Positions 1 through 64,000 of a DNA stretch of 64,000 nt are shown in pieces. How positions within the stretch are numbered: position 1 is the stretch's first letter; each line of letters begins with the position of its first letter. The stretch is from an uncultured Candidatus Binatia bacterium (GTDB lineage: Bacteria > Desulfobacterota > Binatia > Binatales > Binataceae), in assembly GCA_964429575.1 (NCBI GenBank), contig CAYSCX010000012.1:2195-66194 (forward strand). The letters run 5' to 3'. A program made the position numbers and the translations under genes. The notes under the pieces are model-generated. The model was given only the letters and a program-made list of their open reading frames with translations. It did not search any database and had not been told where the DNA came from.

Positions 1-534
1 CCAGAAATCCAATGAGAGCACGGTCATCAACGTGACGGCCGCCGCAAGCAGCAACGGAACCACCAACAGCACCCCCACATAGTCGGAAAATCGCCGCAGG
101 TAACTTCGCGATCGCGCCGCGCGGAATATGGCGTTGAACGCGTTCTCCACCGTGCTCATCGTCGAGATCGCCGTGAGCAACAGGAACGCGCCGCCCACCG
201 AGCCGAGCGCGGTCGCGTCGATGCGTTCGACGAACGCCATAATCTGGTTCGAGATGTTGGGCGAGCCCAGCCCCAGATACCGATCGACGATCGGCCGCAG
301 TTCGTTCGCCGAACCGACGCCCTTTAACACTGCGAATGCGAGCGCGAGGAGCGGCACGATCGATAGCGCGACCGCGTACGTCAAAGCTCCGGCGCGGAGT
401 AGATCGTTGTTTGCGAGAAATCCTTCGACTGCGTCCCGCACGATCAGTGCGGCGTGAATCAGTGGATTGCGCCGCGAGTCCGTTTCCGCCCGGCTTCTGG
501 CTTTGGCAATCCAGGCTGCGATCGAACCTGACAC
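1..534 (-). CDS. YihY/BrkB (ribonuclease BN-like) family inner membrane protein, partial; the C-terminus lies beyond the window start
   Basis: The minus-strand translation reads ...LRAGALTYAVALSIVPLLALAFAVLKGVG...MAFVERIDATALGSVGGAFLLLTAISTMSTVENAFNAIF..., a typical YihY signature. There is no stop before the window edge. The plus-strand ORFs here (128..457, 336..692, 467..892) lack homology. A GTG start near 534 is an estimate. Confidence 0.5.
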   Translation of the reverse strand, partial: MSGSIAAWIAKARSRAETDSRRNPLIHAALIVRDAVEGFLANNDLLRAGALTYAVALSIVPLLALAFAVLKGVGSANELRPIVDRYLGLGSPNISNQIMAFVERIDATALGSVGGAFLLLTAISTMSTVENAFNAIFRAARSRSYLRRFSDYVGVLLVVPLLLAAAVTLMTVLSLDFW

Positions 535-654
535 TTATGCACCGGCGAGCGTCGGGATTGTCGGGGCCGTTCGTGCACAGTGTCAAGCGCGCTGGATCGT
601 CGCACCGGAGCGGCTGCGTTGCCTGCGCGGTATCTTTGCGATTAGCTCATCACG

Positions 655-3117
655 ATGGCTCGTCTGGTCGCGAAAGGGAAATACCTATTTGAGGATGGCC
701 GCAAGTTCCTCGCACGCGGCGTCTCGTACGGGCCGTTTCCGCCTAATTCACGCGGCGAGCGGTACCCCGAGCCCGAGCGCACGGCGGCCGACTTTGCGCA
801 GATGCGCGAGCTCGGAGCCAATCTGGTGCGCGTGTACGTCCCGCCGCCGGCGTGGATGTTCGAAGCGGCGCACAAGGCGGGATTGCGCCTGATGGTCGGC
901 ATTCCGTGGCCGTTTCACATGGCGTTCTTGGATTCGCGCGACCTGAAGCGCGACATCCGCGCCGCGATTCGCGACGGCGTGACGCAGATGCGCAGCTTCG
1001 GCGACGCGATTTTCGCGTTCAGCCTTGGCAACGAAATCCGCTCCGACATTGTGCGCTGGCACGGACCGCGCGCGGTCAGCCGTTTCCTCGCGGACCTCTA
1101 CGACATCGGAAAGAGCATCGCCCCCGACGCGCTGTTCACCTACTCGAACTATCCTTCGGCCGAGTATCTCGGCCTGGGGTTTCTCGACTTCGTTTCGTTC
1201 AATGTGTACCTGCACAACGACGCCGACTACCGCCGATATCTGACGCACCTTCTCGCATCGACTGCCGAGCAGCCCGTGGTGTTGAGCGAAACGGGCATGG
1301 ATACGATTCGAAACGGAGAGGAACAGCAAGCGGAGCTGCTCGCGCGGCAGGCGCGCGCCGCGTTCGAAGTGGGCCTGTCGGGCTTCATCGTGTTCGCGTT
1401 CACCGATGAATGGCACACCGGCGGCGCGGAAATCAGCGATTGGGCGTTCGGCCTGGTGACGAGTGATCGCAAGCCCAAGCGCGCATTCGGCGCGGTCGCC
1501 GCAGCGTTTCACGGCGAATTGCCGCCGCCGCTCGCCGCGACGCCGCGCGTGACGGTCGCAGTTCCAGCGTACAATGCCGCCGCAACTCTCGCGCCCTGTC
1601 TCGAATCGTTGCGAGCGCTCAATTATCCCGACTACGAGACGATTGTCGTCGATGATGGCTCCAAGGATGACACGGCTGCGGTCGCGGAACGCGCTGGCGC
1701 GCGCGTGCTCCGGATGGAGCATAAGGGACTCGGCATGGCGCGCAACGCGGCGCTCGAGGCGGCTTCGGGCGAGATCGTCGCGTTCATCGACGCCGATGCG
1801 TGCGCCGATCGCGACTGGCTCTATCATCTGGTCGAAGCCATGACGCGCCGCGACGCTGCTGCCGGCGGCGGTCCGAACTTTGCGCCGTCGGCATCGGGTT
1901 CTCTGTCCGCGGCGCTCGCCGCCGCGCCGGGACTACCGCGAGAGGTGCGCGCGAGCGACGCGGATCTCGCGCAGCTTTGCGGCTGCAACATGGCGGTGCG
2001 CAAGGATGCACTTGTCTCGACCGGCGGCTTCGATCCGCTCTTCACGGCGGCGGGCGACGATGTCGATCTCTCCTGGCGGCTCGCGGACGGCGGCGCCACC
2101 GTGGCGGCGGTGCCTGGAGCGGTGGTGATTCATGAGCGACGCGCGACTGTTCGAGCATATCTCGCGCAGCAGGCCGGATACGGCGCGGGCGAGGGCCTCC
2201 TATACCGAAAGTACCCATATCGCATGAACACTAACGGCGGAATCTACGGCGCGTCGGGATGGCTCGACGCGCTGCTCGGCGGCGCGCGCGTCTATTACGG
2301 CGCCTTCGGGCGCGGTCTATTTCAGTCGCTATATCCGGGAAGCGAACTCCCGCCGATCGCGGAACTGCCGCTTACGGCGGTGTGGGTGGCTGCTTCCGTG
2401 CTCTTATTTCTCGCCGGAAGCGCCAACGAGATGTACGGTACGCTCGGCCGCCTCGGCTTCGCGATTACGATCGCGTGCGCGATCTTAGGCGCCCTGCGTG
2501 CGCCGTTGCCTCGCGACGCATCTGCATTCCCGACGCGTGCATGGCTGGCGCTTCTCTTGCTATGCGGACCGCTCGTCCGAAGTTTTGAACGCGAACGAAC
2601 GAAATGGCTGCTCGACTTCGGACGCAGCGATATTGCGCGAGGCGCACGCGCAGGCTTCGAACCTTCCGGCGCCGTTGTGCTAAAGCGCGACGTCGCCGGC
2701 ACGCAAATCGAACCAGCGCCGGTGCTCGAATCGATACGCGCGGCGCTGGTTCGCCGCGGCCTCGCGGTGGCGGTGACCGACGGATTCCAGGAATACGATC
2801 TAGAGATTGTGCTGCCGCCGGGTCTTCGAATACCGATCAATGCGATTCGCCGCCCCGACGGATGGCTCGCGCTCCGCTGGCGAGTGAGGATCGCGGCGCG
2901 CCGCGCCCTGGCCGCCGCAGCCATCGGCCTCGTGGTACTCGCGGTTGCGGGCCTTGGCGCCGGAGAGGCTCTTACCGCCGTTTTCCTCGGCGGCGTTTCA
3001 ATCGGCGCACTCGCGCTCGCCCGCGCATGGCGGCTGCCCGGCGCGATTTTGGCCGCTGCCAGTGACGCGGGGAATGAGTTCGGATTGCGCGCCGAAGAGA
3101 CGGGCGACGAATGGTGA
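655..3117 (+). CDS. NdvB-like bifunctional membrane protein: N-terminal GH17-like glycoside hydrolase/transglycosylase domain fused to a family-2 glycosyltransferase with C-terminal TM helices (putative beta-1,3-glucan synthase)
   Basis: 820-aa ORF. The N-terminus has GVSYGPF...NLVRVY, a GNE acid/base motif (FSLGNEIRSD) and a SETG nucleophile motif (VVLSETGMD), as in GH17. The central region has GT2 motifs (VAVPAYNAA, IVVDDGSKDDT, FIDADA, QQAGYG). The C-terminus is hydrophobic. The stop overlaps the downstream ABC gene start (ATGGTGA). Confidence 0.65.
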   Translation: MARLVAKGKYLFEDGRKFLARGVSYGPFPPNSRGERYPEPERTAADFAQMRELGANLVRVYVPPPAWMFEAAHKAGLRLMVGIPWPFHMAFLDSRDLKRDIRAAIRDGVTQMRSFGDAIFAFSLGNEIRSDIVRWHGPRAVSRFLADLYDIGKSIAPDALFTYSNYPSAEYLGLGFLDFVSFNVYLHNDADYRRYLTHLLASTAEQPVVLSETGMDTIRNGEEQQAELLARQARAAFEVGLSGFIVFAFTDEWHTGGAEISDWAFGLVTSDRKPKRAFGAVAAAFHGELPPPLAATPRVTVAVPAYNAAATLAPCLESLRALNYPDYETIVVDDGSKDDTAAVAERAGARVLRMEHKGLGMARNAALEAASGEIVAFIDADACADRDWLYHLVEAMTRRDAAAGGGPNFAPSASGSLSAALAAAPGLPREVRASDADLAQLCGCNMAVRKDALVSTGGFDPLFTAAGDDVDLSWRLADGGATVAAVPGAVVIHERRATVRAYLAQQAGYGAGEGLLYRKYPYRMNTNGGIYGASGWLDALLGGARVYYGAFGRGLFQSLYPGSELPPIAELPLTAVWVAASVLLFLAGSANEMYGTLGRLGFAITIACAILGALRAPLPRDASAFPTRAWLALLLLCGPLVRSFERERTKWLLDFGRSDIARGARAGFEPSGAVVLKRDVAGTQIEPAPVLESIRAALVRRGLAVAVTDGFQEYDLEIVLPPGLRIPINAIRRPDGWLALRWRVRIAARRALAAAAIGLVVLAVAGLGAGEALTAVFLGGVSIGALALARAWRLPGAILAAASDAGNEFGLRAEETGDEW

Positions 3118-4907
3118 CAAGTCCCCCGAGCATGTCGACGGTGGTGCTGCGCGCGATGCGCCAGCATCGAGGCCGCCTCTTCGTCGCGATTGCCGGCGTC
3201 GCAGTCGCCTGCGCGTTCGAGGTGATGAAGCCGTGGCCGCTCAAGATTGTGATCGACAACGTCCTGAGCGGGACGCCCTTGCGCAACGCGTGGTTGCCAC
3301 CGCTTTCGAACTCACAACTGCTCGCCGCCGCCTGCGCAGGACTGGTCGCCCTGTACGTATTGCTCGCGCTCGCGAACGTCGTGAACAATTATCTGACGAT
3401 CTCGATCGGCCAGCGGATGGTCAACGATCTCCGCGCCGAACTATTCAACCATCTCCAGCGGTTGTCGCTTGCGTTCCATCGCCGCCGCGAAGTCGGCGAC
3501 CTCATGGTGCGCATCGCGTACGACACCTTTTCGATCCAGACCATCGCGATGAATGGCATCTTCCCAATCATCTCGTCGCTGATTCTGTTGGGCGCGATGT
3601 TCTGGGTGATGATCCGTATGGACGTGATGCTGACGCTCGTCGCAATCGCCGTGATTCCTCTGCTGCTGGTGTTGATCACCGCGACCAGCGGGCAGATCGA
3701 GCGCGTCGCGGGGAGCGCGCGCGTCAAGGAGAGCCGTCTGTACACGGTCGCGCACCGCGCGCTCGCGTCGATTCACGTCGTGCAGGCATTCACGCGCGAG
3801 GGCGAATCATATCGCGAGTTCGTCGAGTCGAGCCGCGAGAGCCTCGGCTACAACCTTCGCCTCTACACGCTGCAAACCGCCTACGCGGGAGCGGTCAACG
3901 CGATGATCGCGGTCGGCACCGCATCTGTCATCTATTTCGGCGCGCGCCAGGTGCTCAATTCAAAGCTAACCATCGGCGAATTGTTCGTGTTCATCGCGTA
4001 CCTCGCGTCGCTCTATGCGCCGGTGAACCAAATCTTCCAGACCTTCGGACTCGTGCAGAGTGCGAAGGCTGGGCTGCGCCGATGCATGGAGATTCTGTCG
4101 ACCGCGCCCGACATCCAGGATCGGCCGGGCGCGCAGCCACTCGGCCGCGTTCGTGGCGAGGTGCGGTTTGAGAACGTGACGTTCGCCTACGAGCCGGGTC
4201 ATCCGGTGTTGAAGGGCGTGAGCTTCACGGCGAACCCCGGCGAGACGATCGCGATTGTCGGTCCGAGCGGCGCGGGCAAGACTACGCTCGCGAGCTTGCT
4301 GACACGCTTCTACGAGCCGCGCGATGGCGCGATTCGCATCGACGGCCACGACATCGGCGGCGCCACTCTCGCAAGCCTGCGAAGCAACATCGCGATAGTG
4401 CTACAGCCGCCGCTTGTGCTTGGCGATACCGTGCGCGCGAACATCGCGCTCGGACGCCCCGACGCGACGGACGCGCAGATCAGGCGCGCCGCGGAACTCG
4501 CGAGGTTGGGGACCGTGCTCGACAAGCTCGACGCTGGCCTGGACGAAATCGTGGGGCAGGGCGGTCACAGTCTTTCGGAAGGCGAAGCTCAACGTGTCAC
4601 GATCGCGCGCGCACTGCTCAAGGATGCCCCGATTCTGATCATGGATGAGCCGACAAGCGCACTTGACATTGAGACAGAGTCGCAGGTGCTTGCCGCAATC
4701 GAAGAGGCGATGCGCGGTCGCACCACGCTGGTCATCGCACACCGCCTTTCGACGATTCAGAACGCCGACCGAATCCTCGTGCTGCGCGACGGCGTAATCG
4801 AGGAGCAAGGCGCCTTCGCCGAGTTGCTCGCGCGCGGCGGCTTCTTCAGCTACCTCTACAACCTCCAGTCGTGGAACAAGGAAGCCGCGGCGGGGGGCCG
4901 CGGATGA
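3111..4907 (+). CDS. ABC transporter permease/ATP-binding protein, MsbA/NdvA-like type I exporter
   Basis: 598 aa with an N-terminal 6-TM domain. It has Walker A (GPSGAGKTT), signature (LSEGEAQRV) and Walker B (ILIMDEPTSALD) motifs. Its start overlaps the upstream stop by 7 nt, implying translational coupling. Confidence 0.85.
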   Translation: MVTSPPSMSTVVLRAMRQHRGRLFVAIAGVAVACAFEVMKPWPLKIVIDNVLSGTPLRNAWLPPLSNSQLLAAACAGLVALYVLLALANVVNNYLTISIGQRMVNDLRAELFNHLQRLSLAFHRRREVGDLMVRIAYDTFSIQTIAMNGIFPIISSLILLGAMFWVMIRMDVMLTLVAIAVIPLLLVLITATSGQIERVAGSARVKESRLYTVAHRALASIHVVQAFTREGESYREFVESSRESLGYNLRLYTLQTAYAGAVNAMIAVGTASVIYFGARQVLNSKLTIGELFVFIAYLASLYAPVNQIFQTFGLVQSAKAGLRRCMEILSTAPDIQDRPGAQPLGRVRGEVRFENVTFAYEPGHPVLKGVSFTANPGETIAIVGPSGAGKTTLASLLTRFYEPRDGAIRIDGHDIGGATLASLRSNIAIVLQPPLVLGDTVRANIALGRPDATDAQIRRAAELARLGTVLDKLDAGLDEIVGQGGHSLSEGEAQRVTIARALLKDAPILIMDEPTSALDIETESQVLAAIEEAMRGRTTLVIAHRLSTIQNADRILVLRDGVIEEQGAFAELLARGGFFSYLYNLQSWNKEAAAGGRG

Positions 4908-4917
4908 GCGTGGGAGT

Positions 4918-5532
4918 GTGATGATCACCATTGGCCTGACGGGCGGAATCGGATCCGGCAAGAGCACGGCTGCGAAAATTCTTGCCGAGTTGGGCGCGCC
5001 GACCCTTGACGCGGACAAGATCGCGCACGCGACCTACGCGCCCGGCGGACCAGCGTACGATGCCGTGATAGCGGCGTTCGGCGAAAACATACTCGCGGAG
5101 GATCGCACGGTTGACCGCAAAAAACTTGGTCCGATCGTGTTCGCGGATCCCAGTCAGCTCGACAAGCTTACGTCCATCGTCTGGCCCGCCACGTTCGCGC
5201 GCATGAAGCAGATGGTCGCGGAGATGCGTGCGCGGGGCGAGCGCAGGCCCATCGTGATAGAAGCCGCCGTGCTCATCGAGGCGAACTGGCATCCGCTGTT
5301 CGATGAGATCTGGCTGGTCACCACTTCAGGCGAACGCGTAATCGAGCGCATCGAGCGAGACCGCGGTCTTAAGCGCGCCGAAACCGAGGCGCGCATCCGC
5401 GCGCAACTTTCAGACGACGAGCGGTGCAAGCACGCGTCGATCGTGATAACGAACGAGGGCACGATCGACGAGCTTCGCGCGAAGGTCACGACGCGCTGGA
5501 AGGGCGCGTTGGATAGATCCGCTAAGTCGTGA
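4918..5532 (+). CDS. coaE: dephospho-CoA kinase
   Basis: MMITIGLTGGIGSGKST...P-loop. The length and motifs are typical of CoaE. The true start may be the second Met at 4921. Confidence 0.85.
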   Translation: MMITIGLTGGIGSGKSTAAKILAELGAPTLDADKIAHATYAPGGPAYDAVIAAFGENILAEDRTVDRKKLGPIVFADPSQLDKLTSIVWPATFARMKQMVAEMRARGERRPIVIEAAVLIEANWHPLFDEIWLVTTSGERVIERIERDRGLKRAETEARIRAQLSDDERCKHASIVITNEGTIDELRAKVTTRWKGALDRSAKS

Positions 5533-6304
5533 GCGCGGCGACCACCGCGAAGACGACAGCCTCAACCATTGCGCAGCCGCCGGCGAGCAGATAGCCCGAT
5601 GCGCCACCGAGCCTGCGGCTCGCGAACAATCGCAATCCAAGAATCGTAAGTGCCGCGGCGACGATCGCGACGATCCCGACATTCGCATAGAGCCCCATGA
5701 CGATTCCCAGCGCGACAACGCTCGAAACCGCAAACTCGCGAAACCTGATGCCGCCCTCGTAGGGCACGCCGAGACCCCAGTGCTCGCCCACTTTAAGGCC
5801 GTAGCCGACGGGCGCCAACGACCATCGCGACAGCAGCATCGCCATCACCAGTGCGCTGGTGCGGGCCGCCGCAAAGGTGATGATCGAGAGCAGCCACGCC
5901 GCGATTGCGAACCATGCAAGCGCCGCGGCTACACCCACCGGACCGATGCGCGCGAGGCCGGTCGGCGCCTGACGCGCTCCGCGCCAGACCGCTTCGCCGA
6001 GATCCGCGATGCCGCGCGGTGAAAAGCCGCCTGTCGCGAGCACGGCGGCGAGCAGGACGATGGCCGAGCGCATGCTGGCTCCGAGCACGGGAGCGAGCGC
6101 GCGGTCTAGAGCCGCCAGTGCGACACCGAAGGTGATTCCGATGAGCGGAAAGAAGACGAACGCCCGCGCGCGTTGCTCGGCGCTTCCGCGCGAGCGCTCG
6201 TCAAAGAGCGGCCATAGCGTGAGCGTCGCTACGGCGAGCGCAAACTCGAACGCGAGCCCGTGAAGGCCCGCCGCTGGTTCGCTACTCTCCTGCTCTGGGC
6301 GCAC
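5522..6304 (-). CDS. cobS: adenosylcobinamide-GDP ribazoletransferase (cobalamin synthase)
   Basis: The C-terminal two-thirds of the 370-aa ORF is CobS-like (FFPLIGITFG...TGGFSPRGIADLGEAV...ASRRLGGASGYLLAGGCAMVEAVVFAV). I placed the start at an internal GTG (V111), so the start is uncertain. It overlaps coaE convergently by 11 nt. Confidence 0.6.
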   Translation of the reverse strand: MRPEQESSEPAAGLHGLAFEFALAVATLTLWPLFDERSRGSAEQRARAFVFFPLIGITFGVALAALDRALAPVLGASMRSAIVLLAAVLATGGFSPRGIADLGEAVWRGARQAPTGLARIGPVGVAAALAWFAIAAWLLSIITFAAARTSALVMAMLLSRWSLAPVGYGLKVGEHWGLGVPYEGGIRFREFAVSSVVALGIVMGLYANVGIVAIVAAALTILGLRLFASRRLGGASGYLLAGGCAMVEAVVFAVVAALTT

Positions 6305-6397
6305 GGCGCAAGGTAAACAGATGACGGCCGGGTTGGCTACCGGCTGGCCGCGCCGTGCTAGAGGTGAGCATCGCGGCGAAATTGCCGCGGTGACGCC

Positions 6398-7321
6398 ATG
6401 AAGATCCTGGTTATGGGCGCGGGAGCGGTCGGCGGATACTTCGGGGCGCGGCTGCAGGCCGCGGGCGAAGAGGTTGTGTTCTGCGCGCGCGGTGAGAATC
6501 TGCGCGCGCTTCGCGAGCACGGCATCGAGATCACGAGCATCCGCGGCGATCTGAAGCTGCGCGTCACCGCAACCGACACGCCACGGACGGACGCGCCATA
6601 CGACCTGGTGCTCTTCTGCGTCAAGTTCTATCAACTTGAATCAGCCGCACAGCAGCTTAACGGCTGTCTGGGGCCGGGCGGCGCGATCCTGTCGTTGCTC
6701 AACGGTGTGGAGAGCGAGGCGCGCCTCGCCGAGATCTTTGGCCGTGAGTCAGTGCTCGGCGGCAACGCGAGGCTCGGTGTGGAGTTGGTCGCGCCCGGGA
6801 AGATTGTGCAAATCAGCACCGGCCACCTCGAGTTCGGCGAGCTCGACGGCCGCTTCACCGATCGCGCGCGAAACTATGCGGCCGCATTCGAGCGCGCGGG
6901 AATCCTCGGCAGTCTCAGCGATCGCATCATGACCATACGCTGGGACAAGCTCATCTGGAATTCGGCATTCAACACTGTGACGACTCTGACGCGTCGCACG
7001 GTGGGCGAAGTGCTTGATGATCCCAGCGGACTTGAACTCGTGACGACGCTGATGCGTGAGACGTTGCGTGTAGCACAGGCCGATGGCGCGCAGCTTGGCG
7101 AGGATCGCGTCGAGGCGTTCCTCGCGCACTCTCGAAAGAACTTGCGCGCGCTGAAGACCTCGACGCAGCAGGATCTCGAGCGCGGTAAGCCGCTTGAATA
7201 CGAAGCGCTCTCGGGCGCGGTGCTTCGCGCCGCCCGCCGTCACCGCATCGGCGTGCCGGCGACGCAAACGGTGTACGCGCTGCTAAAGCTCCTCGATAGC
7301 TCCAGGAGCGGTCGCAGGTAG
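6398..7321 (+). CDS. panE: 2-dehydropantoate 2-reductase (ketopantoate reductase, ApbA/PanE family)
   Basis: MKILVMGAGAVGGYFGARL Rossmann N-terminus. The KPR family length (307 aa) and C-terminal domain fit. Confidence 0.75.
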   Translation: MKILVMGAGAVGGYFGARLQAAGEEVVFCARGENLRALREHGIEITSIRGDLKLRVTATDTPRTDAPYDLVLFCVKFYQLESAAQQLNGCLGPGGAILSLLNGVESEARLAEIFGRESVLGGNARLGVELVAPGKIVQISTGHLEFGELDGRFTDRARNYAAAFERAGILGSLSDRIMTIRWDKLIWNSAFNTVTTLTRRTVGEVLDDPSGLELVTTLMRETLRVAQADGAQLGEDRVEAFLAHSRKNLRALKTSTQQDLERGKPLEYEALSGAVLRAARRHRIGVPATQTVYALLKLLDSSRSGRR

Positions 7322-7329
7322 TCCGCGCT

Positions 7330-8052
7330 TTACCGGCGTTCGTACTGTCTCTGGCCGAACAAGTTGTTCCAGCTTTCCTTGTCGGGCTGCTGGTTTTCCT
7401 GCTGTGCCGCGCGCTTGCGCATCTCTTCGAGCACATCACCCATCACCGCAAGCCCGCGCTTCACCGCGGGACGCTCATTGATCTTGTCGTACCAGCGCTT
7501 TAGGTTCGGGTAGTCCTCAAGCGCCTGCCCCTGCCAGTTGTGCGACCTCAACCACGGCATCGTAGCGATGTCGGCGATTGAGTATTCGCCCGCAAGGTAC
7601 TCGTGGTCGGCGAGCTGCTTGTCGATCACGCCGTAGATGCGTTTCGCTTCGTTGGTGTAGCGGTCGATTGCGTACGGGAGTTTCTCGGGGGCGTAGCGGC
7701 GGAAGTGATGCGCCTGCCCGAGCATCGGGCCGACGCTCGCCATCTGAAACATCAGCCACTCGAGCACGCTGTAACGGCCGGCGCCCTCGCGCGGCATCAG
7801 CTTTCCGGTTTTCTCGGCGAGATAGATCAGGATCGCGCCCGATTCCATGAGCGCGAGCGGCTTTCCGCCGGGGCCGTCGTGATCGACGATCGCCGGAATC
7901 TTGTTGTTGGGGCTGATCTTGAGAAACTCGGGCTTGAACTGATCGCCCTTGCCGATGTTTACGCCGATGACATTGTACGGGAGGCCGAGTTCCTCGAGCG
8001 CGATGGTGACCTTGTAGCCGTTGGGCGTAATCCAAAAATAGACGTCGATCAT
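7330..8052 (-). CDS. Nu-class glutathione S-transferase, YfcG/YghU-like
   Basis: MIDVYFWITPNGYKVTIALEELGLPY...ISPNNKIPAIVDH...SGAILIYLAEKTG closely matches the YfcG N-terminus. GGAG lies 6 nt upstream of the internal ATG chosen as start. Confidence 0.8.
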   Translation of the reverse strand: MIDVYFWITPNGYKVTIALEELGLPYNVIGVNIGKGDQFKPEFLKISPNNKIPAIVDHDGPGGKPLALMESGAILIYLAEKTGKLMPREGAGRYSVLEWLMFQMASVGPMLGQAHHFRRYAPEKLPYAIDRYTNEAKRIYGVIDKQLADHEYLAGEYSIADIATMPWLRSHNWQGQALEDYPNLKRWYDKINERPAVKRGLAVMGDVLEEMRKRAAQQENQQPDKESWNNLFGQRQYERR

Positions 8053-8151
8053 CGGGGGCTCCTTGAGCGTTGGCGGGCTAAGACGATCCCGCCGGGGCGA
8101 CCTCTCCGCCACTGTGCGCGCGGGTAACGCACGACGCAAGGCGAAAGATGA

Positions 8152-8358
8152 CTAGACAGGTGGCAAATGGTGAAGCGCCGCGGTCTGCGTCTCCTTCTCG
8201 ATTTCCTGCGGCACGTCCTCGGTAAACCAGTAGATGATCGCGGTGTAGGAGACGACGAACATGATCGCGGTGATGATCGCGATCATCGCGACGCGCCGGC
8301 GGCGACGGGAGCGATGGTGCGCCGCGTGGTCGTGAGTTTGATGATGGTGCTCCGCCAT
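8152..8358 (-). CDS. small His-rich single-TM protein (hypothetical), immediately downstream of prfB
   Basis: 68 aa: MAEHHHQTHDHAAHHRSRRRRRVAMIAIITAIMFVVSYTAIIYWF.... A GAGG Shine-Dalgarno lies 5 nt upstream. It sits 22 nt after the prfB stop on the same strand. No homology recognised. Confidence 0.35.
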   Translation of the reverse strand: MAEHHHQTHDHAAHHRSRRRRRVAMIAIITAIMFVVSYTAIIYWFTEDVPQEIEKETQTAALHHLPPV

Positions 8359-8380
8359 TTCGCCTCATTCTCGGGGCCGA

Positions 8381-9512
8381 CTACTGCGCGGCGGCCGCCT
8401 CGGCGTCGCCCTTTCGCACCCCCATCAAGTACGCCTCGATGAACTGATCAATGTCGCCGTCGAGTACCGCGTCGGCATTGCCAACCGCGACGCCGGTGCG
8501 GTGGTCCTTCACCATGCGGTACGGCTGCAGCACGTAGGACCGGATCTGGCTGCCCCACGCGATGTCCTTCTTTTCCTTGGTGAACTTCTCGAGCTCCTCC
8601 TTTTTCTTCCGCTCCTCAAGTTCGAACAGCCGCGCGCGCAGGATTTTCATCGCCATCGCGCGGTTCTTGTGCTGCGAGCGCTCGTTCTGGCAGGTGACGA
8701 CGATGCCGCTCGGAATGTGAGTGAAGCGCACGGCGGAGTCGGTCTTGTTGACGTGCTGGCCGCCGGCGCCGCTCGCGCGGAACGTATCGATGCGCAGGTC
8801 CGCAGGGTTGATCACGACTTCGACCTTGTCGTCAATCGCGGGATAGACGAACACCGATGCGAACGACGTGTGGCGTCGCGCGTTCGCGTCGTAAGGCGAA
8901 ATCCTGACGAGCCGGTGGATGCCCGCCTCGGCGCGCAGATAGCCGTAGGCGTACTCGCCCTCGACCGTGAATGTCGCGTTTTTGATTCCGCCGCCATCGC
9001 CGGGTTGCAGGTCGGCCAAATCCACATTGTAGCGGTGACGCTCCGCCCAGCGGAGGTAAAGCCGCATAAGCATCTCCGCCCAGTCCTGCGCCTCGAGACC
9101 GCCGGCGCCGGGATGAATCGAGACGATCGCGTCGAGGCGGTCGTACTCGCCGGAAAGCATCACCTGAAGTTCACGCTGTTCAAGCTCGGTGCGCGCGGAA
9201 TCTAGAGCCGCTTCGGTTTCGCGCGCGGCTTCGCTGTCCTCCGCGCCGTCCTCCTCGGCCATCTGGAGGAACATGCGCGCTTCATCGAGCCGCTCGCGGA
9301 GCCGCCGGTAAGAGTCGAGCTGCTGCTTTATCTGGTCCTGTTCCTTGAGCACGGCCTGCGCCGCGTCGGGACGGTCCCAGAAGTCAGTCTTGGACGAGAG
9401 TTCGAGAAGTTGTTTCTGGCGCGCTTCTAATGAGGAGACGTCAAAGACGCCTCCCGAGCTTGTCGGCGCGCGAGTCGAGGTCGGTCAGTTGTTGTCGAAG
9501 GTCGGATAGCAT
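8381..9512 (-). CDS. prfB: peptide chain release factor 2 with programmed +1 ribosomal frameshift
   Basis: The ORF-track segment 8381..9352 is RF2 ([31 protein letters not shown] motif). Upstream in frame 0 lies ATG(9512)..[23 protein letters not shown] ending CTT-TGA-C at about 9446..9440, preceded by GGGAGG 3 nt upstream. The +1 shift reads ...[38 protein letters not shown], joining the ORF. Confidence 0.9.
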
Positions 9513-9564
9513 CGTGAATCTTGTCCCGTCGGCCAAATCGCTCGCCGGGTCAGCGAACAAATCT

Positions 9565-9594
9565 ATTATGACAGAAAACGCGCCGCTATTGAAC
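9565..9594 (-). promoter_or_regulatory. candidate sigma70-type promoter for prfB (GTTCAA -35, 18-nt spacer, TG-extended CATAAT -10)
   Basis: On the minus strand: gTTCAAtagcggcgcgttttctgtCATAATag, about 50 nt upstream of the prfB ATG. This is sequence inspection only. Confidence 0.3.
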
Positions 9595-9597
9595 TAC

Positions 9598-9619
9598 GCC
9601 TCCCGAGCTTACGGGAGGC
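9598..9619 (-). terminator. stem-loop (8-bp GC-rich stem, 6-nt loop) downstream of the TcmP gene; weak intrinsic terminator candidate
   Basis: gcctcccg-agctta-cgggaggc. No clear U-tract follows on the minus strand. Confidence 0.3.
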
Positions 9620-9670
9620 CGCGCTTCGGCGCGTCGTCATGAGGCTTACCGTATGGCGCATCCACGCTTG

Positions 9671-10813
9671 CTAGCGTCGCCACACAAGGAAGTTCCCTTT
9701 TCCACGCTGTGGCACTCGTTGTCTCTCCTGCAGTCCGCCAAGTTCAAGATTCCCCGCATCCGCCCACTCGCGAATCCATTTCTTGAGGTCGCGGTCCCAG
9801 ACAAGTTGATTGGTGAGCGCTAGAGACCACACTTCGTCGTATTCGACGCGGCCATGGCGCTGCAAAAGCTCTTGGACCGATCTTCGAGCGAAGCCGGTAT
9901 AACGTTGGCGCAGCGACTCATAGAAATGGGGGTCGTGGAGTTGGGAGGCTGCAAATAGCTCCGCTTGTTGCTGGCGGCTAATTCGCTTTCGCTGCCCTGC
10001 CTTTGCGCGCTGCGTCTCCATAACCTTCATCGCGCGCTCTTCCGCCTGCTTGAATACTTCGACGCCTTTCGGACTACGCGTGCAGTACAACAGATGAAAG
10101 GAGGTGCGGTTGACGTCAGGACGAAGGATTCGTGCAGCACATACCTGACTAAAGTGTCCAACCTGCTTGACCATGTCGCTGTACGATTGCAGAGCTGCGT
10201 CCTCTCGGTCATTTCCAGACAGAGAACCGAGGTTGATTCGAGATGTCGGTGAACCAAGTAAAGAAGGGAAACTCTGCTCCACAAAGCGCACGATCGAATT
10301 CGTCATGAAGCTGATCAGCACCTCGGACGGATCAATTCTCAGAAGCGGATCGATTGCCGTCAGGGGGAAACCACTCCAGCCCTTCGGATCAATAAAGATG
10401 AACGGAAAGTTGCCCGGTCCGCCTTTCCTAATGAAGTCGAGGATATCGGCGATTTCGCCCGTAAGCTCGCCGTTTACTGTTCGTATGTCGACATCAGCTA
10501 TCGAACTGGCGAATCTATGCAATTTCTGGAACGCAGCGAGATCCATTTCAAGAAAATAACACCGCAGCTTCAGTGCCCGTCCGTGAGATTTGAGCGACTC
10601 TCTAGCCAACCGTAGTTCGTTGATAGCAATTTGGAATGAGCTGTCGGCCAAGTTCTCTGAGCGCACATTCCACGGACCAGAGAAACAATCGACATATGTG
10701 ATTGCGGTGTAGCGAAACCCGATGATGTGCGCAAAACGACGCAGGCACTGACTGAGAATGAAGTGTTTTACCTCCGTCTGTTCGCGACCCTCGTACAGTG
10801 ATATGTCGTCCAA
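9671..10813 (-). CDS. three-Cys-motif partner protein (TcmP-like), function unknown
   Basis: 380-aa protein immediately downstream of, and co-oriented with, a DUF5131/Gp37-Gp68 three-Cys-motif gene. This is the pairing that defines the TcmP family. It contains DCFSGPW and FIDPKGW motifs reminiscent of Rossmann/methyltransferase-like folds. The region has markedly lower GC than its flanks. Confidence 0.65.
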   Translation of the reverse strand: MDDISLYEGREQTEVKHFILSQCLRRFAHIIGFRYTAITYVDCFSGPWNVRSENLADSSFQIAINELRLARESLKSHGRALKLRCYFLEMDLAAFQKLHRFASSIADVDIRTVNGELTGEIADILDFIRKGGPGNFPFIFIDPKGWSGFPLTAIDPLLRIDPSEVLISFMTNSIVRFVEQSFPSLLGSPTSRINLGSLSGNDREDAALQSYSDMVKQVGHFSQVCAARILRPDVNRTSFHLLYCTRSPKGVEVFKQAEERAMKVMETQRAKAGQRKRISRQQQAELFAASQLHDPHFYESLRQRYTGFARRSVQELLQRHGRVEYDEVWSLALTNQLVWDRDLKKWIREWADAGNLELGGLQERQRVPQRGKGNFLVWRR

Positions 10814-10849
10814 GATCCCACCCTTTGAGACGCTCTCAATTACATCGAT

Positions 10850-11620
10850 CTACGCGGACGGCGACGTGCGATCATTGGATTGCTGGCTGATGGCGGATGG
10901 CGAAGGGAATTCGCTGTAGATTCGGCCTTTCAGTTTCCGACCGGTCTCATGCTTCCGCGGGCCGCCCCATTGCTTGAAGAAAAATGGCACTCCGAACTCT
11001 CTACATTGACGGAAGATTGATATTACCCAATCTTGGTTCATTGGTCTTGCGCCAGGGCCGCTTTCTCCGCCAACGATCACCCAATCGATTGCAGTCAGAT
11101 CAAGCTTTCCAAGATCCTCTAACAAAGGTTCGATCGACAGGAATCTCACACGGGCCGGAGTTCGACGCAGCGCCTCAATTCTGCGTAGACCATACGATTT
11201 ATCTTCCACACTTACTCCGAACCAAACATGAGGCAGCATGGCGAGCCAATTGAGCGGGCCAGTTAGAAGTTCGTTCATCCGTTCGTGGCGCTTCGTCAGG
11301 ATTTGGTAGATATGCCAGTCGGCCTCCGCGATGACTTTTCCCACTCGGACGATGTAGTCTGTTGGAACACCCTCCTGAAAGAGATCGCTCATCGAATTTA
11401 CGAAGATCCGCCGACTCGCTTTCCAGCGCAGTGGTTCGGTTAGCTTTCCGGGAACAAGCCTTAAATCGAATCCGCTCTCGTAGGGGTGGCCCCGCACGCC
11501 CCGAAATCTCTCTGCGAAACGCTCGGCGTAGCAAAACTTACAACCCGGGCTGATCTTTACGCATCCCCGCACTGGGTTCCATGTTGCGTCCGTCCATTCG
11601 ATGGTCGAAGCAATGCTCAT
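10850..11620 (-). CDS. three-Cys-motif protein, phage Gp37/Gp68 family (DUF5131)
   Basis: STIEWTDATWNPVRGCVKISPGCKFCYAE, FVNSMSDLF, ILTKR, WFGVSVED, VRFLSIEPLL, IDWVIVGGESGPGARPM and FFFKQWGG are the hallmark motifs of PF07505. Lower GC. Confidence 0.8.
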   Translation of the reverse strand: MSIASTIEWTDATWNPVRGCVKISPGCKFCYAERFAERFRGVRGHPYESGFDLRLVPGKLTEPLRWKASRRIFVNSMSDLFQEGVPTDYIVRVGKVIAEADWHIYQILTKRHERMNELLTGPLNWLAMLPHVWFGVSVEDKSYGLRRIEALRRTPARVRFLSIEPLLEDLGKLDLTAIDWVIVGGESGPGARPMNQDWVISIFRQCREFGVPFFFKQWGGPRKHETGRKLKGRIYSEFPSPSAISQQSNDRTSPSA

Positions 11621-11698
11621 GTTCTTTTCCCCTCTCGGATCCTAGGCGAAGAAAGAGCGAATCTCAATGGTCCATCCATTTTGGCCTGCGCGCCAGCA

Positions 11699-13312
11699 TC
11701 AACCAGCGCCGTTTGCGGAGAGGATTTGCTCCACCACCGCCTCGAGCGGCTTTGGCCGGCGCGGCCAGCGCCAGCCGATCACCAAACCAATCGCAGTCAG
11801 CGCGAAACAGATCTCTGAAAAAAGATCACCGACCATCGTGTAGAGCGTGCGTGAGTTGCGCCACGACACGTCCTCGATCTGGGTGCCGCGCTTGAAGAGC
11901 GGAGTTGCGGCGGTAATCTCGCCAGTCGGTAGAATGATGGCGCTGATGCCCGTCTGCGCGTCGCGAATCATCGGCACCTTGTTTTCCGCCGAGCGCAGCG
12001 CCGCCATCGCGAGCGCCTGATAGGGCGCGGAACTCTCCCCGTACCACGCGTCGTTGGTGATGTTCACCAGCACGTTGGCGCCTGCTTTGACGGCTCGGCG
12101 GGTGAGATCGGGAAAGACGCTCTCATAGCAGATTAGAACGCCGAGCTTTGCGCCATGGACGTCGAAGACCGTCTGCCGCGTACCCGGAATCAAATCGCCG
12201 AATCCCTCGACCACGCGATTCACGAACATCCCTAGCAGCTTGCGCGCCGGTACGTATTCGCCAAATGGCACCAGTTGCATCTTGTCGTACCAGCCATTGA
12301 TCTCGCCGTCTGCCGAAACGACGTAAGCGCGATTGTAGAATCCCACCCGGCCGTCCTCGGCGCCCATCGCGGGAGCACCGAACAGAATCGGTTCGCCCGA
12401 TTGACGCGCGAGTCCAAGCAGCGCGGCGCGGTAGGAGGAGTAGTCCGCCATCTCCGCGGAATAGTGATCGTCCGGCTGGAACAGGAACGCCGCGGCAGCC
12501 TCGGGCCACACCACCAACTGCGCGCCCCGCCGTGCCGCGGCCGCAGTCTCTTCCTGATACACGCGGAAGCTCGACGCAAGGTGAGCTGGATCCCACTTGA
12601 TCGATTGCGCAATGTTGCCCTGGACCATCGCGACCTTCATGCTGCCCTCGACCGGTGCGGTTGCGAGTTGACGCTGACGCAGAGTCCCGAAGGCGAACAC
12701 AACGATCATGAGTGCGGTGAGAGCACCGAGGCTGGTCACTTGAAGGCGTCGCGTGCCGCGTCGGAACACAACCGTGTAGATCACTGCGTTGAAGAGCAGA
12801 ATGAGCGCGGAGACGCCGTAGACGCCGGTGAATTCGGAAAGTTGAATTACCTCAAGGTTGCGGTACGCCGTATAGCCGACCAGGTTCCACGGAAATCCGA
12901 TCGGGAAGAAGCTGCGCAGCCATTCGAACGCCGTCCACCCAAGCGGCATCGTGACGACCATCGGAATTCTGAGCCGGCGCGCGATGAACTCGCCGGACCA
13001 GATCGCGCCCATCGTGTTGATCGCCATCACCGCCGAAAGCAGGAGCATCGGCAGGATCGCAAATTCCACGCGGACGCCGGCGAAGTCGGTTAGAGGAATC
13101 ACGATCCAGTACATCGAGCCGACGTAACAGGCGAGGCCCTGGAGGTATGCGTAGCGCGCGACGCGTCCCAACGGTTCGCCTTCGATCGCGTAGAAGAGCG
13201 GAACGAACGCCGCCCATGCGAACAGGCTCAAGTCGAACTTCGGATACGCGAGGGCAAGCGCGAGGCCGCTCGCGACGACGAGGAGAGTGCGAGTGAGGGT
13301 GTTCTGCGACAT
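11699..13312 (-). CDS. lnt: apolipoprotein N-acyltransferase
   Basis: Multi-TM N-terminus plus a CN-hydrolase domain (AQLVVWPEAA, catalytic context). 537 aa from the internal ATG whose codon overlaps the upstream gene stop. The Arg-rich 52-aa extension in the ORF track was judged to be read-through of the upstream gene region. Confidence 0.8.
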   Translation of the reverse strand: MSQNTLTRTLLVVASGLALALAYPKFDLSLFAWAAFVPLFYAIEGEPLGRVARYAYLQGLACYVGSMYWIVIPLTDFAGVRVEFAILPMLLLSAVMAINTMGAIWSGEFIARRLRIPMVVTMPLGWTAFEWLRSFFPIGFPWNLVGYTAYRNLEVIQLSEFTGVYGVSALILLFNAVIYTVVFRRGTRRLQVTSLGALTALMIVVFAFGTLRQRQLATAPVEGSMKVAMVQGNIAQSIKWDPAHLASSFRVYQEETAAAARRGAQLVVWPEAAAAFLFQPDDHYSAEMADYSSYRAALLGLARQSGEPILFGAPAMGAEDGRVGFYNRAYVVSADGEINGWYDKMQLVPFGEYVPARKLLGMFVNRVVEGFGDLIPGTRQTVFDVHGAKLGVLICYESVFPDLTRRAVKAGANVLVNITNDAWYGESSAPYQALAMAALRSAENKVPMIRDAQTGISAIILPTGEITAATPLFKRGTQIEDVSWRNSRTLYTMVGDLFSEICFALTAIGLVIGWRWPRRPKPLEAVVEQILSANGAG

Positions 13313-13866
13313 CACTTGCGCACGCCCCCAAGTTCGCCCACCGGAAGTACTCCGGCGCACGGCGGGTGACCCTCGAAGCAGTCGTAAAGCTCGTCTGCGT
13401 CGCGCCAACCGCCGACGAGCGCGACGCAGCTTCGCGCGTCGAGGCGCAAATCGCCGGGGACGCGCCACTCGCGCTCGAACGTCCAGTCAACCGATCGCCG
13501 GCTCTGAAGATCGATGTTCACCGCCCGCCAGTGTTCGTCCGGGTTCAAGATCGCCGACGCTTCCTTCCACGGTAGATAAATCGCCGGGCGCGCGCCGTTG
13601 ATGAAAGCATAGCGTTTGTCGATCGCGATCCCGAACGGCTGGTAGCGTCGGCGGTTGCGCGGCTGGAGGAGCTCGGAGAGTTCGCCCAGCGGCATATCGA
13701 ACAGACACACCACGCTGCTACGGCCGCGAACCATGCGTCGCGAGCCGCGGATGACGCCGCCCTGGAGGATTGCGATGAGATTGTCGAGCGCGGAAGCGCG
13801 AGCCGACGCGCGCGTGAAATGCATCAGCATCGCGCCATCCGCGGCTCGTGCGGGCCGGGGTCTCAT
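13312..13866 (-). CDS. hypothetical 184-aa protein in the phoH-ybeY-X-lnt operon, with possible faint DarT/DUF4433-like motifs
   Basis: It is translationally coupled on both sides (overlaps the ybeY stop and the lnt start). It occupies the position usually held by corC/ybeX. It has HFT...LDNLIAIL, YQPF and FEREWRV motifs. No confident family assignment. Confidence 0.5.
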   Translation of the reverse strand: MRPRPARAADGAMLMHFTRASARASALDNLIAILQGGVIRGSRRMVRGRSSVVCLFDMPLGELSELLQPRNRRRYQPFGIAIDKRYAFINGARPAIYLPWKEASAILNPDEHWRAVNIDLQSRRSVDWTFEREWRVPGDLRLDARSCVALVGGWRDADELYDCFEGHPPCAGVLPVGELGGVRK

Positions 13867-14345
13867 GCTGGCTGCGAACGGCGGTGATTTTGCGCAAGCA
13901 TCATCGCAAGCGCGCGTTCTTTCGCGAACATTCGGCGCGCCGCGGCGGGCGAGCGCTCATGATCGTAGCCGATCAGGTGCAGGCACCCATGGATGAGGAG
14001 TGCGCGGAGGCGCTCCTTGAGGGGGACTCCGAGTTCGAGCGCCTGGCGGCGGGCGGTGTCGATTGAAATCACGATGTCGCCGAGCGCGAGGTTGCGTGCG
14101 TCGCGCGCGCGAATCCGGCGGCGGGCGCCGGAATCGGCCAGCAGCGGAAATGAAAGGACGTCGGTCGGCTCATCCTTCTTGCGATATTTGCGATTGAGCG
14201 CAAGAATCGCGCGATCGCTGGTAATGACGACCGATAGCTCCGCGACGTCGAGGCGAAGTTCGCGCAGCATGCGCGCTGCATCGGTCTTGAGAGCGTGCGC
14301 ATAGCGGCGCGCCGACGCGCAGTCGCATCGAAGCTCGACACTCAC
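13863..14345 (-). CDS. ybeY: rRNA maturation endoribonuclease YbeY
   Basis: HGCLHLIGYDH zinc motif, 160 aa. Confidence 0.9.
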   Translation of the reverse strand: MSVELRCDCASARRYAHALKTDAARMLRELRLDVAELSVVITSDRAILALNRKYRKKDEPTDVLSFPLLADSGARRRIRARDARNLALGDIVISIDTARRQALELGVPLKERLRALLIHGCLHLIGYDHERSPAAARRMFAKERALAMMLAQNHRRSQPA

Positions 14346-14351
14346 GATTGC

Positions 14352-15215
14352 TCAGCCTCGTGGCTTGCCGTCGTCGGACGAAGCGGGCGGGACGCCCTCG
14401 CGGTCGAACGTTTCGTAGGCGGTGATGATCGCAGAGACGAGGCGGTGGCGCACGACGTCGCGGTCGGTGAAATACACAAATCCGATTCCCGGCGTGTTGG
14501 CGAGCACCGTGCGCGCTTCCTTGAGGCCGGAGAGTTTTCCGCTCGGCAGATCGATCTGCGTGATGTCGCCCGTGATGACCGCCTTGGAGTTGTAGCCGAG
14601 GCGGGTGAGGAACATTTTCATCTGCTCGGTCGTGGTGTTCTGCGCCTCGTCGAGAATGATGAACGAGTCGTTGAGCGTGCGCCCGCGCATAAAGGCGAGC
14701 GGCGCGACCTCGATCGTGCCGCGCTCGATCATCCGGCGCGCGCGGTCGAAGTCCACCATGTCGTGCAGCGCGTCGTAGAGCGGGCGGAGGTAGGGATTGA
14801 CCTTCTCGGCGAGGTCGCCGGGGAGGAAGCCGAGGCGCTCGCCGGCCTCGACCGCCGGGCGGCAGAGCACCATCCGCGTCACCTGATTCTTCATCAGCGC
14901 GGCCAGCGCCATCGCCATCGCAAGATAAGTCTTGCCGGTTCCCGCAGGGCCGATGCCGAAGACGATGTCGTACTTGCGCATCGCGTCGACGTAAAGCTTT
15001 TGGTTGAGGCTCTTGGGCGCGATGACGCGCTTGTGCGCGGAAACGTAAACGGTGTCGAGAAAAATGTCCTTCAAGTCGGCGTTGCGATCGCCGCGCAGGA
15101 TGCGGGTCGCGTATTCGACGTCGCTCGGGTACACCGCATGGCCGCGCTTGAGGAGTTCGTAGAGATCGCTCAGCACGCGCCCGGCGAGCGCCTGTTCCGC
15201 CTGCGGGCCGCTCAC
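14352..15215 (-). CDS. phoH: PhoH-like ATPase (YbeZ)
   Basis: GPAGTGKTYLAMAMA Walker A, ILDEAQN Walker B, 287 aa. Confidence 0.9.
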   Translation of the reverse strand: MSGPQAEQALAGRVLSDLYELLKRGHAVYPSDVEYATRILRGDRNADLKDIFLDTVYVSAHKRVIAPKSLNQKLYVDAMRKYDIVFGIGPAGTGKTYLAMAMALAALMKNQVTRMVLCRPAVEAGERLGFLPGDLAEKVNPYLRPLYDALHDMVDFDRARRMIERGTIEVAPLAFMRGRTLNDSFIILDEAQNTTTEQMKMFLTRLGYNSKAVITGDITQIDLPSGKLSGLKEARTVLANTPGIGFVYFTDRDVVRHRLVSAIITAYETFDREGVPPASSDDGKPRG

Positions 15216-15489
15216 CTTCAGCGTCGTGCCGCTCGCGCGGATGCGAACGCCCAGCAGCTGCTCAAGCGTGCGGATGTGCGCATCCTGCTGGCCGAGCAGC
15301 TCGGTGAAATGGCGATGGTCGTCGAAGTGGAGTTCGAGCGAATCGTCGCTGGCAGGCTTGAGGATCGTTTCGTCCGGTGGCGAGCTTAGTTCGCTTGCGA
15401 TGGTGCCCTCGTGAGCGGCGGCTAACGGACTGCCGCTCCAGTGGTAAGCGTAAGCATTGCGGGCGCGGAATTAAAGGGAGCAGCGCGGA

Positions 15490-18150
15490 TCACTGCTTGC
15501 CCGCGACGAGCGTGAAAACTCGTTCGAGGGCCTCGGCGAGCTTCGATGGGTCCTTGCCGCCGGCCTGCGCGAGTTCGGGGCGGCCGCCGCCGGAGCCGCC
15601 GATCATGGGTGCGATTTCGCGAATGAGGTCGCCGGCCTTGAAGCGACCGACAAGATCAGGTGTCACGGCGACGAGCACGGCGGCCTTGTCGCCGAGGTCG
15701 GAGCCGATCGCGATTACCGCGGACTTGTGCTTTTCGCGAAGGCGGTCGGCGATTTCGCGGAGCGTGCGCGCCTCGACCGATTCGAGCTTCAGCGTGACGA
15801 CCTTGACGCCGCCGGCGTCGCGGACCTGCTCGGCGGAGCTGCCGCCCGCGCCGGAGGCGAGCTTCTGTTCGAGCGAGCGGATTTTCTTTTCGAGTTCCTT
15901 TTCGCGGGCGAGCAGCTTTTCCAGCCGTTCGAGCGCCTGCGCGTCTTTGGCGCCGAGATGCGCGCCGAGATTGTCAAGAAGTTTCTCGCGTTCGCGAATC
16001 ACGTCGAGCGCGCCCTGGCCCGTCATCGCCTCGACGCGCCGCACGCCCGCGGCGATTCCGGACTCGGACGCGAGCCTGAAGAAACCAATGTCGCCGGTGC
16101 GCTCCACGTGCGTACCGCCGCACAGTTCGATGGAAAAGTCGCCCATGCGGACGACGCGGACACGGTCGCCGTACTTGTCGCCGAAAAATGCGAGCGCGCC
16201 GGCCTTGAGCGCGTCGTCATAGGCCATCTCGTCGGTGGCGACCTCGGCGTTTTCGCGGATGCGCGCGTTGACTTCCTCCTCGATGGTCAGCAGATCGCCG
16301 TCGCCGATGGGGCCCTGGTGGCTGAAGTCGAAGCGCAGGCGCTCCGGCTCCACGAGCGAGCCGGCCTGATGGACGTGGCTGCCGATTACGTCGCGTAGCG
16401 CGTAGTGGAGGATGTGAGTCGCGGAGTGGTTCAGCATCGCGGCGTCGCGGCGCATGCGATCGACTTTGAGAGTGACATGCTTGCCGGACTCGAACTCGCA
16501 CGCGTCGCCGCGGAGCAGACGTCCCACATGCACGATGGCGCCGTTTTGCTTGCGAGTATCGAGCACTTCGAGGAGAGCGCCGGATTCAGACTCGATGACG
16601 CCGCGATCGCCGATTTGGCCGCCGCCTTCGGGATAGAAGGGGGTCTCGGCGGCGACGATGGCGATGCGGTCGCCGTCGATTGCGGAACTGGAGCGGACTT
16701 CGGATTCGGCATCGTAGCGATTGTGGCCGACGAAGCGTGATTCGGGGAGCCGTTTGGAGAGCACCTCAACCGCGGTGCGCGTTTCGCGAACGTCGGCTCG
16801 CGAACGCTCGCGCTGCGCGTCCATCAGGCGGTCGAACTCGGCGACATCGACGGTAATTCCGTAGTTGCGTAGCACGTCCTGGGTGAGATCGAGCGGGAAG
16901 CCGAACGTATCGTAGAGCTTGAATGCGACTTCGCCGGAGAGGGTTTTGTGGCCGCGCGCTTCGAGGCGCTCGCGCTCGAGTTCGATCAGTTCGAGGCCGC
17001 GATCGAGTGTGTCGCCGAAGCGGGCCTCCTCTTCGGTGATGACTTCGGCGATTCGCCTTTGCTCGCTGCGGAGTTCCGGGTACGCGCCGCCCATCGCATC
17101 GACCACGCCGGCATTGGCCGCGGCGAGGAACGGGCGGTGGATTCCGAGGTAGCGGCCATGACGTGCGGCGCGGCGGATGATTCGACGCAGCACGTAGTCG
17201 CGGTCGGTGTTGCCGGGAGTAAGCCCCTCGGCGACGAGGAAGCTCATCGTGCGCGCGTGGTCGGCGATCGCGCGGAGCGAAATGTCGGTATCGGGCTTCT
17301 GGCCGTAACGGATGCCATCGCCTAGTTCGGCCGAAGCAACTTCGATGCGGCGGACAATCTTCTGGAACAGATCGGTGTCGTAGTTGCCGAGCGTGCGGCC
17401 GGTCTCGATGCTTTGCAACGCCGCGGCGACGCGCTCCAGGCCGGTGCCCGTATCGACGTGCCTCATCGGAAGCGGCTCCAGCTTGCCCTGCGCGTCGCGG
17501 TTGTACTGGATGAAGACGAGGTTTGCGAGTTCGATGAAGCGCGAGCAACCATCAACGTTGACGCCGCACCCGACGCCGCTGTGCGTCGCGCCGTCGCAGG
17601 CGGCGGCGCCGCGGTCAACTGAAATCTCGGAGTTGGGACCGGACGGTCCCGTTTCGCCCATCTCCCAGAAATTGTCCTTGTTGCCGAATCGGAGGATTCG
17701 CTCGGGCGGCAGATAGCCGAGGTCTTTCCAGATCCCCTCGCTCTCGCGGTCATCTTCGTGGACAGTCGCCCAGAGCAGCTTCGGGTCGATCTCCCAAACC
17801 TTGGTGATGAGTTCCCAGTGGAACTGGATCGCCTCGCGCTTGTAGTAGTCGCCGAACGACCAGTTGCCGAGCATCTCGAAAAACGTGTGGTGATAGGTGT
17901 CGCGCCCGACCGCCTCGAGGTCGTTGTGCTTGCCGGAGATGCGCAGGCATTTCTGGCAGTCCGCGACGCGCTTGTAGGGCGGCGTGCGGATACCGAGAAA
18001 GTAGTCCTTGAACGGCACCATGCCGGCATTGACGAAGAGCAGCGTCGGGTCGCCCCTGGGGACCAGCGGCGCGGACAGGATGATTTCGTGGCCGCGTTCA
18101 CGGAAGAAATCGAGGAAGGACTGGCGGATTTTGTCGGTGGTCCAGCGCAT
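15490..18150 (-). CDS. alaS: alanine--tRNA ligase
   Basis: 886 aa. N-terminal catalytic domain (FVNAGMVPFK, HHTFFEMLGNWSFGDYYK), editing domain and C-terminal DHHA1-like domain. Confidence 0.95.
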   Translation of the reverse strand: MRWTTDKIRQSFLDFFRERGHEIILSAPLVPRGDPTLLFVNAGMVPFKDYFLGIRTPPYKRVADCQKCLRISGKHNDLEAVGRDTYHHTFFEMLGNWSFGDYYKREAIQFHWELITKVWEIDPKLLWATVHEDDRESEGIWKDLGYLPPERILRFGNKDNFWEMGETGPSGPNSEISVDRGAAACDGATHSGVGCGVNVDGCSRFIELANLVFIQYNRDAQGKLEPLPMRHVDTGTGLERVAAALQSIETGRTLGNYDTDLFQKIVRRIEVASAELGDGIRYGQKPDTDISLRAIADHARTMSFLVAEGLTPGNTDRDYVLRRIIRRAARHGRYLGIHRPFLAAANAGVVDAMGGAYPELRSEQRRIAEVITEEEARFGDTLDRGLELIELERERLEARGHKTLSGEVAFKLYDTFGFPLDLTQDVLRNYGITVDVAEFDRLMDAQRERSRADVRETRTAVEVLSKRLPESRFVGHNRYDAESEVRSSSAIDGDRIAIVAAETPFYPEGGGQIGDRGVIESESGALLEVLDTRKQNGAIVHVGRLLRGDACEFESGKHVTLKVDRMRRDAAMLNHSATHILHYALRDVIGSHVHQAGSLVEPERLRFDFSHQGPIGDGDLLTIEEEVNARIRENAEVATDEMAYDDALKAGALAFFGDKYGDRVRVVRMGDFSIELCGGTHVERTGDIGFFRLASESGIAAGVRRVEAMTGQGALDVIREREKLLDNLGAHLGAKDAQALERLEKLLAREKELEKKIRSLEQKLASGAGGSSAEQVRDAGGVKVVTLKLESVEARTLREIADRLREKHKSAVIAIGSDLGDKAAVLVAVTPDLVGRFKAGDLIREIAPMIGGSGGGRPELAQAGGKDPSKLAEALERVFTLVAGKQ

Positions 18151-18257
18151 GTGCGGGATTATTCTAGCGAATGACGCGCCGCCGTTCCCACCGACGGAAA
18201 TGGCGGGCTGCCACAGCGCGGGTCGCGAACCGCCCCTACGGAGACGGTGAGAGACCG

Positions 18258-19322
18258 TCAGGGTTTCTTCTTCGTTCCGAGAGGCGCGCCTTCCTCGGCG
18301 GAGGCGCCGTCGGCGGAAGGCGCGGCGACGTGCTTCAGCGCGAGCTTGGCGCGGACCTTGGCCTCGATCTCATCAGCAAGCTTGGGGTTGGCCTTCAGCA
18401 GGTCGCGCGCGTTCTCGCGTCCTTGGCCGATGCGCTCACCATTGTACGAGTACCAGGCGCCGAGTTTCTCGATGACGCCGTTGTCGGAGGCGAGATCGAC
18501 CAGCTCACCTTCCTTGGAAATGCCGGAGCCGTAGAGGATGTCGAACTCCGCCTCGCGAAACGGCGGCGCGACCTTGTTCTTGACCACCTTGACCTTGGTG
18601 CGCGAGCCGAGCACCTCGTTGGCCGTCTTGATGGCGCCGATGCGGCGGATGTCGATGCGCACCGACGAGTAGAACTTGAGCGCGTTGCCGCCGGTGGTCG
18701 TTTCGGGGTTGCCGAACATCACGCCGATCTTCATGCGTATCTGGTTGATGAAGATCACAACGGTGCGCGAGCGCGAGATGATTGACGTGAGCTTGCGAAG
18801 CGCCTGCGACATCAGGCGCGCCTGCAGGCCCATCTGCGGCTCACCCATCTCGCCCTCGATCTCAGCGCGCGGCACCAATGCGGCAACCGAGTCGATCACC
18901 AGTACGTCGATTGCGCCCGACTGCACGAGGGTCTCTACAATTTCGAGCGCCTGCTCGCCATTGTCGGGCTGCGAAATCAGGAGGTCTTCGATCTTGACGC
19001 CGAGCTTGCGCGCGTACTGCGCGTCGAGCGCGTGCTCCGCGTCGATGAACGCGCCGATGCCGCCCAGCTTCTGCGCTTCGGCGATGCACTCGAGTGCAAG
19101 CGTGGTCTTGCCGGACGCTTCGGGTCCGTAAATCTCGACCACGCGGCCGCGCGGGAGTCCGCCGACGCCCAACGCGAGATCGAGACCGAGCGAGCCGGTC
19201 GAAATCACCTGCACAGCCTCGATGGCCTGCTCGCCAAGTTTCATTATCGAGCCCTTGCCGAACTGCTTTTCGATTTGGCTAAGGGCGAGGTCGAGTGCTT
19301 TGGTTCTGATCTCCTGCGCCAT
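18258..19322 (-). CDS. recA: recombinase RecA
   Basis: [12 protein letters not shown] Walker [10 protein letters not shown], 354 aa. Confidence 0.95.
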
Positions 19323-19470
19323 TGAATGCCCCTGTGCAGCGGGCTTTGAGTGCCCCCGCGCAATCTTGCCACAAAGGGCCGGATATAGCGCTAGCCGACC
19401 GGGTGCGAGTCCACAGTGCAGAAGGGCGGTTCACGAACCACCGCTGCGAAAAGAGAGAGAGGCGTCAGAA

Positions 19471-20067
19471 TCAGCCGCGAAAAGCGAACGAAGCGAGTGC
19501 TTGGTAGGTCGATGTGGTGTTGCCGCGGATGCTGCGGAACAGTGTGATTGCGCTGACGCGTGCGGCGCTGAAGCGGCGGTGCGCGTGGCGCTTGATCGCG
19601 GTGCGGGCTGTCGTGAACTTGCGCGGGTCGCGCACGCGGCCGATGGTCAGATGAGGCGACCACGCGCGCGTTTCGCGAGCGAAGCCACATTGGACAGCCG
19701 CCGATTCGACGTCTGCAGCGAGTGTCGCGAGACCGTCGCCGTCGATAGCGACCCAGACTACGCGCGGACGCGCCAGATTTGGAAACGCGCCTGCGCCAAT
19801 CGCGACGAGTTCGAGCGCCGGAGTTTCATGCGCCAGCAAACTGACGGCGCGCGCGAGCGCTGCGAGGCGGTCGGGCGGGGCCGCGTCACCGAGGAATTTG
19901 AGCGTCAGATGAAGATTGCGGCGCGGCACCCATCGGATGCCGTCCAACGGCGCGCGAAGTTCGTCGATGAAGGCGGCGATGGCGGATTCGATCTTGTCGC
20001 CGAGTTTGAGCGCGAGGAATGCGCGGACAGGGGTGGTGAGGGTGGAAAGGCTGTCAGCAAGGTCCAT
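19471..20067 (-). CDS. thpR: RNA 2',3'-cyclic phosphodiesterase (2H family, ThpR/LigT)
   Basis: Two H-x-T/S motifs (HLTLKFLG and HLTIGRV), about 198 aa. Confidence 0.8.
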   Translation of the reverse strand: MDLADSLSTLTTPVRAFLALKLGDKIESAIAAFIDELRAPLDGIRWVPRRNLHLTLKFLGDAAPPDRLAALARAVSLLAHETPALELVAIGAGAFPNLARPRVVWVAIDGDGLATLAADVESAAVQCGFARETRAWSPHLTIGRVRDPRKFTTARTAIKRHAHRRFSAARVSAITLFRSIRGNTTSTYQALASFAFRG

Positions 20068-20268
20068 CGGATTCAGACGGGTGCACGCCGTACGCCTCCT
20101 AGGGGTCCGCCGTGCAATTTGTGTAGGGGCGCACGCCGTACGCCCCTACACAAGACATCCTTTCACGACGGGCCGTGGGCGCGCGCGGTGCGTGGCGAAG
20201 AACGCGCGGCTCTCAGAATTGGGATCCCTCGCTCCGCTCGGGATGACCGCGGCGAACTCCCGCAGCGG

Positions 20269-20871
20269 TCATTTCGACAGCTCCCACTCAACGAGCGGCA
20301 GGCGATCGTTGCCAAAGAACATCGAGGTGCCATTAACGAACATGGTCGGCGAGCCGAAGCCGCCGCGCGCCATGAGCTCTTCGGTGTTGGCGCGCAGCTT
20401 GTCCTTGTAGGGCTGCGAAGCGATCTTCTCGAAATACTCCTTGTCGTCGAGGCCGACCTCGCGAACGATCTCGCGCAGCACATCGTCCTGGCTGATATCG
20501 CGATCGTCGCCCCAGTAGCTTTCGAAGACGCGCCGCGAGTACGGAGAGACCTTGCCATGCTCGTGGGCGACTAGGGCGCCGCGCATCGCCTTGACCGAGT
20601 TCACCGGAAAAACGGTCGGATTGCCGATCTTGATTCCGTAGAAGCGCGCCCAGTCCTGCAAATCCTTGACGTAGTACTTCGCCTTGAGCGGCACGGGGGT
20701 TTTACGGCCCTCGTACACGGACGGATTGACCGTGTTGAACACGCCGCCGACGAGAAAGGGACGCCAGATGAGATCGGCGCCGTTGCTCCCCGCGACTTCC
20801 TCGATTTTCGTGAACGCGAGATAGGTCCATGGACTTGAACAGTCGTAGAAGAATTCAAGCTTCTTGGGCAC
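20269..20871 (-). CDS. DsbA-like 2-hydroxychromene-2-carboxylate isomerase family protein
   Basis: KLEFFYDCSSPWTYLAF N-terminal thioredoxin-like motif. The start was reset to a GTG (V48) with GGAGCG upstream. The ORF-track N-terminal extension is Arg/Ser-rich. Confidence 0.65.
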   Translation of the reverse strand: MPKKLEFFYDCSSPWTYLAFTKIEEVAGSNGADLIWRPFLVGGVFNTVNPSVYEGRKTPVPLKAKYYVKDLQDWARFYGIKIGNPTVFPVNSVKAMRGALVAHEHGKVSPYSRRVFESYWGDDRDISQDDVLREIVREVGLDDKEYFEKIASQPYKDKLRANTEELMARGGFGSPTMFVNGTSMFFGNDRLPLVEWELSK

Positions 20872-20956
20872 TTGCGATCGCTCCTTGCGCGATATCCGCC
20901 ACCAGCAGCGCAGCGCGCGATGTTTGAGATAGCACGGCCGCGAGGCGCATTCATAA

Positions 20957-21853
20957 TCAGCGCGCCGCGAGCGCGGGCGGGTTCTCGATGCGGACGAGAT
21001 CGATGCGGACACTGCCGATGAAAGTGCCGGCCTCGACGCGCAGGGGGAGCCGGCGCTCGTCGGCGGAAACCCACACGACCGTGTAACGCGACTTCTTCCG
21101 CAGGTCCTCGTCGCTCAAGTACACGATGCCGGGCACGATGCGGTACGCGTCGAAAACGCCGGCCGGGACCGTGATGCGTTCGACCTTCGCGACTTTGAAG
21201 TCGAACACGTAGCGATGGTTGCCGGTGAAGACGTCGAACATGAAGACGCTGCCGGGGCCGCCCGGCTGCGTCAGCGCCATCATCGCGCCGGTCAGCGGAC
21301 CATAACCGTTGTTGCCGTAGAAGCGTTTTTCTGACCGGCCTTTGCGATTCTTCTTGACCGCGGTGACGAGGCCGGCGCCGCGATCGAAGGTGACGAAATA
21401 TTCGTTCAAGCGATCGTTTTCGTGCTGGAGGAAATAAACTTCGCGCGTTTGCAGCGCAGCGCGGCTCATGTCCTCCTTCATGTAATCGCGCATGCGGAAG
21501 AAAAGATCGGCGAAACGATTGGTCTCGACCCACGCCTCGGCCGTGAGCATCGCGGGATCCCCGGGCTTGGCGTGGAGTTCGACACGCGCGTCGGCGGTCG
21601 GTATTCCCAGCCACGACGCGCGGTAGGTCAGGCGCTGACCCTCGCGGAACGGAAGCGGTCCGGGAGTGTAAACGGGGATGTTGAGGTCGGGCGGGAGGCG
21701 CTGCGGCTCCTTGGGTTTGGCCTGTTTCTTACGCTTGCGCGGCGCGGAGGTGCTCGCATCGGGCGCGGCAGGAGCGGGCGGCGACGCGGCCGTCGCGGAG
21801 ATCGCGACGAGCAGCAACACCACGCCCATCGAGCATAGCGCAATGCGCAGCAT
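20957..21853 (-). CDS. DUF3108-like secreted protein (hypothetical)
   Basis: Signal peptide MLRIALCSMGVVLLLVAISATAA from an internal Met. Family resemblance only. Confidence 0.5.
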   Translation of the reverse strand: MLRIALCSMGVVLLLVAISATAASPPAPAAPDASTSAPRKRKKQAKPKEPQRLPPDLNIPVYTPGPLPFREGQRLTYRASWLGIPTADARVELHAKPGDPAMLTAEAWVETNRFADLFFRMRDYMKEDMSRAALQTREVYFLQHENDRLNEYFVTFDRGAGLVTAVKKNRKGRSEKRFYGNNGYGPLTGAMMALTQPGGPGSVFMFDVFTGNHRYVFDFKVAKVERITVPAGVFDAYRIVPGIVYLSDEDLRKKSRYTVVWVSADERRLPLRVEAGTFIGSVRIDLVRIENPPALAAR

Positions 21854-21926
21854 CGATTGACCCGTTCGGCTTGAATTCGCGATGCGCATGCCCGATAATT
21901 TTTGCTCAATCCGGGAGACAAGGTAA

Positions 21927-22712
21927 ATGGCACGTTCACGCCTGATTCTCGCCGCGATCTTATTTTCGTTCGTCATCATGCCTGCGCTTGCTCACGCCCA
22001 GTACGGCGGGCAGGGGCTCGGGAGCGCGCTCAGCAATAGCTCGATGTCCCATCAGACGAACGCGCGCGCCGGTGTTGACGAGATCACGAACCGCGCATCC
22101 ACGCAGACACCATTCAAGATCATCAAGGACGTCAAGCTCGGAATGAAGGATGCCGACCCGGGGGCGCGAGTGCAGCAGCTGGTGAAGCTTCGCAACGTCA
22201 ACCATCCCGAGGCGGATGGGATCCTGATCGAGGCGTTGTCCGATCCGGACACTCGCGTGAAGGTGAAGGCTGTTGACATTTTGGGCGCACGCACTGTCAA
22301 CGGCGCGGTAACGCGGATGACGCAGATGCTGTTCCTGCGCACGACGGAGCCGATCGTAAAGCTGCACCTGGTGGCAGCGGCGGGAAGAATCGGGGACGCC
22401 GATGCTGCGATGCCGGTGGTCGAGTACTACACCGAGAATCCTGACGAACGCGGGAGAGGAACCGCGGTGTTTGCGCTCGGCGAAATCGGGAGCGACAAGT
22501 CGATTCCCATCCTGACCCACGCGGTCGATGAGGATGAGAGTCCGATGGTGCGGCGGCTGGCCAAGGAAGCGCTTCAAAAGATTGGCGGCGAGTTGCCGAC
22601 GATGCGGAGCCACGACGTGGTGTCCAAGCCTGCGGACGACCGGATTCCGACCGATCAAAAGCTGGCGCAGCTGCGCGAGTTTGATCAGAAGCGCCAGGAA
22701 CTCGAGCGCTAG
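21927..22712 (+). CDS. HEAT/PBS-lyase repeat protein with signal peptide
   Basis: Repeated ...V+..A+..LG..G...A+..L..L.D.D..VR motifs (EALSDPDTRVKVKAVDILG, AVDEDESPMVRRLAKEAL). Confidence 0.65.
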   Translation: MARSRLILAAILFSFVIMPALAHAQYGGQGLGSALSNSSMSHQTNARAGVDEITNRASTQTPFKIIKDVKLGMKDADPGARVQQLVKLRNVNHPEADGILIEALSDPDTRVKVKAVDILGARTVNGAVTRMTQMLFLRTTEPIVKLHLVAAAGRIGDADAAMPVVEYYTENPDERGRGTAVFALGEIGSDKSIPILTHAVDEDESPMVRRLAKEALQKIGGELPTMRSHDVVSKPADDRIPTDQKLAQLREFDQKRQELER

Positions 22713-22773
22713 ATTACCAATCTCGCGCGCGCATCTGCCGATAGATGTGACGGCCGCGGAAGTGGACCAGGCC

Positions 22774-22802
22774 GCGGCGCCGCGTGGCCAACGCAGCGCC
22801 GC
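22774..22802. repeat. REP-like palindromic element, copy 1 (11-bp stem hairpin) between convergent genes
   Basis: gcggcgccgcgtggccaacgcagcgccgc. It matches 27545..27577 in reverse-complement with 2 mismatches over about 30 nt. Confidence 0.6.
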
Positions 22803-22854
22803 GACGGGTGGAACGTCAGGGAACGGCAGACGGGCGCGGCAAACTGCACTCGCG

Positions 22855-23235
22855 TCAGCTTTTCGGAGCGGCCGGCTTGCTCTGCTCGAGCCGCCGCTTT
22901 TTCATCGCCTCGCGCCGCGCATCCCGGTCCTTAAAGAACTGGTCGGGATTGGTGGCGAGCTTCTCTTTGGCCTCGGGATGCCGTTCAAGCCACTTGCCGA
23001 ACCGCGGATTCTCCTTCAGGAATTCCGGGTCTTTGGCGAGCGCCGGATTCTTGCGGACCTGTTCCATAACCGCGCGACGTTCCTGCATGCGCTGATGCAT
23101 CTCAGCGCCGGGCTGAGGATCGGACGCTGCCGGAGGAGCCGCCTGTCCGGTCGCCGACGGCGGTTGCGCGAAGGCTGGCGACGCCAGCGCGCACGCGAGA
23201 ACGAATGCGGTTGCGGTTCCAGTAATGAGTTTCAT
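22855..23235 (-). CDS. small secreted protein (hypothetical), charged and helical after the signal peptide
   Basis: MKLITGTATAFVLACALASPAFAQ signal peptide from an internal Met. The long upstream extension in the ORF track is Arg-rich and non-protein-like. Confidence 0.5.
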   Translation of the reverse strand: MKLITGTATAFVLACALASPAFAQPPSATGQAAPPAASDPQPGAEMHQRMQERRAVMEQVRKNPALAKDPEFLKENPRFGKWLERHPEAKEKLATNPDQFFKDRDARREAMKKRRLEQSKPAAPKS

Positions 23236-23288
23236 ACGGGGTACTCCTTTATCCCAATTGATTATACGAAATGGGGGGCGGCAAAGTT

Positions 23289-23735
23289 TCAACGAGAGGC
23301 GCGGCCCCACGATTCGATAAGATTTTCGAAGGCGCGGCGGAGCTTTGGATCTTTCAGTTCGGGAAGTTCGACCGCGTAACGGGCGCGCCGCGGCACCGGT
23401 CGCAGTTTGGGCCGCTCGCGTCGGGAGAGGCGTCCTTGCACGAAACGCAGCTCGCGCACGCAGTCGTCGGCGAGTGCATCGCGTAGCCGGCGTAGAATTT
23501 CCGGTCTCATCAGATTCAGTTCTTGTATCCACATCGCACCCGACACTTTCACCACCGCGGTGTGGAACTTGAGCGAGACGATCTCGGTGCGACGCGCGAT
23601 CGTTTCGCCGACCACGTCGGGCCACGCGCGAATTACGCGGACGATCGCGAAGTGGCCTTCGGTGTCGAGGTGTTGAAGGAGCGGCGAGATGACGGATGCG
23701 ATCGGCTGAAGTTCGTTGCGGCGATGCGAGCTCAT
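23289..23735 (-). CDS. DUF721 (DciA-like) domain protein
   Basis: 148 aa. The WPDVVGETIARRTEIVSLKFHTAVVKVSGAMWIQEL pattern is typical of DUF721. Confidence 0.55.
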   Translation of the reverse strand: MSSHRRNELQPIASVISPLLQHLDTEGHFAIVRVIRAWPDVVGETIARRTEIVSLKFHTAVVKVSGAMWIQELNLMRPEILRRLRDALADDCVRELRFVQGRLSRRERPKLRPVPRRARYAVELPELKDPKLRRAFENLIESWGRASR

Positions 23736-23750
23736 ACGGCGCAGTACCTT

Positions 23751-23928
23751 AGCAGGGTGTTGAGAAAAGCATGGAACGCCAACTTGGCATCGGCTTTGTT
23801 CTCAATGCCCTGCGTGAAAACCTTGTCCTGAGCAACGGGCGAAGGATCAGGCCGCCATCCTTATCTTCTCCCCCGAAGACGCGAGAGAGGGAGCAGGCTG
23901 TTGAAAATGCCTTTTTCAACAGCCTGCT
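23751..23928 (+). repeat. MITE-like structured repeat, copy A (about 178 bp)
   Basis: Left end agcagggtgttgagaaaagc. Right end ttttcaacagcctgct is its inverted complement. There are internal hairpins, including agcaggctgttgaaaa-tgcc-ttttcaacagcctgct. It is highly similar to 59374..59556 and more diverged from 54111..54264. Confidence 0.7.
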
Positions 23929-24084
23929 GGCTGGTTCGTACGCGCGGACAAATCGCTCGCGCGACGGCTTCGGGAGTGCATTCGCACCGATGAATCCGCT
24001 GATTCAGCGCTATAAGCAGAGCTAAACCAGAAACGACGCTTTGACGCCCTTCCTATTAGGCGAAGTTTTACCAAAATATTATCA

Positions 24085-24175
24085 ACACCCCTATGAATAG
24101 GTTGTTGACACTGCCCTGTATACAACCTGTTGTAGGTCGACGCTTGACAGCACGCACCGAGTGAGAGCATATTTG
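24085..24175 (+). promoter_or_regulatory. AT-rich candidate operator/promoter upstream of nrdJ
   Basis: Two palindromes: CCTATgaATAGG and TGTATACA. A possible promoter is TTGACA-N18-CATATT at about 24144..24173. NrdR-box-like, but not a consensus match. Confidence 0.3.
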
Positions 24176-24286
24176 CCCGCACCATGGCGTGTCTCGCAGT
24201 GATCAGCGCGCCCTAAGAAGGGGGCGCTGACCGATGGGACACGCCACGGTAACGCGACAGCAACCGGGCGGCGGGGAGGAAGGCGG

Positions 24287-27109
24287 ATGGCGGGGGAAGC
24301 CACGACGGGGCTGGAAATGAAGCCTTCTAAGACCGTAGAGCGCACGCAGGCGGGTGGCGGGCGTATCGATTCGGAGGCCGCGCGCAGCCGCGGCTTCGCA
24401 GTCGAGCGGTACTTCACGACGCCGGGCATCGATCCCTATTCCGAGGTCGAGTGGGAGATTCGCTCCGCGGTCATCGCGGGCGAGGACGGACGCGTCGTAT
24501 TTGAACAGCGCGACGTCGAGGTACCGCGCTTTTGGTCGCAGACCGCGACCAACGTGGTGGTCTCGAAATACTTCCGCGGACCGCTCGGCACACCGCGCCG
24601 CGAGACCAGCGTGCGCCAGCTCATCGCGCGCGTGGTGGACACGATCACCGCGTGGGGCGAGCAGCAGGGCTACTTCGCGGTCGGCTCCGAGGAGCGCAGC
24701 ACATTTCACGACGAGTTGACGCATCTGCTGCTCACGCAGAAGGCGGCGTTCAACAGTCCAGTATATTTCAACGTAGGAATCGATCCGAAGCCGCAGTGCT
24801 CCGCCTGTTTCATCCTCAAGGTCGAGGACAACATGGAGTCGATCCTCGGCTGGTACCGCAACGAAGGAATGATTTTCAAGGGCGGTTCCGGCTCGGGCGT
24901 GAATCTCTCGGCGCTCAGATCGTCGCGCGAGAAACTCTCCGCGGGCGGGACCGCGTCGGGACCGCTTTCGTTCATGAAGGCCGCGGACGCATCAGCGGGC
25001 GTGATCAAGTCGGGCGGCAAGACGCGGCGCGCCGCGAAGATGGTCGTGCTCAACGCCGATCACCCGGACATCGTCGATTTCATCAAGTGCAAGCAGGAGG
25101 AAGAGAAGAAGGCGTGGGTGCTGATCGACGCGGGCTACGACGCATCGCTCGACGGGCCGGCGTACGGCTCCGTGTTTTTTCAGAACGCGAACAACTCCGT
25201 GCGCGCGTCCGACGAGTACATGCAGGCGGTGGTGAACGACGGGAAGTGGCAGACGCGATTCGTCCGCAGCGGCGAAGTTGACGCCGAGTACCGCGCGCGC
25301 GACCTGATGCGAATGATCGCCGAGGCGGCGCATGCGTGCGGCGACCCGGGGATGCAGTTCGACACGACGATCAACCTTTGGCACACCTGTCCGGCGTCGG
25401 GGCGCATCAACGCGTCGAATCCGTGCAGCGAGTACATGCATCTGGACAACTCGGCGTGCAATCTCGCGTCGCTAAACTTGCTCCGGTTCCTCGACGATCG
25501 CGGCGAGTTCGATGTGAAGGCGTTTCGCCACGCGGTGGACGTGATGATCACCGCGCAGGACATCGTGATCGATAATTCGTCGTACCCGACCGACGAGATT
25601 ACGAAGAACGCGAAGGCGTTTCGTCAACTCGGGCTCGGCTATGCGAACCTGGGCGCGCTGCTGATGGCGCTCGGGATGCCGTACGACTCCGAGCAGGGGC
25701 GCGACTACGCAGCGGCGATCACTGCATTGATGACCGGCGAGGCGTACCTGCAGTCGGCGCGAGTCGCCGCGCAGATGGGACCGTTCGAGGGCTATCCGCC
25801 GAACCGCGAGCCGATGCTCAAAGTGATCGAGCGGCATCGGAGCTACGCCTACAAGCTCGAACCGGCGCACGTTCCGCTCGAGCTGTTGCGCGCGTCGCGC
25901 GAGGCGTGGGACGACGCGCTGAAAGTCGGACAGCAGTCGGGCTACCGCAATTCGCAGGCGACGGTCATCGCGCCCACCGGCACGATCGCGTTCATGATGG
26001 ACTGCGACACCACCGGCATCGAGCCCGACATCGCGCTCGTCAAATACAAGAAGCTGGTCGGCGGCGGGATGCTGAAGATCGTCAACCAAACGATCCCGCG
26101 CGCGCTTAAGCGGATTGGCTACGATTCGAAAGAGATCCAGGAAATCGTCGAATACCTCGACGAGCACGAGACCATCGAGGGCGCTCCGCACCTGGCGCAG
26201 GCGCATCTCGCGGTGTTCGACTGCGCGTTCAAGCCGCGCGCCGGCTCGAGGACGATTCAATACAACGGGCACCTCAAGATGATGGGCGCGGTGCAGCCGT
26301 TCATCTCGGGCGCGATCTCCAAGACCATCAACATGCCCACCGACGTGACCGTGGATGAAGTCGCCGAGGCGTACCTGACGGCGTGGAAGCTCGGGCTGAA
26401 GGCGGTCGCCATTTATCGCGACGGCTCCAAGCGCACGCAGCCGCTCACCACCGCAAAGAGTGAGAAGGCAGCGCCGTCGGCTCTGGAAGCGGCCAGAGCG
26501 GTCGTCCCCAGCGGCGAGTTCAGGCCGCCGCGGCGCAAGCTCGCCGACGAACGCAAGTCGATCACGCACAAGTTCGATATCGCGGGGCACGAGGGATACA
26601 TCACGGTCGGAAAGTACGAGGACGGCACGCCAGGTGAGATCTTCGTCTCGATGTCGAAGCAGGGCTCGACGATTTCGGGGCTGATGGATTCGTTCGCGAC
26701 CGCGATTTCGTACGCGTTGCAGTACGGCGTGCCGCTGCAATTTTTGGTGGACAAGTTCGCGCACATGCGTTTCGAGCCGTCGGGCTTCACCAAGAATCCG
26801 CAGATTCCGTACGCCAAGTCGATCGTCGATTACCTGTTTCGCTGGCTCGCCTCGAAGTTCCTCGACGAGGAGGCGAAGCGCGAGGTCGGCGTGCAGATGG
26901 AAACGGAGCGCGGCGAGAAGCGCGCGGACACGCCGGCCTTGTCGCTTGCGCCAGTGCCGACGCTCAGCGAGGGCAAGGACAGCGCAATGCGCCAGACATT
27001 TATCAACCAGGCCGATGCGCCGCCGTGTCCCGATTGCGGAAGCATCATGGTGCGCACCGGCTCCTGCTACAAGTGCTTGAACTGCGGAACGACGAGCGGA
27101 TGTTCGTAA
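24287..27109 (+). CDS. nrdJ: class II (adenosylcobalamin-dependent) ribonucleotide reductase
   Basis: 940 aa. KPQCSACFILKVEDNMESI active-site region, PCSEYMHLDNSACNLASLNL, and a C-terminal CPDCG...CYKCLNCG zinc ribbon. GGAGGAAGG Shine-Dalgarno before the ATG. Confidence 0.9.
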   Translation: MAGEATTGLEMKPSKTVERTQAGGGRIDSEAARSRGFAVERYFTTPGIDPYSEVEWEIRSAVIAGEDGRVVFEQRDVEVPRFWSQTATNVVVSKYFRGPLGTPRRETSVRQLIARVVDTITAWGEQQGYFAVGSEERSTFHDELTHLLLTQKAAFNSPVYFNVGIDPKPQCSACFILKVEDNMESILGWYRNEGMIFKGGSGSGVNLSALRSSREKLSAGGTASGPLSFMKAADASAGVIKSGGKTRRAAKMVVLNADHPDIVDFIKCKQEEEKKAWVLIDAGYDASLDGPAYGSVFFQNANNSVRASDEYMQAVVNDGKWQTRFVRSGEVDAEYRARDLMRMIAEAAHACGDPGMQFDTTINLWHTCPASGRINASNPCSEYMHLDNSACNLASLNLLRFLDDRGEFDVKAFRHAVDVMITAQDIVIDNSSYPTDEITKNAKAFRQLGLGYANLGALLMALGMPYDSEQGRDYAAAITALMTGEAYLQSARVAAQMGPFEGYPPNREPMLKVIERHRSYAYKLEPAHVPLELLRASREAWDDALKVGQQSGYRNSQATVIAPTGTIAFMMDCDTTGIEPDIALVKYKKLVGGGMLKIVNQTIPRALKRIGYDSKEIQEIVEYLDEHETIEGAPHLAQAHLAVFDCAFKPRAGSRTIQYNGHLKMMGAVQPFISGAISKTINMPTDVTVDEVAEAYLTAWKLGLKAVAIYRDGSKRTQPLTTAKSEKAAPSALEAARAVVPSGEFRPPRRKLADERKSITHKFDIAGHEGYITVGKYEDGTPGEIFVSMSKQGSTISGLMDSFATAISYALQYGVPLQFLVDKFAHMRFEPSGFTKNPQIPYAKSIVDYLFRWLASKFLDEEAKREVGVQMETERGEKRADTPALSLAPVPTLSEGKDSAMRQTFINQADAPPCPDCGSIMVRTGSCYKCLNCGTTSGCS

Positions 27110-27544
27110 AGAGTTATGCCCCGGGGGAGTCGAAAGGATGAGGTCCCATCGTCCAAGCCGGGTGTTGTGACGTGGTTGCTGGGAGAAGCCGAAGGCGGCG
27201 CCCAGAGTTTGAGAGGATGTTGGTTGTTGGCTGAAGATTCCCCCGGGGGTCCCACGTTGTAAGCAGGCAGGAGACTTCGCCCTGCTTCAAAATGTGGGGT
27301 GGGGTGGCGGATGTGGTGACGGCAGGAGGGGCGGTGGCAACACCGCCCCTCCGCAATTTGTGGGGAGGTGACTATCTGTCATTCCGAACGACGCGAGGAA
27401 TCCCGGTCTCTGTCGTTCGTCTCCGCTACGGATCCGCGACTCTTCGCTACGCGCACTGCGCTCTGAATGATAGCGGTGATTGGCGGGGGCGCCGCCTCTC
27501 CCTCCGATGGGAGAGGCCGCGGGGAACCCGCGGGTGAGGGTCGA

Positions 27545-27577
27545 GCGCGGCGCTGCGTTGGCCGCGCAGCGCCGCGC
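27545..27577. repeat. REP-like palindromic element, copy 2 (13-bp stem hairpin), 8 nt downstream of the 27586 minus-strand gene
   Basis: gcgcggcgctgcgttggccgcgcagcgccgcgc is the reverse complement of copy 1 with 2 mismatches. Confidence 0.6.
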
Positions 27578-27585
27578 CAGCCGTG

Positions 27586-29172
27586 CTACTCCGCGACCGT
27601 CTGCATGACCTTGCCGGTCAGCGAATCGACAATCTCGACTTCGACCGTGTTGCTGACCCGGTTGTCCTTTTTCACCGTTCGAATGCCCTGCTTGAGGCTT
27701 GCGAGGAACTTCGCGCGCGCAAAATCGGGCATCGCCTCCATCGGGAAGTTATTCATGAGCACGCGCGCCTTGTTGGTGGACGGCCACTCGACCGAGTCCA
27801 CCTTGGGGCCGGCGATCGGCAGACCGCGAACCATCTTTTCGAATGCGCCTTCGAAGGGAGCGGGCGCGTGCCTCGCGGCGGGCGAAGAAGTTGCCGCGAC
27901 GGTGGGCGACGCCGCGGCTGACGGTGACGGCGATGGCGTAGGAGACGCGGTCGCTGACGCAGTGGGCGTCAAGGTGGCTTTGGCGGTTGGCGAAGGAGTG
28001 GGAGTCGTGGTGTGCTTTGGCGTTGCCGTCGCGGTGGCCTTCTCAGTTGGAGCGCTAACGACTGTCTTTGCAGCAGCGGCGGGCGTGGGTGAGGCAGTGG
28101 TCTTCGATGGCGTGGTTGTCGACGCCGCGGACAGTGCAGCGGCAACCTTCGGCGCCCTGCGTGTCGGCGTCGGTGACGGCGTCGATGCAGCGGCGGCGCG
28201 CGCCGCAGTAGGAGCCGGTGACGGCGGTGCCGCGGCTTTAGCGGTGGGCGCGGCGGGCAATCGCGGCTTTGCCGACGCAATCAGCTCCGTCGCACTTTGC
28301 TCGCCGAACATGCGCGTCAGCACGTCCTTCACCTGCGCGCGTGCGTTGTCGTCCTGTGCCGCTTCGTACGCGCGCTTGAGGGCGATCTTGGCATCGGCGG
28401 CGTTGTCGCGCTGGCCGTAAGCGATCCCCATGTTGTACCAAGCCTGGAAGTGATCGCCATTGAGTGCGACCGCCTTCTTGTAGCGCGCGATCGCCTGCTC
28501 GGATTTGCCCGCGTAAAGGTACATGGTGCCGACGTCGGTGAGCACGTTGGGATCGTCGGGCTTGTGTTTGAGGTATTGCTCGTAGGTGAGGATCGCCTGG
28601 TCGTGGTTGTTGCGGTCGTAGTTGATGTCGCCGAGGCCGCGCAGCGCATCAGTATTGTTCGGGTCGAGCCTGATGACCTGCGTGAAGGCGTCTTCGGAGA
28701 GGCGGTAGTAATCGGGATCGAAGATTGCGGCGCGGAATGCAACCACGCCGAGGCGCGTCCAGGCGGCGACATCGGTTGGATTCGCTTGCGCCTCGCGATT
28801 GACCTGTTCGATCAGCTCGCGCGCCTTTGGCGGCAGATCGACCCTGGGGTGGCCGGGCGGCATCTGGGCGGACTGCGCGGCGGCAGGCGTTGGCGGCACG
28901 CTCGCAATCTGTTCGGTCGGAACGGCCGGAGACGACCACAGAATCCACGCGGCCCACGCGAGTCCGATCACGGTGATTGCGACGAACACGCCGATGAAAC
29001 CGGCTGTGATCCGTGACGCGCCGAGGAATCCGCGGACGGCGGACCCGGGGTCGCCCACGGACGCGCCACGCGATGGGGCGCCCGTGGCGGAGCCGGCGAG
29101 CGGCCGGCCGCATTCGACACAGAACTTCGCGCCCGCGACCAGCGAAGCGCCACAATGCGGACAAAATCGCAT
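27586..29172 (-). CDS. zinc-ribbon / TM / TPR-repeat protein with a long Ala-Pro-Thr-rich low-complexity linker
   Basis: Start at MRFCPHCGASLVAGAKFCVECG (internal Met), then one TM, TPR repeats (RLDPNNTDALRGLGDINY...), about 130 aa of A/P/T/S-rich sequence, and a C-terminal globular domain. Confidence 0.6.
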   Translation of the reverse strand: MRFCPHCGASLVAGAKFCVECGRPLAGSATGAPSRGASVGDPGSAVRGFLGASRITAGFIGVFVAITVIGLAWAAWILWSSPAVPTEQIASVPPTPAAAQSAQMPPGHPRVDLPPKARELIEQVNREAQANPTDVAAWTRLGVVAFRAAIFDPDYYRLSEDAFTQVIRLDPNNTDALRGLGDINYDRNNHDQAILTYEQYLKHKPDDPNVLTDVGTMYLYAGKSEQAIARYKKAVALNGDHFQAWYNMGIAYGQRDNAADAKIALKRAYEAAQDDNARAQVKDVLTRMFGEQSATELIASAKPRLPAAPTAKAAAPPSPAPTAARAAAASTPSPTPTRRAPKVAAALSAASTTTPSKTTASPTPAAAAKTVVSAPTEKATATATPKHTTTPTPSPTAKATLTPTASATASPTPSPSPSAAASPTVAATSSPAARHAPAPFEGAFEKMVRGLPIAGPKVDSVEWPSTNKARVLMNNFPMEAMPDFARAKFLASLKQGIRTVKKDNRVSNTVEVEIVDSLTGKVMQTVAE

Positions 29173-29451
29173 CACGAATGTCCTACCTGAGCGTTGTGAG
29201 AGCGGCAACACAGTGGACGATGCCAAGGAATATGGACGCGCACGCGCACGCTCTCCCATCACCTACACGCGGGAGGGTTCTCGCGGAGTGAGCGGTCTCG
29301 CCCCGACCAGCGAGATGCGAGGAAGCGCGCACGCGGTGCGCCCCTACGAAGACGTAACGGGCGGTGTGACGGCGCAGATACTGTTCACGCGTGTGAGGCG
29401 TGCTGTTGTATAGTGCCGCGCGGCCATCGAATCCGCACAAGGAGCGTCGCC

Positions 29452-30102
29452 ATGAAGTTGTACAACAGTCTCGGGCCCAATCCGCGCGCGATGCGGATGT
29501 TCCTCGCCGAGAAGGGCATCACGATTCCGACCGTCGAATTGGACATCATGGGCGCCGAGAACCGGCGCGCACCGTACACCGAGCGCAATCCGGGCGGCCA
29601 AATCCCCGCGCTGGAGCTTGATAATGGCCAGTGCATCGGCGAGACGGTCGCGATTTGGGAGTACCTCGAGGAGAAAAATCCGAAACCGCCGCTGATCGGC
29701 ACAACGCCCGAAGAGCGCGCAGAGGCGCGTCAGTGGCAGCGGCGCATCGAGCTGCAAATCACCGAGCATCTTTACAACGGTTTCCGCTACGCGGAGGGCG
29801 CGGAGCTGTTCAAGTCGCGAATGCGGATTCTGCCCGAGGCGGCGCCGGGGCTGAAGGCGATCGTGCAAGACAAGCTCAAGTGGCTCGACCAGCAGCTCGA
29901 GGGCAAGCAGTACATTTGCGGCAACCGGTTTACGATCGCCGACATCATTTTGTATTGCGCACTCGATTTTGGCGGCAGCGTCGGGCAGAAGCTCGACCCG
30001 TCGCTGAAGAACGTCAACGCGTGGTTTCAGCGCGCCGGCTCGCGGCCGAGCGCACCGGCGAGTCTCCATCCCGCGGCGGCGAAGGCGGGGATGCGCGGGT
30101 AG
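29452..30102 (+). CDS. glutathione S-transferase
   Basis: MKLYNSLGPNPRAMRMFLAEKGI...GGQIPALELDNGQCIGETVAIWEYL thioredoxin-fold N-domain. AAGGAG Shine-Dalgarno 7 nt upstream. Confidence 0.8.
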   Translation: MKLYNSLGPNPRAMRMFLAEKGITIPTVELDIMGAENRRAPYTERNPGGQIPALELDNGQCIGETVAIWEYLEEKNPKPPLIGTTPEERAEARQWQRRIELQITEHLYNGFRYAEGAELFKSRMRILPEAAPGLKAIVQDKLKWLDQQLEGKQYICGNRFTIADIILYCALDFGGSVGQKLDPSLKNVNAWFQRAGSRPSAPASLHPAAAKAGMRG

Positions 30103-30116
30103 CGCCAAGGCACGCG

Positions 30117-31124
30117 ATGCCGGCGGACATCGGACAGATCGGCGAGCAATTGACGGCGCTGGTACGCGCGAAGACCGGCGACAGTGATGCGCGCGTCGAG
30201 GACGTGACGCCGCTGCCCGGGCACGCGGGCTTCGGCTACAGCTTCACGCTGCAGCGCACGACTACCGGCGGTCCGTCGGGAAAGTTGGTGCTGCGCGTGG
30301 CTCCGGAGGGAGTCCGGATAGCGGGGCCGGCGGACGTCGTGCGGCAGGCGAAGATCATGGCGTCGCTCGCGGGCACTGACGTCGCGGTGCCGCCGATCAT
30401 CTGGTACGGCGACGAAGCGGAATTCTTCGGGCGCCCATACTTTGTCGATGGATTCGTCGAGGGGTTCAAACTCGCCGACGTGACGCTGCCCCGCGAAGAG
30501 GCCCAGCGGCTCGCGCGCATAGCGATAGCGACCCTTGCGGCGCTCCATCGCGTGGATTGGAAAGCGCGGCGCGATGCATGGGGGGAGCCGTCGCCGCTCA
30601 GCGAGGAGATGAAACGTCTCGACCATCTGCTCGACCGTCCGACGCTGGACCCGGCGACGGTCGCGCGCGCGCCCGAGCTGCGTGAAAAGTTGCGCGCGAC
30701 GATTCCTGAGACGCCGCGCATCGGATGCGTCCACGGCGATTTCCAATGGTCCAACATTTTGTTCAACGACGGGCGAGTCGTCGCGCTCATCGACTGGGAG
30801 ATAGCGCTTTGCGGTCCGACGCTCCTCGACCTCGGCTGGCTCTGCCTGTTCAACGACCGCGATAGTTGGATGGGGCGGGAGGTGGTGACGACGGCGCCGC
30901 TTACCCCCGATGAGATCGTCTTGGCATACGCCGAGTACGCCGGCTTTGCGGCCTCGATGGACGAGGTGCGATGGTTCCGTGCATTTTCGGGTTTCCGGTT
31001 CGGCGTGATTACCTGCTTCAACCTGATGTTGCATCGGCGCGGCAAGCGTCACGACCCCGAGTGGGAGCGAATCGGACTATCGGCGCCGCGGCTGTTCGAA
31101 CGGGGGCTCGAACTGCTGGGCTGA
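30117..31124 (+). CDS. phosphotransferase family protein (APH/choline-kinase-like)
   Basis: Brenner motif HGDFQWSNILF and IDWE. Starts 15 nt after the GST stop. 335 aa from the internal Met. Confidence 0.7.
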   Translation: MPADIGQIGEQLTALVRAKTGDSDARVEDVTPLPGHAGFGYSFTLQRTTTGGPSGKLVLRVAPEGVRIAGPADVVRQAKIMASLAGTDVAVPPIIWYGDEAEFFGRPYFVDGFVEGFKLADVTLPREEAQRLARIAIATLAALHRVDWKARRDAWGEPSPLSEEMKRLDHLLDRPTLDPATVARAPELREKLRATIPETPRIGCVHGDFQWSNILFNDGRVVALIDWEIALCGPTLLDLGWLCLFNDRDSWMGREVVTTAPLTPDEIVLAYAEYAGFAASMDEVRWFRAFSGFRFGVITCFNLMLHRRGKRHDPEWERIGLSAPRLFERGLELLG

Positions 31125-31213
31125 GGCGCGACACGACGGATTCTGTTTTCAGCGCGGGCAGCGCGGGTATGATGAACGCCAAGCTGGCGGCTTTGAGGGA
31201 GGAGATTTCGTAG

Positions 31214-31378
31214 ATGGCGAACAGCGGCGGTGGAAAACGCGTGCTTACCAAGGACCTTGAAGCGCGGATCGCGGAGGTCGAGCGCAAGCTCGCCGAGCTG
31301 AGCGAGCAGATTCAGAAGATCGACGAGCGCGTGCAGAAGGTCGTGAACTCGCTCACGCAGCAGCCGCTGCGCATCTAG
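31214..31378 (+). CDS. small coiled-coil protein (54 aa), hypothetical
   Basis: MANSGGGKRVLTKDLEARIAEVERKLAELSEQIQKIDERVQKVVNSLTQQPLRI. GGGAGGAG Shine-Dalgarno 8 nt upstream. Not in the ORF track (under 60 aa). Its stop overlaps the lutA stop on the opposite strand. Confidence 0.3.
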   Translation: MANSGGGKRVLTKDLEARIAEVERKLAELSEQIQKIDERVQKVVNSLTQQPLRI

Positions 31379-32097
31379 CGCGAGGCGAGGACTTCGGCGA
31401 GATGGCGGGTTTCGATCGGCGCTCCTGCGCGATGGAGCCCGCCGCCGATCTGCATCAAGCATCCACAGTCATTCGCGACCACCACGCCGGCGCCGCTCTG
31501 GCGGATGCAGGCGAGCTTGGCGTCGAGCATCGCGCTGGAAATCTCCGCAAACTTCACCGAGAACAGGCCGCCGAAGCCGCAACATTCGCGCGCATCGGGG
31601 AGTTCGACAATCTTGATGGCGTTTACAGCGGAGAGAAGCGTGCGCGGCTCGTCGGCGACATGAAGCTCGCGCAGCAGGTGGCATGAGGGGTGATACGCGA
31701 CGGTGCGCTCGAATCGCGCGCCGACGTATTTGACCTTCAGCACGTTCACGAGAAACTGCGAGAACTCGAACACCCACGGCCGGAGCGCGTTGGCCTTTGC
31801 GAGCAGCGTCGGTTCATCCGCCAGCAAATCGGGGTAGAAGACTTTGATCATGCTCGCGCACGAGCCGGACGGAACCACAAGTGGACCGCCGGGCTCGACC
31901 GCCGAGAGGAAGCGGCGCGCCAGGTCGCGCGCCTCGTCGCGAAGTCCTTCGTTAAACGCGACCTGCCCGCAGCAGAATGCGCGGCGCACGCGTCGCACAC
32001 CAAGCTTGAGCCCGCTCAACACGCTGGCAGCCGCGTCGCCGACTTGCGGATAGAACTCCTCGGCGAGGCAAGTCTGGAAGAGCCTGACTTCAGTCAT
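31375..32097 (-). CDS. lutA: (Fe-S)-binding protein, LutA/GlcF-like (two CCG cysteine-rich domains)
   Basis: MTEVRLFQTCLAEEFYPQVGDAA...FCCGQVAFNEG...ECCGFGGLF. Confidence 0.75.
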   Translation of the reverse strand: MTEVRLFQTCLAEEFYPQVGDAAASVLSGLKLGVRRVRRAFCCGQVAFNEGLRDEARDLARRFLSAVEPGGPLVVPSGSCASMIKVFYPDLLADEPTLLAKANALRPWVFEFSQFLVNVLKVKYVGARFERTVAYHPSCHLLRELHVADEPRTLLSAVNAIKIVELPDARECCGFGGLFSVKFAEISSAMLDAKLACIRQSGAGVVVANDCGCLMQIGGGLHRAGAPIETRHLAEVLASR

Positions 32098-32785
32098 TGG
32101 CAGGCCAGATCACGGCGACTACGAAGGTCTTGGGGCCGTGCACGCCAATCACGATGCGCTTTTCAATGTCGGCGGTACGGCTAGGGCCGGTGATGAGAGA
32201 GATGCGGCGAGTGGCGACAAGTTGTGGGCCAATCGCATCGAGCGCCGCCGCCAGATCCGCGACCAGGCGCGAGGCGTGCACCAGCACCAGACTTGCCGGC
32301 GGGAGCAGCGTCAGCGACGCGGGCCGCGTCTCCTCGGCGACCACAGCGAGCGTACCGGTCGAGGCGATTGCATAGTGCGCCTCCGCGATGCCGAGACCGG
32401 CGCGCGCGACAGAATCGCGAGTCGCTGCGCGCACGGCATCATCGACGGATCGTGTCCGCAGCACCGCGCAACCGGCGGCCGCGAGTGCGTCCGCGATCGG
32501 CTCGGGGTCGCAGAGCACGCCCTGTCCGATGGCGACGCTTTGTGCGCCGAGCTCACGCGCGAATGCGACGATGCGTGCGGGTGCATCGGCGGGAGCGAGC
32601 ATACCGAGAAAGCGTCCGCCCACCGCCTCGAGTTCCCGCGCGAATCGCGACACCATTTCCGCGCGCGCGGCCGACGGCGAGACCGGCACCAACTCGTGCT
32701 CCGATGCGTCGTGCCTCGGCTCGGCGGCGGCGCCCTTGACGAGCGCATCGCGGAGCGTAGCGACGAATTTGTGCAGCTCGGCCAC
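32090..32785 (-). CDS. lutC: LutC/LUD-domain lactate utilisation protein
   Basis: The C-terminal 230 aa of the 395-aa ORF matches the LUD domain (ASTGTLAV..., IVIGVHGPKTFVVAVIW). The upstream part overlaps lutB, so the start was placed at a GTG just after the lutB stop. The start is uncertain. Confidence 0.6.
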   Translation of the reverse strand: MAELHKFVATLRDALVKGAAAEPRHDASEHELVPVSPSAARAEMVSRFARELEAVGGRFLGMLAPADAPARIVAFARELGAQSVAIGQGVLCDPEPIADALAAAGCAVLRTRSVDDAVRAATRDSVARAGLGIAEAHYAIASTGTLAVVAEETRPASLTLLPPASLVLVHASRLVADLAAALDAIGPQLVATRRISLITGPSRTADIEKRIVIGVHGPKTFVVAVIWPAND

Positions 32786-32796
32786 GACGGGATGCC

Positions 32797-34215
32797 TCAG
32801 TGGCCAGGTTTGCGCGCCCGGCGCGGCTTCGGAAGCGGGAAATCGCGATATCGGGTCCATCCGCCAAACGGCGGCGGCATGCGGCGCAGAAATCCGTCGC
32901 GCGCGAACGGGCGCAGGAGGAGAGCCGCGAGCCTGCCCGCGAGTCGTATCGTGCGCGGGTGCCGCGCGAGTTTCGCGAAGCGCCGAACACCGCGACGGGC
33001 GCGCGCGGCGGCCCCCGGCCACGGCAACGCGCGTCGCTGCGTGGATCCCTTCCAGCGCAGATGCAGCAGGATGCGCGGAATGTCGATCTTGACGGGGCAG
33101 ATCTCTTTGCACGCTCCGCACAAAGTCGATGCGAACGGCAGGAATGCCGCCGATGAGCCGATTAGCGCGGGACTCACGATCGATCCGATCGGCCCGGGAT
33201 ACGGCGAGTTGTAGGCGTGGCCGCCAATCTGACGATAGACCGGGCAGACATTGAGGCACGCTCCGCAACGAATGCAACAGAGCGCCTCGCGAAGCACCGG
33301 GTCGGCGAGCATCGCGCTGCGGCCGTTGTCGAGGATGACGACGTGCATTTCGCGCGGGCCGTCGAGTTCGCCGGGTCGGCGCGGTCCGCTGATGAAGTTG
33401 GTGTAGGTGGTGAGCTTCTGGCCGGTGCCGGTGCGCGCGAGGATTTCGAGAAAGTGGCTCAGGTCGGAGAGCTTCGGAATCACCTTCTCCAGACCCATCA
33501 CCGCGATGAAGGTTTCGGGCAGCGTGTTGGACATCCGGCCGTTGCCCTCGTTTTCGATCATCACGAGGGTGCCAGTCTCGGCGATTGCGAAGTTGACGCC
33601 GGTGATCCCGAGTTCAGCGGCGAGAAAGATTTCACGGAGCCGATCGCGCGCCGCGAGCGTGAGTTTTTCGGGCTCGGCAGTGTACGGGATGCCGAGCTTG
33701 TCGTGGAACAGGCCGCCGATGTCCTCCTTGGACAGGTGGATGGCGGGAGTGATGATGTGCGAGGGGCGTTCGCCGCGGAGCTGCACGATGTACTCGCCGA
33801 GATCGGTTTCGACCGCGTCGATACCCTCGCGCGTGAGCGCTTCGTTGAGCTCGATCTCCTCGGTAGTCATCGACTTGCCCTTGACCACGCGGCGAGCACG
33901 GTTGTGCTTTGCGACCGAGATGATGTAGTCGCGGGCTTGCGCAGCGTTGGCCGCGAAGAAGACCTTCGCGCCGCGACGCTCGAGATTCTGTGTCAATTCG
34001 ACAAGCAGCTCATCGATGCGCCGGATGGCATCGTCCTTGATGCGGCGCGCGGCATCGCGTTCGTCGTCGTATGGCGGGAACTCGTCGCGCGCGTGGTTTA
34101 CCTGGTCGAGGTGGCGGCCGGTGGCGTTGTCGAGCTTGCGCCGAAGTTCCACGTCGGCGGTGGCGCGGGCACTGGTCTTGAAGAACTCGCGCGGGTTCGC
34201 TGCTGCGGCCATCAA
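32797..34215 (-). CDS. lutB: iron-sulfur lactate utilisation protein LutB
   Basis: DUF162/LUD domain plus two 4Fe-4S ferredoxin motifs (CIRCGACLNVCP, CGACKEICP), 472 aa. Confidence 0.85.
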   Translation of the reverse strand: MMAAAANPREFFKTSARATADVELRRKLDNATGRHLDQVNHARDEFPPYDDERDAARRIKDDAIRRIDELLVELTQNLERRGAKVFFAANAAQARDYIISVAKHNRARRVVKGKSMTTEEIELNEALTREGIDAVETDLGEYIVQLRGERPSHIITPAIHLSKEDIGGLFHDKLGIPYTAEPEKLTLAARDRLREIFLAAELGITGVNFAIAETGTLVMIENEGNGRMSNTLPETFIAVMGLEKVIPKLSDLSHFLEILARTGTGQKLTTYTNFISGPRRPGELDGPREMHVVILDNGRSAMLADPVLREALCCIRCGACLNVCPVYRQIGGHAYNSPYPGPIGSIVSPALIGSSAAFLPFASTLCGACKEICPVKIDIPRILLHLRWKGSTQRRALPWPGAAARARRGVRRFAKLARHPRTIRLAGRLAALLLRPFARDGFLRRMPPPFGGWTRYRDFPLPKPRRARKPGH

Positions 34216-34231
34216 GTTGTTCGGCCGCGGG

Positions 34232-35056
34232 CTAATTGATGAGTGCGACCTGGCGCACGAGGCGCATCACGGCGTCGCGCGCGGCGTCGACGTGCTGGTG
34301 TTCGGGGGCCTGCGAAAGGAAGCTCTGGTAGTCGTCGAGCGCAGCCTTGAAGCACTCGAGCCGCTCGTAGAGCGCGCCGCGCTCGAGAAGTTCATCGACG
34401 GAGCGCGGCTCAAGCATCAGGATGCGATCGAGCGCCGCGAGCGCGGGCGTCCATTCGGAAGCGCTGACGTAGATGTTCTTGAGGTTGCGCAACATGCGCG
34501 CCAGGATGTGCCGCGCGCCCACCGGCTTGAGCATCGCCGGTTGGACCTCGATGGGTTGGTTGTAGATTTGCATCAGGCGGGCGCGAATCTCGTCGAGGCC
34601 GAGGATCGATCCGCGGTGGAACGGGTCGATGATCAACTCGCCGCGCTCATCGACGCATTTCACCAAAAAGTGAGTTGGAAATGACACGCCGTAGAGATTC
34701 AGGCCGAGGCGCCGGCCTATTTCGAGGTAGATCACCGACAGAGTGATTGGAATGCCAAGGCGGCGGTCGATGACGTCGTTGAGGAACGAGTTTCGCGGAT
34801 CGCCGAACTGCTCGCGGTTGCCTTCGAATCCCTTTTGGTCGAACAGAAAGTGGGAGAGCAGCTGCACGCGCTCGACCGTGTCCGAGCCGAGCCGAATGAT
34901 GGGGTCGGCTTCGCGCGCCAGCGTGGCGAGCCGCTCGAGGTACGCATCGACGTCGAGGCCGGGGTAATGCTCCTTGGCGATCAACAGCGCGCCGCGCGCG
35001 AGGGGCACCGGCTCGCGTGATGCGAGCATCGAGAATTCACGGCGCGCGTCATTCAT
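34232..35056 (-). CDS. SirB1/transglutaminase-like family protein with TPR-like C-terminus
   Basis: 274 aa. The pattern resembles the UPF0162/SirB1 N-terminal transglutaminase-like core (FLNDVIDRRLGIPITLSVIYLEIGRRLGL). Confidence 0.5.
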   Translation of the reverse strand: MNDARREFSMLASREPVPLARGALLIAKEHYPGLDVDAYLERLATLAREADPIIRLGSDTVERVQLLSHFLFDQKGFEGNREQFGDPRNSFLNDVIDRRLGIPITLSVIYLEIGRRLGLNLYGVSFPTHFLVKCVDERGELIIDPFHRGSILGLDEIRARLMQIYNQPIEVQPAMLKPVGARHILARMLRNLKNIYVSASEWTPALAALDRILMLEPRSVDELLERGALYERLECFKAALDDYQSFLSQAPEHQHVDAARDAVMRLVRQVALIN

Positions 35057-35125
35057 CAGGACCTACCACCCGCCATCCTCTGAGACAGTCTTAATCCCGG
35101 CGGCGGGTTTGACAAGCGCCGGGGT

Positions 35126-36238
35126 CTATCGCGTGGCGAGAGCCGCGGTCGCCTCCGAGCGAACGATCCAATCGGAATCGGAGCGGCGCGCGCGATCGAG
35201 TGAGGCGCGGGCCTTCGCGCCGCCCAATTCGCCCAACGCCCACGCCGCGTGCGCGCGTACCAGCGGTTCCGGTTCCGACCCAAGCACGCGTGCGAGCACC
35301 GGGACCGCGTCGCGGTTGCCGGAGTTTCCGAGCGCGACGGCGGTGTTGCGCAGAAGGCCGCGCCGTTTCGCGCGCTTGATTGCGCTGCCAGCGAATCGGC
35401 GCGAAAAGGCGGCGGCGTCGAGCGCCAGGATGCCGGGCATGAACGGAAGCAACTCGTCACACGCGTCGGCGCAAGCCGACGTGGCATTCCACGGGCACAC
35501 TTCCTGACAAACGTCGCAACCGAAGATCCAGTTGCCAAGCTTCGGCCGCAGCTCCACGGGAATAGCGCCGCGATTTTCGATGGTGAGATAGGAGATGCAC
35601 AGGCGCGGTTCCATCTTGTAGCCGTCTTCGAGCGCGCCGGTCGGGCAAAGGTCGATGCAGCGAGTACATCCGCCGCAGTGCTCACGGTATGGCTCGCGCG
35701 GGGTTTCAAACTCGAGGTCGGTGAAAATCTCGGCGAGGAAGACGTAGGAGCCCTGGTCGTGATTGAGCAACGTCGTGTTCTTGCCGAACCAGCCGATGCG
35801 CGCCTGCGCCGCCCACTCGCGCTCGAACACCGGACCGGTGTCCACGTACGCACGCGTGACCGCGCCCGGGCGCAGCGACTCGATGGTGCGCGCGACTGCG
35901 CGGGCATTTGCGAGCACCACGTCGTGATAGTCAGGTCCGAGTGCGTACGCCGCGATTCGTCCGCGAAGCTCGGCGCGCCAGTCGATCTGCGCAACCGGCG
36001 GCGGCGAGTACGGAAAACCGAGGCTCACGACGAACGAGAGCCGCGGGTCAAGAGCGCGCGGGTCAAACCGGCGCTCGGGAGCGCGCGCGAGGTAGCCCAT
36101 GTCGGCGTGGCGGCCGTCGGCGAGCCAATCGCGATAGAAGTCCTCGCGATGACTCAGGCGGCGCAGACGCGCAAAGCCGACCAGCGCGAATCCCTGTTCG
36201 CGCGCGGCCGTGGTTATGTTCTCATTGCGGTTTGACAC
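35126..36238 (-). CDS. queG: tRNA epoxyqueuosine(34) reductase
   Basis: Two 4Fe-4S motifs (CGGCTRCIDLCPTGA, CDVCQEVCPWN), a cobalamin-binding core and a C-terminal HEAT-like region. 370 aa. Confidence 0.85.
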   Translation of the reverse strand: MSNRNENITTAAREQGFALVGFARLRRLSHREDFYRDWLADGRHADMGYLARAPERRFDPRALDPRLSFVVSLGFPYSPPPVAQIDWRAELRGRIAAYALGPDYHDVVLANARAVARTIESLRPGAVTRAYVDTGPVFEREWAAQARIGWFGKNTTLLNHDQGSYVFLAEIFTDLEFETPREPYREHCGGCTRCIDLCPTGALEDGYKMEPRLCISYLTIENRGAIPVELRPKLGNWIFGCDVCQEVCPWNATSACADACDELLPFMPGILALDAAAFSRRFAGSAIKRAKRRGLLRNTAVALGNSGNRDAVPVLARVLGSEPEPLVRAHAAWALGELGGAKARASLDRARRSDSDWIVRSEATAALATR

Positions 36239-36358
36239 GGCTCAGAAGTGAGTTTAGCACTGGGCGCTTCGGCCAAGGTGCTGCTGCCTTGACTGGACGA
36301 ATGGGCTAAGATTAGGTCTTGGCGGGTCGGCCGTCGACCGCGTTGGTTGGAGGAGAGA

Positions 36359-36751
36359 ATGTCTGAGGAACTGCATCACGAGCACACTAACGAAGGCCCC
36401 GTCGCCACCGGCGCGGAAGGGCTGGCGGGAATAGTCCTAACGCCCAAGGCGATCGAGGCGGCGCGCAAACTGCATCAGAAGGAAGGGCTGCCCGCGGAGC
36501 AGGGGCTTCGGGTGTCGGTCGTGGGCGGCGGCTGCTCGGGATTCCAGTATTCGCTCAATTTCGACGCGCTGAAGGACGGCGACTCGGTGACCGAGTTCGA
36601 CGGATTCCGCGTGTACATTGACGAGATCTCGTTGCCATACATCGCGGGCACCACTCTCGACTACATCGAGGGGCTGCACGGCGCCGGGTTCAAGTTCGAC
36701 AACCCGCGCGCGTCGCGAGTGTGCGGCTGCGGCTCGTCGTTCAGCGCGTAA
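36359..36751 (+). CDS. erpA: HesB/IscA/ErpA-family iron-sulfur cluster insertion protein
   Basis: C-terminal CGCGSSF motif and VVGGGCSGFQY. GGAGGAG Shine-Dalgarno upstream of the internal ATG. Confidence 0.8.
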   Translation: MSEELHHEHTNEGPVATGAEGLAGIVLTPKAIEAARKLHQKEGLPAEQGLRVSVVGGGCSGFQYSLNFDALKDGDSVTEFDGFRVYIDEISLPYIAGTTLDYIEGLHGAGFKFDNPRASRVCGCGSSFSA

Positions 36752-36781
36752 CATCGCGCCCAGACTTTCTCACAATACGGT

Positions 36782-37351
36782 TTGAGCTGGATCGGCGATG
36801 TCGCATCGGCGCTCGCGTTCCGGCTGTCGCCGGCACGTCGTCGGTTCATGCGACAGGTCGCGCGGCCCGCGCTCGAGCGCTATGAGTCGCGCGTAAGCGC
36901 GCTCGGGTCGGATCGAGCGAGGCGGGCGATTCGGACCTTACTTGGCGCGAACGCCGACTTCCTCTACGAGGCGCTCTCGCGCCGCGGCGTACTGGAGCGC
37001 TACGAGTCCAGCGCCACGCCCGGAGCGGTCGGCGCGTGTCTCGCGTCGATGCTGATCTATTCGCTGAGTCTTTTCGCACGCGATGATTTCTCGCGCGACG
37101 ACAGCGAACTGGCGCCGCTGCTTGCGGCAGTGCTCGAATGGCAGCCGAAGGACGTGATGCTGCGGCGCGACGCGCTGCGAAAGGCGCCGCGCTCCGAAGA
37201 GTGGATGCTCTACACCTGGCTCGTGCGCGATCTGGGCGCAAAGCGCCCCGCCTACGACGCGCGCCTTGAGCAGCGGCTCGGTTACCAGTACCTATCGTAC
37301 ATCGAACAGTACCGCTCAGTTCTGGAGCGCGACCTCCGCGAGCAGGAATAG
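36782..37351 (+). CDS. hypothetical protein
   Basis: 189-aa ORF with a TTG start. Moderate complexity, no recognised motifs. Confidence 0.35.
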   Translation: MSWIGDVASALAFRLSPARRRFMRQVARPALERYESRVSALGSDRARRAIRTLLGANADFLYEALSRRGVLERYESSATPGAVGACLASMLIYSLSLFARDDFSRDDSELAPLLAAVLEWQPKDVMLRRDALRKAPRSEEWMLYTWLVRDLGAKRPAYDARLEQRLGYQYLSYIEQYRSVLERDLREQE

Positions 37352-37393
37352 CCCCGCGCGGCACTGTCACGGCCGCGCGCAAGGGAGATCGGA

Positions 37394-38140
37394 GTGAAGG
37401 ACCTCGACGGCAGGGGCATCATCGTAACCGGCGCAACCCGCGGAATCGGACGGGGGATTGCGCTGGAGGTCGCGCGGCGCGGCGCGAACGTCGCATTCAA
37501 TTATCTCAAGAGCGACGAGCAGGCGGAGTCGCTCAAGGGCGAGCTGCAAGCACTGGGCGTCAAGGCGCTCGCATTCAAACTAGACGTCGGCGACCTGAAG
37601 TCCGTGCGCGAGATGGTGAACACTACGAAGAAGGAGTTTGGGCGGCTCGACGGGTTGGTGAACAACGCGGGGCTGACGCGCGACAAACTGTTCGTGATGA
37701 TGACGGAGGAAGACTGGGGCGAGGTCATTAAAACCAACCTGACCGGCGCGTTCAACGTCGCGCGCGCGGCCGTGTTCATCATGATGAAGGCGAAGCGCGG
37801 ATCGATACTGAACATCACGTCAGTGAGCGGGCTGGTCGGGATGGCGGGGCAGGTGAACTACTCCGCGTCGAAGGCAGGGTTGGTCGGGCTGACCAAGGCG
37901 CTCGCGAAGGAGACCGGGCGGCTCGGCGTGCGCGTCAATGCGCTCGCGCTGGGATTCATCGAGACGGACATGACGGCATCGCTGCCCGCGGAGAACCGTT
38001 CGATGGCGCTCGCGATGATTCCGCTGGCGCGATTCGGGAAGGTCGAGGAAGTGGCGCCGGTCGCGGCGTTCATGCTGTCGGATGCCGCGTCGTACATCAC
38101 GGGCGCGGTGATTCACGTGGACGGCGGCCTCGCGATGTAG
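37394..38140 (+). CDS. fabG: 3-oxoacyl-[ACP] reductase-like SDR
   Basis: TGATRGIGRGIA, NNAG and YSASKAG catalytic motifs. 248 aa. GTG start. Confidence 0.8.
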   Translation: MKDLDGRGIIVTGATRGIGRGIALEVARRGANVAFNYLKSDEQAESLKGELQALGVKALAFKLDVGDLKSVREMVNTTKKEFGRLDGLVNNAGLTRDKLFVMMTEEDWGEVIKTNLTGAFNVARAAVFIMMKAKRGSILNITSVSGLVGMAGQVNYSASKAGLVGLTKALAKETGRLGVRVNALALGFIETDMTASLPAENRSMALAMIPLARFGKVEEVAPVAAFMLSDAASYITGAVIHVDGGLAM

Positions 38141-38189
38141 GAGGGGACCAGCGGGCAGTTGTGCGAGTGTGCGCCGACCCTCACCCTAG

Positions 38190-38211
38190 CCCTCTCCCCC
38201 AGGGAGAGGGG
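38190..38211. terminator. GC-rich hairpin between convergent fabG-like and lytic transglycosylase genes
   Basis: ccctctccc-ccag-ggagagggg, followed by a second gggagagggga copy. Confidence 0.3.
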
Positions 38212-38241
38212 ACAGAGCAGAGGGAGAGGGGACGGACAGGG

Positions 38242-40257
38242 TCAGTCGTTCACGTTGGTGCTCCATTGCGCGGCGCAGGCGAGGAGGTCAAGCGATTGCC
38301 CGTCGCGCAGCGCGCGATACTTTTTCCAAAAGGCCGTATCAACGTTGCGCGAACGGCCCGGCTTGAATCCGCGCCAGCGATCGTGCGCATCGGGACCGCC
38401 GTTGTACGCGGCATATGCCGATCGCGCGAGGCCATCGAGGTCGCGCACTGACCCGCCGCGCTTTTCGATCGCGTAGCGCAACATTCGCATCAGAATCTCG
38501 GCGCCTGCGCCAGTGTTGTAGAGCATGTCCCATTTGAGCGAGTCGAGCTTGTAGAGGCCGCGCCACACGTACTTGTTGACCTGCATGATGCCGATGTCGC
38601 CGGTTGATGATTCCAGCCAGTGCACCGTATCGCCCACGCGCACGAACTGGCGCCAGCAACTCTCTTGCCACGCGGTACTCTTCACCAGTACCACGAACAT
38701 CGCGTCGGGCGGCGCGTTGCGCGGCTGCGCATCAAGCACGTTGCGCGCCGAAAACTCCAGGAGTTGCCTGACCGAGGCCTCGTAGTCCTCGACGTTGTCC
38801 TGATTCACGATGACGAGTCTGAGCTTTTGCGCAAGCGTTTTCGCACGGGCATCAGAGGGAGTTGTAGCCGGTGTCAGCGTCGCTGCGTAAACCTCGCACG
38901 GCGCGACCGCATCAAGAATTCGGTCGAGCAGCGAGACAGGCGAGGGCGCTGACGAAGGTGTCGCGCCAGGAATCGGCGACGGAGGGGGCGCCGGCTCGAC
39001 GCCGTCGCCGGTGGTTCCCTCGGCAGCGGCGTCGCTCGCCGCAGGCTCGGGCACCTTGAAGATGTCCCGCAGCTCCGGGTCCACTTCGAAGTTGTAGTCG
39101 AGCGGGTCACCGGTTGCTTTGGGAGCCATGATTCGCGCGAGCCGGCGCAGATCGTCGGCGGAGATGCGCATACCCAGCGCCGGCGCAGCCTCATCGAGCG
39201 CGAACAGCGCGTCGCCTGCCGAGATGAACGAGAGAAACTCGAGCGAGCGCGAGCCCAACTGGCCGCGCCGTGCGGCCGCGCGAATCGCGTCGCGAAGCTG
39301 CTTCCAATTGTCGAGAAACAGGAGCCGCACCGGGTCGCTGTCCGCGTCGCGAGCCGGGTGAGCCAATGCTGCGACGAGGCGGAAGCGGCTGTCCAGCAGA
39401 ATCGCAAGGAGTTGTTCGCGGAACTTCTGGTCGCCCACCGCGGCGCCAACTTGCTTGACCGCAAACACCAGGAACGCATCCCACTGGCGCAGCACCTTGT
39501 CGAACGCTGCGAGCTCCGCAGGCGTGAGCGCTCCCGGTGTCGGTGTCGCGCTGGGCGATGGAAACTCGGGCACGGAGATGATGAGCGTCACGCGAAGGCC
39601 ATCCTCGACGGGAGTGACCTGGGGATCCGCGCGAAGGGTGTCGACGGCGCGGCGGACGCGCTCGGCGGCCACTGGCGGTGATGCGCTTGCGGCCAGTTCC
39701 GCCAACTCGTGCACACCCGGCCTCAAGTCGTACGAGAACGTGTCGAGCCGCGGGATTAGCTGCTGCTTGATCAGGTCGAAGCCGCGGCCGACGAGCAAGG
39801 TCTTTTGATGCTCGCGATTGTAGAGGTTGAGGTCGGTGACGCGAAGCCGAAGCGCGAGATTCGAGTCGATGTAGGCGGTGGCGTCGGATTCGGCAATGCC
39901 GCTCCATTCGATGGGGTTGACGCAGCGCTCGCCAACTCTGAGACCGAGGCTCAGATTCGCGTCGGTGTTGAGGCGCAGCTTGTCGTCGGCGCCGGAAAAC
40001 CGCGGATGCTCGGCGTTCAGGAACTGGCACTCGTCGGCGCCCTGCCAAAGCTCGGCGCGCTCATTGGCGCCGGTGTACACCTGGCGGGCGAGCCCCGCGT
40101 CGAGCGTTACGTAGTCGATGGTGAGCGGGATCTTCACTTCACCGGCGTCAGCATGCGAGATGAATGCGAGCAGCATCAGGAGGACGTACACGCTCGCGCG
40201 GAGCCGCCCTCGGAACAGTCGAATGGCGTTGGTGGTGATTGAGCGGCGGGGGAACAT
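38242..40257 (-). CDS. lytic transglycosylase domain protein (SLT C-terminal domain) with a large N-terminal domain and signal peptide
   Basis: C-terminal AWQESCWRQF...GDIGIMQVN...YNTGAGAEIL...AYAAYNGGP SLT motifs. 671 aa. Confidence 0.8.
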   Translation of the reverse strand: MFPRRSITTNAIRLFRGRLRASVYVLLMLLAFISHADAGEVKIPLTIDYVTLDAGLARQVYTGANERAELWQGADECQFLNAEHPRFSGADDKLRLNTDANLSLGLRVGERCVNPIEWSGIAESDATAYIDSNLALRLRVTDLNLYNREHQKTLLVGRGFDLIKQQLIPRLDTFSYDLRPGVHELAELAASASPPVAAERVRRAVDTLRADPQVTPVEDGLRVTLIISVPEFPSPSATPTPGALTPAELAAFDKVLRQWDAFLVFAVKQVGAAVGDQKFREQLLAILLDSRFRLVAALAHPARDADSDPVRLLFLDNWKQLRDAIRAAARRGQLGSRSLEFLSFISAGDALFALDEAAPALGMRISADDLRRLARIMAPKATGDPLDYNFEVDPELRDIFKVPEPAASDAAAEGTTGDGVEPAPPPSPIPGATPSSAPSPVSLLDRILDAVAPCEVYAATLTPATTPSDARAKTLAQKLRLVIVNQDNVEDYEASVRQLLEFSARNVLDAQPRNAPPDAMFVVLVKSTAWQESCWRQFVRVGDTVHWLESSTGDIGIMQVNKYVWRGLYKLDSLKWDMLYNTGAGAEILMRMLRYAIEKRGGSVRDLDGLARSAYAAYNGGPDAHDRWRGFKPGRSRNVDTAFWKKYRALRDGQSLDLLACAAQWSTNVND

Positions 40258-40522
40258 GCGGAGTAAGGATGCCTGATTGTGGCGTGGTGGGCCGCGAATT
40301 CAACCGTCGGCCGATCCTGGCGCGCGGCGGGAAGAAGAATCCACAGGCGCATTCAAGCACTTTGTAGCGCGCCCGCGATATTCCGCAGCGGTGCATAGAC
40401 AATCTTGGCCGCCCGAAGCTGACCGCGAGGCGGGCGCAGACGCGGCCGATCGTTGTGAATCGGCAAGCCAAACTTGCAAGGGTGGTCCGCGCCTCGGATA
40501 ATTGCTGCGAGGGTGTTGCCTG

Positions 40523-41038
40523 ATGCGTACCGATCGGCAGGACAACTTTTACGAGGCCGAGCCTCCGCAGGCATCGCGCGAGCTGAACGAGCTGCGCAAC
40601 TCGCCCGACTACGAGGCGCCATTCGAAGTCGTGCGCCGGCGCGTTATTGACGATTACTACGAAGGCAAGATGACGATCGATGCGACGGTCGTCATCAAGG
40701 TCGGCACTGTCGAGGAGACCGAAGCGGCGCGCGGAGTCGGCGTGGTTCACGCTCTAGACGTCGCGTTGCGCAAGGCGTTGCTCAAGTACTTCCCGTACCT
40801 CGAGGCAGTCACCGTTTCCGAGACGTACACGCACGCGACGGGCGGTTCGACCGAGGCCGAGGTCGTGTCGGTGAAGAAGTTCACCGACGGCGAGGTAAAC
40901 TGGACCACCTTCGCGAGGTCCGCAAACACGGTCGAAGCCGGTTGGAAATCGCTGCTCGACGGTTACGAGTGGCGGATCAATATGGAAAACCTGAAGCTTC
41001 GCCGCGTCAACGCGAACCCGCGAATCTCACAGCGATAA
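40523..41038 (+). CDS. stand-alone LeuA-type allosteric (dimerisation/regulatory) domain protein
   Basis: GVGVVHALDVALRKAL...TGGSTEAEVVSVKKFTDGEV...ANTVEAGWKSLLDGYE resembles the C-terminal regulatory domain of 2-isopropylmalate/citramalate synthases. No catalytic TIM barrel is present. Confidence 0.5.
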   Translation: MRTDRQDNFYEAEPPQASRELNELRNSPDYEAPFEVVRRRVIDDYYEGKMTIDATVVIKVGTVEETEAARGVGVVHALDVALRKALLKYFPYLEAVTVSETYTHATGGSTEAEVVSVKKFTDGEVNWTTFARSANTVEAGWKSLLDGYEWRINMENLKLRRVNANPRISQR

Positions 41039-41041
41039 GCC

Positions 41042-41476
41042 ATGGCGGTCGCCAAGCACAAACCTGAACTGAGCGATGGGCGTGCTGACCCCGGCACACT
41101 TGCGATTTTGTATGACGGCTCGTGCGACATGTGCCGCGCGAGCGTGCAGGCCATCGAGCATTTCGACAACTCCGGCCGCGTCGAGGCGTTCGACCTGCAC
41201 GACGCCGGCGCGCGTGCGAGATTCCCTGACTTGGAGCTCGACGACCTGCTCGAAGAGCTTCACGCGATCGACGAGTACGGACGCGTGTTCCGCGGCGCGC
41301 GCGCAATCAATGAGATCCTGCGCCGGCAGCGCGGGCTCAAGGGCTGGCTCGCGTACCTGTGGTACGTGCCCGGCTATCCGTGGTTCGCGGATCGCCAGTA
41401 CAAGCGCATCGCGGCGACGCGTTATCAGCGCGATTCCGAAGGCCGGCTCAAGTCGGTCACCGCCTGTCAGCACTAG
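41042..41476 (+). CDS. DCC-family thiol-disulfide oxidoreductase (DUF393)
   Basis: LAILYDGSCDMCRASV motif. 144 aa. The start is 4 nt after the upstream stop. Confidence 0.7.
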   Translation: MAVAKHKPELSDGRADPGTLAILYDGSCDMCRASVQAIEHFDNSGRVEAFDLHDAGARARFPDLELDDLLEELHAIDEYGRVFRGARAINEILRRQRGLKGWLAYLWYVPGYPWFADRQYKRIAATRYQRDSEGRLKSVTACQH

Positions 41477-41556
41477 TCGCTGCGTCTGCGGCGGCAGCGC
41501 GACGCGCCCGTCGTTCACCTTACTTGTTAGCGATTCCACGCGCAGGATAAGCTTGG

Positions 41557-42996
41557 ATGCTCGCCCAAGTGAAGCCGTTTCACATCTTTAATTCGCTCTC
41601 CCGCAGCGTCGAGGAGTTTCATCCGATCGCACCGCCGCGCGTATCGCTTTACGCGTGCGGGCCGACAGTTTACCTGCCGCAACATCTGGGAAACCTCCGT
41701 ACGTATCTGAACTGGGACTTTCTGCGCCGCGCGCTCGAACTGGGCGGCTTCAAAGTTCAACACGTTATGAACGTGACGGACGTCGGCCACCTGACGTCGG
41801 ACGGAGATGCCGGCGAGGACAAGATCGAAAAGACCGCGCGCGCCGAGGGCATCGAGCCCATCGAGGTCGCGAACAAGTACCTTGCGCAGTTCAAGCGCGA
41901 CTGCTCCGCGCTCAACATCGAGCCGCCGCACGTCTGGTGCCGCGCGACCGAGCACATCGCCGACATGATCGCGCTAATCGAGCGGATCATCGCGGCAGGG
42001 CACGCCTACCTGGCGCAAAGCGGCGTGTATTTCGACGTCGAGAAGTGGCGGGGACCTACCGGCGCGGGATGTCTCTCGCGTCAGAGGCTCGAGGAACAGT
42101 TCGCGGGCCAGCGGCTCGAGCATTCGTCGGACAAGCGAAGTCCGCATGATTTCGCGCTGTGGGTGCTCAATCAGCCGAATCACCTGATGCAGTGGCACAG
42201 TCCGTGGGGACGCGGCTATCCGGGCTGGCACATCGAGTGCTCGGCGATGTCGATGCGCTACCTCGGCGAGACGATCGACATCCACACCGGCGGACTCGAC
42301 CACATACCGGTTCATCACGAGAACGAGATCGAGCAATCCGAGAGCGCGACCGGCAAGCCGTTCGTGCGATACTTCGTCCACAGCGCGTTCCTGGTCGGAA
42401 AGGCCGGTACGAAAATCTCGAAGAGCGCGGGGTCGTTTCCTCTGCTCGACGAGCTCGCACCGGCGGGATTCGACCCGCTGACTTTTCGGCTCTTCTGCTT
42501 GGGCGCCAAGTACCGCTCCGAGCTGATGTTCAACGACGAGGGGCTTCATGCGGCGCAACAGAACCTGGAGTACTTTCGGGAGTTCGCGCGCAACTCCGCG
42601 GATGAAGCTCTCAACGGCGGCGATGACTCGGCGTGGGCGGCGGAATTCCGCGCGAAGTTCGAAGAGGCGCTGTTCAATGACCTGAACACGCCGCAGGCGC
42701 TCGCGGCGGCTTTGGAACTTGTCGCGGAGTCATACCGGCGCAAAGACCAGCAAGTCTGGGGCGCGTTGCGCGCGGTCGATTCGGTGCTCGCGCTCGATCT
42801 CGAGCAGACTGCGCGCGTATCTCGCAAAACCGAGTTTCCGCCCGAGGCTGCAAGCCTGATCGCAGCGCGTACCGCCGCGCGCAAATCACGTGATTTCAAA
42901 CGCGCCGACGAGCTACGTGCGCAGCTGGAAGCGCTGGGCTACGAGGTGAAGGACAACCGCGATGGAACGGCAACCTACCAAAGGCGCCAATCGTGA
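41557..42996 (+). CDS. cysS: cysteine--tRNA ligase
   Basis: IFNSLSRSVEEF, YACGPTVY, a variant HLGN in place of HIGH, WHIECSAM zinc site, KISKS, and the C-terminal FNDLNTPQALAA anticodon-binding motif. Confidence 0.9.
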   Translation: MLAQVKPFHIFNSLSRSVEEFHPIAPPRVSLYACGPTVYLPQHLGNLRTYLNWDFLRRALELGGFKVQHVMNVTDVGHLTSDGDAGEDKIEKTARAEGIEPIEVANKYLAQFKRDCSALNIEPPHVWCRATEHIADMIALIERIIAAGHAYLAQSGVYFDVEKWRGPTGAGCLSRQRLEEQFAGQRLEHSSDKRSPHDFALWVLNQPNHLMQWHSPWGRGYPGWHIECSAMSMRYLGETIDIHTGGLDHIPVHHENEIEQSESATGKPFVRYFVHSAFLVGKAGTKISKSAGSFPLLDELAPAGFDPLTFRLFCLGAKYRSELMFNDEGLHAAQQNLEYFREFARNSADEALNGGDDSAWAAEFRAKFEEALFNDLNTPQALAAALELVAESYRRKDQQVWGALRAVDSVLALDLEQTARVSRKTEFPPEAASLIAARTAARKSRDFKRADELRAQLEALGYEVKDNRDGTATYQRRQS

Positions 42997-43031
42997 GCCG
43001 CGCGGACGCGAGTTTTTCGCATCACCGCGCC

Positions 43032-43061
43032 TTGAACCGAAAGGCTTGGCTCTCTTACAAT
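43032..43061 (+). promoter_or_regulatory. candidate sigma70 promoter (TTGAAC-N18-TACAAT) about 40 nt upstream of the AAA+ ATPase gene
   Basis: Sequence inspection: cTTGAACcgaaaggcttggctctctTACAATc. Confidence 0.4.
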
Positions 43062-43100
43062 CGCCGACTGGCCGAGGTCTTGTCCGCAGCAAGGTAAAGA

Positions 43101-43967
43101 ATGGGTATTGAGCTAAAGAAATACGACACGCGCATCCAGGGTGCGCAGCCAGAGGTTCGCCGGCTGGACCCGCGTGCCGCGCCCTACTATCTGCCGATCT
43201 CGGACGAGGTGGAGATCTTCACCGCGGCGTACAAGGCGCGGCTGCCCGTGCTGCTCAAAGGGCCGACCGGATGCGGCAAGACGCGGTTCGTCGAGCACAT
43301 GGCGCACAAGCTCTCGGAGATGCCCGACGGTCCGAACGAACTAATCACGGTCGCCTGCCACGAGGATCTGACCGGCAGCGACCTGGTGGGCCGCTACCTG
43401 ATTCAGGCCGACGAGACGGTATGGATTGACGGGCCGCTCACCCAGGCGGTGCGGCGCGGCGCGATCTGCTACCTCGACGAGGTGGTCGAGGCGCGCAAGG
43501 ATACCACCGTCCTGATCCATCCGCTGTCCGACCATCGGCGCATGCTGCCGATTGAAAAGCGCGGCGAGACGCTCGAGGCGCACATCGGATTTCTGCTCGT
43601 CATCTCGTACAACCCCGGCTACCAGAGCATCCAGAAAAACCTGAAGCATTCGACGCGCCAGCGCTTCGTGACGATCGAGTTCAACTACCCGCCGGCCGAC
43701 AAAGAAGTGGAGATCATCGCGCACGAGGCCGGCGTGGACAATGACATGGCGATGCAACTCGCGCTGTTGGGTGAGAAGGTGCGCAACCTTAAGGCGTCCG
43801 GGCTGGAAGAGGGCGTCTCGACACGGTTGCTGATTTACGCGGGCGAACTCATGACGCACGGAATCAAGCCTCGCCGCGCTGCGACTGTCGCGGTGACGTG
43901 GTCGTTGACCGATGAGAGCGACAGCAAGCGCGCGATCGATGAAGTCGTGAAGGCGATCTTCCCGTAA
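43101..43967 (+). CDS. MoxR-like AAA+ ATPase (CbbQ/NirQ/NorQ/GvpN family)
   Basis: [12 protein letters not shown] Walker A, AICYLDEV Walker B. 288 aa. No adjacent VWA partner. Confidence 0.8.
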
Positions 43968-44030
43968 CCGGGAACAATTGGCGCGCGCCCGGGCGCGCGT
44001 CGGCAGGCTCTGGGTCGAGCGAGGACACAA

Positions 44031-45056
44031 ATGAGCATGATTCTCCGGCGCACGAAACTGCTGGCGGTGTTCGCAGCTGCGTCAACGCTGCTCTTGGCGG
44101 GCGCGCGCGGCGCCGCGAACGCGCAGGTGCAGGAGGGTCCGCGTCTCGACTTTCCGGCGGGCCTCGCAACGGACGGGTACGCACTCTACGTTGCGAGCGG
44201 GCGCAACAATACGATCGGGCGAATTGATCTGTCGTCTCGTACGTTGTCGATCGCCGCGGGGCAGACGTTCAAGGAGGGGAGTAACGACGGCACCGGCGCC
44301 TCTGCGCTGTTTGCAAGCCCGTCGGGCATGGTGATCGTCGGCGGCGATCTTTACATCGTCGACACCAAAAACTCCGACATCCGCAAGATGAACCTGGCGA
44401 GCAAAGTGGTCACGACGGTCGCAGGCACCGCGAACATCTCCGGCGGGCAGGACGGCAAAGGACCGGTCGCGCATTTCAACCTGCCGTCGCAAATCACCAG
44501 CGACGGCGCTGGAATGCTCTACATTTCCGACACGTATAACAACACGGTCCGAAGTTTTCAGTTGTCGGACGGCATGGTGAAGACCATCGGCGGGCAATCG
44601 GGAGTCGATGGCAAGGTTGAGGGGCCGGCGACGGAGTCGAAATTCAGCTTGCCGACCGGAATCGCGACCGACGGCAGGGCGGTTTACGTCGCGGACACCG
44701 GCAACAACGTGATTCGCAAGATAGAGCTTCCGTCGCTGCAGGCAACCACGATTGCCGGCACGGGCGAGGAGGGTCGTCAGGACGGCCCTGGCGCGCAGGC
44801 GCAGTTCGCAAGCCCGAAGGCGCTGGTGATCACCGGGACGACGCTATACATCCTCGATGCGGACAATCACTCGGTGCGCAAGCTCGACACCACGACCAAC
44901 CAAGTGAGCACGCTGACTCATCTGACGGGGCACCTCGGGTCGGGGGCCGCGCTCAGCTCCGACAAGCACTGGCTCTACGTCTCGGACACCACCGAGAACT
45001 CCGTGCAGCAAGTCGATACCACCAACGGGAACTTCACGGCGCTCTACCCGCCCTGA
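44031..45056 (+). CDS. NHL-repeat beta-propeller protein with signal peptide
   Basis: Six repeats of the form LY(V/I)(A/S)DTxNNxIRK(I/M)...T(I/V)AG. Confidence 0.75.
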   Translation: MSMILRRTKLLAVFAAASTLLLAGARGAANAQVQEGPRLDFPAGLATDGYALYVASGRNNTIGRIDLSSRTLSIAAGQTFKEGSNDGTGASALFASPSGMVIVGGDLYIVDTKNSDIRKMNLASKVVTTVAGTANISGGQDGKGPVAHFNLPSQITSDGAGMLYISDTYNNTVRSFQLSDGMVKTIGGQSGVDGKVEGPATESKFSLPTGIATDGRAVYVADTGNNVIRKIELPSLQATTIAGTGEEGRQDGPGAQAQFASPKALVITGTTLYILDADNHSVRKLDTTTNQVSTLTHLTGHLGSGAALSSDKHWLYVSDTTENSVQQVDTTNGNFTALYPP

Positions 45057-46127
45057 TTGCGGGGACGCACGACGCAGCGGTTGATCGATCTTCGCAGCGA
45101 TACCGTTACCCTGCCGACGCCCGAGATGCGTGAGGCCATCGCGCGCGCCGATTTGGGCGACGACGTGTATGGCGAAGATCCGACCGTCAACCGGCTCGAG
45201 CAGATGGCCGCCGCGCTGATGGGTAAGGAAGCCTCGGCGCTGGTGCCGAGCGGCACCATGGGGAACCTCGCGGCGATTCTCACGCACTGTCCGCGCGGCG
45301 CCAAGGCGATCGTCGGCGACCAGTCGCATACGAACCTCTACGAAGCCGGTGGCGCATCAGCGCTCGGCGGCGTCGTACTGACTGCGGTGCGCAACACCGA
45401 AGACGGCGGGTTGGACCTCGAAGATTTGGAACGCGAGCTGTCGACGCCGCCCGACGAGCACTTCGCCCAAGCGGGACTGGTCGTGCTCGAAAACACCCAC
45501 AACCGTTGCGGCGGGTCGCCGGTTGCGCTCTCGCACATGGCGGAAGTCTCGGAGCTTGCGCGGCGGCGGTCGTTGCCGGTGCATCTCGATGGCGCGCGGA
45601 TCTTCAATGCGGCGCTCGTGTTGGAAACTACGGCGCGCGAAATCGCGTCGCACGCGGACACAGTTTCGTTTTGCCTTTCGAAAGGACTCGCATGTCCGGT
45701 CGGGTCGCTCCTGTGTGGGAGCCGCGATTTCATTCGGCGAGCGCGGCGAGCGCGCAAACTGCTGGGCGGAGGAATGCGGCAGGCGGGAGTGTTCGCAGCG
45801 GCGGGAATCGTCGCGCTCGATACGATGATCGATCGCCTTGCCGAGGATCATCAAAATGCCCGCGCGCTCGCCGAAGGCTTTGCGCTCGTTGCAGGCATCA
45901 ACGTGCGTCCCGTGAAGCGGCGCACCAATATGGTGGTGTTCGAGATAGACGGCGAAGCGGCCGGCGCGCGCAAGTTTCAGGCCGCGATGAAGGAACAAGG
46001 CGTCCTGATCTCGGCGCGCGATGCGACCTCATTTCGCGCCGTCACGCATTACGGCATCAGCCGCGCGCAGGTAGATCGCGCGGTCGCGGCGGCGGCGCAG
46101 GCGGCGGCCGCCGCGCTCGGCGACTGA
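45057..46127 (+). CDS. ltaE: low-specificity L-threonine aldolase (PLP-dependent)
   Basis: IDLRSDTVTLPT N-terminus, and the PLP-lysine region SFCLSKGLACPVGS. TTG start; the exact start is uncertain. Confidence 0.75.
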   Translation: MRGRTTQRLIDLRSDTVTLPTPEMREAIARADLGDDVYGEDPTVNRLEQMAAALMGKEASALVPSGTMGNLAAILTHCPRGAKAIVGDQSHTNLYEAGGASALGGVVLTAVRNTEDGGLDLEDLERELSTPPDEHFAQAGLVVLENTHNRCGGSPVALSHMAEVSELARRRSLPVHLDGARIFNAALVLETTAREIASHADTVSFCLSKGLACPVGSLLCGSRDFIRRARRARKLLGGGMRQAGVFAAAGIVALDTMIDRLAEDHQNARALAEGFALVAGINVRPVKRRTNMVVFEIDGEAAGARKFQAAMKEQGVLISARDATSFRAVTHYGISRAQVDRAVAAAAQAAAAALGD

Positions 46128-46140
46128 CAGCAAGGTACAA

Positions 46141-46923
46141 ATGGATTCGCTCGAGGCGCTCTTCTCGCTCAAGGGGCACGTCGGGTTCGTGACGGGCGCC
46201 TCTTCGGGGCTCGGCTTCGAATGCGCGAAAGCGTTGGCGATCGCGGGCGCGGACGTCGCGCTGGTCGCGCGCCGCGGCGACCAGGTGAAGAAGCTGGCAA
46301 GCGAGCTGTCACGCGAGCACGGGACTAAAACGATCGGCGTCGGCGCGGACATCACGGTCGAAGCCGACCTCGAGCGCTCACTAATCGAAGCCACGCGCGC
46401 GTTGGGTGAGATCGACATCCTGGTGAACAATGCGGGGGTGTCGCCGACCGGCCGCGCAGAGACATTCAAGCGCGAGCAATGGGATCAGGCTTTGGCGGTG
46501 AATCTGACGGCGCCGATGGTGCTCTCGCAGCACGTCGCGCGCAGACTCATCGAGCTGAAGCGTCCCGGGCGCATCATCAACATGGTCTCGATCTATGCCA
46601 CTGTCGCAAGCTCCGTGTACCGGCTTTCCGCATACACCGCGACCAAGGCGGCGCTCGCGAACTTGACGCGTCAGCTCGCCGTCGAGTGGGCGCCGCATGG
46701 CATTCTAGTGAATGCGCTTGCGCCGGGATGGATTCCGACCGAGGCGACCGAAGGCGGAATTTCGAAGCCGGCCAATCGTGCGCGTATGGAAGCAGCGACG
46801 CCGCTCGGCAGGCTCGGGCGCCCCGAAGAGATTCGCGGCGCGGTGATCTTTCTCGCGAGTCCGGCGGCCAGCTACGTTACCGGCTCGGTGCTTGCGGTGG
46901 ACGGCGGCTACACCGCGTGGTGA
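46141..46923 (+). CDS. SDR-family oxidoreductase
   Basis: VTGASSGLGFECA, NNAG, YTATKAA. Confidence 0.8.
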   Translation: MDSLEALFSLKGHVGFVTGASSGLGFECAKALAIAGADVALVARRGDQVKKLASELSREHGTKTIGVGADITVEADLERSLIEATRALGEIDILVNNAGVSPTGRAETFKREQWDQALAVNLTAPMVLSQHVARRLIELKRPGRIINMVSIYATVASSVYRLSAYTATKAALANLTRQLAVEWAPHGILVNALAPGWIPTEATEGGISKPANRARMEAATPLGRLGRPEEIRGAVIFLASPAASYVTGSVLAVDGGYTAW

Positions 46924-46983
46924 AGCGCGGCTGGGCGCCCGCGGGCGCCGCCGGGTTGAGGGAGGGGAGGTCGGATATCGCAG

Positions 46984-48453
46984 ATGGCATCCAACGGAAT
47001 TGTCGCACAACTGTTGCGGCGCAAGCGTGCCGAGATGATGCACGCGGACGCCGCGAGCGAATTCGGCCTTCATCGCGCGCTCAGGGCATCCGACCTCACA
47101 CTGCTCGGCATCGGCGCAATCGTCGGTGCGGGAATTTTCGTTTTGACCGGCGTTGGCGCGCAGCACGCCGGGCCGGGTCTCATCGCGTCGTTCGTCCTGG
47201 CCGGACTGGCGTGCGCGATGGCGGCGCTCTGTTACTCCGAGTTCGCGACCATGATTCCGGTGGCGGGCAGCGCATACTCGTACTCGTACGCGACGATGGG
47301 CGAGTTCGTCGCATGGATCATCGGATGGGACCTGGTGCTGGAGTACGCCGTGGGTGCGGCAGCAGTCGCATCGGGATGGTCCGGGTACCTGCGCGTGATC
47401 CTCGAAGGTCTTGGAATTCATCTTCCGATCGAGATTGCGAGCGCACCGTGCACCACCACGCCGTGTGTTCAGGGCACCGCGGAAGGCGCGATCATCAATC
47501 TGCCCGCGCTGCTGATCGTATGCTTGATGTCGGCAGTGCTTTACATCGGGATCCGCGAAAGCGCACGGCTCAACGCGGTGTTCGTGTCGATCAAGGTTCT
47601 CGTCGTGATCGCGGTAATCGCGATTGGCGCGTTCTATGTACAGCCGGCGAACTGGACGCCGTTCACGCCTTTCGGGTGGATGGGCGTCGCGAACGGCGCC
47701 GCACTAATCTTCTTCGCGTACATCGGGTTCGACGCGGTCTCGACGGTGGCGGAGGAAGTGATCGACCCGGGCCGCGACTTGCCGATTGGAATCATCGGCT
47801 CGCTCGCGGTGTGCACCGTCCTGTACATGGGAGTCGCGGCGGTGCTGACGGGCATGGTGCCGTACATCGAAATCGATCCTACCGCGCCGCTCGCATCGGC
47901 GTTCGTCGGGCGCGGGCTTAATTTCGTGGCGTGGATGATCTCGCTGGGCGCGATCGCGGGATTGACCTCGGTGTTGCTGGTGCTGTTACTGGGGCAGTCG
48001 CGGATCTTCTTCGCGATGTCGCGCGACGGACTGCTGCCGGCGGCCTTCAGCAAGATCCACCCGACGTTTCACACCCCGTACGTTCCAACCATCATCACTG
48101 GAATCGCGGTCGCGCTTACGGCAGCACTGTTGCCGATTCACGAGATCGCCGAGTTGACCAACATCGGCACGCTGTTCGCGTTCGTGCTGGTGTGCACGGG
48201 CGTGATGATCTTGCGCTACACCGAGCCCGACCTGAAGCGGCCGTTCCGAACGCCGCTGGTGCCGTTGGTGCCGCTGGTCGGCATCGTGTTCTGCGTGTTC
48301 CTGATGTTACGGCTGCCGATGCTCACTTGGGCGCGGTTCTTTGGCTGGCTCGCCTTGGGATTCATCGTGTATTTCGCGTATGGACGCTTTCACAGTCGGG
48401 TCGCGCTGGACGCGCGCGCACATCCGTCCGCGCGACGCAGAGTGGGTCGTTAG
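46984..48453 (+). CDS. APC-family amino acid permease
   Basis: 12-TM profile with an APC signature N-terminus (LTLLGIGAIVGAGIFVLTG). 489 aa. Confidence 0.85.
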   Translation: MASNGIVAQLLRRKRAEMMHADAASEFGLHRALRASDLTLLGIGAIVGAGIFVLTGVGAQHAGPGLIASFVLAGLACAMAALCYSEFATMIPVAGSAYSYSYATMGEFVAWIIGWDLVLEYAVGAAAVASGWSGYLRVILEGLGIHLPIEIASAPCTTTPCVQGTAEGAIINLPALLIVCLMSAVLYIGIRESARLNAVFVSIKVLVVIAVIAIGAFYVQPANWTPFTPFGWMGVANGAALIFFAYIGFDAVSTVAEEVIDPGRDLPIGIIGSLAVCTVLYMGVAAVLTGMVPYIEIDPTAPLASAFVGRGLNFVAWMISLGAIAGLTSVLLVLLLGQSRIFFAMSRDGLLPAAFSKIHPTFHTPYVPTIITGIAVALTAALLPIHEIAELTNIGTLFAFVLVCTGVMILRYTEPDLKRPFRTPLVPLVPLVGIVFCVFLMLRLPMLTWARFFGWLALGFIVYFAYGRFHSRVALDARAHPSARRRVGR

Positions 48454-48488
48454 CGGCACGCCCGCTTCGACGATGCGGGCAAACGGCA

Positions 48489-49145
48489 CTAGTTGGGTTT
48501 CGCGGCGGCGGCGGATTTGCCGGTCGATGCCCTCGCAGCTGCTTCCTGAGCGGCCTTGGCCTTCGCTGCCGCCTCTGCGGCGGCCTTTGCAGCGGCAGCC
48601 TTGTCGGCCGCAGCTTTAGCCGCGGCTGCCTTCCTGGCTTCGAGTGCCGCTTCCCGCACGTCGCGCCGCGTACGGTCGGCGGTCATCTTGGTGGCGGCCT
48701 TGGCGCCAAGGTTCTGTTCCTGCCACTTGGGCTTCTTGTACTCGACCCACCTGCCGTCTTTGAGCGTGTAGGACAGCACGAGGTAGCGGAGCTTGCCGGT
48801 CGCCGCGCCCTTGGAGGATGCCTTGCTGGTGGGATCGTACTCCGCGCCGCCGAGCTTCACGCTGACGATAACTCGCCCGCCCGATCCGTAGTTCGGCAGG
48901 TACTGGACGATATCGGGGCGGAGATCAACGTAGGGCTTGCCGTCGGCCTTCTTTTTTTCTTCCTCTGCGAAGAAAGTCTGCGTCGCGTCTGAGAGCGTGT
49001 CGAACAATGCCTCCTTCTGTGCGGCAGACAGATCCTTGGCTTGGCGGCTTTTGCGAATATCAGCCGCGTGGGCGCTCGGAACCAGCGCAAGGAAAACAAG
49101 CGCGGCGGCAAGGGCCACCGCGCCTATGTTGAGGACCGATTTCAT
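48489..49145 (-). CDS. secreted protein with Ala/Lys-rich C-terminal tail (hypothetical)
   Basis: Signal peptide MKSVLNIGAVALAAALVFLALVPSAHA. C-terminal KAAADKAAAAKAAAEAAAKAKAAQEAAA. Confidence 0.45.
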   Translation of the reverse strand: MKSVLNIGAVALAAALVFLALVPSAHAADIRKSRQAKDLSAAQKEALFDTLSDATQTFFAEEEKKKADGKPYVDLRPDIVQYLPNYGSGGRVIVSVKLGGAEYDPTSKASSKGAATGKLRYLVLSYTLKDGRWVEYKKPKWQEQNLGAKAATKMTADRTRRDVREAALEARKAAAAKAAADKAAAAKAAAEAAAKAKAAQEAAARASTGKSAAAAKPN

Positions 49146-49191
49146 TTCATCCCTCGCCGTAGAGCTTGGACGGCGACGGTGTGCGGGGAAT

Positions 49192-50415
49192 TTAGTTGTC
49201 GCTCTTCGAACCGCCGGTTGTGATGCCGCGGCCGAAGGCGGCGACCTGGTTTTGCCACTGCTCGCCGAAGGCGAGGATCAACACCTGCTGGTTGATGTGC
49301 GAGTCCTTGGAGAGGCTGCGCATCGCGCCGCCGCCTGCGTTCGCCATGACTTTGTAGGAAATGCGCGTCTGCTGATAGAACTGCGGCAGCTGCGAGATCT
49401 TGGGCGGCTCCTGGCGATGCACCTTGAGCCAGAACTCGCGCTCGAACCGCTCGTGCTCCTCCGCCGCCACGTCCACCGTGTTGAAGGTGCCGTTGTTGGC
49501 CTTGAACTGCTTGATTGAGGCGAGCAGTGGCGCGAAGTCATCCTTGGCCGGGGGCGCGTCGCCCACCAGCACAATGACCTTCTTCGCATAGGGCTTCCAG
49601 TCCATCTGCGACAGCGCTGCCTGCACCGCGCCCGCGGTGTCCTCTTCCCACTCACCGCCGCCCGCCGCCTGGATGCCGCTCAGAAACTGCTCGAGCTTCT
49701 TGCCCGACAACGTCAGCGGCTGAAGCTGCTGCTTCTCGCCCTTGCCGCCAAACACCACCACGCCCACGCGCGCGATGGGCACCAGGCGATGGATCGCGTT
49801 TACCAACTGCGCCATCTTGGCCTTGACGTCCTCGATGATGAGCTTCATCGAGCCGGTGCCATCGATGACCAGCACCACGTCGAGACCCTTGCGCCGCAAT
49901 TCGCCGATGAACCCGCCGAAGCCCGAACCCACCCCGCGGCCGTAGCCGGAGCCGATGCCGCCGCCACGCCCGATGCCGATGCCGCCGCCGCCGGCGGCGC
50001 GCACGTAGTCGTTGGCGAGACCGACCGCCTGCGAGGTGTCGACCGCGGTGGGCTGGTCGAACGCCTCCGGCGACGTGTCAGGCATCGGAACTTCCGGAAT
50101 GTCGAGGTCCGCCAGTTCGCCGCCGCCCCCACCGCCGCCCGCCTCCAGGTTCACCATGATCAGTTCGCGTCCACGCTGGACGTGGGTGCTGATGATGAGG
50201 AAGAGCAGGACGATAACGTGAATTGCGATGGAGAGAGGAAACGGTCCGGCGAAGAACCGCAGATAGTCTCTTAAGGTTTCAAATCGCTCAACGTCGGCTT
50301 CGTCTTCGTCGCGATGAAGTTCGGCCTCGAGCTCCTTCTTCGAGGTCCATCGATAGAGAATGATGGCGACGACGGTTGTCGAGATGATCAGCCCGATTAC
50401 GATTGCAACAATCAT
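49192..50415 (-). CDS. membrane-anchored Gly-rich von Willebrand factor A domain protein
   Basis: N-terminal TM, a poly-Gly/GIG region, then VWA with a MIDAS-like motif (VVLVIDGTGSM). It is last in the exbB-exbD-exbD operon on the same strand. Confidence 0.7.
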   Translation of the reverse strand: MIVAIVIGLIISTTVVAIILYRWTSKKELEAELHRDEDEADVERFETLRDYLRFFAGPFPLSIAIHVIVLLFLIISTHVQRGRELIMVNLEAGGGGGGGELADLDIPEVPMPDTSPEAFDQPTAVDTSQAVGLANDYVRAAGGGGIGIGRGGGIGSGYGRGVGSGFGGFIGELRRKGLDVVLVIDGTGSMKLIIEDVKAKMAQLVNAIHRLVPIARVGVVVFGGKGEKQQLQPLTLSGKKLEQFLSGIQAAGGGEWEEDTAGAVQAALSQMDWKPYAKKVIVLVGDAPPAKDDFAPLLASIKQFKANNGTFNTVDVAAEEHERFEREFWLKVHRQEPPKISQLPQFYQQTRISYKVMANAGGGAMRSLSKDSHINQQVLILAFGEQWQNQVAAFGRGITTGGSKSDN

Positions 50416-50532
50416 CTTTTACTTTGCTCCTCGCCAGGGTGTCCAATCACCTTATCCCTGTTCGAGGCCCCACCAAATTAGCTCGGGGCACGCCTCTCCA
50501 TTAAAGATAGACGAAACTCTCCGCCAGAAATT

Positions 50533-50970
50533 CTAACTTCCGCCAGGCGCCGCGCCGCCCGGCGGCGCCGCAGATACCGCGATCGCGATCGCCTCAGCAC
50601 CCGCGCTTTTTGCGATGTCGAGAATATGGACCATGTCGCCCAGAATGACCTTCGGGTCACCCTGAAAGATCACGATTTTGTCAGGGGATTTCTCGAGCAC
50701 TTCGTGCAGCGCCGGCTGGAGTTCAGCGAGCGACACGTTGCGCTCATTGACGAATATCTGATGCTCGGCTGTGTAGGTGACGATGATGCCCTTGGGCTGG
50801 TCCTGGGGAGTAGTGGCTTCCGCCTTCGGGAGATCAACGTGAGCCGCGGATTCAATGGTCGCGGCGGTGGTCACCATGAAAATGATCAGCAGAACCAGAA
50901 AAACGTCGGTCAGCGGGGTGATGTTGATGTCGGCGAACACCCCGCCGCCTTTGCTAGCCTGCATGGCCAT
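50533..50970 (-). CDS. exbD: ExbD/TolR biopolymer transport protein
   Basis: INITPLTDVFLVLLIIFMV TM, about 145 aa. Confidence 0.8.
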   Translation of the reverse strand: MAMQASKGGGVFADINITPLTDVFLVLLIIFMVTTAATIESAAHVDLPKAEATTPQDQPKGIIVTYTAEHQIFVNERNVSLAELQPALHEVLEKSPDKIVIFQGDPKVILGDMVHILDIAKSAGAEAIAIAVSAAPPGGAAPGGS

Positions 50971-51016
50971 GGGTCAATTCCCTTTGCGCGGTCAAGGCCG
51001 GCGGCAGCGCCCCGCG

Positions 51017-51457
51017 CTAGCCGCCCGGTCCCCCGGCGGTCGTCTGGGCGCCGGTAGCGCGTTTGGCCGCGATCGCGATCTGACCCGCGCCAGCAGCCTT
51101 GAAGATGTTCATGATTCTCACCATGTCGCCAAGCAGCACCTTTCGGTCGCCCTGAAACACAACGATCTTGGCGTCCAGCTTGTCGAGCGCTTCGCGCAGG
51201 ACCGGCAGCAGCTCGCGCTCGGGAACGTCACGTGAGTTGACGAACAGCTCGTGATTGGCCGTGTAGGTAACGATGACGCCCTTGTTCTCGGGCGATGTGT
51301 TATTTGCGGTCGGCACGTCCACGCGGGCGGCCGACTCGACCGTGACCGAAGTCGTCACCATGAAGATGATCAGGAGTACCAGGAAGACGTCGGTCAGCGG
51401 CGTGATGTTGATTTCCGAAAATACGCCGCCTGCTTCCTTGGGGCCGCTAACGGCCAT
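51017..51457 (-). CDS. exbD: ExbD/TolR biopolymer transport protein (second copy)
   Basis: INITPLTDVFLVLLIIFMV TM, 146 aa. A paralogue of the downstream copy. Confidence 0.8.
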   Translation of the reverse strand: MAVSGPKEAGGVFSEINITPLTDVFLVLLIIFMVTTSVTVESAARVDVPTANNTSPENKGVIVTYTANHELFVNSRDVPERELLPVLREALDKLDAKIVVFQGDRKVLLGDMVRIMNIFKAAGAGQIAIAAKRATGAQTTAGGPGG

Positions 51458-52088
51458 GCGACTCCCTCCCGTGCAGGGCGGCGTCGATCAGGCGATCGGC
51501 GTTGATGTGCATCACGGCGTTGATGTTTTCAACTTTAGTCGCAAAGTAGTTGTAAAAGATAACCGCCAGAATGGCGACGGCGAGCCCGAGCGCGGTTGCG
51601 ATCAGCGCTTCGGAGATACCTGCCGCGACGACCGAGAAACCACCCGTACCCATGATGGCCATCGACTGGAAGGCGACCAGGATGCCGACCACGGTGCCGA
51701 ACAGTCCGATGAATGGAGCCGACGCGCCGACGGTGGCGAGGATCCACAGATAACGCTTGAGTTCGAGCATCTCCACGAACCGGCGCTCTTCGTCGAGCTC
51801 GACGAGCTGGTCGCGGGTGAGGCTCTGGGCGCCTGCGATCAATGCGTGATAGACGCGCTCTTCGGGAGTGGCCCGCGCCTGAGTCGCCTGCAGCGCCTCG
51901 TTCATCTTCCCAGCGCGCAACTGCGCGATGAGTGAGTCCGCGGTCTTGGCCGCGCGCGAGGTGATCCCGCGCAGCGCCCAAATCCGTTCGAAAATGATCG
52001 CGAGGCACATCACCGACATAAAGAGCAGCGGGTACGTCGCGTAGTACCCCTGCGAGATCATCGCCATAATCCCGAACTGAGTCTGCAT
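51447..52088 (-). CDS. exbB: MotA/TolQ/ExbB proton channel protein
   Basis: 3-TM profile with a conserved C-terminal region. 213 aa. Overlaps exbD by 11 nt. Confidence 0.85.
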   Translation of the reverse strand: MQTQFGIMAMISQGYYATYPLLFMSVMCLAIIFERIWALRGITSRAAKTADSLIAQLRAGKMNEALQATQARATPEERVYHALIAGAQSLTRDQLVELDEERRFVEMLELKRYLWILATVGASAPFIGLFGTVVGILVAFQSMAIMGTGGFSVVAAGISEALIATALGLAVAILAVIFYNYFATKVENINAVMHINADRLIDAALHGRESHGR

Positions 52089-52599
52089 CGCCTATCCTCT
52101 CAAGCTAAGATTTGAATCGAGCGGCGGTTGAGGTCCCGCTCCAACCTTTACTACTGGCCCCCAAAGAACCCCAAACGCTTCGCTTTGATACCGGCCACGC
52201 GCTCCGTTTGCGGACTTGGGCTGGCGGCATGCCGCAGTGCCCAATGCGCAAGAAACAGCGCGGTTGCTTCCAATGCTACAATCGAGTGGTTTTTGTCAAG
52301 AGGGACTGGCGTGGCGGATGGAAAAACCGCAATCGCGCGGCCGCCGCACTCACTGCAGGCGCCCTCTGGCGCTCACCCACGCCAGTGGAATCGTTTCAGA
52401 TGGACGCGGTTAGGGCAAGCGCGACGGATCGAGTCGCGCGCAAGTCGGTGAAAAATCACACATCGGACGCCATCGCGCGGCGGCAACTCGCCTTGACTTC
52501 TATCGGAGGCGCGTTTAAGCAGAGTTTGACCGCGATGCGGTCGTTGTTTTTGTCGTCCTAATGCTCAATCAAAAGAGTTTGACGCCGCGCGCGCGGGCC

Positions 52600-53172
52600 A
52601 TGTCCACCAGCCTCACATTCATTGCGGCTGCTGCGGCGCTGGCGGTGTTGATCGCGGTCGCAGCAGGCGCGTGCGAGCGCGCCGAAGAGAAAACTTATTT
52701 GCCCGCGCCGCAACCGGAGCAGAAGGTCAAGAACCCGCTTGAGCCGACCAAAGATCTGCCGCCGGATTTCATGAAGTCGTTGCCGATTTATCCGGGTGCT
52801 GAGATCGAGCAGGTGCGCAAACCGAAGGGCGCGATGCGGGAAATAATGTTCGTCAGCGACGCATCGCTCGACGAGTTGGTCAATTTCTATAAGACGCAAC
52901 TCAAGGAGCGCGGCTTTCACATCACGTCGGCGCTGATAATGGCAGCGCGGCGCACCTGGTCATGCGATTTTCACAAGGAGGGGATGCAGGCGACGGTGCT
53001 GCTATACCCGCACGACCTCGACAAGTCGCGCATGACCATCGACCTGGTGTACGAGATGCCCAGGAAGATTGATCCGGAACTAATGGAGCCAGTAGAAAAC
53101 TTCGACGTAGTCGGACCGGGCGAGTACGTACAAAAGACGACAACCCAGCAGGAGAAGGCGAAGAGGGATTAA
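52600..53172 (+). CDS. putative lipoprotein (hypothetical)
   Basis: Signal peptide MSTSLTFIAAAAALAVLIAVAAGAC with a lipobox Cys. Start at an internal Met. Confidence 0.45.
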   Translation: MSTSLTFIAAAAALAVLIAVAAGACERAEEKTYLPAPQPEQKVKNPLEPTKDLPPDFMKSLPIYPGAEIEQVRKPKGAMREIMFVSDASLDELVNFYKTQLKERGFHITSALIMAARRTWSCDFHKEGMQATVLLYPHDLDKSRMTIDLVYEMPRKIDPELMEPVENFDVVGPGEYVQKTTTQQEKAKRD

Positions 53173-53176
53173 CATC

Positions 53177-54112
53177 ATGGGAATTCTCGACGGCAAAGTT
53201 GCAGCAATCACCGGCGCGGGACGCGGCATCGGACGCGAAGAGGCGCTGCTCATGGCGCGCGAGGGCGCGAAAATCGTGGTCAACGACCTCGGCGGCCACT
53301 TCGACGGAACCGGCCAGTCGCGTTCGCCCGCCGAAGACGTTGTGAAGGAAATTCGCTCCGCGGGCGGAGAGGCGGTTGCGAATTTCGAGAGCGTGACCGA
53401 CTTCAAATCCGCCAAGCGGATCATCGAGTGCGCGCTCGACAACTTCGGCAAGCTCAATATCATAGTGAACAATGCGGGCATCCTGCGCGACCGCATGGTC
53501 TTCAACATGAACGAGGAAGACTGGGATGCGGTGGTCGGCGTGCACCTCAAGGGCAGCTTCAACGTGGCACGCCACGCGTGCGCCTACTGGCGCGAGCAGC
53601 ACAAGGGCGGCAACGTGCTCAACGGACGCCTCATCAACACCAGCTCCGATTCGGGATTGCTCGGCAACGCCGGCCAGAGCAACTACGGCGCGGCCAAGGC
53701 GGCGGTCGCCGCGATGGCGGTCATCATCGATCGCGAGATGGTGCGCTATGGTGTAACCGCAAACGCGATCGCGCCGGTCGCGCGGACACGGCTGACGGTC
53801 GATGCGACCCCGCAGACCGCGGCGGGAATGCCGCAAGCGAAGGAAGGGCAGTGGGATCCATTTAGTCCCGCCCACGTCGCGCCGTTGGTCGCCTGGCTCG
53901 GCAGCGACGACGCCAAAGATGTGCATGGCGAGGTGTTCCGCGTCGGCACGGGAAACGTGTGGCTGATGAAGGGCTGGCACTCGGTGGCGAAAGTGACCAA
54001 GACCGGGTCGATGTGGGCGCCGGCGGAGCTTGGCGCCAAGCTGAAGGAAGAGTTGGCCAAGGGCGCGACCGCCAAGGAAAGCATGGGTCAAATCATGGCG
54101 CAGGGCCGATAG
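53177..54112 (+). CDS. SDR-family oxidoreductase (MFE-2 dehydrogenase-like)
   Basis: ITGAGRGIGRE, NNAG, YGAAKAA. 311 aa. Its TAG stop is formed at the junction with repeat copy B. Confidence 0.8.
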   Translation: MGILDGKVAAITGAGRGIGREEALLMAREGAKIVVNDLGGHFDGTGQSRSPAEDVVKEIRSAGGEAVANFESVTDFKSAKRIIECALDNFGKLNIIVNNAGILRDRMVFNMNEEDWDAVVGVHLKGSFNVARHACAYWREQHKGGNVLNGRLINTSSDSGLLGNAGQSNYGAAKAAVAAMAVIIDREMVRYGVTANAIAPVARTRLTVDATPQTAAGMPQAKEGQWDPFSPAHVAPLVAWLGSDDAKDVHGEVFRVGTGNVWLMKGWHSVAKVTKTGSMWAPAELGAKLKEELAKGATAKESMGQIMAQGR

Positions 54113-54264
54113 CAGGGTGTTGAGGAGCCCAAGAGATCCAAGATTGCTCGAAGCAGTACGCTCAACGCCCTGCGTGAGAGATGGCTTCCTTCATAATCTT
54201 CTCCCCTTGGGGGAGATGTGAGAGAGGGCGCACCCTGTTGAAAGCGACGTTTTCAACAGCGTGG
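54111..54264 (+). repeat. MITE-like structured repeat, copy B (diverged, about 154 bp)
   Basis: Starts agcagggtgttgag..., has an internal ctcaacgccctgcgtga arm and a tctcccc-ttgg-gggaga hairpin, and ends ccctgttgaaagcgacgttttcaacagcgtgg. Confidence 0.55.
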
Positions 54265-54271
54265 TAGGCGG

Positions 54272-54796
54272 GTGAGCGGAAAGAAAAAAGCGGAAAGCGC
54301 GGCCTCCAAAGGGCCGCGCTTTCGTTCAGTGCTGATGATATGCGCGGCAAATACCGCGCGCAGCGTTATGGCTGAACATATACTGCGCCGCGAACTAAAG
54401 GTGCGCGGCGGTGACGGGCACGTGCGAGTCGTGTCGGCGGGCATCGCGCCGTACGCGCGCGACGGCGCGCTGGTCTCGCTCGATACGCGCCTCGTGCTTC
54501 GCACCGAAGGCATCCATCTCGACGAAGAATCCACATCGACCGATTTGAAGCGCCATCCGGAATTACTCGCAGCGGCAGACTTGGTGCTCGCGATGACGCG
54601 CCAGCAGGCCATCGAGCTTCATGCGAAGTTCTCGGTGCCGGCCGAGAGCGCAGTATTCACGTTCAAGGAATTCGCGGGACACGCCGGCGACATCGACGAT
54701 CCCTATGAGAAGGGTGACGCGGTCTTTCACGCTTGTCTCGATGAGATCATGCGGTTGGTGCCGCGGATCGCGGACCGCATCCTGGGCGACGATTGA
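54272..54796 (+). CDS. low-molecular-weight protein tyrosine phosphatase / arsenate reductase family
   Basis: CX5R P-loop VLMICAANTARSVMAE, and a DP motif (IDDPYEKGD). The N-terminal 20 aa may not be translated; an alternative start lies near 54329. Confidence 0.65.
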   Translation: MSGKKKAESAASKGPRFRSVLMICAANTARSVMAEHILRRELKVRGGDGHVRVVSAGIAPYARDGALVSLDTRLVLRTEGIHLDEESTSTDLKRHPELLAAADLVLAMTRQQAIELHAKFSVPAESAVFTFKEFAGHAGDIDDPYEKGDAVFHACLDEIMRLVPRIADRILGDD

Positions 54797-54812
54797 AGCG
54801 GGAGATCGACGC

Positions 54813-55241
54813 GTGTGGTTTGAGAATCCTCCCGATTCAGTCATCCGCGAGATTTTGTCGCATCCGGCGACGGTCGCGGTGGTTGGATGCTCCGACAGGG
54901 ACGCGCGCGACAGCCTGCGCATCGCCAGGCTACTCAAGTCGCGCGGCTTTCGAGTGATCCCGGTCAACCCGACACTCGTCCCCGACGCGCTCGCTAGTGT
55001 GCTGAGCGAGCGGTGTTACCCGGATGTCGCGTCGATTCCAGACCCGGTCGAAATAGTCGATGTGTTCCGGCGGCCGGAGTATCTGCCGGAAGTCGTCGCG
55101 GACGCGATCCGCAAGGGCGCGCGCATCCTGTGGTGCCAGCTCGGGGTTGTGAATCTCGACGCGGCGCGCGAGGCTCAGCGTGCCGGTATGACCGTGATCA
55201 TGGATCGCTGCCCCGCGATCGAATACGCGCGCCTTTTCTGA
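54813..55241 (+). CDS. CoA-binding domain protein (PF13380-like)
   Basis: ATVAVVGCSDRDARDS...VIPVNP...EIVDVFRRPEYLPEVV Rossmann-like CoA-binding pattern. GTG start with GGGAG upstream. Confidence 0.6.
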   Translation: MWFENPPDSVIREILSHPATVAVVGCSDRDARDSLRIARLLKSRGFRVIPVNPTLVPDALASVLSERCYPDVASIPDPVEIVDVFRRPEYLPEVVADAIRKGARILWCQLGVVNLDAAREAQRAGMTVIMDRCPAIEYARLF

Positions 55242-55261
55242 GTGCGCGGCGGCCCGCCGTC

Positions 55262-55813
55262 ATGAAAATTCGGAAATGGACCACGGTTGGTAGCGATCCG
55301 GTCTATCGGACGCCGATTTTCGATCTTCACCGCCGCCGCGCGAACCATCCTGTGCGCGGTGAGCGTGACTTCTTCATCCTCGAGGCGCCCGCGTGGGTGA
55401 ACATCATACCGGTGACGCCCAAGCGCGAGGTGGTGTTGGTGCGCCAGTTTCGCCACGGCGTCAGTGCGTTCACGCTCGAGATTCCGGGAGGGATGATCGA
55501 TCCAAGCGACGAGAACCCGCTGGTCGCGGCGCGGCGCGAGATGGTCGAGGAGTGCGGCTACGACTCAGGCGACGTGGTCGAACTGGGGCGCGTACATCCC
55601 AATCCGGCCATACAACCGAACTTCTGCTACACGTTTTTCGCGCGCAACGTGCGCAAGGTGCGCCGCGCGTCGCACACCGATACGGAAGAGACGCAAGTCA
55701 CGTTGGTACCGCTTGCGAAGGTGAAGCAGCTAATCGCATCAGGAAAGATTACGCACGCGCTGGTGATCGCGGCGTTTTCGTTTCTGCATCTTTACAACCC
55801 GCCGCGCCGGTGA
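55262..55813 (+). CDS. NUDIX hydrolase
   Basis: Nudix box GGMIDPSDENPLVAARREMVEECG. Confidence 0.8.
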   Translation: MKIRKWTTVGSDPVYRTPIFDLHRRRANHPVRGERDFFILEAPAWVNIIPVTPKREVVLVRQFRHGVSAFTLEIPGGMIDPSDENPLVAARREMVEECGYDSGDVVELGRVHPNPAIQPNFCYTFFARNVRKVRRASHTDTEETQVTLVPLAKVKQLIASGKITHALVIAAFSFLHLYNPPRR

Positions 55814-55861
55814 CGCCGCGCTTGCGCGACCGTCAAGGGTACGGCCGCCAAGGTGGCTTGG

Positions 55862-57442
55862 TTAACGCCGTGAGCTACCCGGAGCCGTTCCCCAGACGGT
55901 GAAGTGTTCGGTTCGCGAAACCGGCACGAACCCGTTCTCAATCATGTAGTTCGGGCGAACCAGCACGAGCGGGAGCGTCATGATGGGCGAGTCGCCGACG
56001 ACGGCTGATACGGTGCCTGCCGCGATCGCCTCCGAAATCGGCGCGCTCCAATAGCTGGAGGTGGTCGCGACCAGGCGGAAGAAGTCCGCGCGGCCCAGTC
56101 GTTCCCGCGCCGCCCAGAAACCGTCGCGCTCATAGCTCGCCCTCGCTTCGCGGTACACGCCGTATGTTTCTGGATAGCGGATGAGTTCCGCGCGGTTCGC
56201 TTCGAAGCTCAAGAAGGCCGGCGCGATGACGTCGCGTCCGGGCGGACTCGCGCGACGGATGGACTCCGCGAGCGTTCGTAATTCCGCGCGCGGCAGGAAG
56301 CCGAATCCGTACACGCTGCCGCGAATCCAGTTCTCGTTCACCAGCGGCGCGAACCACAGGAGCGATGCCGCAATGAACCCGACGCCGAGAGCAAGCCAGC
56401 TGCGCGCTCTTGGTGACGGCCGTTCGCCGCGAATCACGTCGCCCAGTGCCGCGACTATCGAGTCGAGACCAACCCCGGCAATGATCGCGATGTACGGGAG
56501 CGCCTCGATGTAATTGTGGCCCCACGCGGTCGGACTCAGCAGGCCGTAGAAGGCGTACTCGGCGAGCGCCATCGCCAACACCAGTCGCATCGCGGACCCG
56601 AGCGGGCGTGTCAGCGCGAGGCGCACGGCGCCGAGGATGAACAGCGGCACCAACACATCGAGAATCTCAAGCGGGTAGGCCACAACCGCCCAGGCGTCGA
56701 GACGCCCCTTCATGAAATGGAAGAGAAAGGTCTGAAAGAAGAATTCGAACCCGTAGAGGCCGTAAAGCAGGGCGCTCAACGCCACTACGCCCAACGCCGC
56801 ACCGGCGCCAACGATGATCGCGTCGCCCGAGCGGCGACCGTCAGTTGCGAGATGCGCGACGACCACGACGATCGCAATCGCAGCCGTCAGCTTCACAGCG
56901 CACGCGAGGATGAAAAGAGCTGCGATCAGTACGGCGTATTGCGGACCCTTCGCATCGTCGCGAACGGCGATGATCATCGCGAGCAGCACCAGCGGCGCAA
57001 CGAAGCATTCGCGCTCATAGACGTGATAGCGAAACAGCAGCGCGGAGAATCCGAACAGCAGCGCCGCAAGGATCGCGGTACGCCGATTCGCCGCACGCCG
57101 CGCCAGCGCGTACGTGAAAATGTTCGCGGCGTAGATCGCGCCCTCGTTCAGGATTTCAATCGTGAAGTGGCTTGCGCCGAAGAGCTTGAGATACCCTGCA
57201 GTAAGCCACTCCAACAGCGGCATGTGCGGATGAACGAAATCCAGGTACGGGCGCATTCCGACGCTCACCAGGAATGCGCTCTCAAGGTAGAAGTCGTCCT
57301 CCACCCACACTGCGGGGTAGAGCAGGCGCACAACCCGCGGCAACAACAGGACGGCGTAGAGCCAAGCCTCGGACGCGCCCGCATCAGCAGGCGACGACTT
57401 GCGGCTTTGGCGCGATGACCTTTGTGAAATCGACGAAGTCAT
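55862..57442 (-). CDS. GT-C fold glycosyltransferase (PMT/ArnT family 39/83-like), polytopic membrane protein
   Basis: More than 10 predicted TM segments. N-terminal DD/E-containing loop (VWVEDDFYLESAF). 526 aa. Confidence 0.65.
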   Translation of the reverse strand: MTSSISQRSSRQSRKSSPADAGASEAWLYAVLLLPRVVRLLYPAVWVEDDFYLESAFLVSVGMRPYLDFVHPHMPLLEWLTAGYLKLFGASHFTIEILNEGAIYAANIFTYALARRAANRRTAILAALLFGFSALLFRYHVYERECFVAPLVLLAMIIAVRDDAKGPQYAVLIAALFILACAVKLTAAIAIVVVVAHLATDGRRSGDAIIVGAGAALGVVALSALLYGLYGFEFFFQTFLFHFMKGRLDAWAVVAYPLEILDVLVPLFILGAVRLALTRPLGSAMRLVLAMALAEYAFYGLLSPTAWGHNYIEALPYIAIIAGVGLDSIVAALGDVIRGERPSPRARSWLALGVGFIAASLLWFAPLVNENWIRGSVYGFGFLPRAELRTLAESIRRASPPGRDVIAPAFLSFEANRAELIRYPETYGVYREARASYERDGFWAARERLGRADFFRLVATTSSYWSAPISEAIAAGTVSAVVGDSPIMTLPLVLVRPNYMIENGFVPVSRTEHFTVWGTAPGSSRR

Positions 57443-59193
57443 CAGCGCTGGATGTCGCGGCGGTGCGCCGCCGGTTCCGTCTCCTCGATGTAGCGTTGGT
57501 TTCGCTCGTACTCGCTCTGAGTTTCACCATGATGGTGCGCAGCGGCGCCAAGCGCGGTGCCGAGCTGATGCCGTGGCCCGACGGACTCGAATACGCGGCG
57601 GCGGCGGTCAACCTCGATCGCGGGCTGGGTCCGGTGTTGCATTTCGGGGGCTATTCTTACCCGTCGCGATACACCGAAGGCTACCCGTTGCTGCTCGCGG
57701 CGGGTTTTCCGCTGGTCGGTCGTGAGGTCGCGCGGCTCAGCCGCGTGACGCTCGCGCTGGGGCTGCTCGCGTTAGCGGCGCTCTACCTCCTGACGCTCAA
57801 ACTCTTCGGCCGCCCAAGCGCGCTGTTCGCATCGCTCATTCTCGCGACGTCGCCGCTATTCGTGACCTACTCGACGCTCGTGCTGAGCGATGTGCCGGCG
57901 CTCGCCGTCACCGTCTTGGCGGCGCTGGCACTCGCGTCGGCGACCGACGCGGAGCGAATCGCGGCGCGCGGCATGTGGTTGTGGTGGGCGCTCTTCGGGC
58001 TGCTCGCGGGATTCACCGTCATGATTCGGCCAAGCAATGCAGTGCTCCTGACGGGCGTCGCGGCGGCGTTATGGTTGGTGCCACCGGCAGGCGTTGGGCT
58101 TGCGCGATGGAAGGCCGTCGTAGCGCTTGCGCTGTCCGCGGTCGCGTTTTGCGTTGCTCCCGTGATCCAGGCTGCGGCAAACATGCGCGAACTTGGTCAT
58201 GCGCTCGCCAGCGGTTACAGCTACTGGGTGCCGGAGGTGTACGGCGCGGCGGGCAAGACATTCAAGCTCGCGTTCGCGTTCGGCCCGACGATGCCGCGCA
58301 ACCCGTACGGCAACGCGCCCGTGTACATTCTTTCATTGCTTGGACTCGACGGGGCGCTGCAGGACTCCGCGGGCCCCAGCTATTATCTCTATCCGTTTGC
58401 CGGGGCGGTGTTTGCAGCGATGGGGCTTGGCGCGATTCTTCGCAAGCCCGGCCATCGCGCGGAACGGCGCGTCGTGATTTTCGGGCTGGGATTCCTCGCC
58501 GCCCTGCTCGCCGTGTATCTCATGTATTTCTTCACCGAGGTTGCGTTTATATTGCCCGCCGCTTTCGTTGTGTTCATGGCCGCAGGGTATGGAGTGGTCG
58601 TGGCGAACCGCTGGATGCGCGATGTGTTCGGCGTGCGCTCGCGCAACGCCTACGAGTTGACTGGAATGTTGGCAGTGCTGGCACTCGACCTGATGCTGAT
58701 CGGATCAATTGCAACAGTGGTGACCGGGCGGCTCCAAGCGCGCCCTGCCGACTCGACGATGTTGACGGAACTCGCGGCGACGAGTGGAGCGATCGAACCC
58801 GCAGCCACCGTGCTCAGCAATGTCTCGCTGCAGTTCCTCGAGCTTAATGCGTCGGCGCCGGATCGAACGTTCGTCGCTCTCACCGCTGACGATCCGGGCG
58901 AGAGCTACACGGACTATCATGCGAGTCGTCTCTACGCGAAACGCGCGGCAGGGTTCGACGGTCCAGTGCCGCCCGCGCTGTTTGCGGAGGTCGCAATGTC
59001 ATCGGAGCTCACCAAGTCGCTTCTCGCCGAGTGCACCGAAGGCAAGCCGGTCTATCTGCTCCTCGCGGCGCCGCACTCGCCCGCCTATGCCCAGACGCTC
59101 AAGCGCGACCTCGACGCGATCGACACCGTCTTCACGATGGAGCCGGTGATGCGCGGTAGCGAGCTGGTTCTGTTTCAGCTCAAGCCGCGCTGA
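57415..59193 (+). CDS. GT-C fold glycosyltransferase (PMT/ArnT-like), polytopic membrane protein
   Basis: YPLLLAAGFPLVG motif, many TM helices and a C-terminal soluble domain. Start at an internal Met. Its 5' end overlaps the divergent gene start by about 28 nt. Confidence 0.65.
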   Translation: MTFVKSTKSSALDVAAVRRRFRLLDVALVSLVLALSFTMMVRSGAKRGAELMPWPDGLEYAAAAVNLDRGLGPVLHFGGYSYPSRYTEGYPLLLAAGFPLVGREVARLSRVTLALGLLALAALYLLTLKLFGRPSALFASLILATSPLFVTYSTLVLSDVPALAVTVLAALALASATDAERIAARGMWLWWALFGLLAGFTVMIRPSNAVLLTGVAAALWLVPPAGVGLARWKAVVALALSAVAFCVAPVIQAAANMRELGHALASGYSYWVPEVYGAAGKTFKLAFAFGPTMPRNPYGNAPVYILSLLGLDGALQDSAGPSYYLYPFAGAVFAAMGLGAILRKPGHRAERRVVIFGLGFLAALLAVYLMYFFTEVAFILPAAFVVFMAAGYGVVVANRWMRDVFGVRSRNAYELTGMLAVLALDLMLIGSIATVVTGRLQARPADSTMLTELAATSGAIEPAATVLSNVSLQFLELNASAPDRTFVALTADDPGESYTDYHASRLYAKRAAGFDGPVPPALFAEVAMSSELTKSLLAECTEGKPVYLLLAAPHSPAYAQTLKRDLDAIDTVFTMEPVMRGSELVLFQLKPR

Positions 59194-59373
59194 GCGTCCC
59201 GCTTACAGCGGGGCGAGCACGGCTCGGATTTCAACGCTGGGCAACTCGGCGAACGCGTCCATTCGAACGCGCGGTATGCGGCAAGGCGGGGGGATCGTCG
59301 CGTCGTGGTTGCACGGTCGCTTTGGCTCAAGCAAATCATATAATGGAGGTTCGGCGGATCGCGGCGGGCCACT

Positions 59374-59556
59374 AGCAGGGTGTTGAGAAAAGCCTTGAAT
59401 ACCAAATTGGCATCGGCCTTATTCCCAACACCCTGCGTCAAAACCTTGTCCAGAGCCATGGGCGACGGATCGGGCCGCCTTCGTATTGTTCTCCCCCTGA
59501 GGGGGAGACGCGAGCGAGGGAGCAGGCTGTTGAAAATGCCTGTTTCAACATCCTGC
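59374..59556 (+). repeat. MITE-like structured repeat, copy C (about 183 bp)
   Basis: Near-identical ends and internal hairpins to copy A, including tctccccc-tga-gggggaga and agcaggctgttgaaaatgcctgtttcaaca. It ends about 26 nt upstream of the TPR lipoprotein start. Confidence 0.7.
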
Positions 59557-59582
59557 CAAGCGTCGCGGATAGGTCGCCCCTT

Positions 59583-61391
59583 TTGACTGTGACCCCAACC
59601 ACCATTCCAAGCTTCTTACCGCGGCGGCGAATCGCACCCGCGTTGGTTCTGTTCGCGCTCACGATGCCAGCCGTCGCGATCGGATGTTCGCGCGTGACGG
59701 TGCCCAACGTGCAACCGTCGGCTACGCAATCGCCACGAAGCGCCGGGCCATTCGGTGGAGAGCCTGCGATCGCGATTCCGGCTGAGGCTCGCGCGATGGG
59801 CTCATTCCTCAAGGCGCAGGTCGCGAGCAACGAGGGCGATCGATCGGAGGCGCTCAAGGACTTTGCCGAATCGGTCCGCTACGATCCGCACAACGCGCAA
59901 CTGCGGCTGAAGCTCGCGACGCTGTACGTGCGCGACGGCGAGCTGCACAAGGCCCGCGAGCAAATCCAACAAGCGATCGCGGCCGACCCGCGCTCTGTCG
60001 ATGCACGGCTGCTCGCGGCCGGCATCGATACTGCCACCGGCGATGACGCCGGCGCCGAGCGTGAGTATCAGGAGGCGCTCAAGCTGGATCCGAAGAATCA
60101 GCAGGCTTACATCTACCTCGGCACGATCTACGCCAAGCGCGGCGACTACAAGAAAGCCGAAGAGATCTTCGAGCAGCTCATCGCGCTGCAGCCCAACTCG
60201 TTCCTCGGTTACTACTACGCGGGCCGCGTGATGGTCGCGGCGGGCAACTACTCCGAGGCCGACAAGTATTATCAGAAGGCTCTCGAGCTCAACCAGCAGC
60301 AGGAGCTGGTCCTGATCGACGTTGCGGTGCTGCGCGAGATTCAGGGCAAGCCGCAGGAAGCGATCGTCTATTACAAGAAGATCACGGCCATCAATCCGAA
60401 CAACGAGCTGGTGCGCAAGCGGCTCGCCGAGCTTTACGCCGGGCAGAAGAATTACGACCAAGCGCTGGGCGAATTGCGCCGGCTTGAATCGATGCAGGCC
60501 AACGCGACCGACACGCGGACCAAGATCGGTCTTTTGTACTACGAGCAAGGCGACCTGAATAACGCGGCCACCGAGTTCAACCTGGTGCTCGGGTCGGAGC
60601 CGGAAAATTTCAAGGTGCGCTACTACCTCGGCGCCGTCTATGCGGACCAGAACGAGCCGGACCGCGCGATGGCCGAGTTCAGCAAGATTCCAGACGGCGA
60701 TTCGTATTACGTCGAGTCGCGCCTTCAGCTCGCGAGCGTGTACACGCGCAAGAAGGATTTCGACAGCGCGATCCGTTCGCTGAATGAAGCTCTCACCAAG
60801 CGGCCAAACGAACCCGAAATAATGAGCTTCCTGGTCGGCGTGTACCAGGGAAAGAAGGATTACCCATCCGCGATCGCGACCGCCCGCAAACTTACCGAGA
60901 TCGATCCCAAGAGCGACAAGTTTCATTTCACGCTCGGCGCGCTCTACGACCTCAACAAACAGAAGGACGAGTCGGTCGTGCAAATGCGCAAGGCGGTCGA
61001 GCTGAATCCCAAGAACGCTCAGGCGCTCAACTACCTCGGCTACACCTTTGCCGAACAGGGCAAAAACCTCGACGAGGCGGAGAAGCTGATCAAAAGTGCG
61101 CTCACCATCGAACCCGACGACGGATTCTTCGTGGACAGCCTCGGCTGGGTGTATTACCAGCGCGGCGATTACAACCGCGCCATTGAGCAACTCGAACGCG
61201 CGGTGCACCTGACCGGAAACGATCCAACCATCTCCGAGCATCTTGCCGACGCGTATCTCAAAATCGGCAAGCTCAAGGATGCGGCGCTCGAATACCGTCA
61301 CGCCCTCAAGAAGTCCGAGGAGCCGGAGCAGGTCGCGCGCATCAAGGACAAGCTGCAGGTCATCGGTAATGCCGCCGGCGCCGGCGAGTAG
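59583..61391 (+). CDS. TPR-repeat lipoprotein
   Basis: Lipobox signal (LVLFALTMPAVAIGCS), then more than 10 TPR units. TTG start. Confidence 0.8.
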   Translation: MTVTPTTIPSFLPRRRIAPALVLFALTMPAVAIGCSRVTVPNVQPSATQSPRSAGPFGGEPAIAIPAEARAMGSFLKAQVASNEGDRSEALKDFAESVRYDPHNAQLRLKLATLYVRDGELHKAREQIQQAIAADPRSVDARLLAAGIDTATGDDAGAEREYQEALKLDPKNQQAYIYLGTIYAKRGDYKKAEEIFEQLIALQPNSFLGYYYAGRVMVAAGNYSEADKYYQKALELNQQQELVLIDVAVLREIQGKPQEAIVYYKKITAINPNNELVRKRLAELYAGQKNYDQALGELRRLESMQANATDTRTKIGLLYYEQGDLNNAATEFNLVLGSEPENFKVRYYLGAVYADQNEPDRAMAEFSKIPDGDSYYVESRLQLASVYTRKKDFDSAIRSLNEALTKRPNEPEIMSFLVGVYQGKKDYPSAIATARKLTEIDPKSDKFHFTLGALYDLNKQKDESVVQMRKAVELNPKNAQALNYLGYTFAEQGKNLDEAEKLIKSALTIEPDDGFFVDSLGWVYYQRGDYNRAIEQLERAVHLTGNDPTISEHLADAYLKIGKLKDAALEYRHALKKSEEPEQVARIKDKLQVIGNAAGAGE

Positions 61392-61425
61392 GCGGCAGAC
61401 TCGCGTCGAGCGGCGTATCGGACTA

Positions 61426-62247
61426 TTGGCGCGCGCCGCGGCACTTACCATCACAGCATCACTGTCGGGATGCTCGCTCCTCAGCCGCGCGCCCGCTCCG
61501 AGCACGATCGTGCAAGCGGCTGCGCCTGCGATGGATGAAGCTGCCGCGCTAATCAAAATGCTCGTGGAGCGCGACAAGTCGCTCGAGTCGATGCAGACCC
61601 GAGCGGTGATGGAATACTCGTCCGGCGATCGCAAGCTCAAGGCGAAGGAAGAGATCACCGTGCGGCGCCCCGACAACCTGCGGGTGGACGCGTTCTCACC
61701 GCTGGGCGTTGGACTCGTGGTCGCGGCGCGCGGCGGTGACTTGCAGATCTTCGATCCCTCGGAGAACAAGCTGCTGCGCGGCGCCGCAACCGCCGAGACG
61801 CTCAACCGCTTCGTGCGTATCCCGATGGCGCCGCGCGACGCGGTCCGCTTGCTGATGGGCCTGGCACCCGACGCCGGCGCGTTGCCGCAGCCCGCGGCGA
61901 TTTCGCACGCAGACGGCATGACGGTTCTACAATTTCATCTCGCCGATTTGCGGCGCAGCAACCTCGGCTTTCGCGACGGCAACCTCGCGATGGTGAACGT
62001 GCTGAGCGGCGCAGGCGATCGCAGTTACGAGGTGCGCTACAGCGATTATCGCGACATCGGCGGCATGATGCTCGCGTACCAGGTCGATGCGGAGTTCCCA
62101 GCCGAACACACCGTCGTGAAGTTTCGCTTCGAACGCCCCATCATCAACGGCCAATTGCCGCAGTCCCTGTTCGAGTTGACCCCGGGGCCCGGCGCCACCC
62201 TCGTAAACCTTGAGCAGACGGCGGCGGCCGCGCCGTCGAATCTGTAA
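61426..62247 (+). CDS. LolA/LolB-like (DUF4292-like) outer-membrane lipoprotein, hypothetical
   Basis: Lipobox LTITASLSGCS. Start assigned to a TTG after the TPR gene stop. The ORF-track upstream part overlaps the TPR gene. Confidence 0.45.
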   Translation: MARAAALTITASLSGCSLLSRAPAPSTIVQAAAPAMDEAAALIKMLVERDKSLESMQTRAVMEYSSGDRKLKAKEEITVRRPDNLRVDAFSPLGVGLVVAARGGDLQIFDPSENKLLRGAATAETLNRFVRIPMAPRDAVRLLMGLAPDAGALPQPAAISHADGMTVLQFHLADLRRSNLGFRDGNLAMVNVLSGAGDRSYEVRYSDYRDIGGMMLAYQVDAEFPAEHTVVKFRFERPIINGQLPQSLFELTPGPGATLVNLEQTAAAAPSNL

Positions 62248-62258
62248 AGCGAACGACG

Positions 62259-63965
62259 ATGCCGCAAAAGTTACGCTGCGCGCTGGTGGCCGGTGCCGCG
62301 ATCATCGCGGCGACGATGCTCGTCGCGTGCCGCGTCACTCGTCCGGCGAACCAGCACGCGCAGAGCCAGACTCTCTACACCGCGACGACCAGCGATCCGC
62401 GCACTTACAACCCCATCATCGTAACCGACACTGCCTCGGGCGAGGCCGTGCGGCGCCTGTTCGAAGGGCTGCTTGATATCAATCCCAAGACCACGCTTCC
62501 GGAGCCGGACATCGCGCAACGCTGGGAGATCGCCCCGGATGAGAAGTCCATTACGTTCTACCTGCGCCGCGATGTGAAATGGTTTGACGGGGTTCCGCTT
62601 ACGTCGCGCGACGTGCTGTTCTCGCTGCGCGTGATCTATGACCCCAAGATTCCCAACAGCATCGCGTCAAGCCTCATGATCGATGATAAGCCGCTCGCCG
62701 CCGATGCGATTGACGATTACACGGTCAGGTTCAAACTTGCGCGGCCGTTCGCACCGCTGCTCTATGCGGTCGGCTTTCCAATTATCCCCGAGCACGTTCT
62801 GAAGGAGCAGTACCAAAACGGGAGATTCAATCAGACCTGGGGCGTTGATACTGCTGCGGACAAGATGATCGGCAGCGGACCGTACCGGCTTGTGCAATTC
62901 GAACCCAGCCAGAGCCTGCAGTTCCTGCGCTACACGAACTACTGGATGAAGGATGAGCAAGGCGGGCAACTTCCGCGCCTGCGTGGCCAGACCGTCCTCA
63001 TCGTGCCGGATCTGAATACCGCGTACCTGCGGTTTCAGTCCGGACAGATCGACGTTTACACTCCGCGCGCGAAGGAAGTAAACGATCTCCGCGAGAAGGC
63101 GAAGCAGCTCGACATTACGGTAAAGGAAATCGGCATCGACACCGGGTCGATGTTTTTCGCGTTCAATCGCAACCCGCGCCACTACCTCAAAAACGGCGTG
63201 ACTGATCCCAAGTTGAGGTGGTTCACCGATCTGAACTTCATGCGCGCGCTGGCCCATTCGATCGATAAGAAGTCGATGATCGATCTTTCTTACTACGGCC
63301 TCGCGGAGCCCGCGGTCGCCGAGATTTCGCCGGCGAACAAGATCTTTCACAACCCGAACCTCAAGGAGTACGAATTCGATCCGAGGCTTGCCGCGGAGCT
63401 TTTGGAGAAGGCCGGATACCGGCTCGCGAAGTCTGGCCAGCGCGTTGACGCGCAGGGCAACCGGATCGAGTTCAACCTGACGACCAACACTGGAAATCCC
63501 GAGCGCGAGCAACTCTGCGCGATCTTCAAGCAGGACCTCGAGGACCTCGGCATCAAGGTGAATTATCGGCCGCTGGAGTTCACCACGCTGGTCGAAAAAC
63601 TCGACAGCACCTTCGATTGGGACGTCGTGCTGATGGGATTCACCGGCACCATCGAGCCGAACAACGGGTCGAATGTGCTGCGCTCGTCGGGCAATCTGCA
63701 CCTGTGGGATCCGCGCCAACCCAAGCCCGCGACAAAGTGGGAGGCCGAGATCGACAAACTGCTCGAAGCAGGCACCGCCGAAATGGATCCGCACAAGCGT
63801 GCCAAGTTCTACTGGCGCATCCAGGAAATCCTTCACGAACAGCTCCCGCTGCTCGAGACCGTCCGCCAAATCCGCTACACCGCCTACAAGAACTCGCTCG
63901 AGAACTACCAGCCGACGGTGTGGGGAACGTACCGTCAGGAGTTGATGCAGTTCCGCGCCGAGTAA
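62259..63965 (+). CDS. ABC transporter substrate-binding protein, family 5 (Opp/Dpp-like)
   Basis: Lipoprotein-like signal. The SBP_bac_5 pattern runs throughout (KWFDGVPLTSRDVLFS..., FNLTTNTGNPEREQ). 568 aa. Confidence 0.85.
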   Translation: MPQKLRCALVAGAAIIAATMLVACRVTRPANQHAQSQTLYTATTSDPRTYNPIIVTDTASGEAVRRLFEGLLDINPKTTLPEPDIAQRWEIAPDEKSITFYLRRDVKWFDGVPLTSRDVLFSLRVIYDPKIPNSIASSLMIDDKPLAADAIDDYTVRFKLARPFAPLLYAVGFPIIPEHVLKEQYQNGRFNQTWGVDTAADKMIGSGPYRLVQFEPSQSLQFLRYTNYWMKDEQGGQLPRLRGQTVLIVPDLNTAYLRFQSGQIDVYTPRAKEVNDLREKAKQLDITVKEIGIDTGSMFFAFNRNPRHYLKNGVTDPKLRWFTDLNFMRALAHSIDKKSMIDLSYYGLAEPAVAEISPANKIFHNPNLKEYEFDPRLAAELLEKAGYRLAKSGQRVDAQGNRIEFNLTTNTGNPEREQLCAIFKQDLEDLGIKVNYRPLEFTTLVEKLDSTFDWDVVLMGFTGTIEPNNGSNVLRSSGNLHLWDPRQPKPATKWEAEIDKLLEAGTAEMDPHKRAKFYWRIQEILHEQLPLLETVRQIRYTAYKNSLENYQPTVWGTYRQELMQFRAE

Positions 63966-64000
63966 ACATGCGCGTCAGTTGAACCTCGGCGCGGGGCGGT

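Follow-up and report, generated by a model that had tools for sequence, protein, structure and literature searches.

Results

Three copies of a structured repeat lie between unrelated genes

The window, the 64-kb stretch of Binatia DNA analysed here, carries three copies of a repeat of 155–184 nt, at ~23751–23928 (A), 54111–54265 (B) and 59374–59557 (C), all on the plus strand. Table 1 lists the element boundaries and the neighbouring genes. Copy A is located between dciA and nrdJ, upstream of a promoter-like site of nrdJ found by a promoter scan, copy B begins at the end of an SDR gene, and copy C lies between a PMT_2 glycosyltransferase gene and a TPR gene. The NrdJ protein of the window groups with Binataceae/Binatus proteins. 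A low-GC island elsewhere in the window holds a DUF5131 gene and an ORF without Pfam match.

A profile built from the three copies and run with nhmmer against the 64 kb recovered copy C with an E-value of 5e-60, copy A with 4e-59 and copy B with 2e-43, confirming the three same-orientation copies at the positions given in a first-pass annotation of this DNA. No fourth copy was found in the window at E < 0.1, besides the self-complementary arms of the three copies, and extension of the sequence by ~8.7 kb beyond the left end and ~2.6 kb beyond the right end revealed no new copy and no IS. Pairwise identity among the copies is 75–83%, with A and C 83% identical over their full length. Copy B has the stem of the 5' hairpin and the last ~75 nt in common with these two and lacks their ~27-nt middle module. 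All three fold into structures far more stable than their own shuffles (z = -5.9, -4.2 and -5.5 for A, B and C, respectively).

The LMW-PTP gene downstream of copy B had been placed ~8 nt from the repeat. This distance needs correction: the gene probably starts at GTG 54329 or ATG 54335 rather than at 54272, which puts it ~65 nt away. The revised start is suggested by the phosphatase CX5R motif at ~54341 and by the Pfam LMWPc domain, which begins at residue 20 of the 54272 ORF; two gene callers disagree on the start.

Table 1. Repeat copies, their component parts and flanking genes in the window
Feature	Position	Strand	Description
dciA	23289..23735	-	left neighbour of copy A
Copy A (GCAGGGTG...CAGCCTGC)	23752..23927	+	176 nt; profile and covariance model (CM), 90.6 bits; subfamily with ~27-nt middle module
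Copy A, hairpin H1	23752..23813	+	13–14 bp outer stem GCAGGGTGTTGAG / CTCAATGCCCTGC, 37-nt interior
Copy A, optional middle module	23821..23851	+	CCTTGTCCTGAGCAACGGGCGAAGGATCAGG, ~27–30 nt; sequence comparison
Copy A, hairpin H3	23893..23927	+	GCAGGCTGTTGAAAA-TGCCT-TTTTCAACAGCCTGC; right terminal inverted repeat formed by its 3' arm
Promoter-like site of nrdJ	24144..24173		promoter scan
nrdJ	24287..27109		right neighbour of copy A
SDR gene	53177..54112		311 aa; TAG stop at 54110–54112
Copy B	54112..54264	+	153 nt, typical short form; CM 111.6 bits
Copy B, hairpin H1	54112..54173	+	
Copy B, hairpin H2	~54183..54229	+	
Copy B, hairpin H3	54230..54264	+	
PMT_2 glycosyltransferase gene	57274..59193		left neighbour of copy C
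Copy C	59375..59556	+	182 nt, subfamily of A; CM 82.4 bits
Copy C, hairpin H1	59375..59436	+	
Copy C, hairpin H2	~59478..59520	+	
Copy C, hairpin H3	59522..59556	+	
TPR gene	59583..61391		right neighbour of copy C

The repeat is a three-hairpin element with inverted ends

The family consensus is ~156 nt long and comprises three hairpins, H1, H2 and H3. The stems of H1 and H3 are nearly identical (GCAGGSTGTTGAR), the former hairpin reading GCAGGGTGTTGAG-N37-CTCAACACCCTGC and the latter GCAGGCTGTTGAAA-loop-TTTCAACAGCCTGC, and H2 consists of an inner stem TCTCYCCC-loop-GGGRGAGA within a pyrimidine/purine outer stem. Because the H1 and H3 stems are so alike, their outer arms form terminal inverted repeats of 13–16 nt (5' GCAGGGTGTTGAG..., 3' ...TTCAACAGCCTGC) in nearly all family copies; each element end also holds a second, inverted copy of the terminal repeat. 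The first-pass annotation had described the ends of the window copies as inverted complements, which they are (AGCAGGGTGTTGAG.. / ..TTCAACAGCCTGCT), with repeats of the length given above. The similarity between copies begins no more than 1 nt ahead of the H1 foot and stops no more than 1–3 nt past the H3 foot, and the ends read (C/T)TA-GCAGG...CCTGC-TAG (hyphens marking the element boundaries).

Copies measure 147–210 nt, with a mode of 155–158 nt. Most reading frames contain stops and some are open across a copy; a translated element frame gave one match, of 84 aa, in a collection of 5.8 billion proteins. Subfamilies and internal-deletion derivatives occur: the middle module is shared by A, C and two metagenome copies (L173 and L177), B and most family members being without it, and a mini-derivative on contig L194 consists of the two terminal arms only, lying between two CTAGs and abutting another copy. 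A variant family (GCAGGGTGCGGAA/TTCCGCACCCTGC) keeps the stem pairing. Solo hairpin units are nearly absent, with one in ~0.75 Mb of Binatia-type sequence. The tctcccc/ggggaga hairpin previously ascribed to all three window copies is intact in B and C, whereas copy A has lost its 3' arm and with it half of H2; copy C has mismatches in H1 and H3.

The family is widespread in Binatia

The first-pass annotation had proposed a search for additional copies, and these proved numerous. A 22-base pattern matched at least 120 metagenome contigs, on which nhmmer delimited 82 full-length copies (73 unique), and the CM scored ~105 sense copies at 50–170 bits, compared to 25–45 bits on the antisense strand. 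A full copy is present in a Candidatus Binataceae MAG (L020), the sole true copy among the matches listed in a scan of a genome collection with the 14-mer AGCAGGGTGTTGAG, where almost all of the at least 120 matches were due to chance. Two viral contigs matched an internal 19-mer, of which L248 contains a full copy and L247 a weak partial match only. Plasmid BLAST with the repeat sequence yielded nothing relevant, and no locus syntenic with the window was present among the metagenome loci found. The family is not confined to the window, and is widespread in soil bacteria of Binatia.

This distribution disposes of the simplest alternative, a recent local segmental duplication or a chance similarity, which the presence of three same-orientation copies within 36 kb might have suggested. 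The flanks of the copies share no similarity, the 75–83% identity means that any such event was not recent, nhmmer E-values of 1e-43 or lower speak against chance, and the more than 100 further copies on unrelated contigs refute both forms of this explanation, leaving it a negligible probability.

The copies agree with the first-pass annotation in matching no described family: full-text literature searches on the repeat and on transposable elements of Binatia returned nothing relevant, and Rfam gave no match in the window at the gathering threshold, with E-value mode producing sub-threshold hairpin look-alikes only.

The copies lie at a YTAG target

TAG directly precedes each of the three window copies, as had been noted before, and across the family the target is YTAG. 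A T is found before AGCAGG in 67/73 copies (the left AG being fixed by the search pattern), and after CCTGCT the A is present in 52/73 and the G in 60/73. A weak excess of C in the left flank and of G in the right flank corresponds to a palindromic target centred on TA. Both sides carry TA in ~70% of copies and CTAG in 21–23 copies. Copy A is flanked by TA at 23750–23751 and a degenerate TG at 23928–23929, copy B by TA at 54110–54111 and 54265–54266, and copy C by the left context CTAG (59372–59375, with TA at 59373–59374) and a degenerate CA at 59557–59558. In 7 copies the last base is not C, and in 6 of these 7 it matches the one preceding the left TA, as though 3–4 bp had been duplicated.

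The two ends are not symmetric, a comparison to be read with the left AG fixed by the pattern. The left T is present in 92% of copies versus 71% for the right A, C precedes the left TA in 52% versus 82% for the mirror G after the right TA, and the right-end CT is conserved at 90/89% versus 52% for the left C.

Candidate target sites are rare in the window, with CTAG ~8-fold depleted (28 observed, 215 expected) and TTAG ~5-fold depleted (24 observed, 128 expected). A stop-codon TAG overlaps an element terminus in ~39/123 copies, about a third; for comparison, stop codons account for 21 of ~100 non-coding TAG/CTA sites in the window. Copy B is one such case: its left TA lies within the TAG stop of the SDR gene, the arrangement described earlier as the element supplying the AG of that codon.

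An empty site was found for copy A. Contig L244, which encodes a NrdJ 97% identical to that of the window, is empty at this site of the dciA-nrdJ spacer (ACCTTAGCGGG), reading ...ACCTTAGCGGGTTCG... where the window reads ...ACCTTA[GCAGG...CCTGC]TGGCTGGTTCG..., and a single TA(G) is present at the empty site. The same spacer of L246 (NrdJ 80% identical) is also empty; presence and absence were compared at the copy A site only, and searches of the metagenome loci with the joined flanks of each copy produced no empty sites. The absence of the repeat from so close a relative implies that the element is mobile. The TA/CTAG strings at the ends fit a TA duplication, and also an element-borne CT/AG without duplication. 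Copy B, by comparison, is also present in a strain 97.5% identical to the window (L241), where 3 of its 155 nt differ, compared with 2.5% for the sequence as a whole, and is thus evolving at about the local rate.

Stem pairing is maintained across the family

Covariation, which the first-pass annotation had suggested testing, was detected above the shuffled background: double changes affect 12 pairs compared to 6.5 ± 1.5 in shuffles, and 0/500 shuffles reach the observed value. The CM structure was supplied by hand, RNAalifold on the raw MAFFT alignment having missed H3 through mis-registered gaps. In essentially all copies the pair at position 6 is G-C in H1 and C-G in H3. At position 7 of H3, 48 copies have UA, 8 have GC and 2 have CG, and for the inner pair of H2 the counts are 30 UA, 28 CG and 15 UG. 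An earlier claim that differences between A and C preserve base pairing is weak for this pair, in which the differences are mostly wobbles or mismatches; covariation emerges only at the level of the family. It suggests that the hairpins matter.

The consensus includes U.G pairs that are possible on the given strand only. For H2 and H3 on this strand, G.U-type departures number ~89 versus ~30 of the A.C type, counted as cells of a pair table that are not independent. The same strand-asymmetry test is invalid on H1, as the search pattern fixed the H1 5' arm.

Gene context argues against a primary function as RNA

The genes next to the copies are diverse, mutually unrelated metabolic genes, with no transposase among them. 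Relative to the element, the flanking gene strands (upstream, downstream) are (+,+) in 30 cases, (-,-) in 16, (+,-) in 14 and (-,+) in 7; between co-directional genes sense copies are hence about twice as frequent as antisense. The 5' (H1) end faces a gene 3' end in 67/96 copies, and the H3 end in 39/88. This sense-orientation bias is in part due to the search pattern and to selection on stop codons. With respect to GC skew, a noisy proxy calculated over at most 3 kb of flank per side, the element strand is positive at 45 and negative at 61 loci, and strongly skewed loci (absolute z of 2 or more) number 18 and 24, with no orientation bias.

Several specific functions were considered and rejected for the repeat. 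An integron attC site would have the GTT/AAC motifs in the opposite order, an intrinsic terminator is precluded by the absence of a T run, an outward-facing hybrid promoter lacks a -10 element at the right spacing, and a CsrA/RsmA-sponge RNA would require more GGA loops.

The first-pass annotation had left a choice between a transposable element and a family of cis-regulatory RNAs. A structured RNA kept for a host function rather than for mobility, be it an sRNA family, a cis-regulatory element or a 3'-UTR element, could account for the very stable folds, the covariation, the one-strand U.G pairs and the orientation statistics, and many copies start at a stop codon and are therefore probably transcribed as 3' UTR. 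We nevertheless consider it improbable as the primary nature of the repeat. Copy A is absent from the relative with the 97% identical NrdJ, both orientations are common, the neighbouring genes have no common function, and neither gene class nor position is constant. Copies were found to contain no promoter or terminator consensus and match no Rfam family, A and C have lost parts of their pairing, copy B changes at about the local rate, and the orientation bias has the partial explanation given above. A weaker and non-exclusive version would be that the host has recruited the hairpins of a MITE, for example to stabilise mRNA 3' ends as REP/BIME and Correia elements do.

The other option, a non-autonomous transposable element, is favoured by the dispersed copies, the sharp YTAG boundaries, the empty site, the deletion derivatives and the fact that flanking genes are not duplicated with the repeat.

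No mobilising enzyme was found near the copies

A transposase with matching repeats, the search for which had also been recommended, was not found: ~0.75 Mb of Binatia-type sequence yielded neither an autonomous element with matching ends nor any transposase. Arm pairs 0.5–4 kb apart at all loci are chance pairs or separate copies, none of which encloses a transposase, and paired copies have housekeeping genes between them. When 1,865 ORFs near copies were clustered all against all, the resulting families were metabolic only, and no transposase was recognised among compositionally atypical ORFs. Y1_Tnp genes were not seen in the Pfam-annotated loci or the tested ORFs, nor were TnpA or TnpB genes at the examined loci.

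Discussion

A probable MITE family with an IS630-like target context

We conclude that the three repeats are probably copies of a previously undescribed MITE family of Binatia, small, non-coding and non-autonomous. That the element is mobile and depends on an enzyme supplied in trans can be stated with high confidence; that this enzyme is a TA-duplicating DDE transposase we would give an even chance. Among candidates, an IS630/Tc1-mariner-type DDE transposase is the most likely first choice, with a REP/RAYT-like enzyme as the main rival. The IS630 type is preferred because TA within CTAG is a documented IS630 target, IS630 having a 2-bp duplication and a CTAG target (PMC2577343, Table 1); an IS5/IS427-type enzyme would be an alternative.

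In the proposed mechanism, a transposase encoded elsewhere in the genome would bind the element ends and direct insertion to the TA within (C/T)TAG, with duplication of the TA. Insertions in coding sequence would be selected against and CTAG/TTAG are rare, and the surviving copies are expected to be intergenic for these two reasons. When the site is a stop codon, the duplicated TA(G) would rebuild it at insertion, and the contribution of copy B to its neighbour's stop codon could thus be a consequence of target choice and TA(G) duplication. The three hairpins may additionally affect the mRNAs that contain them. Several observations run against the DDE model. The ~0.75 Mb of Binatia-type sequence yielded no autonomous partner; a symmetric DDE enzyme predicts symmetric ends, whereas the ends as measured are asymmetric (with the left AG pattern-fixed); the last base matches the one before the left TA in 6 of the 7 copies noted above; and pairing is kept within each end, for which an enzyme of the DDE type that binds dsDNA has no evident need.

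The closest precedent is RUP of Streptococcus pneumoniae, a bacterial MITE mobilised by an IS630 (IS630-Spn1) and inserted at TA (PMC2229807). Like RUP and IS630-derived MITEs, the Binatia element is small (~100–180 bp), lies between genes, has no coding capacity, and combines terminal inverted repeats with TA insertion, and its (C/T)TAG context corresponds to the IS630 target CTAG with 2-bp duplication (PMC2577343, PMC2229807). It differs from RUP in that the search for an IS630-family partner with the same ends found none, in the palindromic nature of each end (the terminal repeat plus its inverted internal copy), in stems that covary and in end statistics that fall short of full symmetry. 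The Correia elements (CREE/NEMIS) of Neisseria are likewise MITEs of 100–160 bp with TA duplication, present in hundreds of intergenic copies beside genes (PMC2229807). They too come in a long and a short form, distinguished by an internal module, and form hairpins in transcripts. Their 26-bp inverted repeats with promoter elements, IHF site and RNase III processing, none of which was found for the Binatia element, set them apart, and their sequence is unrelated.

Hairpin-recognising enzymes

The main rival describes the repeat as a REP/REPIN- or BIME-like element mobilised by RAYT, a HUH Y1 tyrosine transposase. Each end would be a REP-like hairpin with the terminal tetranucleotide CTAG, the two being inverted and joined by H2 as linker; the enzyme would recognise the folded single-stranded hairpins and cut beside CT, and the end CTAG would be part of the element or a cleavage site rather than a target duplication. 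The terminal tetranucleotide of E. coli REP and of SMAG is GTAG. REP/BIME/REPIN elements, including the GTAG-ended SMAG of Stenotrophomonas, share with the Binatia element the GC-rich hairpins, the outer NTAG, an inverted pair per unit, an intergenic position often just after genes and compensated stem changes.

Same-stem hairpins at both ends, directly abutted by NTAG, fit a RAYT well, as do the compensated changes within each end and across the variant family, the excess of G.U-type over A.C-type departures (in cells that are not independent), the intergenic location and the H1 end facing gene 3' ends. The strongly conserved right CT opposite a looser left C is what an element-borne CT and a more relaxed target would give. 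We nonetheless hold a RAYT to be unlikely. Solo hairpins, common for REPs, are almost absent; the Binatia unit is instead a fixed three-hairpin module of ~156 nt in which the third hairpin is always present, and its palindromic tetranucleotide has the behaviour of a target or duplication. Neither a RAYT nor any Y1_Tnp gene was seen in annotated loci or tested ORFs, and the symmetric C-rich/G-rich preference around TA is typical of dsDNA transposases.

A non-autonomous element of the IS200/IS605 type (PATE) would carry a subterminal hairpin on each side, bound on the top strand by the Y1 enzyme TnpA, and would insert 3' of YTAG without duplication. Both end hairpins do have the same sequence on the same strand, insertion is beside a specific tetranucleotide, with NTAG always on the left and CTAG as the element end, and the filled/empty comparison fits as well as TA duplication does. 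The hairpins are terminal rather than subterminal, however, and boundaries at the hairpin feet leave no room for the guide and cleavage-site spacing known from IS608 and ISDra2. IS200/IS605 insertions reportedly follow the lagging-strand template, in contrast to the lack of replication-strand bias by the noisy GC-skew proxy. With neither TnpA nor TnpB seen and no omega-RNA/HEARO-type match in Rfam, a PATE seems very doubtful.

The IS630-type MITE thus remains our preferred reading. A broader one is kept in view on account of the compensated stems, the one-strand U.G pairs, the ~2:1 sense bias and the end asymmetry: the repeat could conceivably be a module recognised by its hairpins, by a HUH/RAYT-like or otherwise structure-dependent enzyme, that is aimed at CTAG/TAG, lands preferentially on TAG stops and rebuilds them. 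We regard this as unlikely.

Implications for Binatia

Binatia (Binatota), uncultured bacteria that abound in soil and sediment, are known from metagenome-assembled genomes only. In such genomes the repeat family has practical consequences. It breaks assemblies, as illustrated by the Logan contig L249, which starts inside copy C, and it yields spurious ORF calls and misplaced start codons beside real genes. It also offers a lineage marker, as well as presence/absence characters for population genomics.

As the evidence stands, this is an ordinary selfish element, and the family an ordinary kind of genome parasite, though an undescribed one. Its strict TA-in-CTAG target, combined with CTAG avoidance and frequent TAG stops, would funnel insertions onto stop codons and leave the genes undamaged. 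If the repeat were a hairpin-recognised module, many Binatia genes would carry a three-hairpin cassette in their 3' UTRs, which could be co-opted for mRNA 3'-end protection or termination. Should the transposition enzyme recognise the hairpins, or should they serve at mRNA 3' ends, the family would join REP/BIME and Correia elements as a useful new model.

Three copies of a three-hairpin element in the window

Searching the 64 kb with a profile built from copies A, B and C returns exactly these three at full length (table). The remaining matches correspond to the copies' own self-complementary arms, in agreement with a repeat search. Alignment and profile thus bear out the three same-orientation copies reported in the first-pass annotation. 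Copies A and C align with 83% identity, while copy B is more diverged and is without a ~27-nt middle module found in the other two. Folds of the copies are far more stable than those of their own shuffles, at z = -5.9 (A), -4.2 (B) and -5.5 (C). A local segmental duplication was considered as source of the copies and dismissed, given that their flanking sequences are unrelated.

The element consists of three hairpins, with H1 and H3 forming the ends and H2 the middle. The consensus 5' part reads AGCAGGGTGTTGAGAAAC-(about 33 nt)-TCTCAACACCCTGC followed by GTGAAA.CTGGCTTC.TTCCT.A.CTTCTCYCCC-loop, and the 3' part, after the H2 loop, reads GGGRGAGA..AGAG.GAGGG. followed by GCAGGCTGTTGAAA-loop-TTTTCAACAGCCTGCT. 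The H1 and H3 stems are almost identical, and hence the outermost arms constitute 13-16 nt terminal inverted repeats, with an internal inverted repeat copy at each end as well. H2 is unrelated to the ends.

Coordinates of the element copies and of other features (E, E-value)
Feature	Sequence	Positions	Strand	Remark
Copy A	window	23751-23928	plus	profile E 4e-59
Copy B	window	54111-54265	plus	profile E 2e-43
Copy C	window	59374-59557	plus	profile E 5e-60
Low-GC island	window	9600-11700		52-56% GC vs ~63%
380-aa ORF	window	9671-10813	minus	no Pfam match
DUF5131 gene	window	10850-11620	minus	E 8e-96
nrdJ leader	window	24060-24180
Promoter-like TTGACA-18-CATATT	window	24144-24173
Direct repeat	window	50797-50951 and 51281-51435		155 nt, 71% identity
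GC-rich hairpin	window	54293-54323		12 bp; T run on minus strand
PMT_2 gene	window	55862-57442	minus
Member with extra insertion	L134	3111-3347
Member with extra insertion	L186	2181-2409
Member with extra insertion	L125	7417-7676
Members with extra insertion	L121/L146
Members with extra insertion	L225/L234
Copy sharing left flank with L149	L238	5111-5268
Copy sharing left flank with L238	L149	912-1069
GC-rich palindromes	L235	~2330-2460
GC-rich palindromes	L153	~590-620

Family size and distribution

At least 120 metagenome contigs match a 22-base two-anchor pattern, and in these nhmmer detects at least 82 full-length copies (at least 73 unique). Their modal length is 155-158 nt, so that copy B represents the typical form, with A and C a longer variant. 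A covariance model with the three-hairpin structure set by hand finds at least ~105 copies on the sense strand, with scores of 50-170 bits as opposed to only 25-45 bits on the antisense strand. Among the 120 loci listed in a 14-mer scan, one, from a Candidatus Binataceae MAG, contains a full copy, and almost all are chance matches. The closest grouping of the window NrdJ is with proteins that carry the names Candidatus Binataceae or Binatus. A JGI contig (L241) codes for an SDR protein identical to that of the window, the DNA being 97.5% identical over 5.6 kb (50177-55821). This similarity ends at window ~55821 (L241 ~5645), beyond which the window has the PMT_2 gene and L241 a different 312-aa gene; this point is the boundary of a strain-level rearrangement or indel. 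Copy density is uneven, with three in ~75 kb around the window and none in 49 kb around nrdJ of three relatives.

Several subfamilies are seen, differing in H1 interior, H2 stem and H3 loop. A variant family whose arms differ (GCAGGGTGCGGAA) also occurs. In some members the region around H2, from the 5' part to H3, is enlarged by extra insertions of ~50-130 nt, which may be nested small elements. Two copies (L238 and L149) have left flank and element in common with differing right flanks, a pattern caused by copies recombining with each other or, alternatively, by chimeric assembly at the repeat. One contig (L249) starts within copy C. Short GC-rich palindromes adjoin or sit in degenerate copies (CCTCTCC-TTATCCTA-GGAGAGG; CCCTCCCC-TTGGACAA-GGGGAGGG; CCCTCTCCCTGTCCAGGGAGAGGG) and suggest further small repeat families in Binatia.

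Stem covariation

Covariation was determined using a model-based alignment of 80 distinct copies. In this alignment, which was fitted to the structure, 92% of cells pair (slid controls ~50%). Double changes were found at 12 pairs versus 6.5 +/- 1.5 in shuffles, with 0 of 500 shuffles reaching the observed value; this family-wide excess comprises few independent events, since many changes are inherited by whole subfamilies. The H2 inner pair is UA in 30 copies, CG in 28 and UG in 15, while H3 position 7 is UA in 48, GC in 8, CG in 2 and unpaired in 18. Position 6 shows a fixed compensated difference, G-C in H1 versus C-G in H3. Despite these limits, pairing within each end seems to matter. Differences between copies A and C, previously said to preserve pairing, are mostly wobbles or mismatches rather than compensations, and the TCTCCCC/GGGGAGA hairpin described as common to the copies holds only in part, being broken in copy A.

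Gene context

The context of 123 non-redundant copies was analysed with a crude GC3-based gene finder. In ~27 cases the 5' terminus of the element falls on the TAG stop of a flanking gene, and in ~12 cases the 3' terminus does. Copy B does share the TAG stop of its upstream gene as first described, and with ~39 of 123 copies on stop codons it is not special. The 55 called window genes use TAG (21), TGA (22) and TAA (11), and ~20% of the window's non-coding TAG/CTA sites are stop codons; the one-third observed is thus only mildly above expectation for any tolerated TAG.

Co-directional gene pairs contain the element in sense in 30 cases and antisense in 16 (strands relative to the element), with 14 copies between convergent and 7 between divergent genes. 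Neighbouring genes have unrelated metabolic and housekeeping functions, neither a sigma-70-type promoter nor an intrinsic terminator consensus is present inside the copies, and Rfam has no match for the element. Together, these observations argue against a dedicated cis-regulatory RNA, the second option of the first-pass annotation, and for a selfish element.

Copy B had been placed ~8 nt upstream of the LMW-PTP gene. Different gene callers start this gene at 54272 or 54368, the Pfam domain spans from residue 20 of the 54272 ORF, and inspection of the sequence shows a CX5R motif from ~54341 on. The true start is hence probably GTG 54329 or ATG 54335, which would put copy B ~65 nt upstream. The hairpin GAAAGCGCGGCC...GGCCGCGCTTTC lies between copy B and this gene.

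Downstream of copy A, the nrdJ leader contains blocks (TTTACCAAAA..TTATCAACACCCCTATGAATAGGTTGTTGACA and ACAACCTGTTGTAGGTCG..GCTTGACAG) that are kept even in a relative with 80% NrdJ identity. These palindromes look like putative NrdR-box-type operators; Rfam detects no cobalamin riboswitch in the leader. Elsewhere in the window, the direct repeat corresponds to two tandem ExbD paralogues. The low-GC island, which contains the DUF5131 gene and the 380-aa ORF, was probably acquired horizontally or derives from a phage; 6 of the 28 window CTAG sites cluster between 9.2 and 12.3 kb.

Mobility and insertion site

A relative (L244, NrdJ 97% identical) has a dciA-nrdJ spacer that aligns on both sides of copy A without containing it (...CGGCGCACTACCTTAGCGGGTTCGTGCG..., compared to ...CGGCGCAGTACCTT[AGCAGG...CCTGCT]GGCTGGTTCGTACG... 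in the window). L246, which is more distantly related, is empty at this site too. In its size, its inverted repeats, the dispersal of its copies and this presence/absence variation the element conforms to a MITE, supporting the other option first proposed, and the family is very probably a non-autonomous mobile element. The simplest reading of the strings would be that the element entered TTAG at its TA and that the TA on the right has since become TG by mutation. The same strings would equally fit models with CT/AG belonging to the element, and hence empty sites of this kind cannot separate the two. Target duplication at the copies is consistent with the data.

In 67 of 73 copies a T directly precedes AGCAGG; one position further out, the 73 copies have C (38), T (20), A (10) or G (5). 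On the other side, ...CCTGCT is followed by A in 52 of 73 and, at the next position, by G in 60 of 73. These counts define junctions (C/T)TA|GCAGG...CCTGC|TAG, a palindromic CTAG-type context; the outer flanks are weakly C-rich (left) and G-rich (right). Within the window, CTAG is 8-fold under-represented (28 observed vs 215 expected), TTAG occurs 24 times vs 128 expected, and TAG is about 2.7-fold under-represented. A 31-nt derivative (L194) consisting of the two terminal arms only has a CTAG on either side and is immediately adjacent to another copy.

No transposase was found in ORFs near the copies, the window, its flanks or plasmid records, nor did these searches yield a partner IS with matching ends. 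IS630 targets CTAG with a 2-bp duplication (PMC2577343), and RUP is a precedent for an IS630-type mobilised element (PMC2229807). The terminal inverted repeats, the symmetric target preference centred on TA, the IS630 CTAG rule and the lack of correlation between element orientation and local GC skew (45 vs 61 loci) favour a DDE enzyme of the IS630/Tc1-mariner type. We put the odds of this DDE/TA mechanism at about even. An IS5/IS427-type enzyme would presumably fit similarly.

That each end comprises NTAG plus a hairpin, with compensated stem changes, could also point to a hairpin-recognising, REP/RAYT-like HUH enzyme. The ends are furthermore asymmetric (left C 52% vs mirrored right G 82%; left T 92% vs right A 71%), and maintained pairing within them is not obviously required by a dsDNA-binding transposase. 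Overall, we consider an HUH enzyme of this type clearly less likely than the DDE one. An IS200/IS605-type mechanism is unlikely, as the hairpins are terminal, the strand bias is absent and neither a TnpA nor a TnpB gene is seen. In 6 of the 7 copies whose last base is not C, this base equals that before the left TA, a match that neither the DDE nor the HUH model explains.

Relation to known elements

The element resembles RUP and Correia-type bacterial MITEs in how it works, and REP/BIME units in architecture. Rfam, plasmid records and the searchable literature contain no matching sequence or description, in line with the initial impression that no described family is involved. It is best read as a previously undescribed MITE family of an ordinary kind, useful for the annotation of Binatia genomes. 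Noteworthy are its double-palindromic ends with covarying stems and how often it inserts, without harm, at TAG stop codons.
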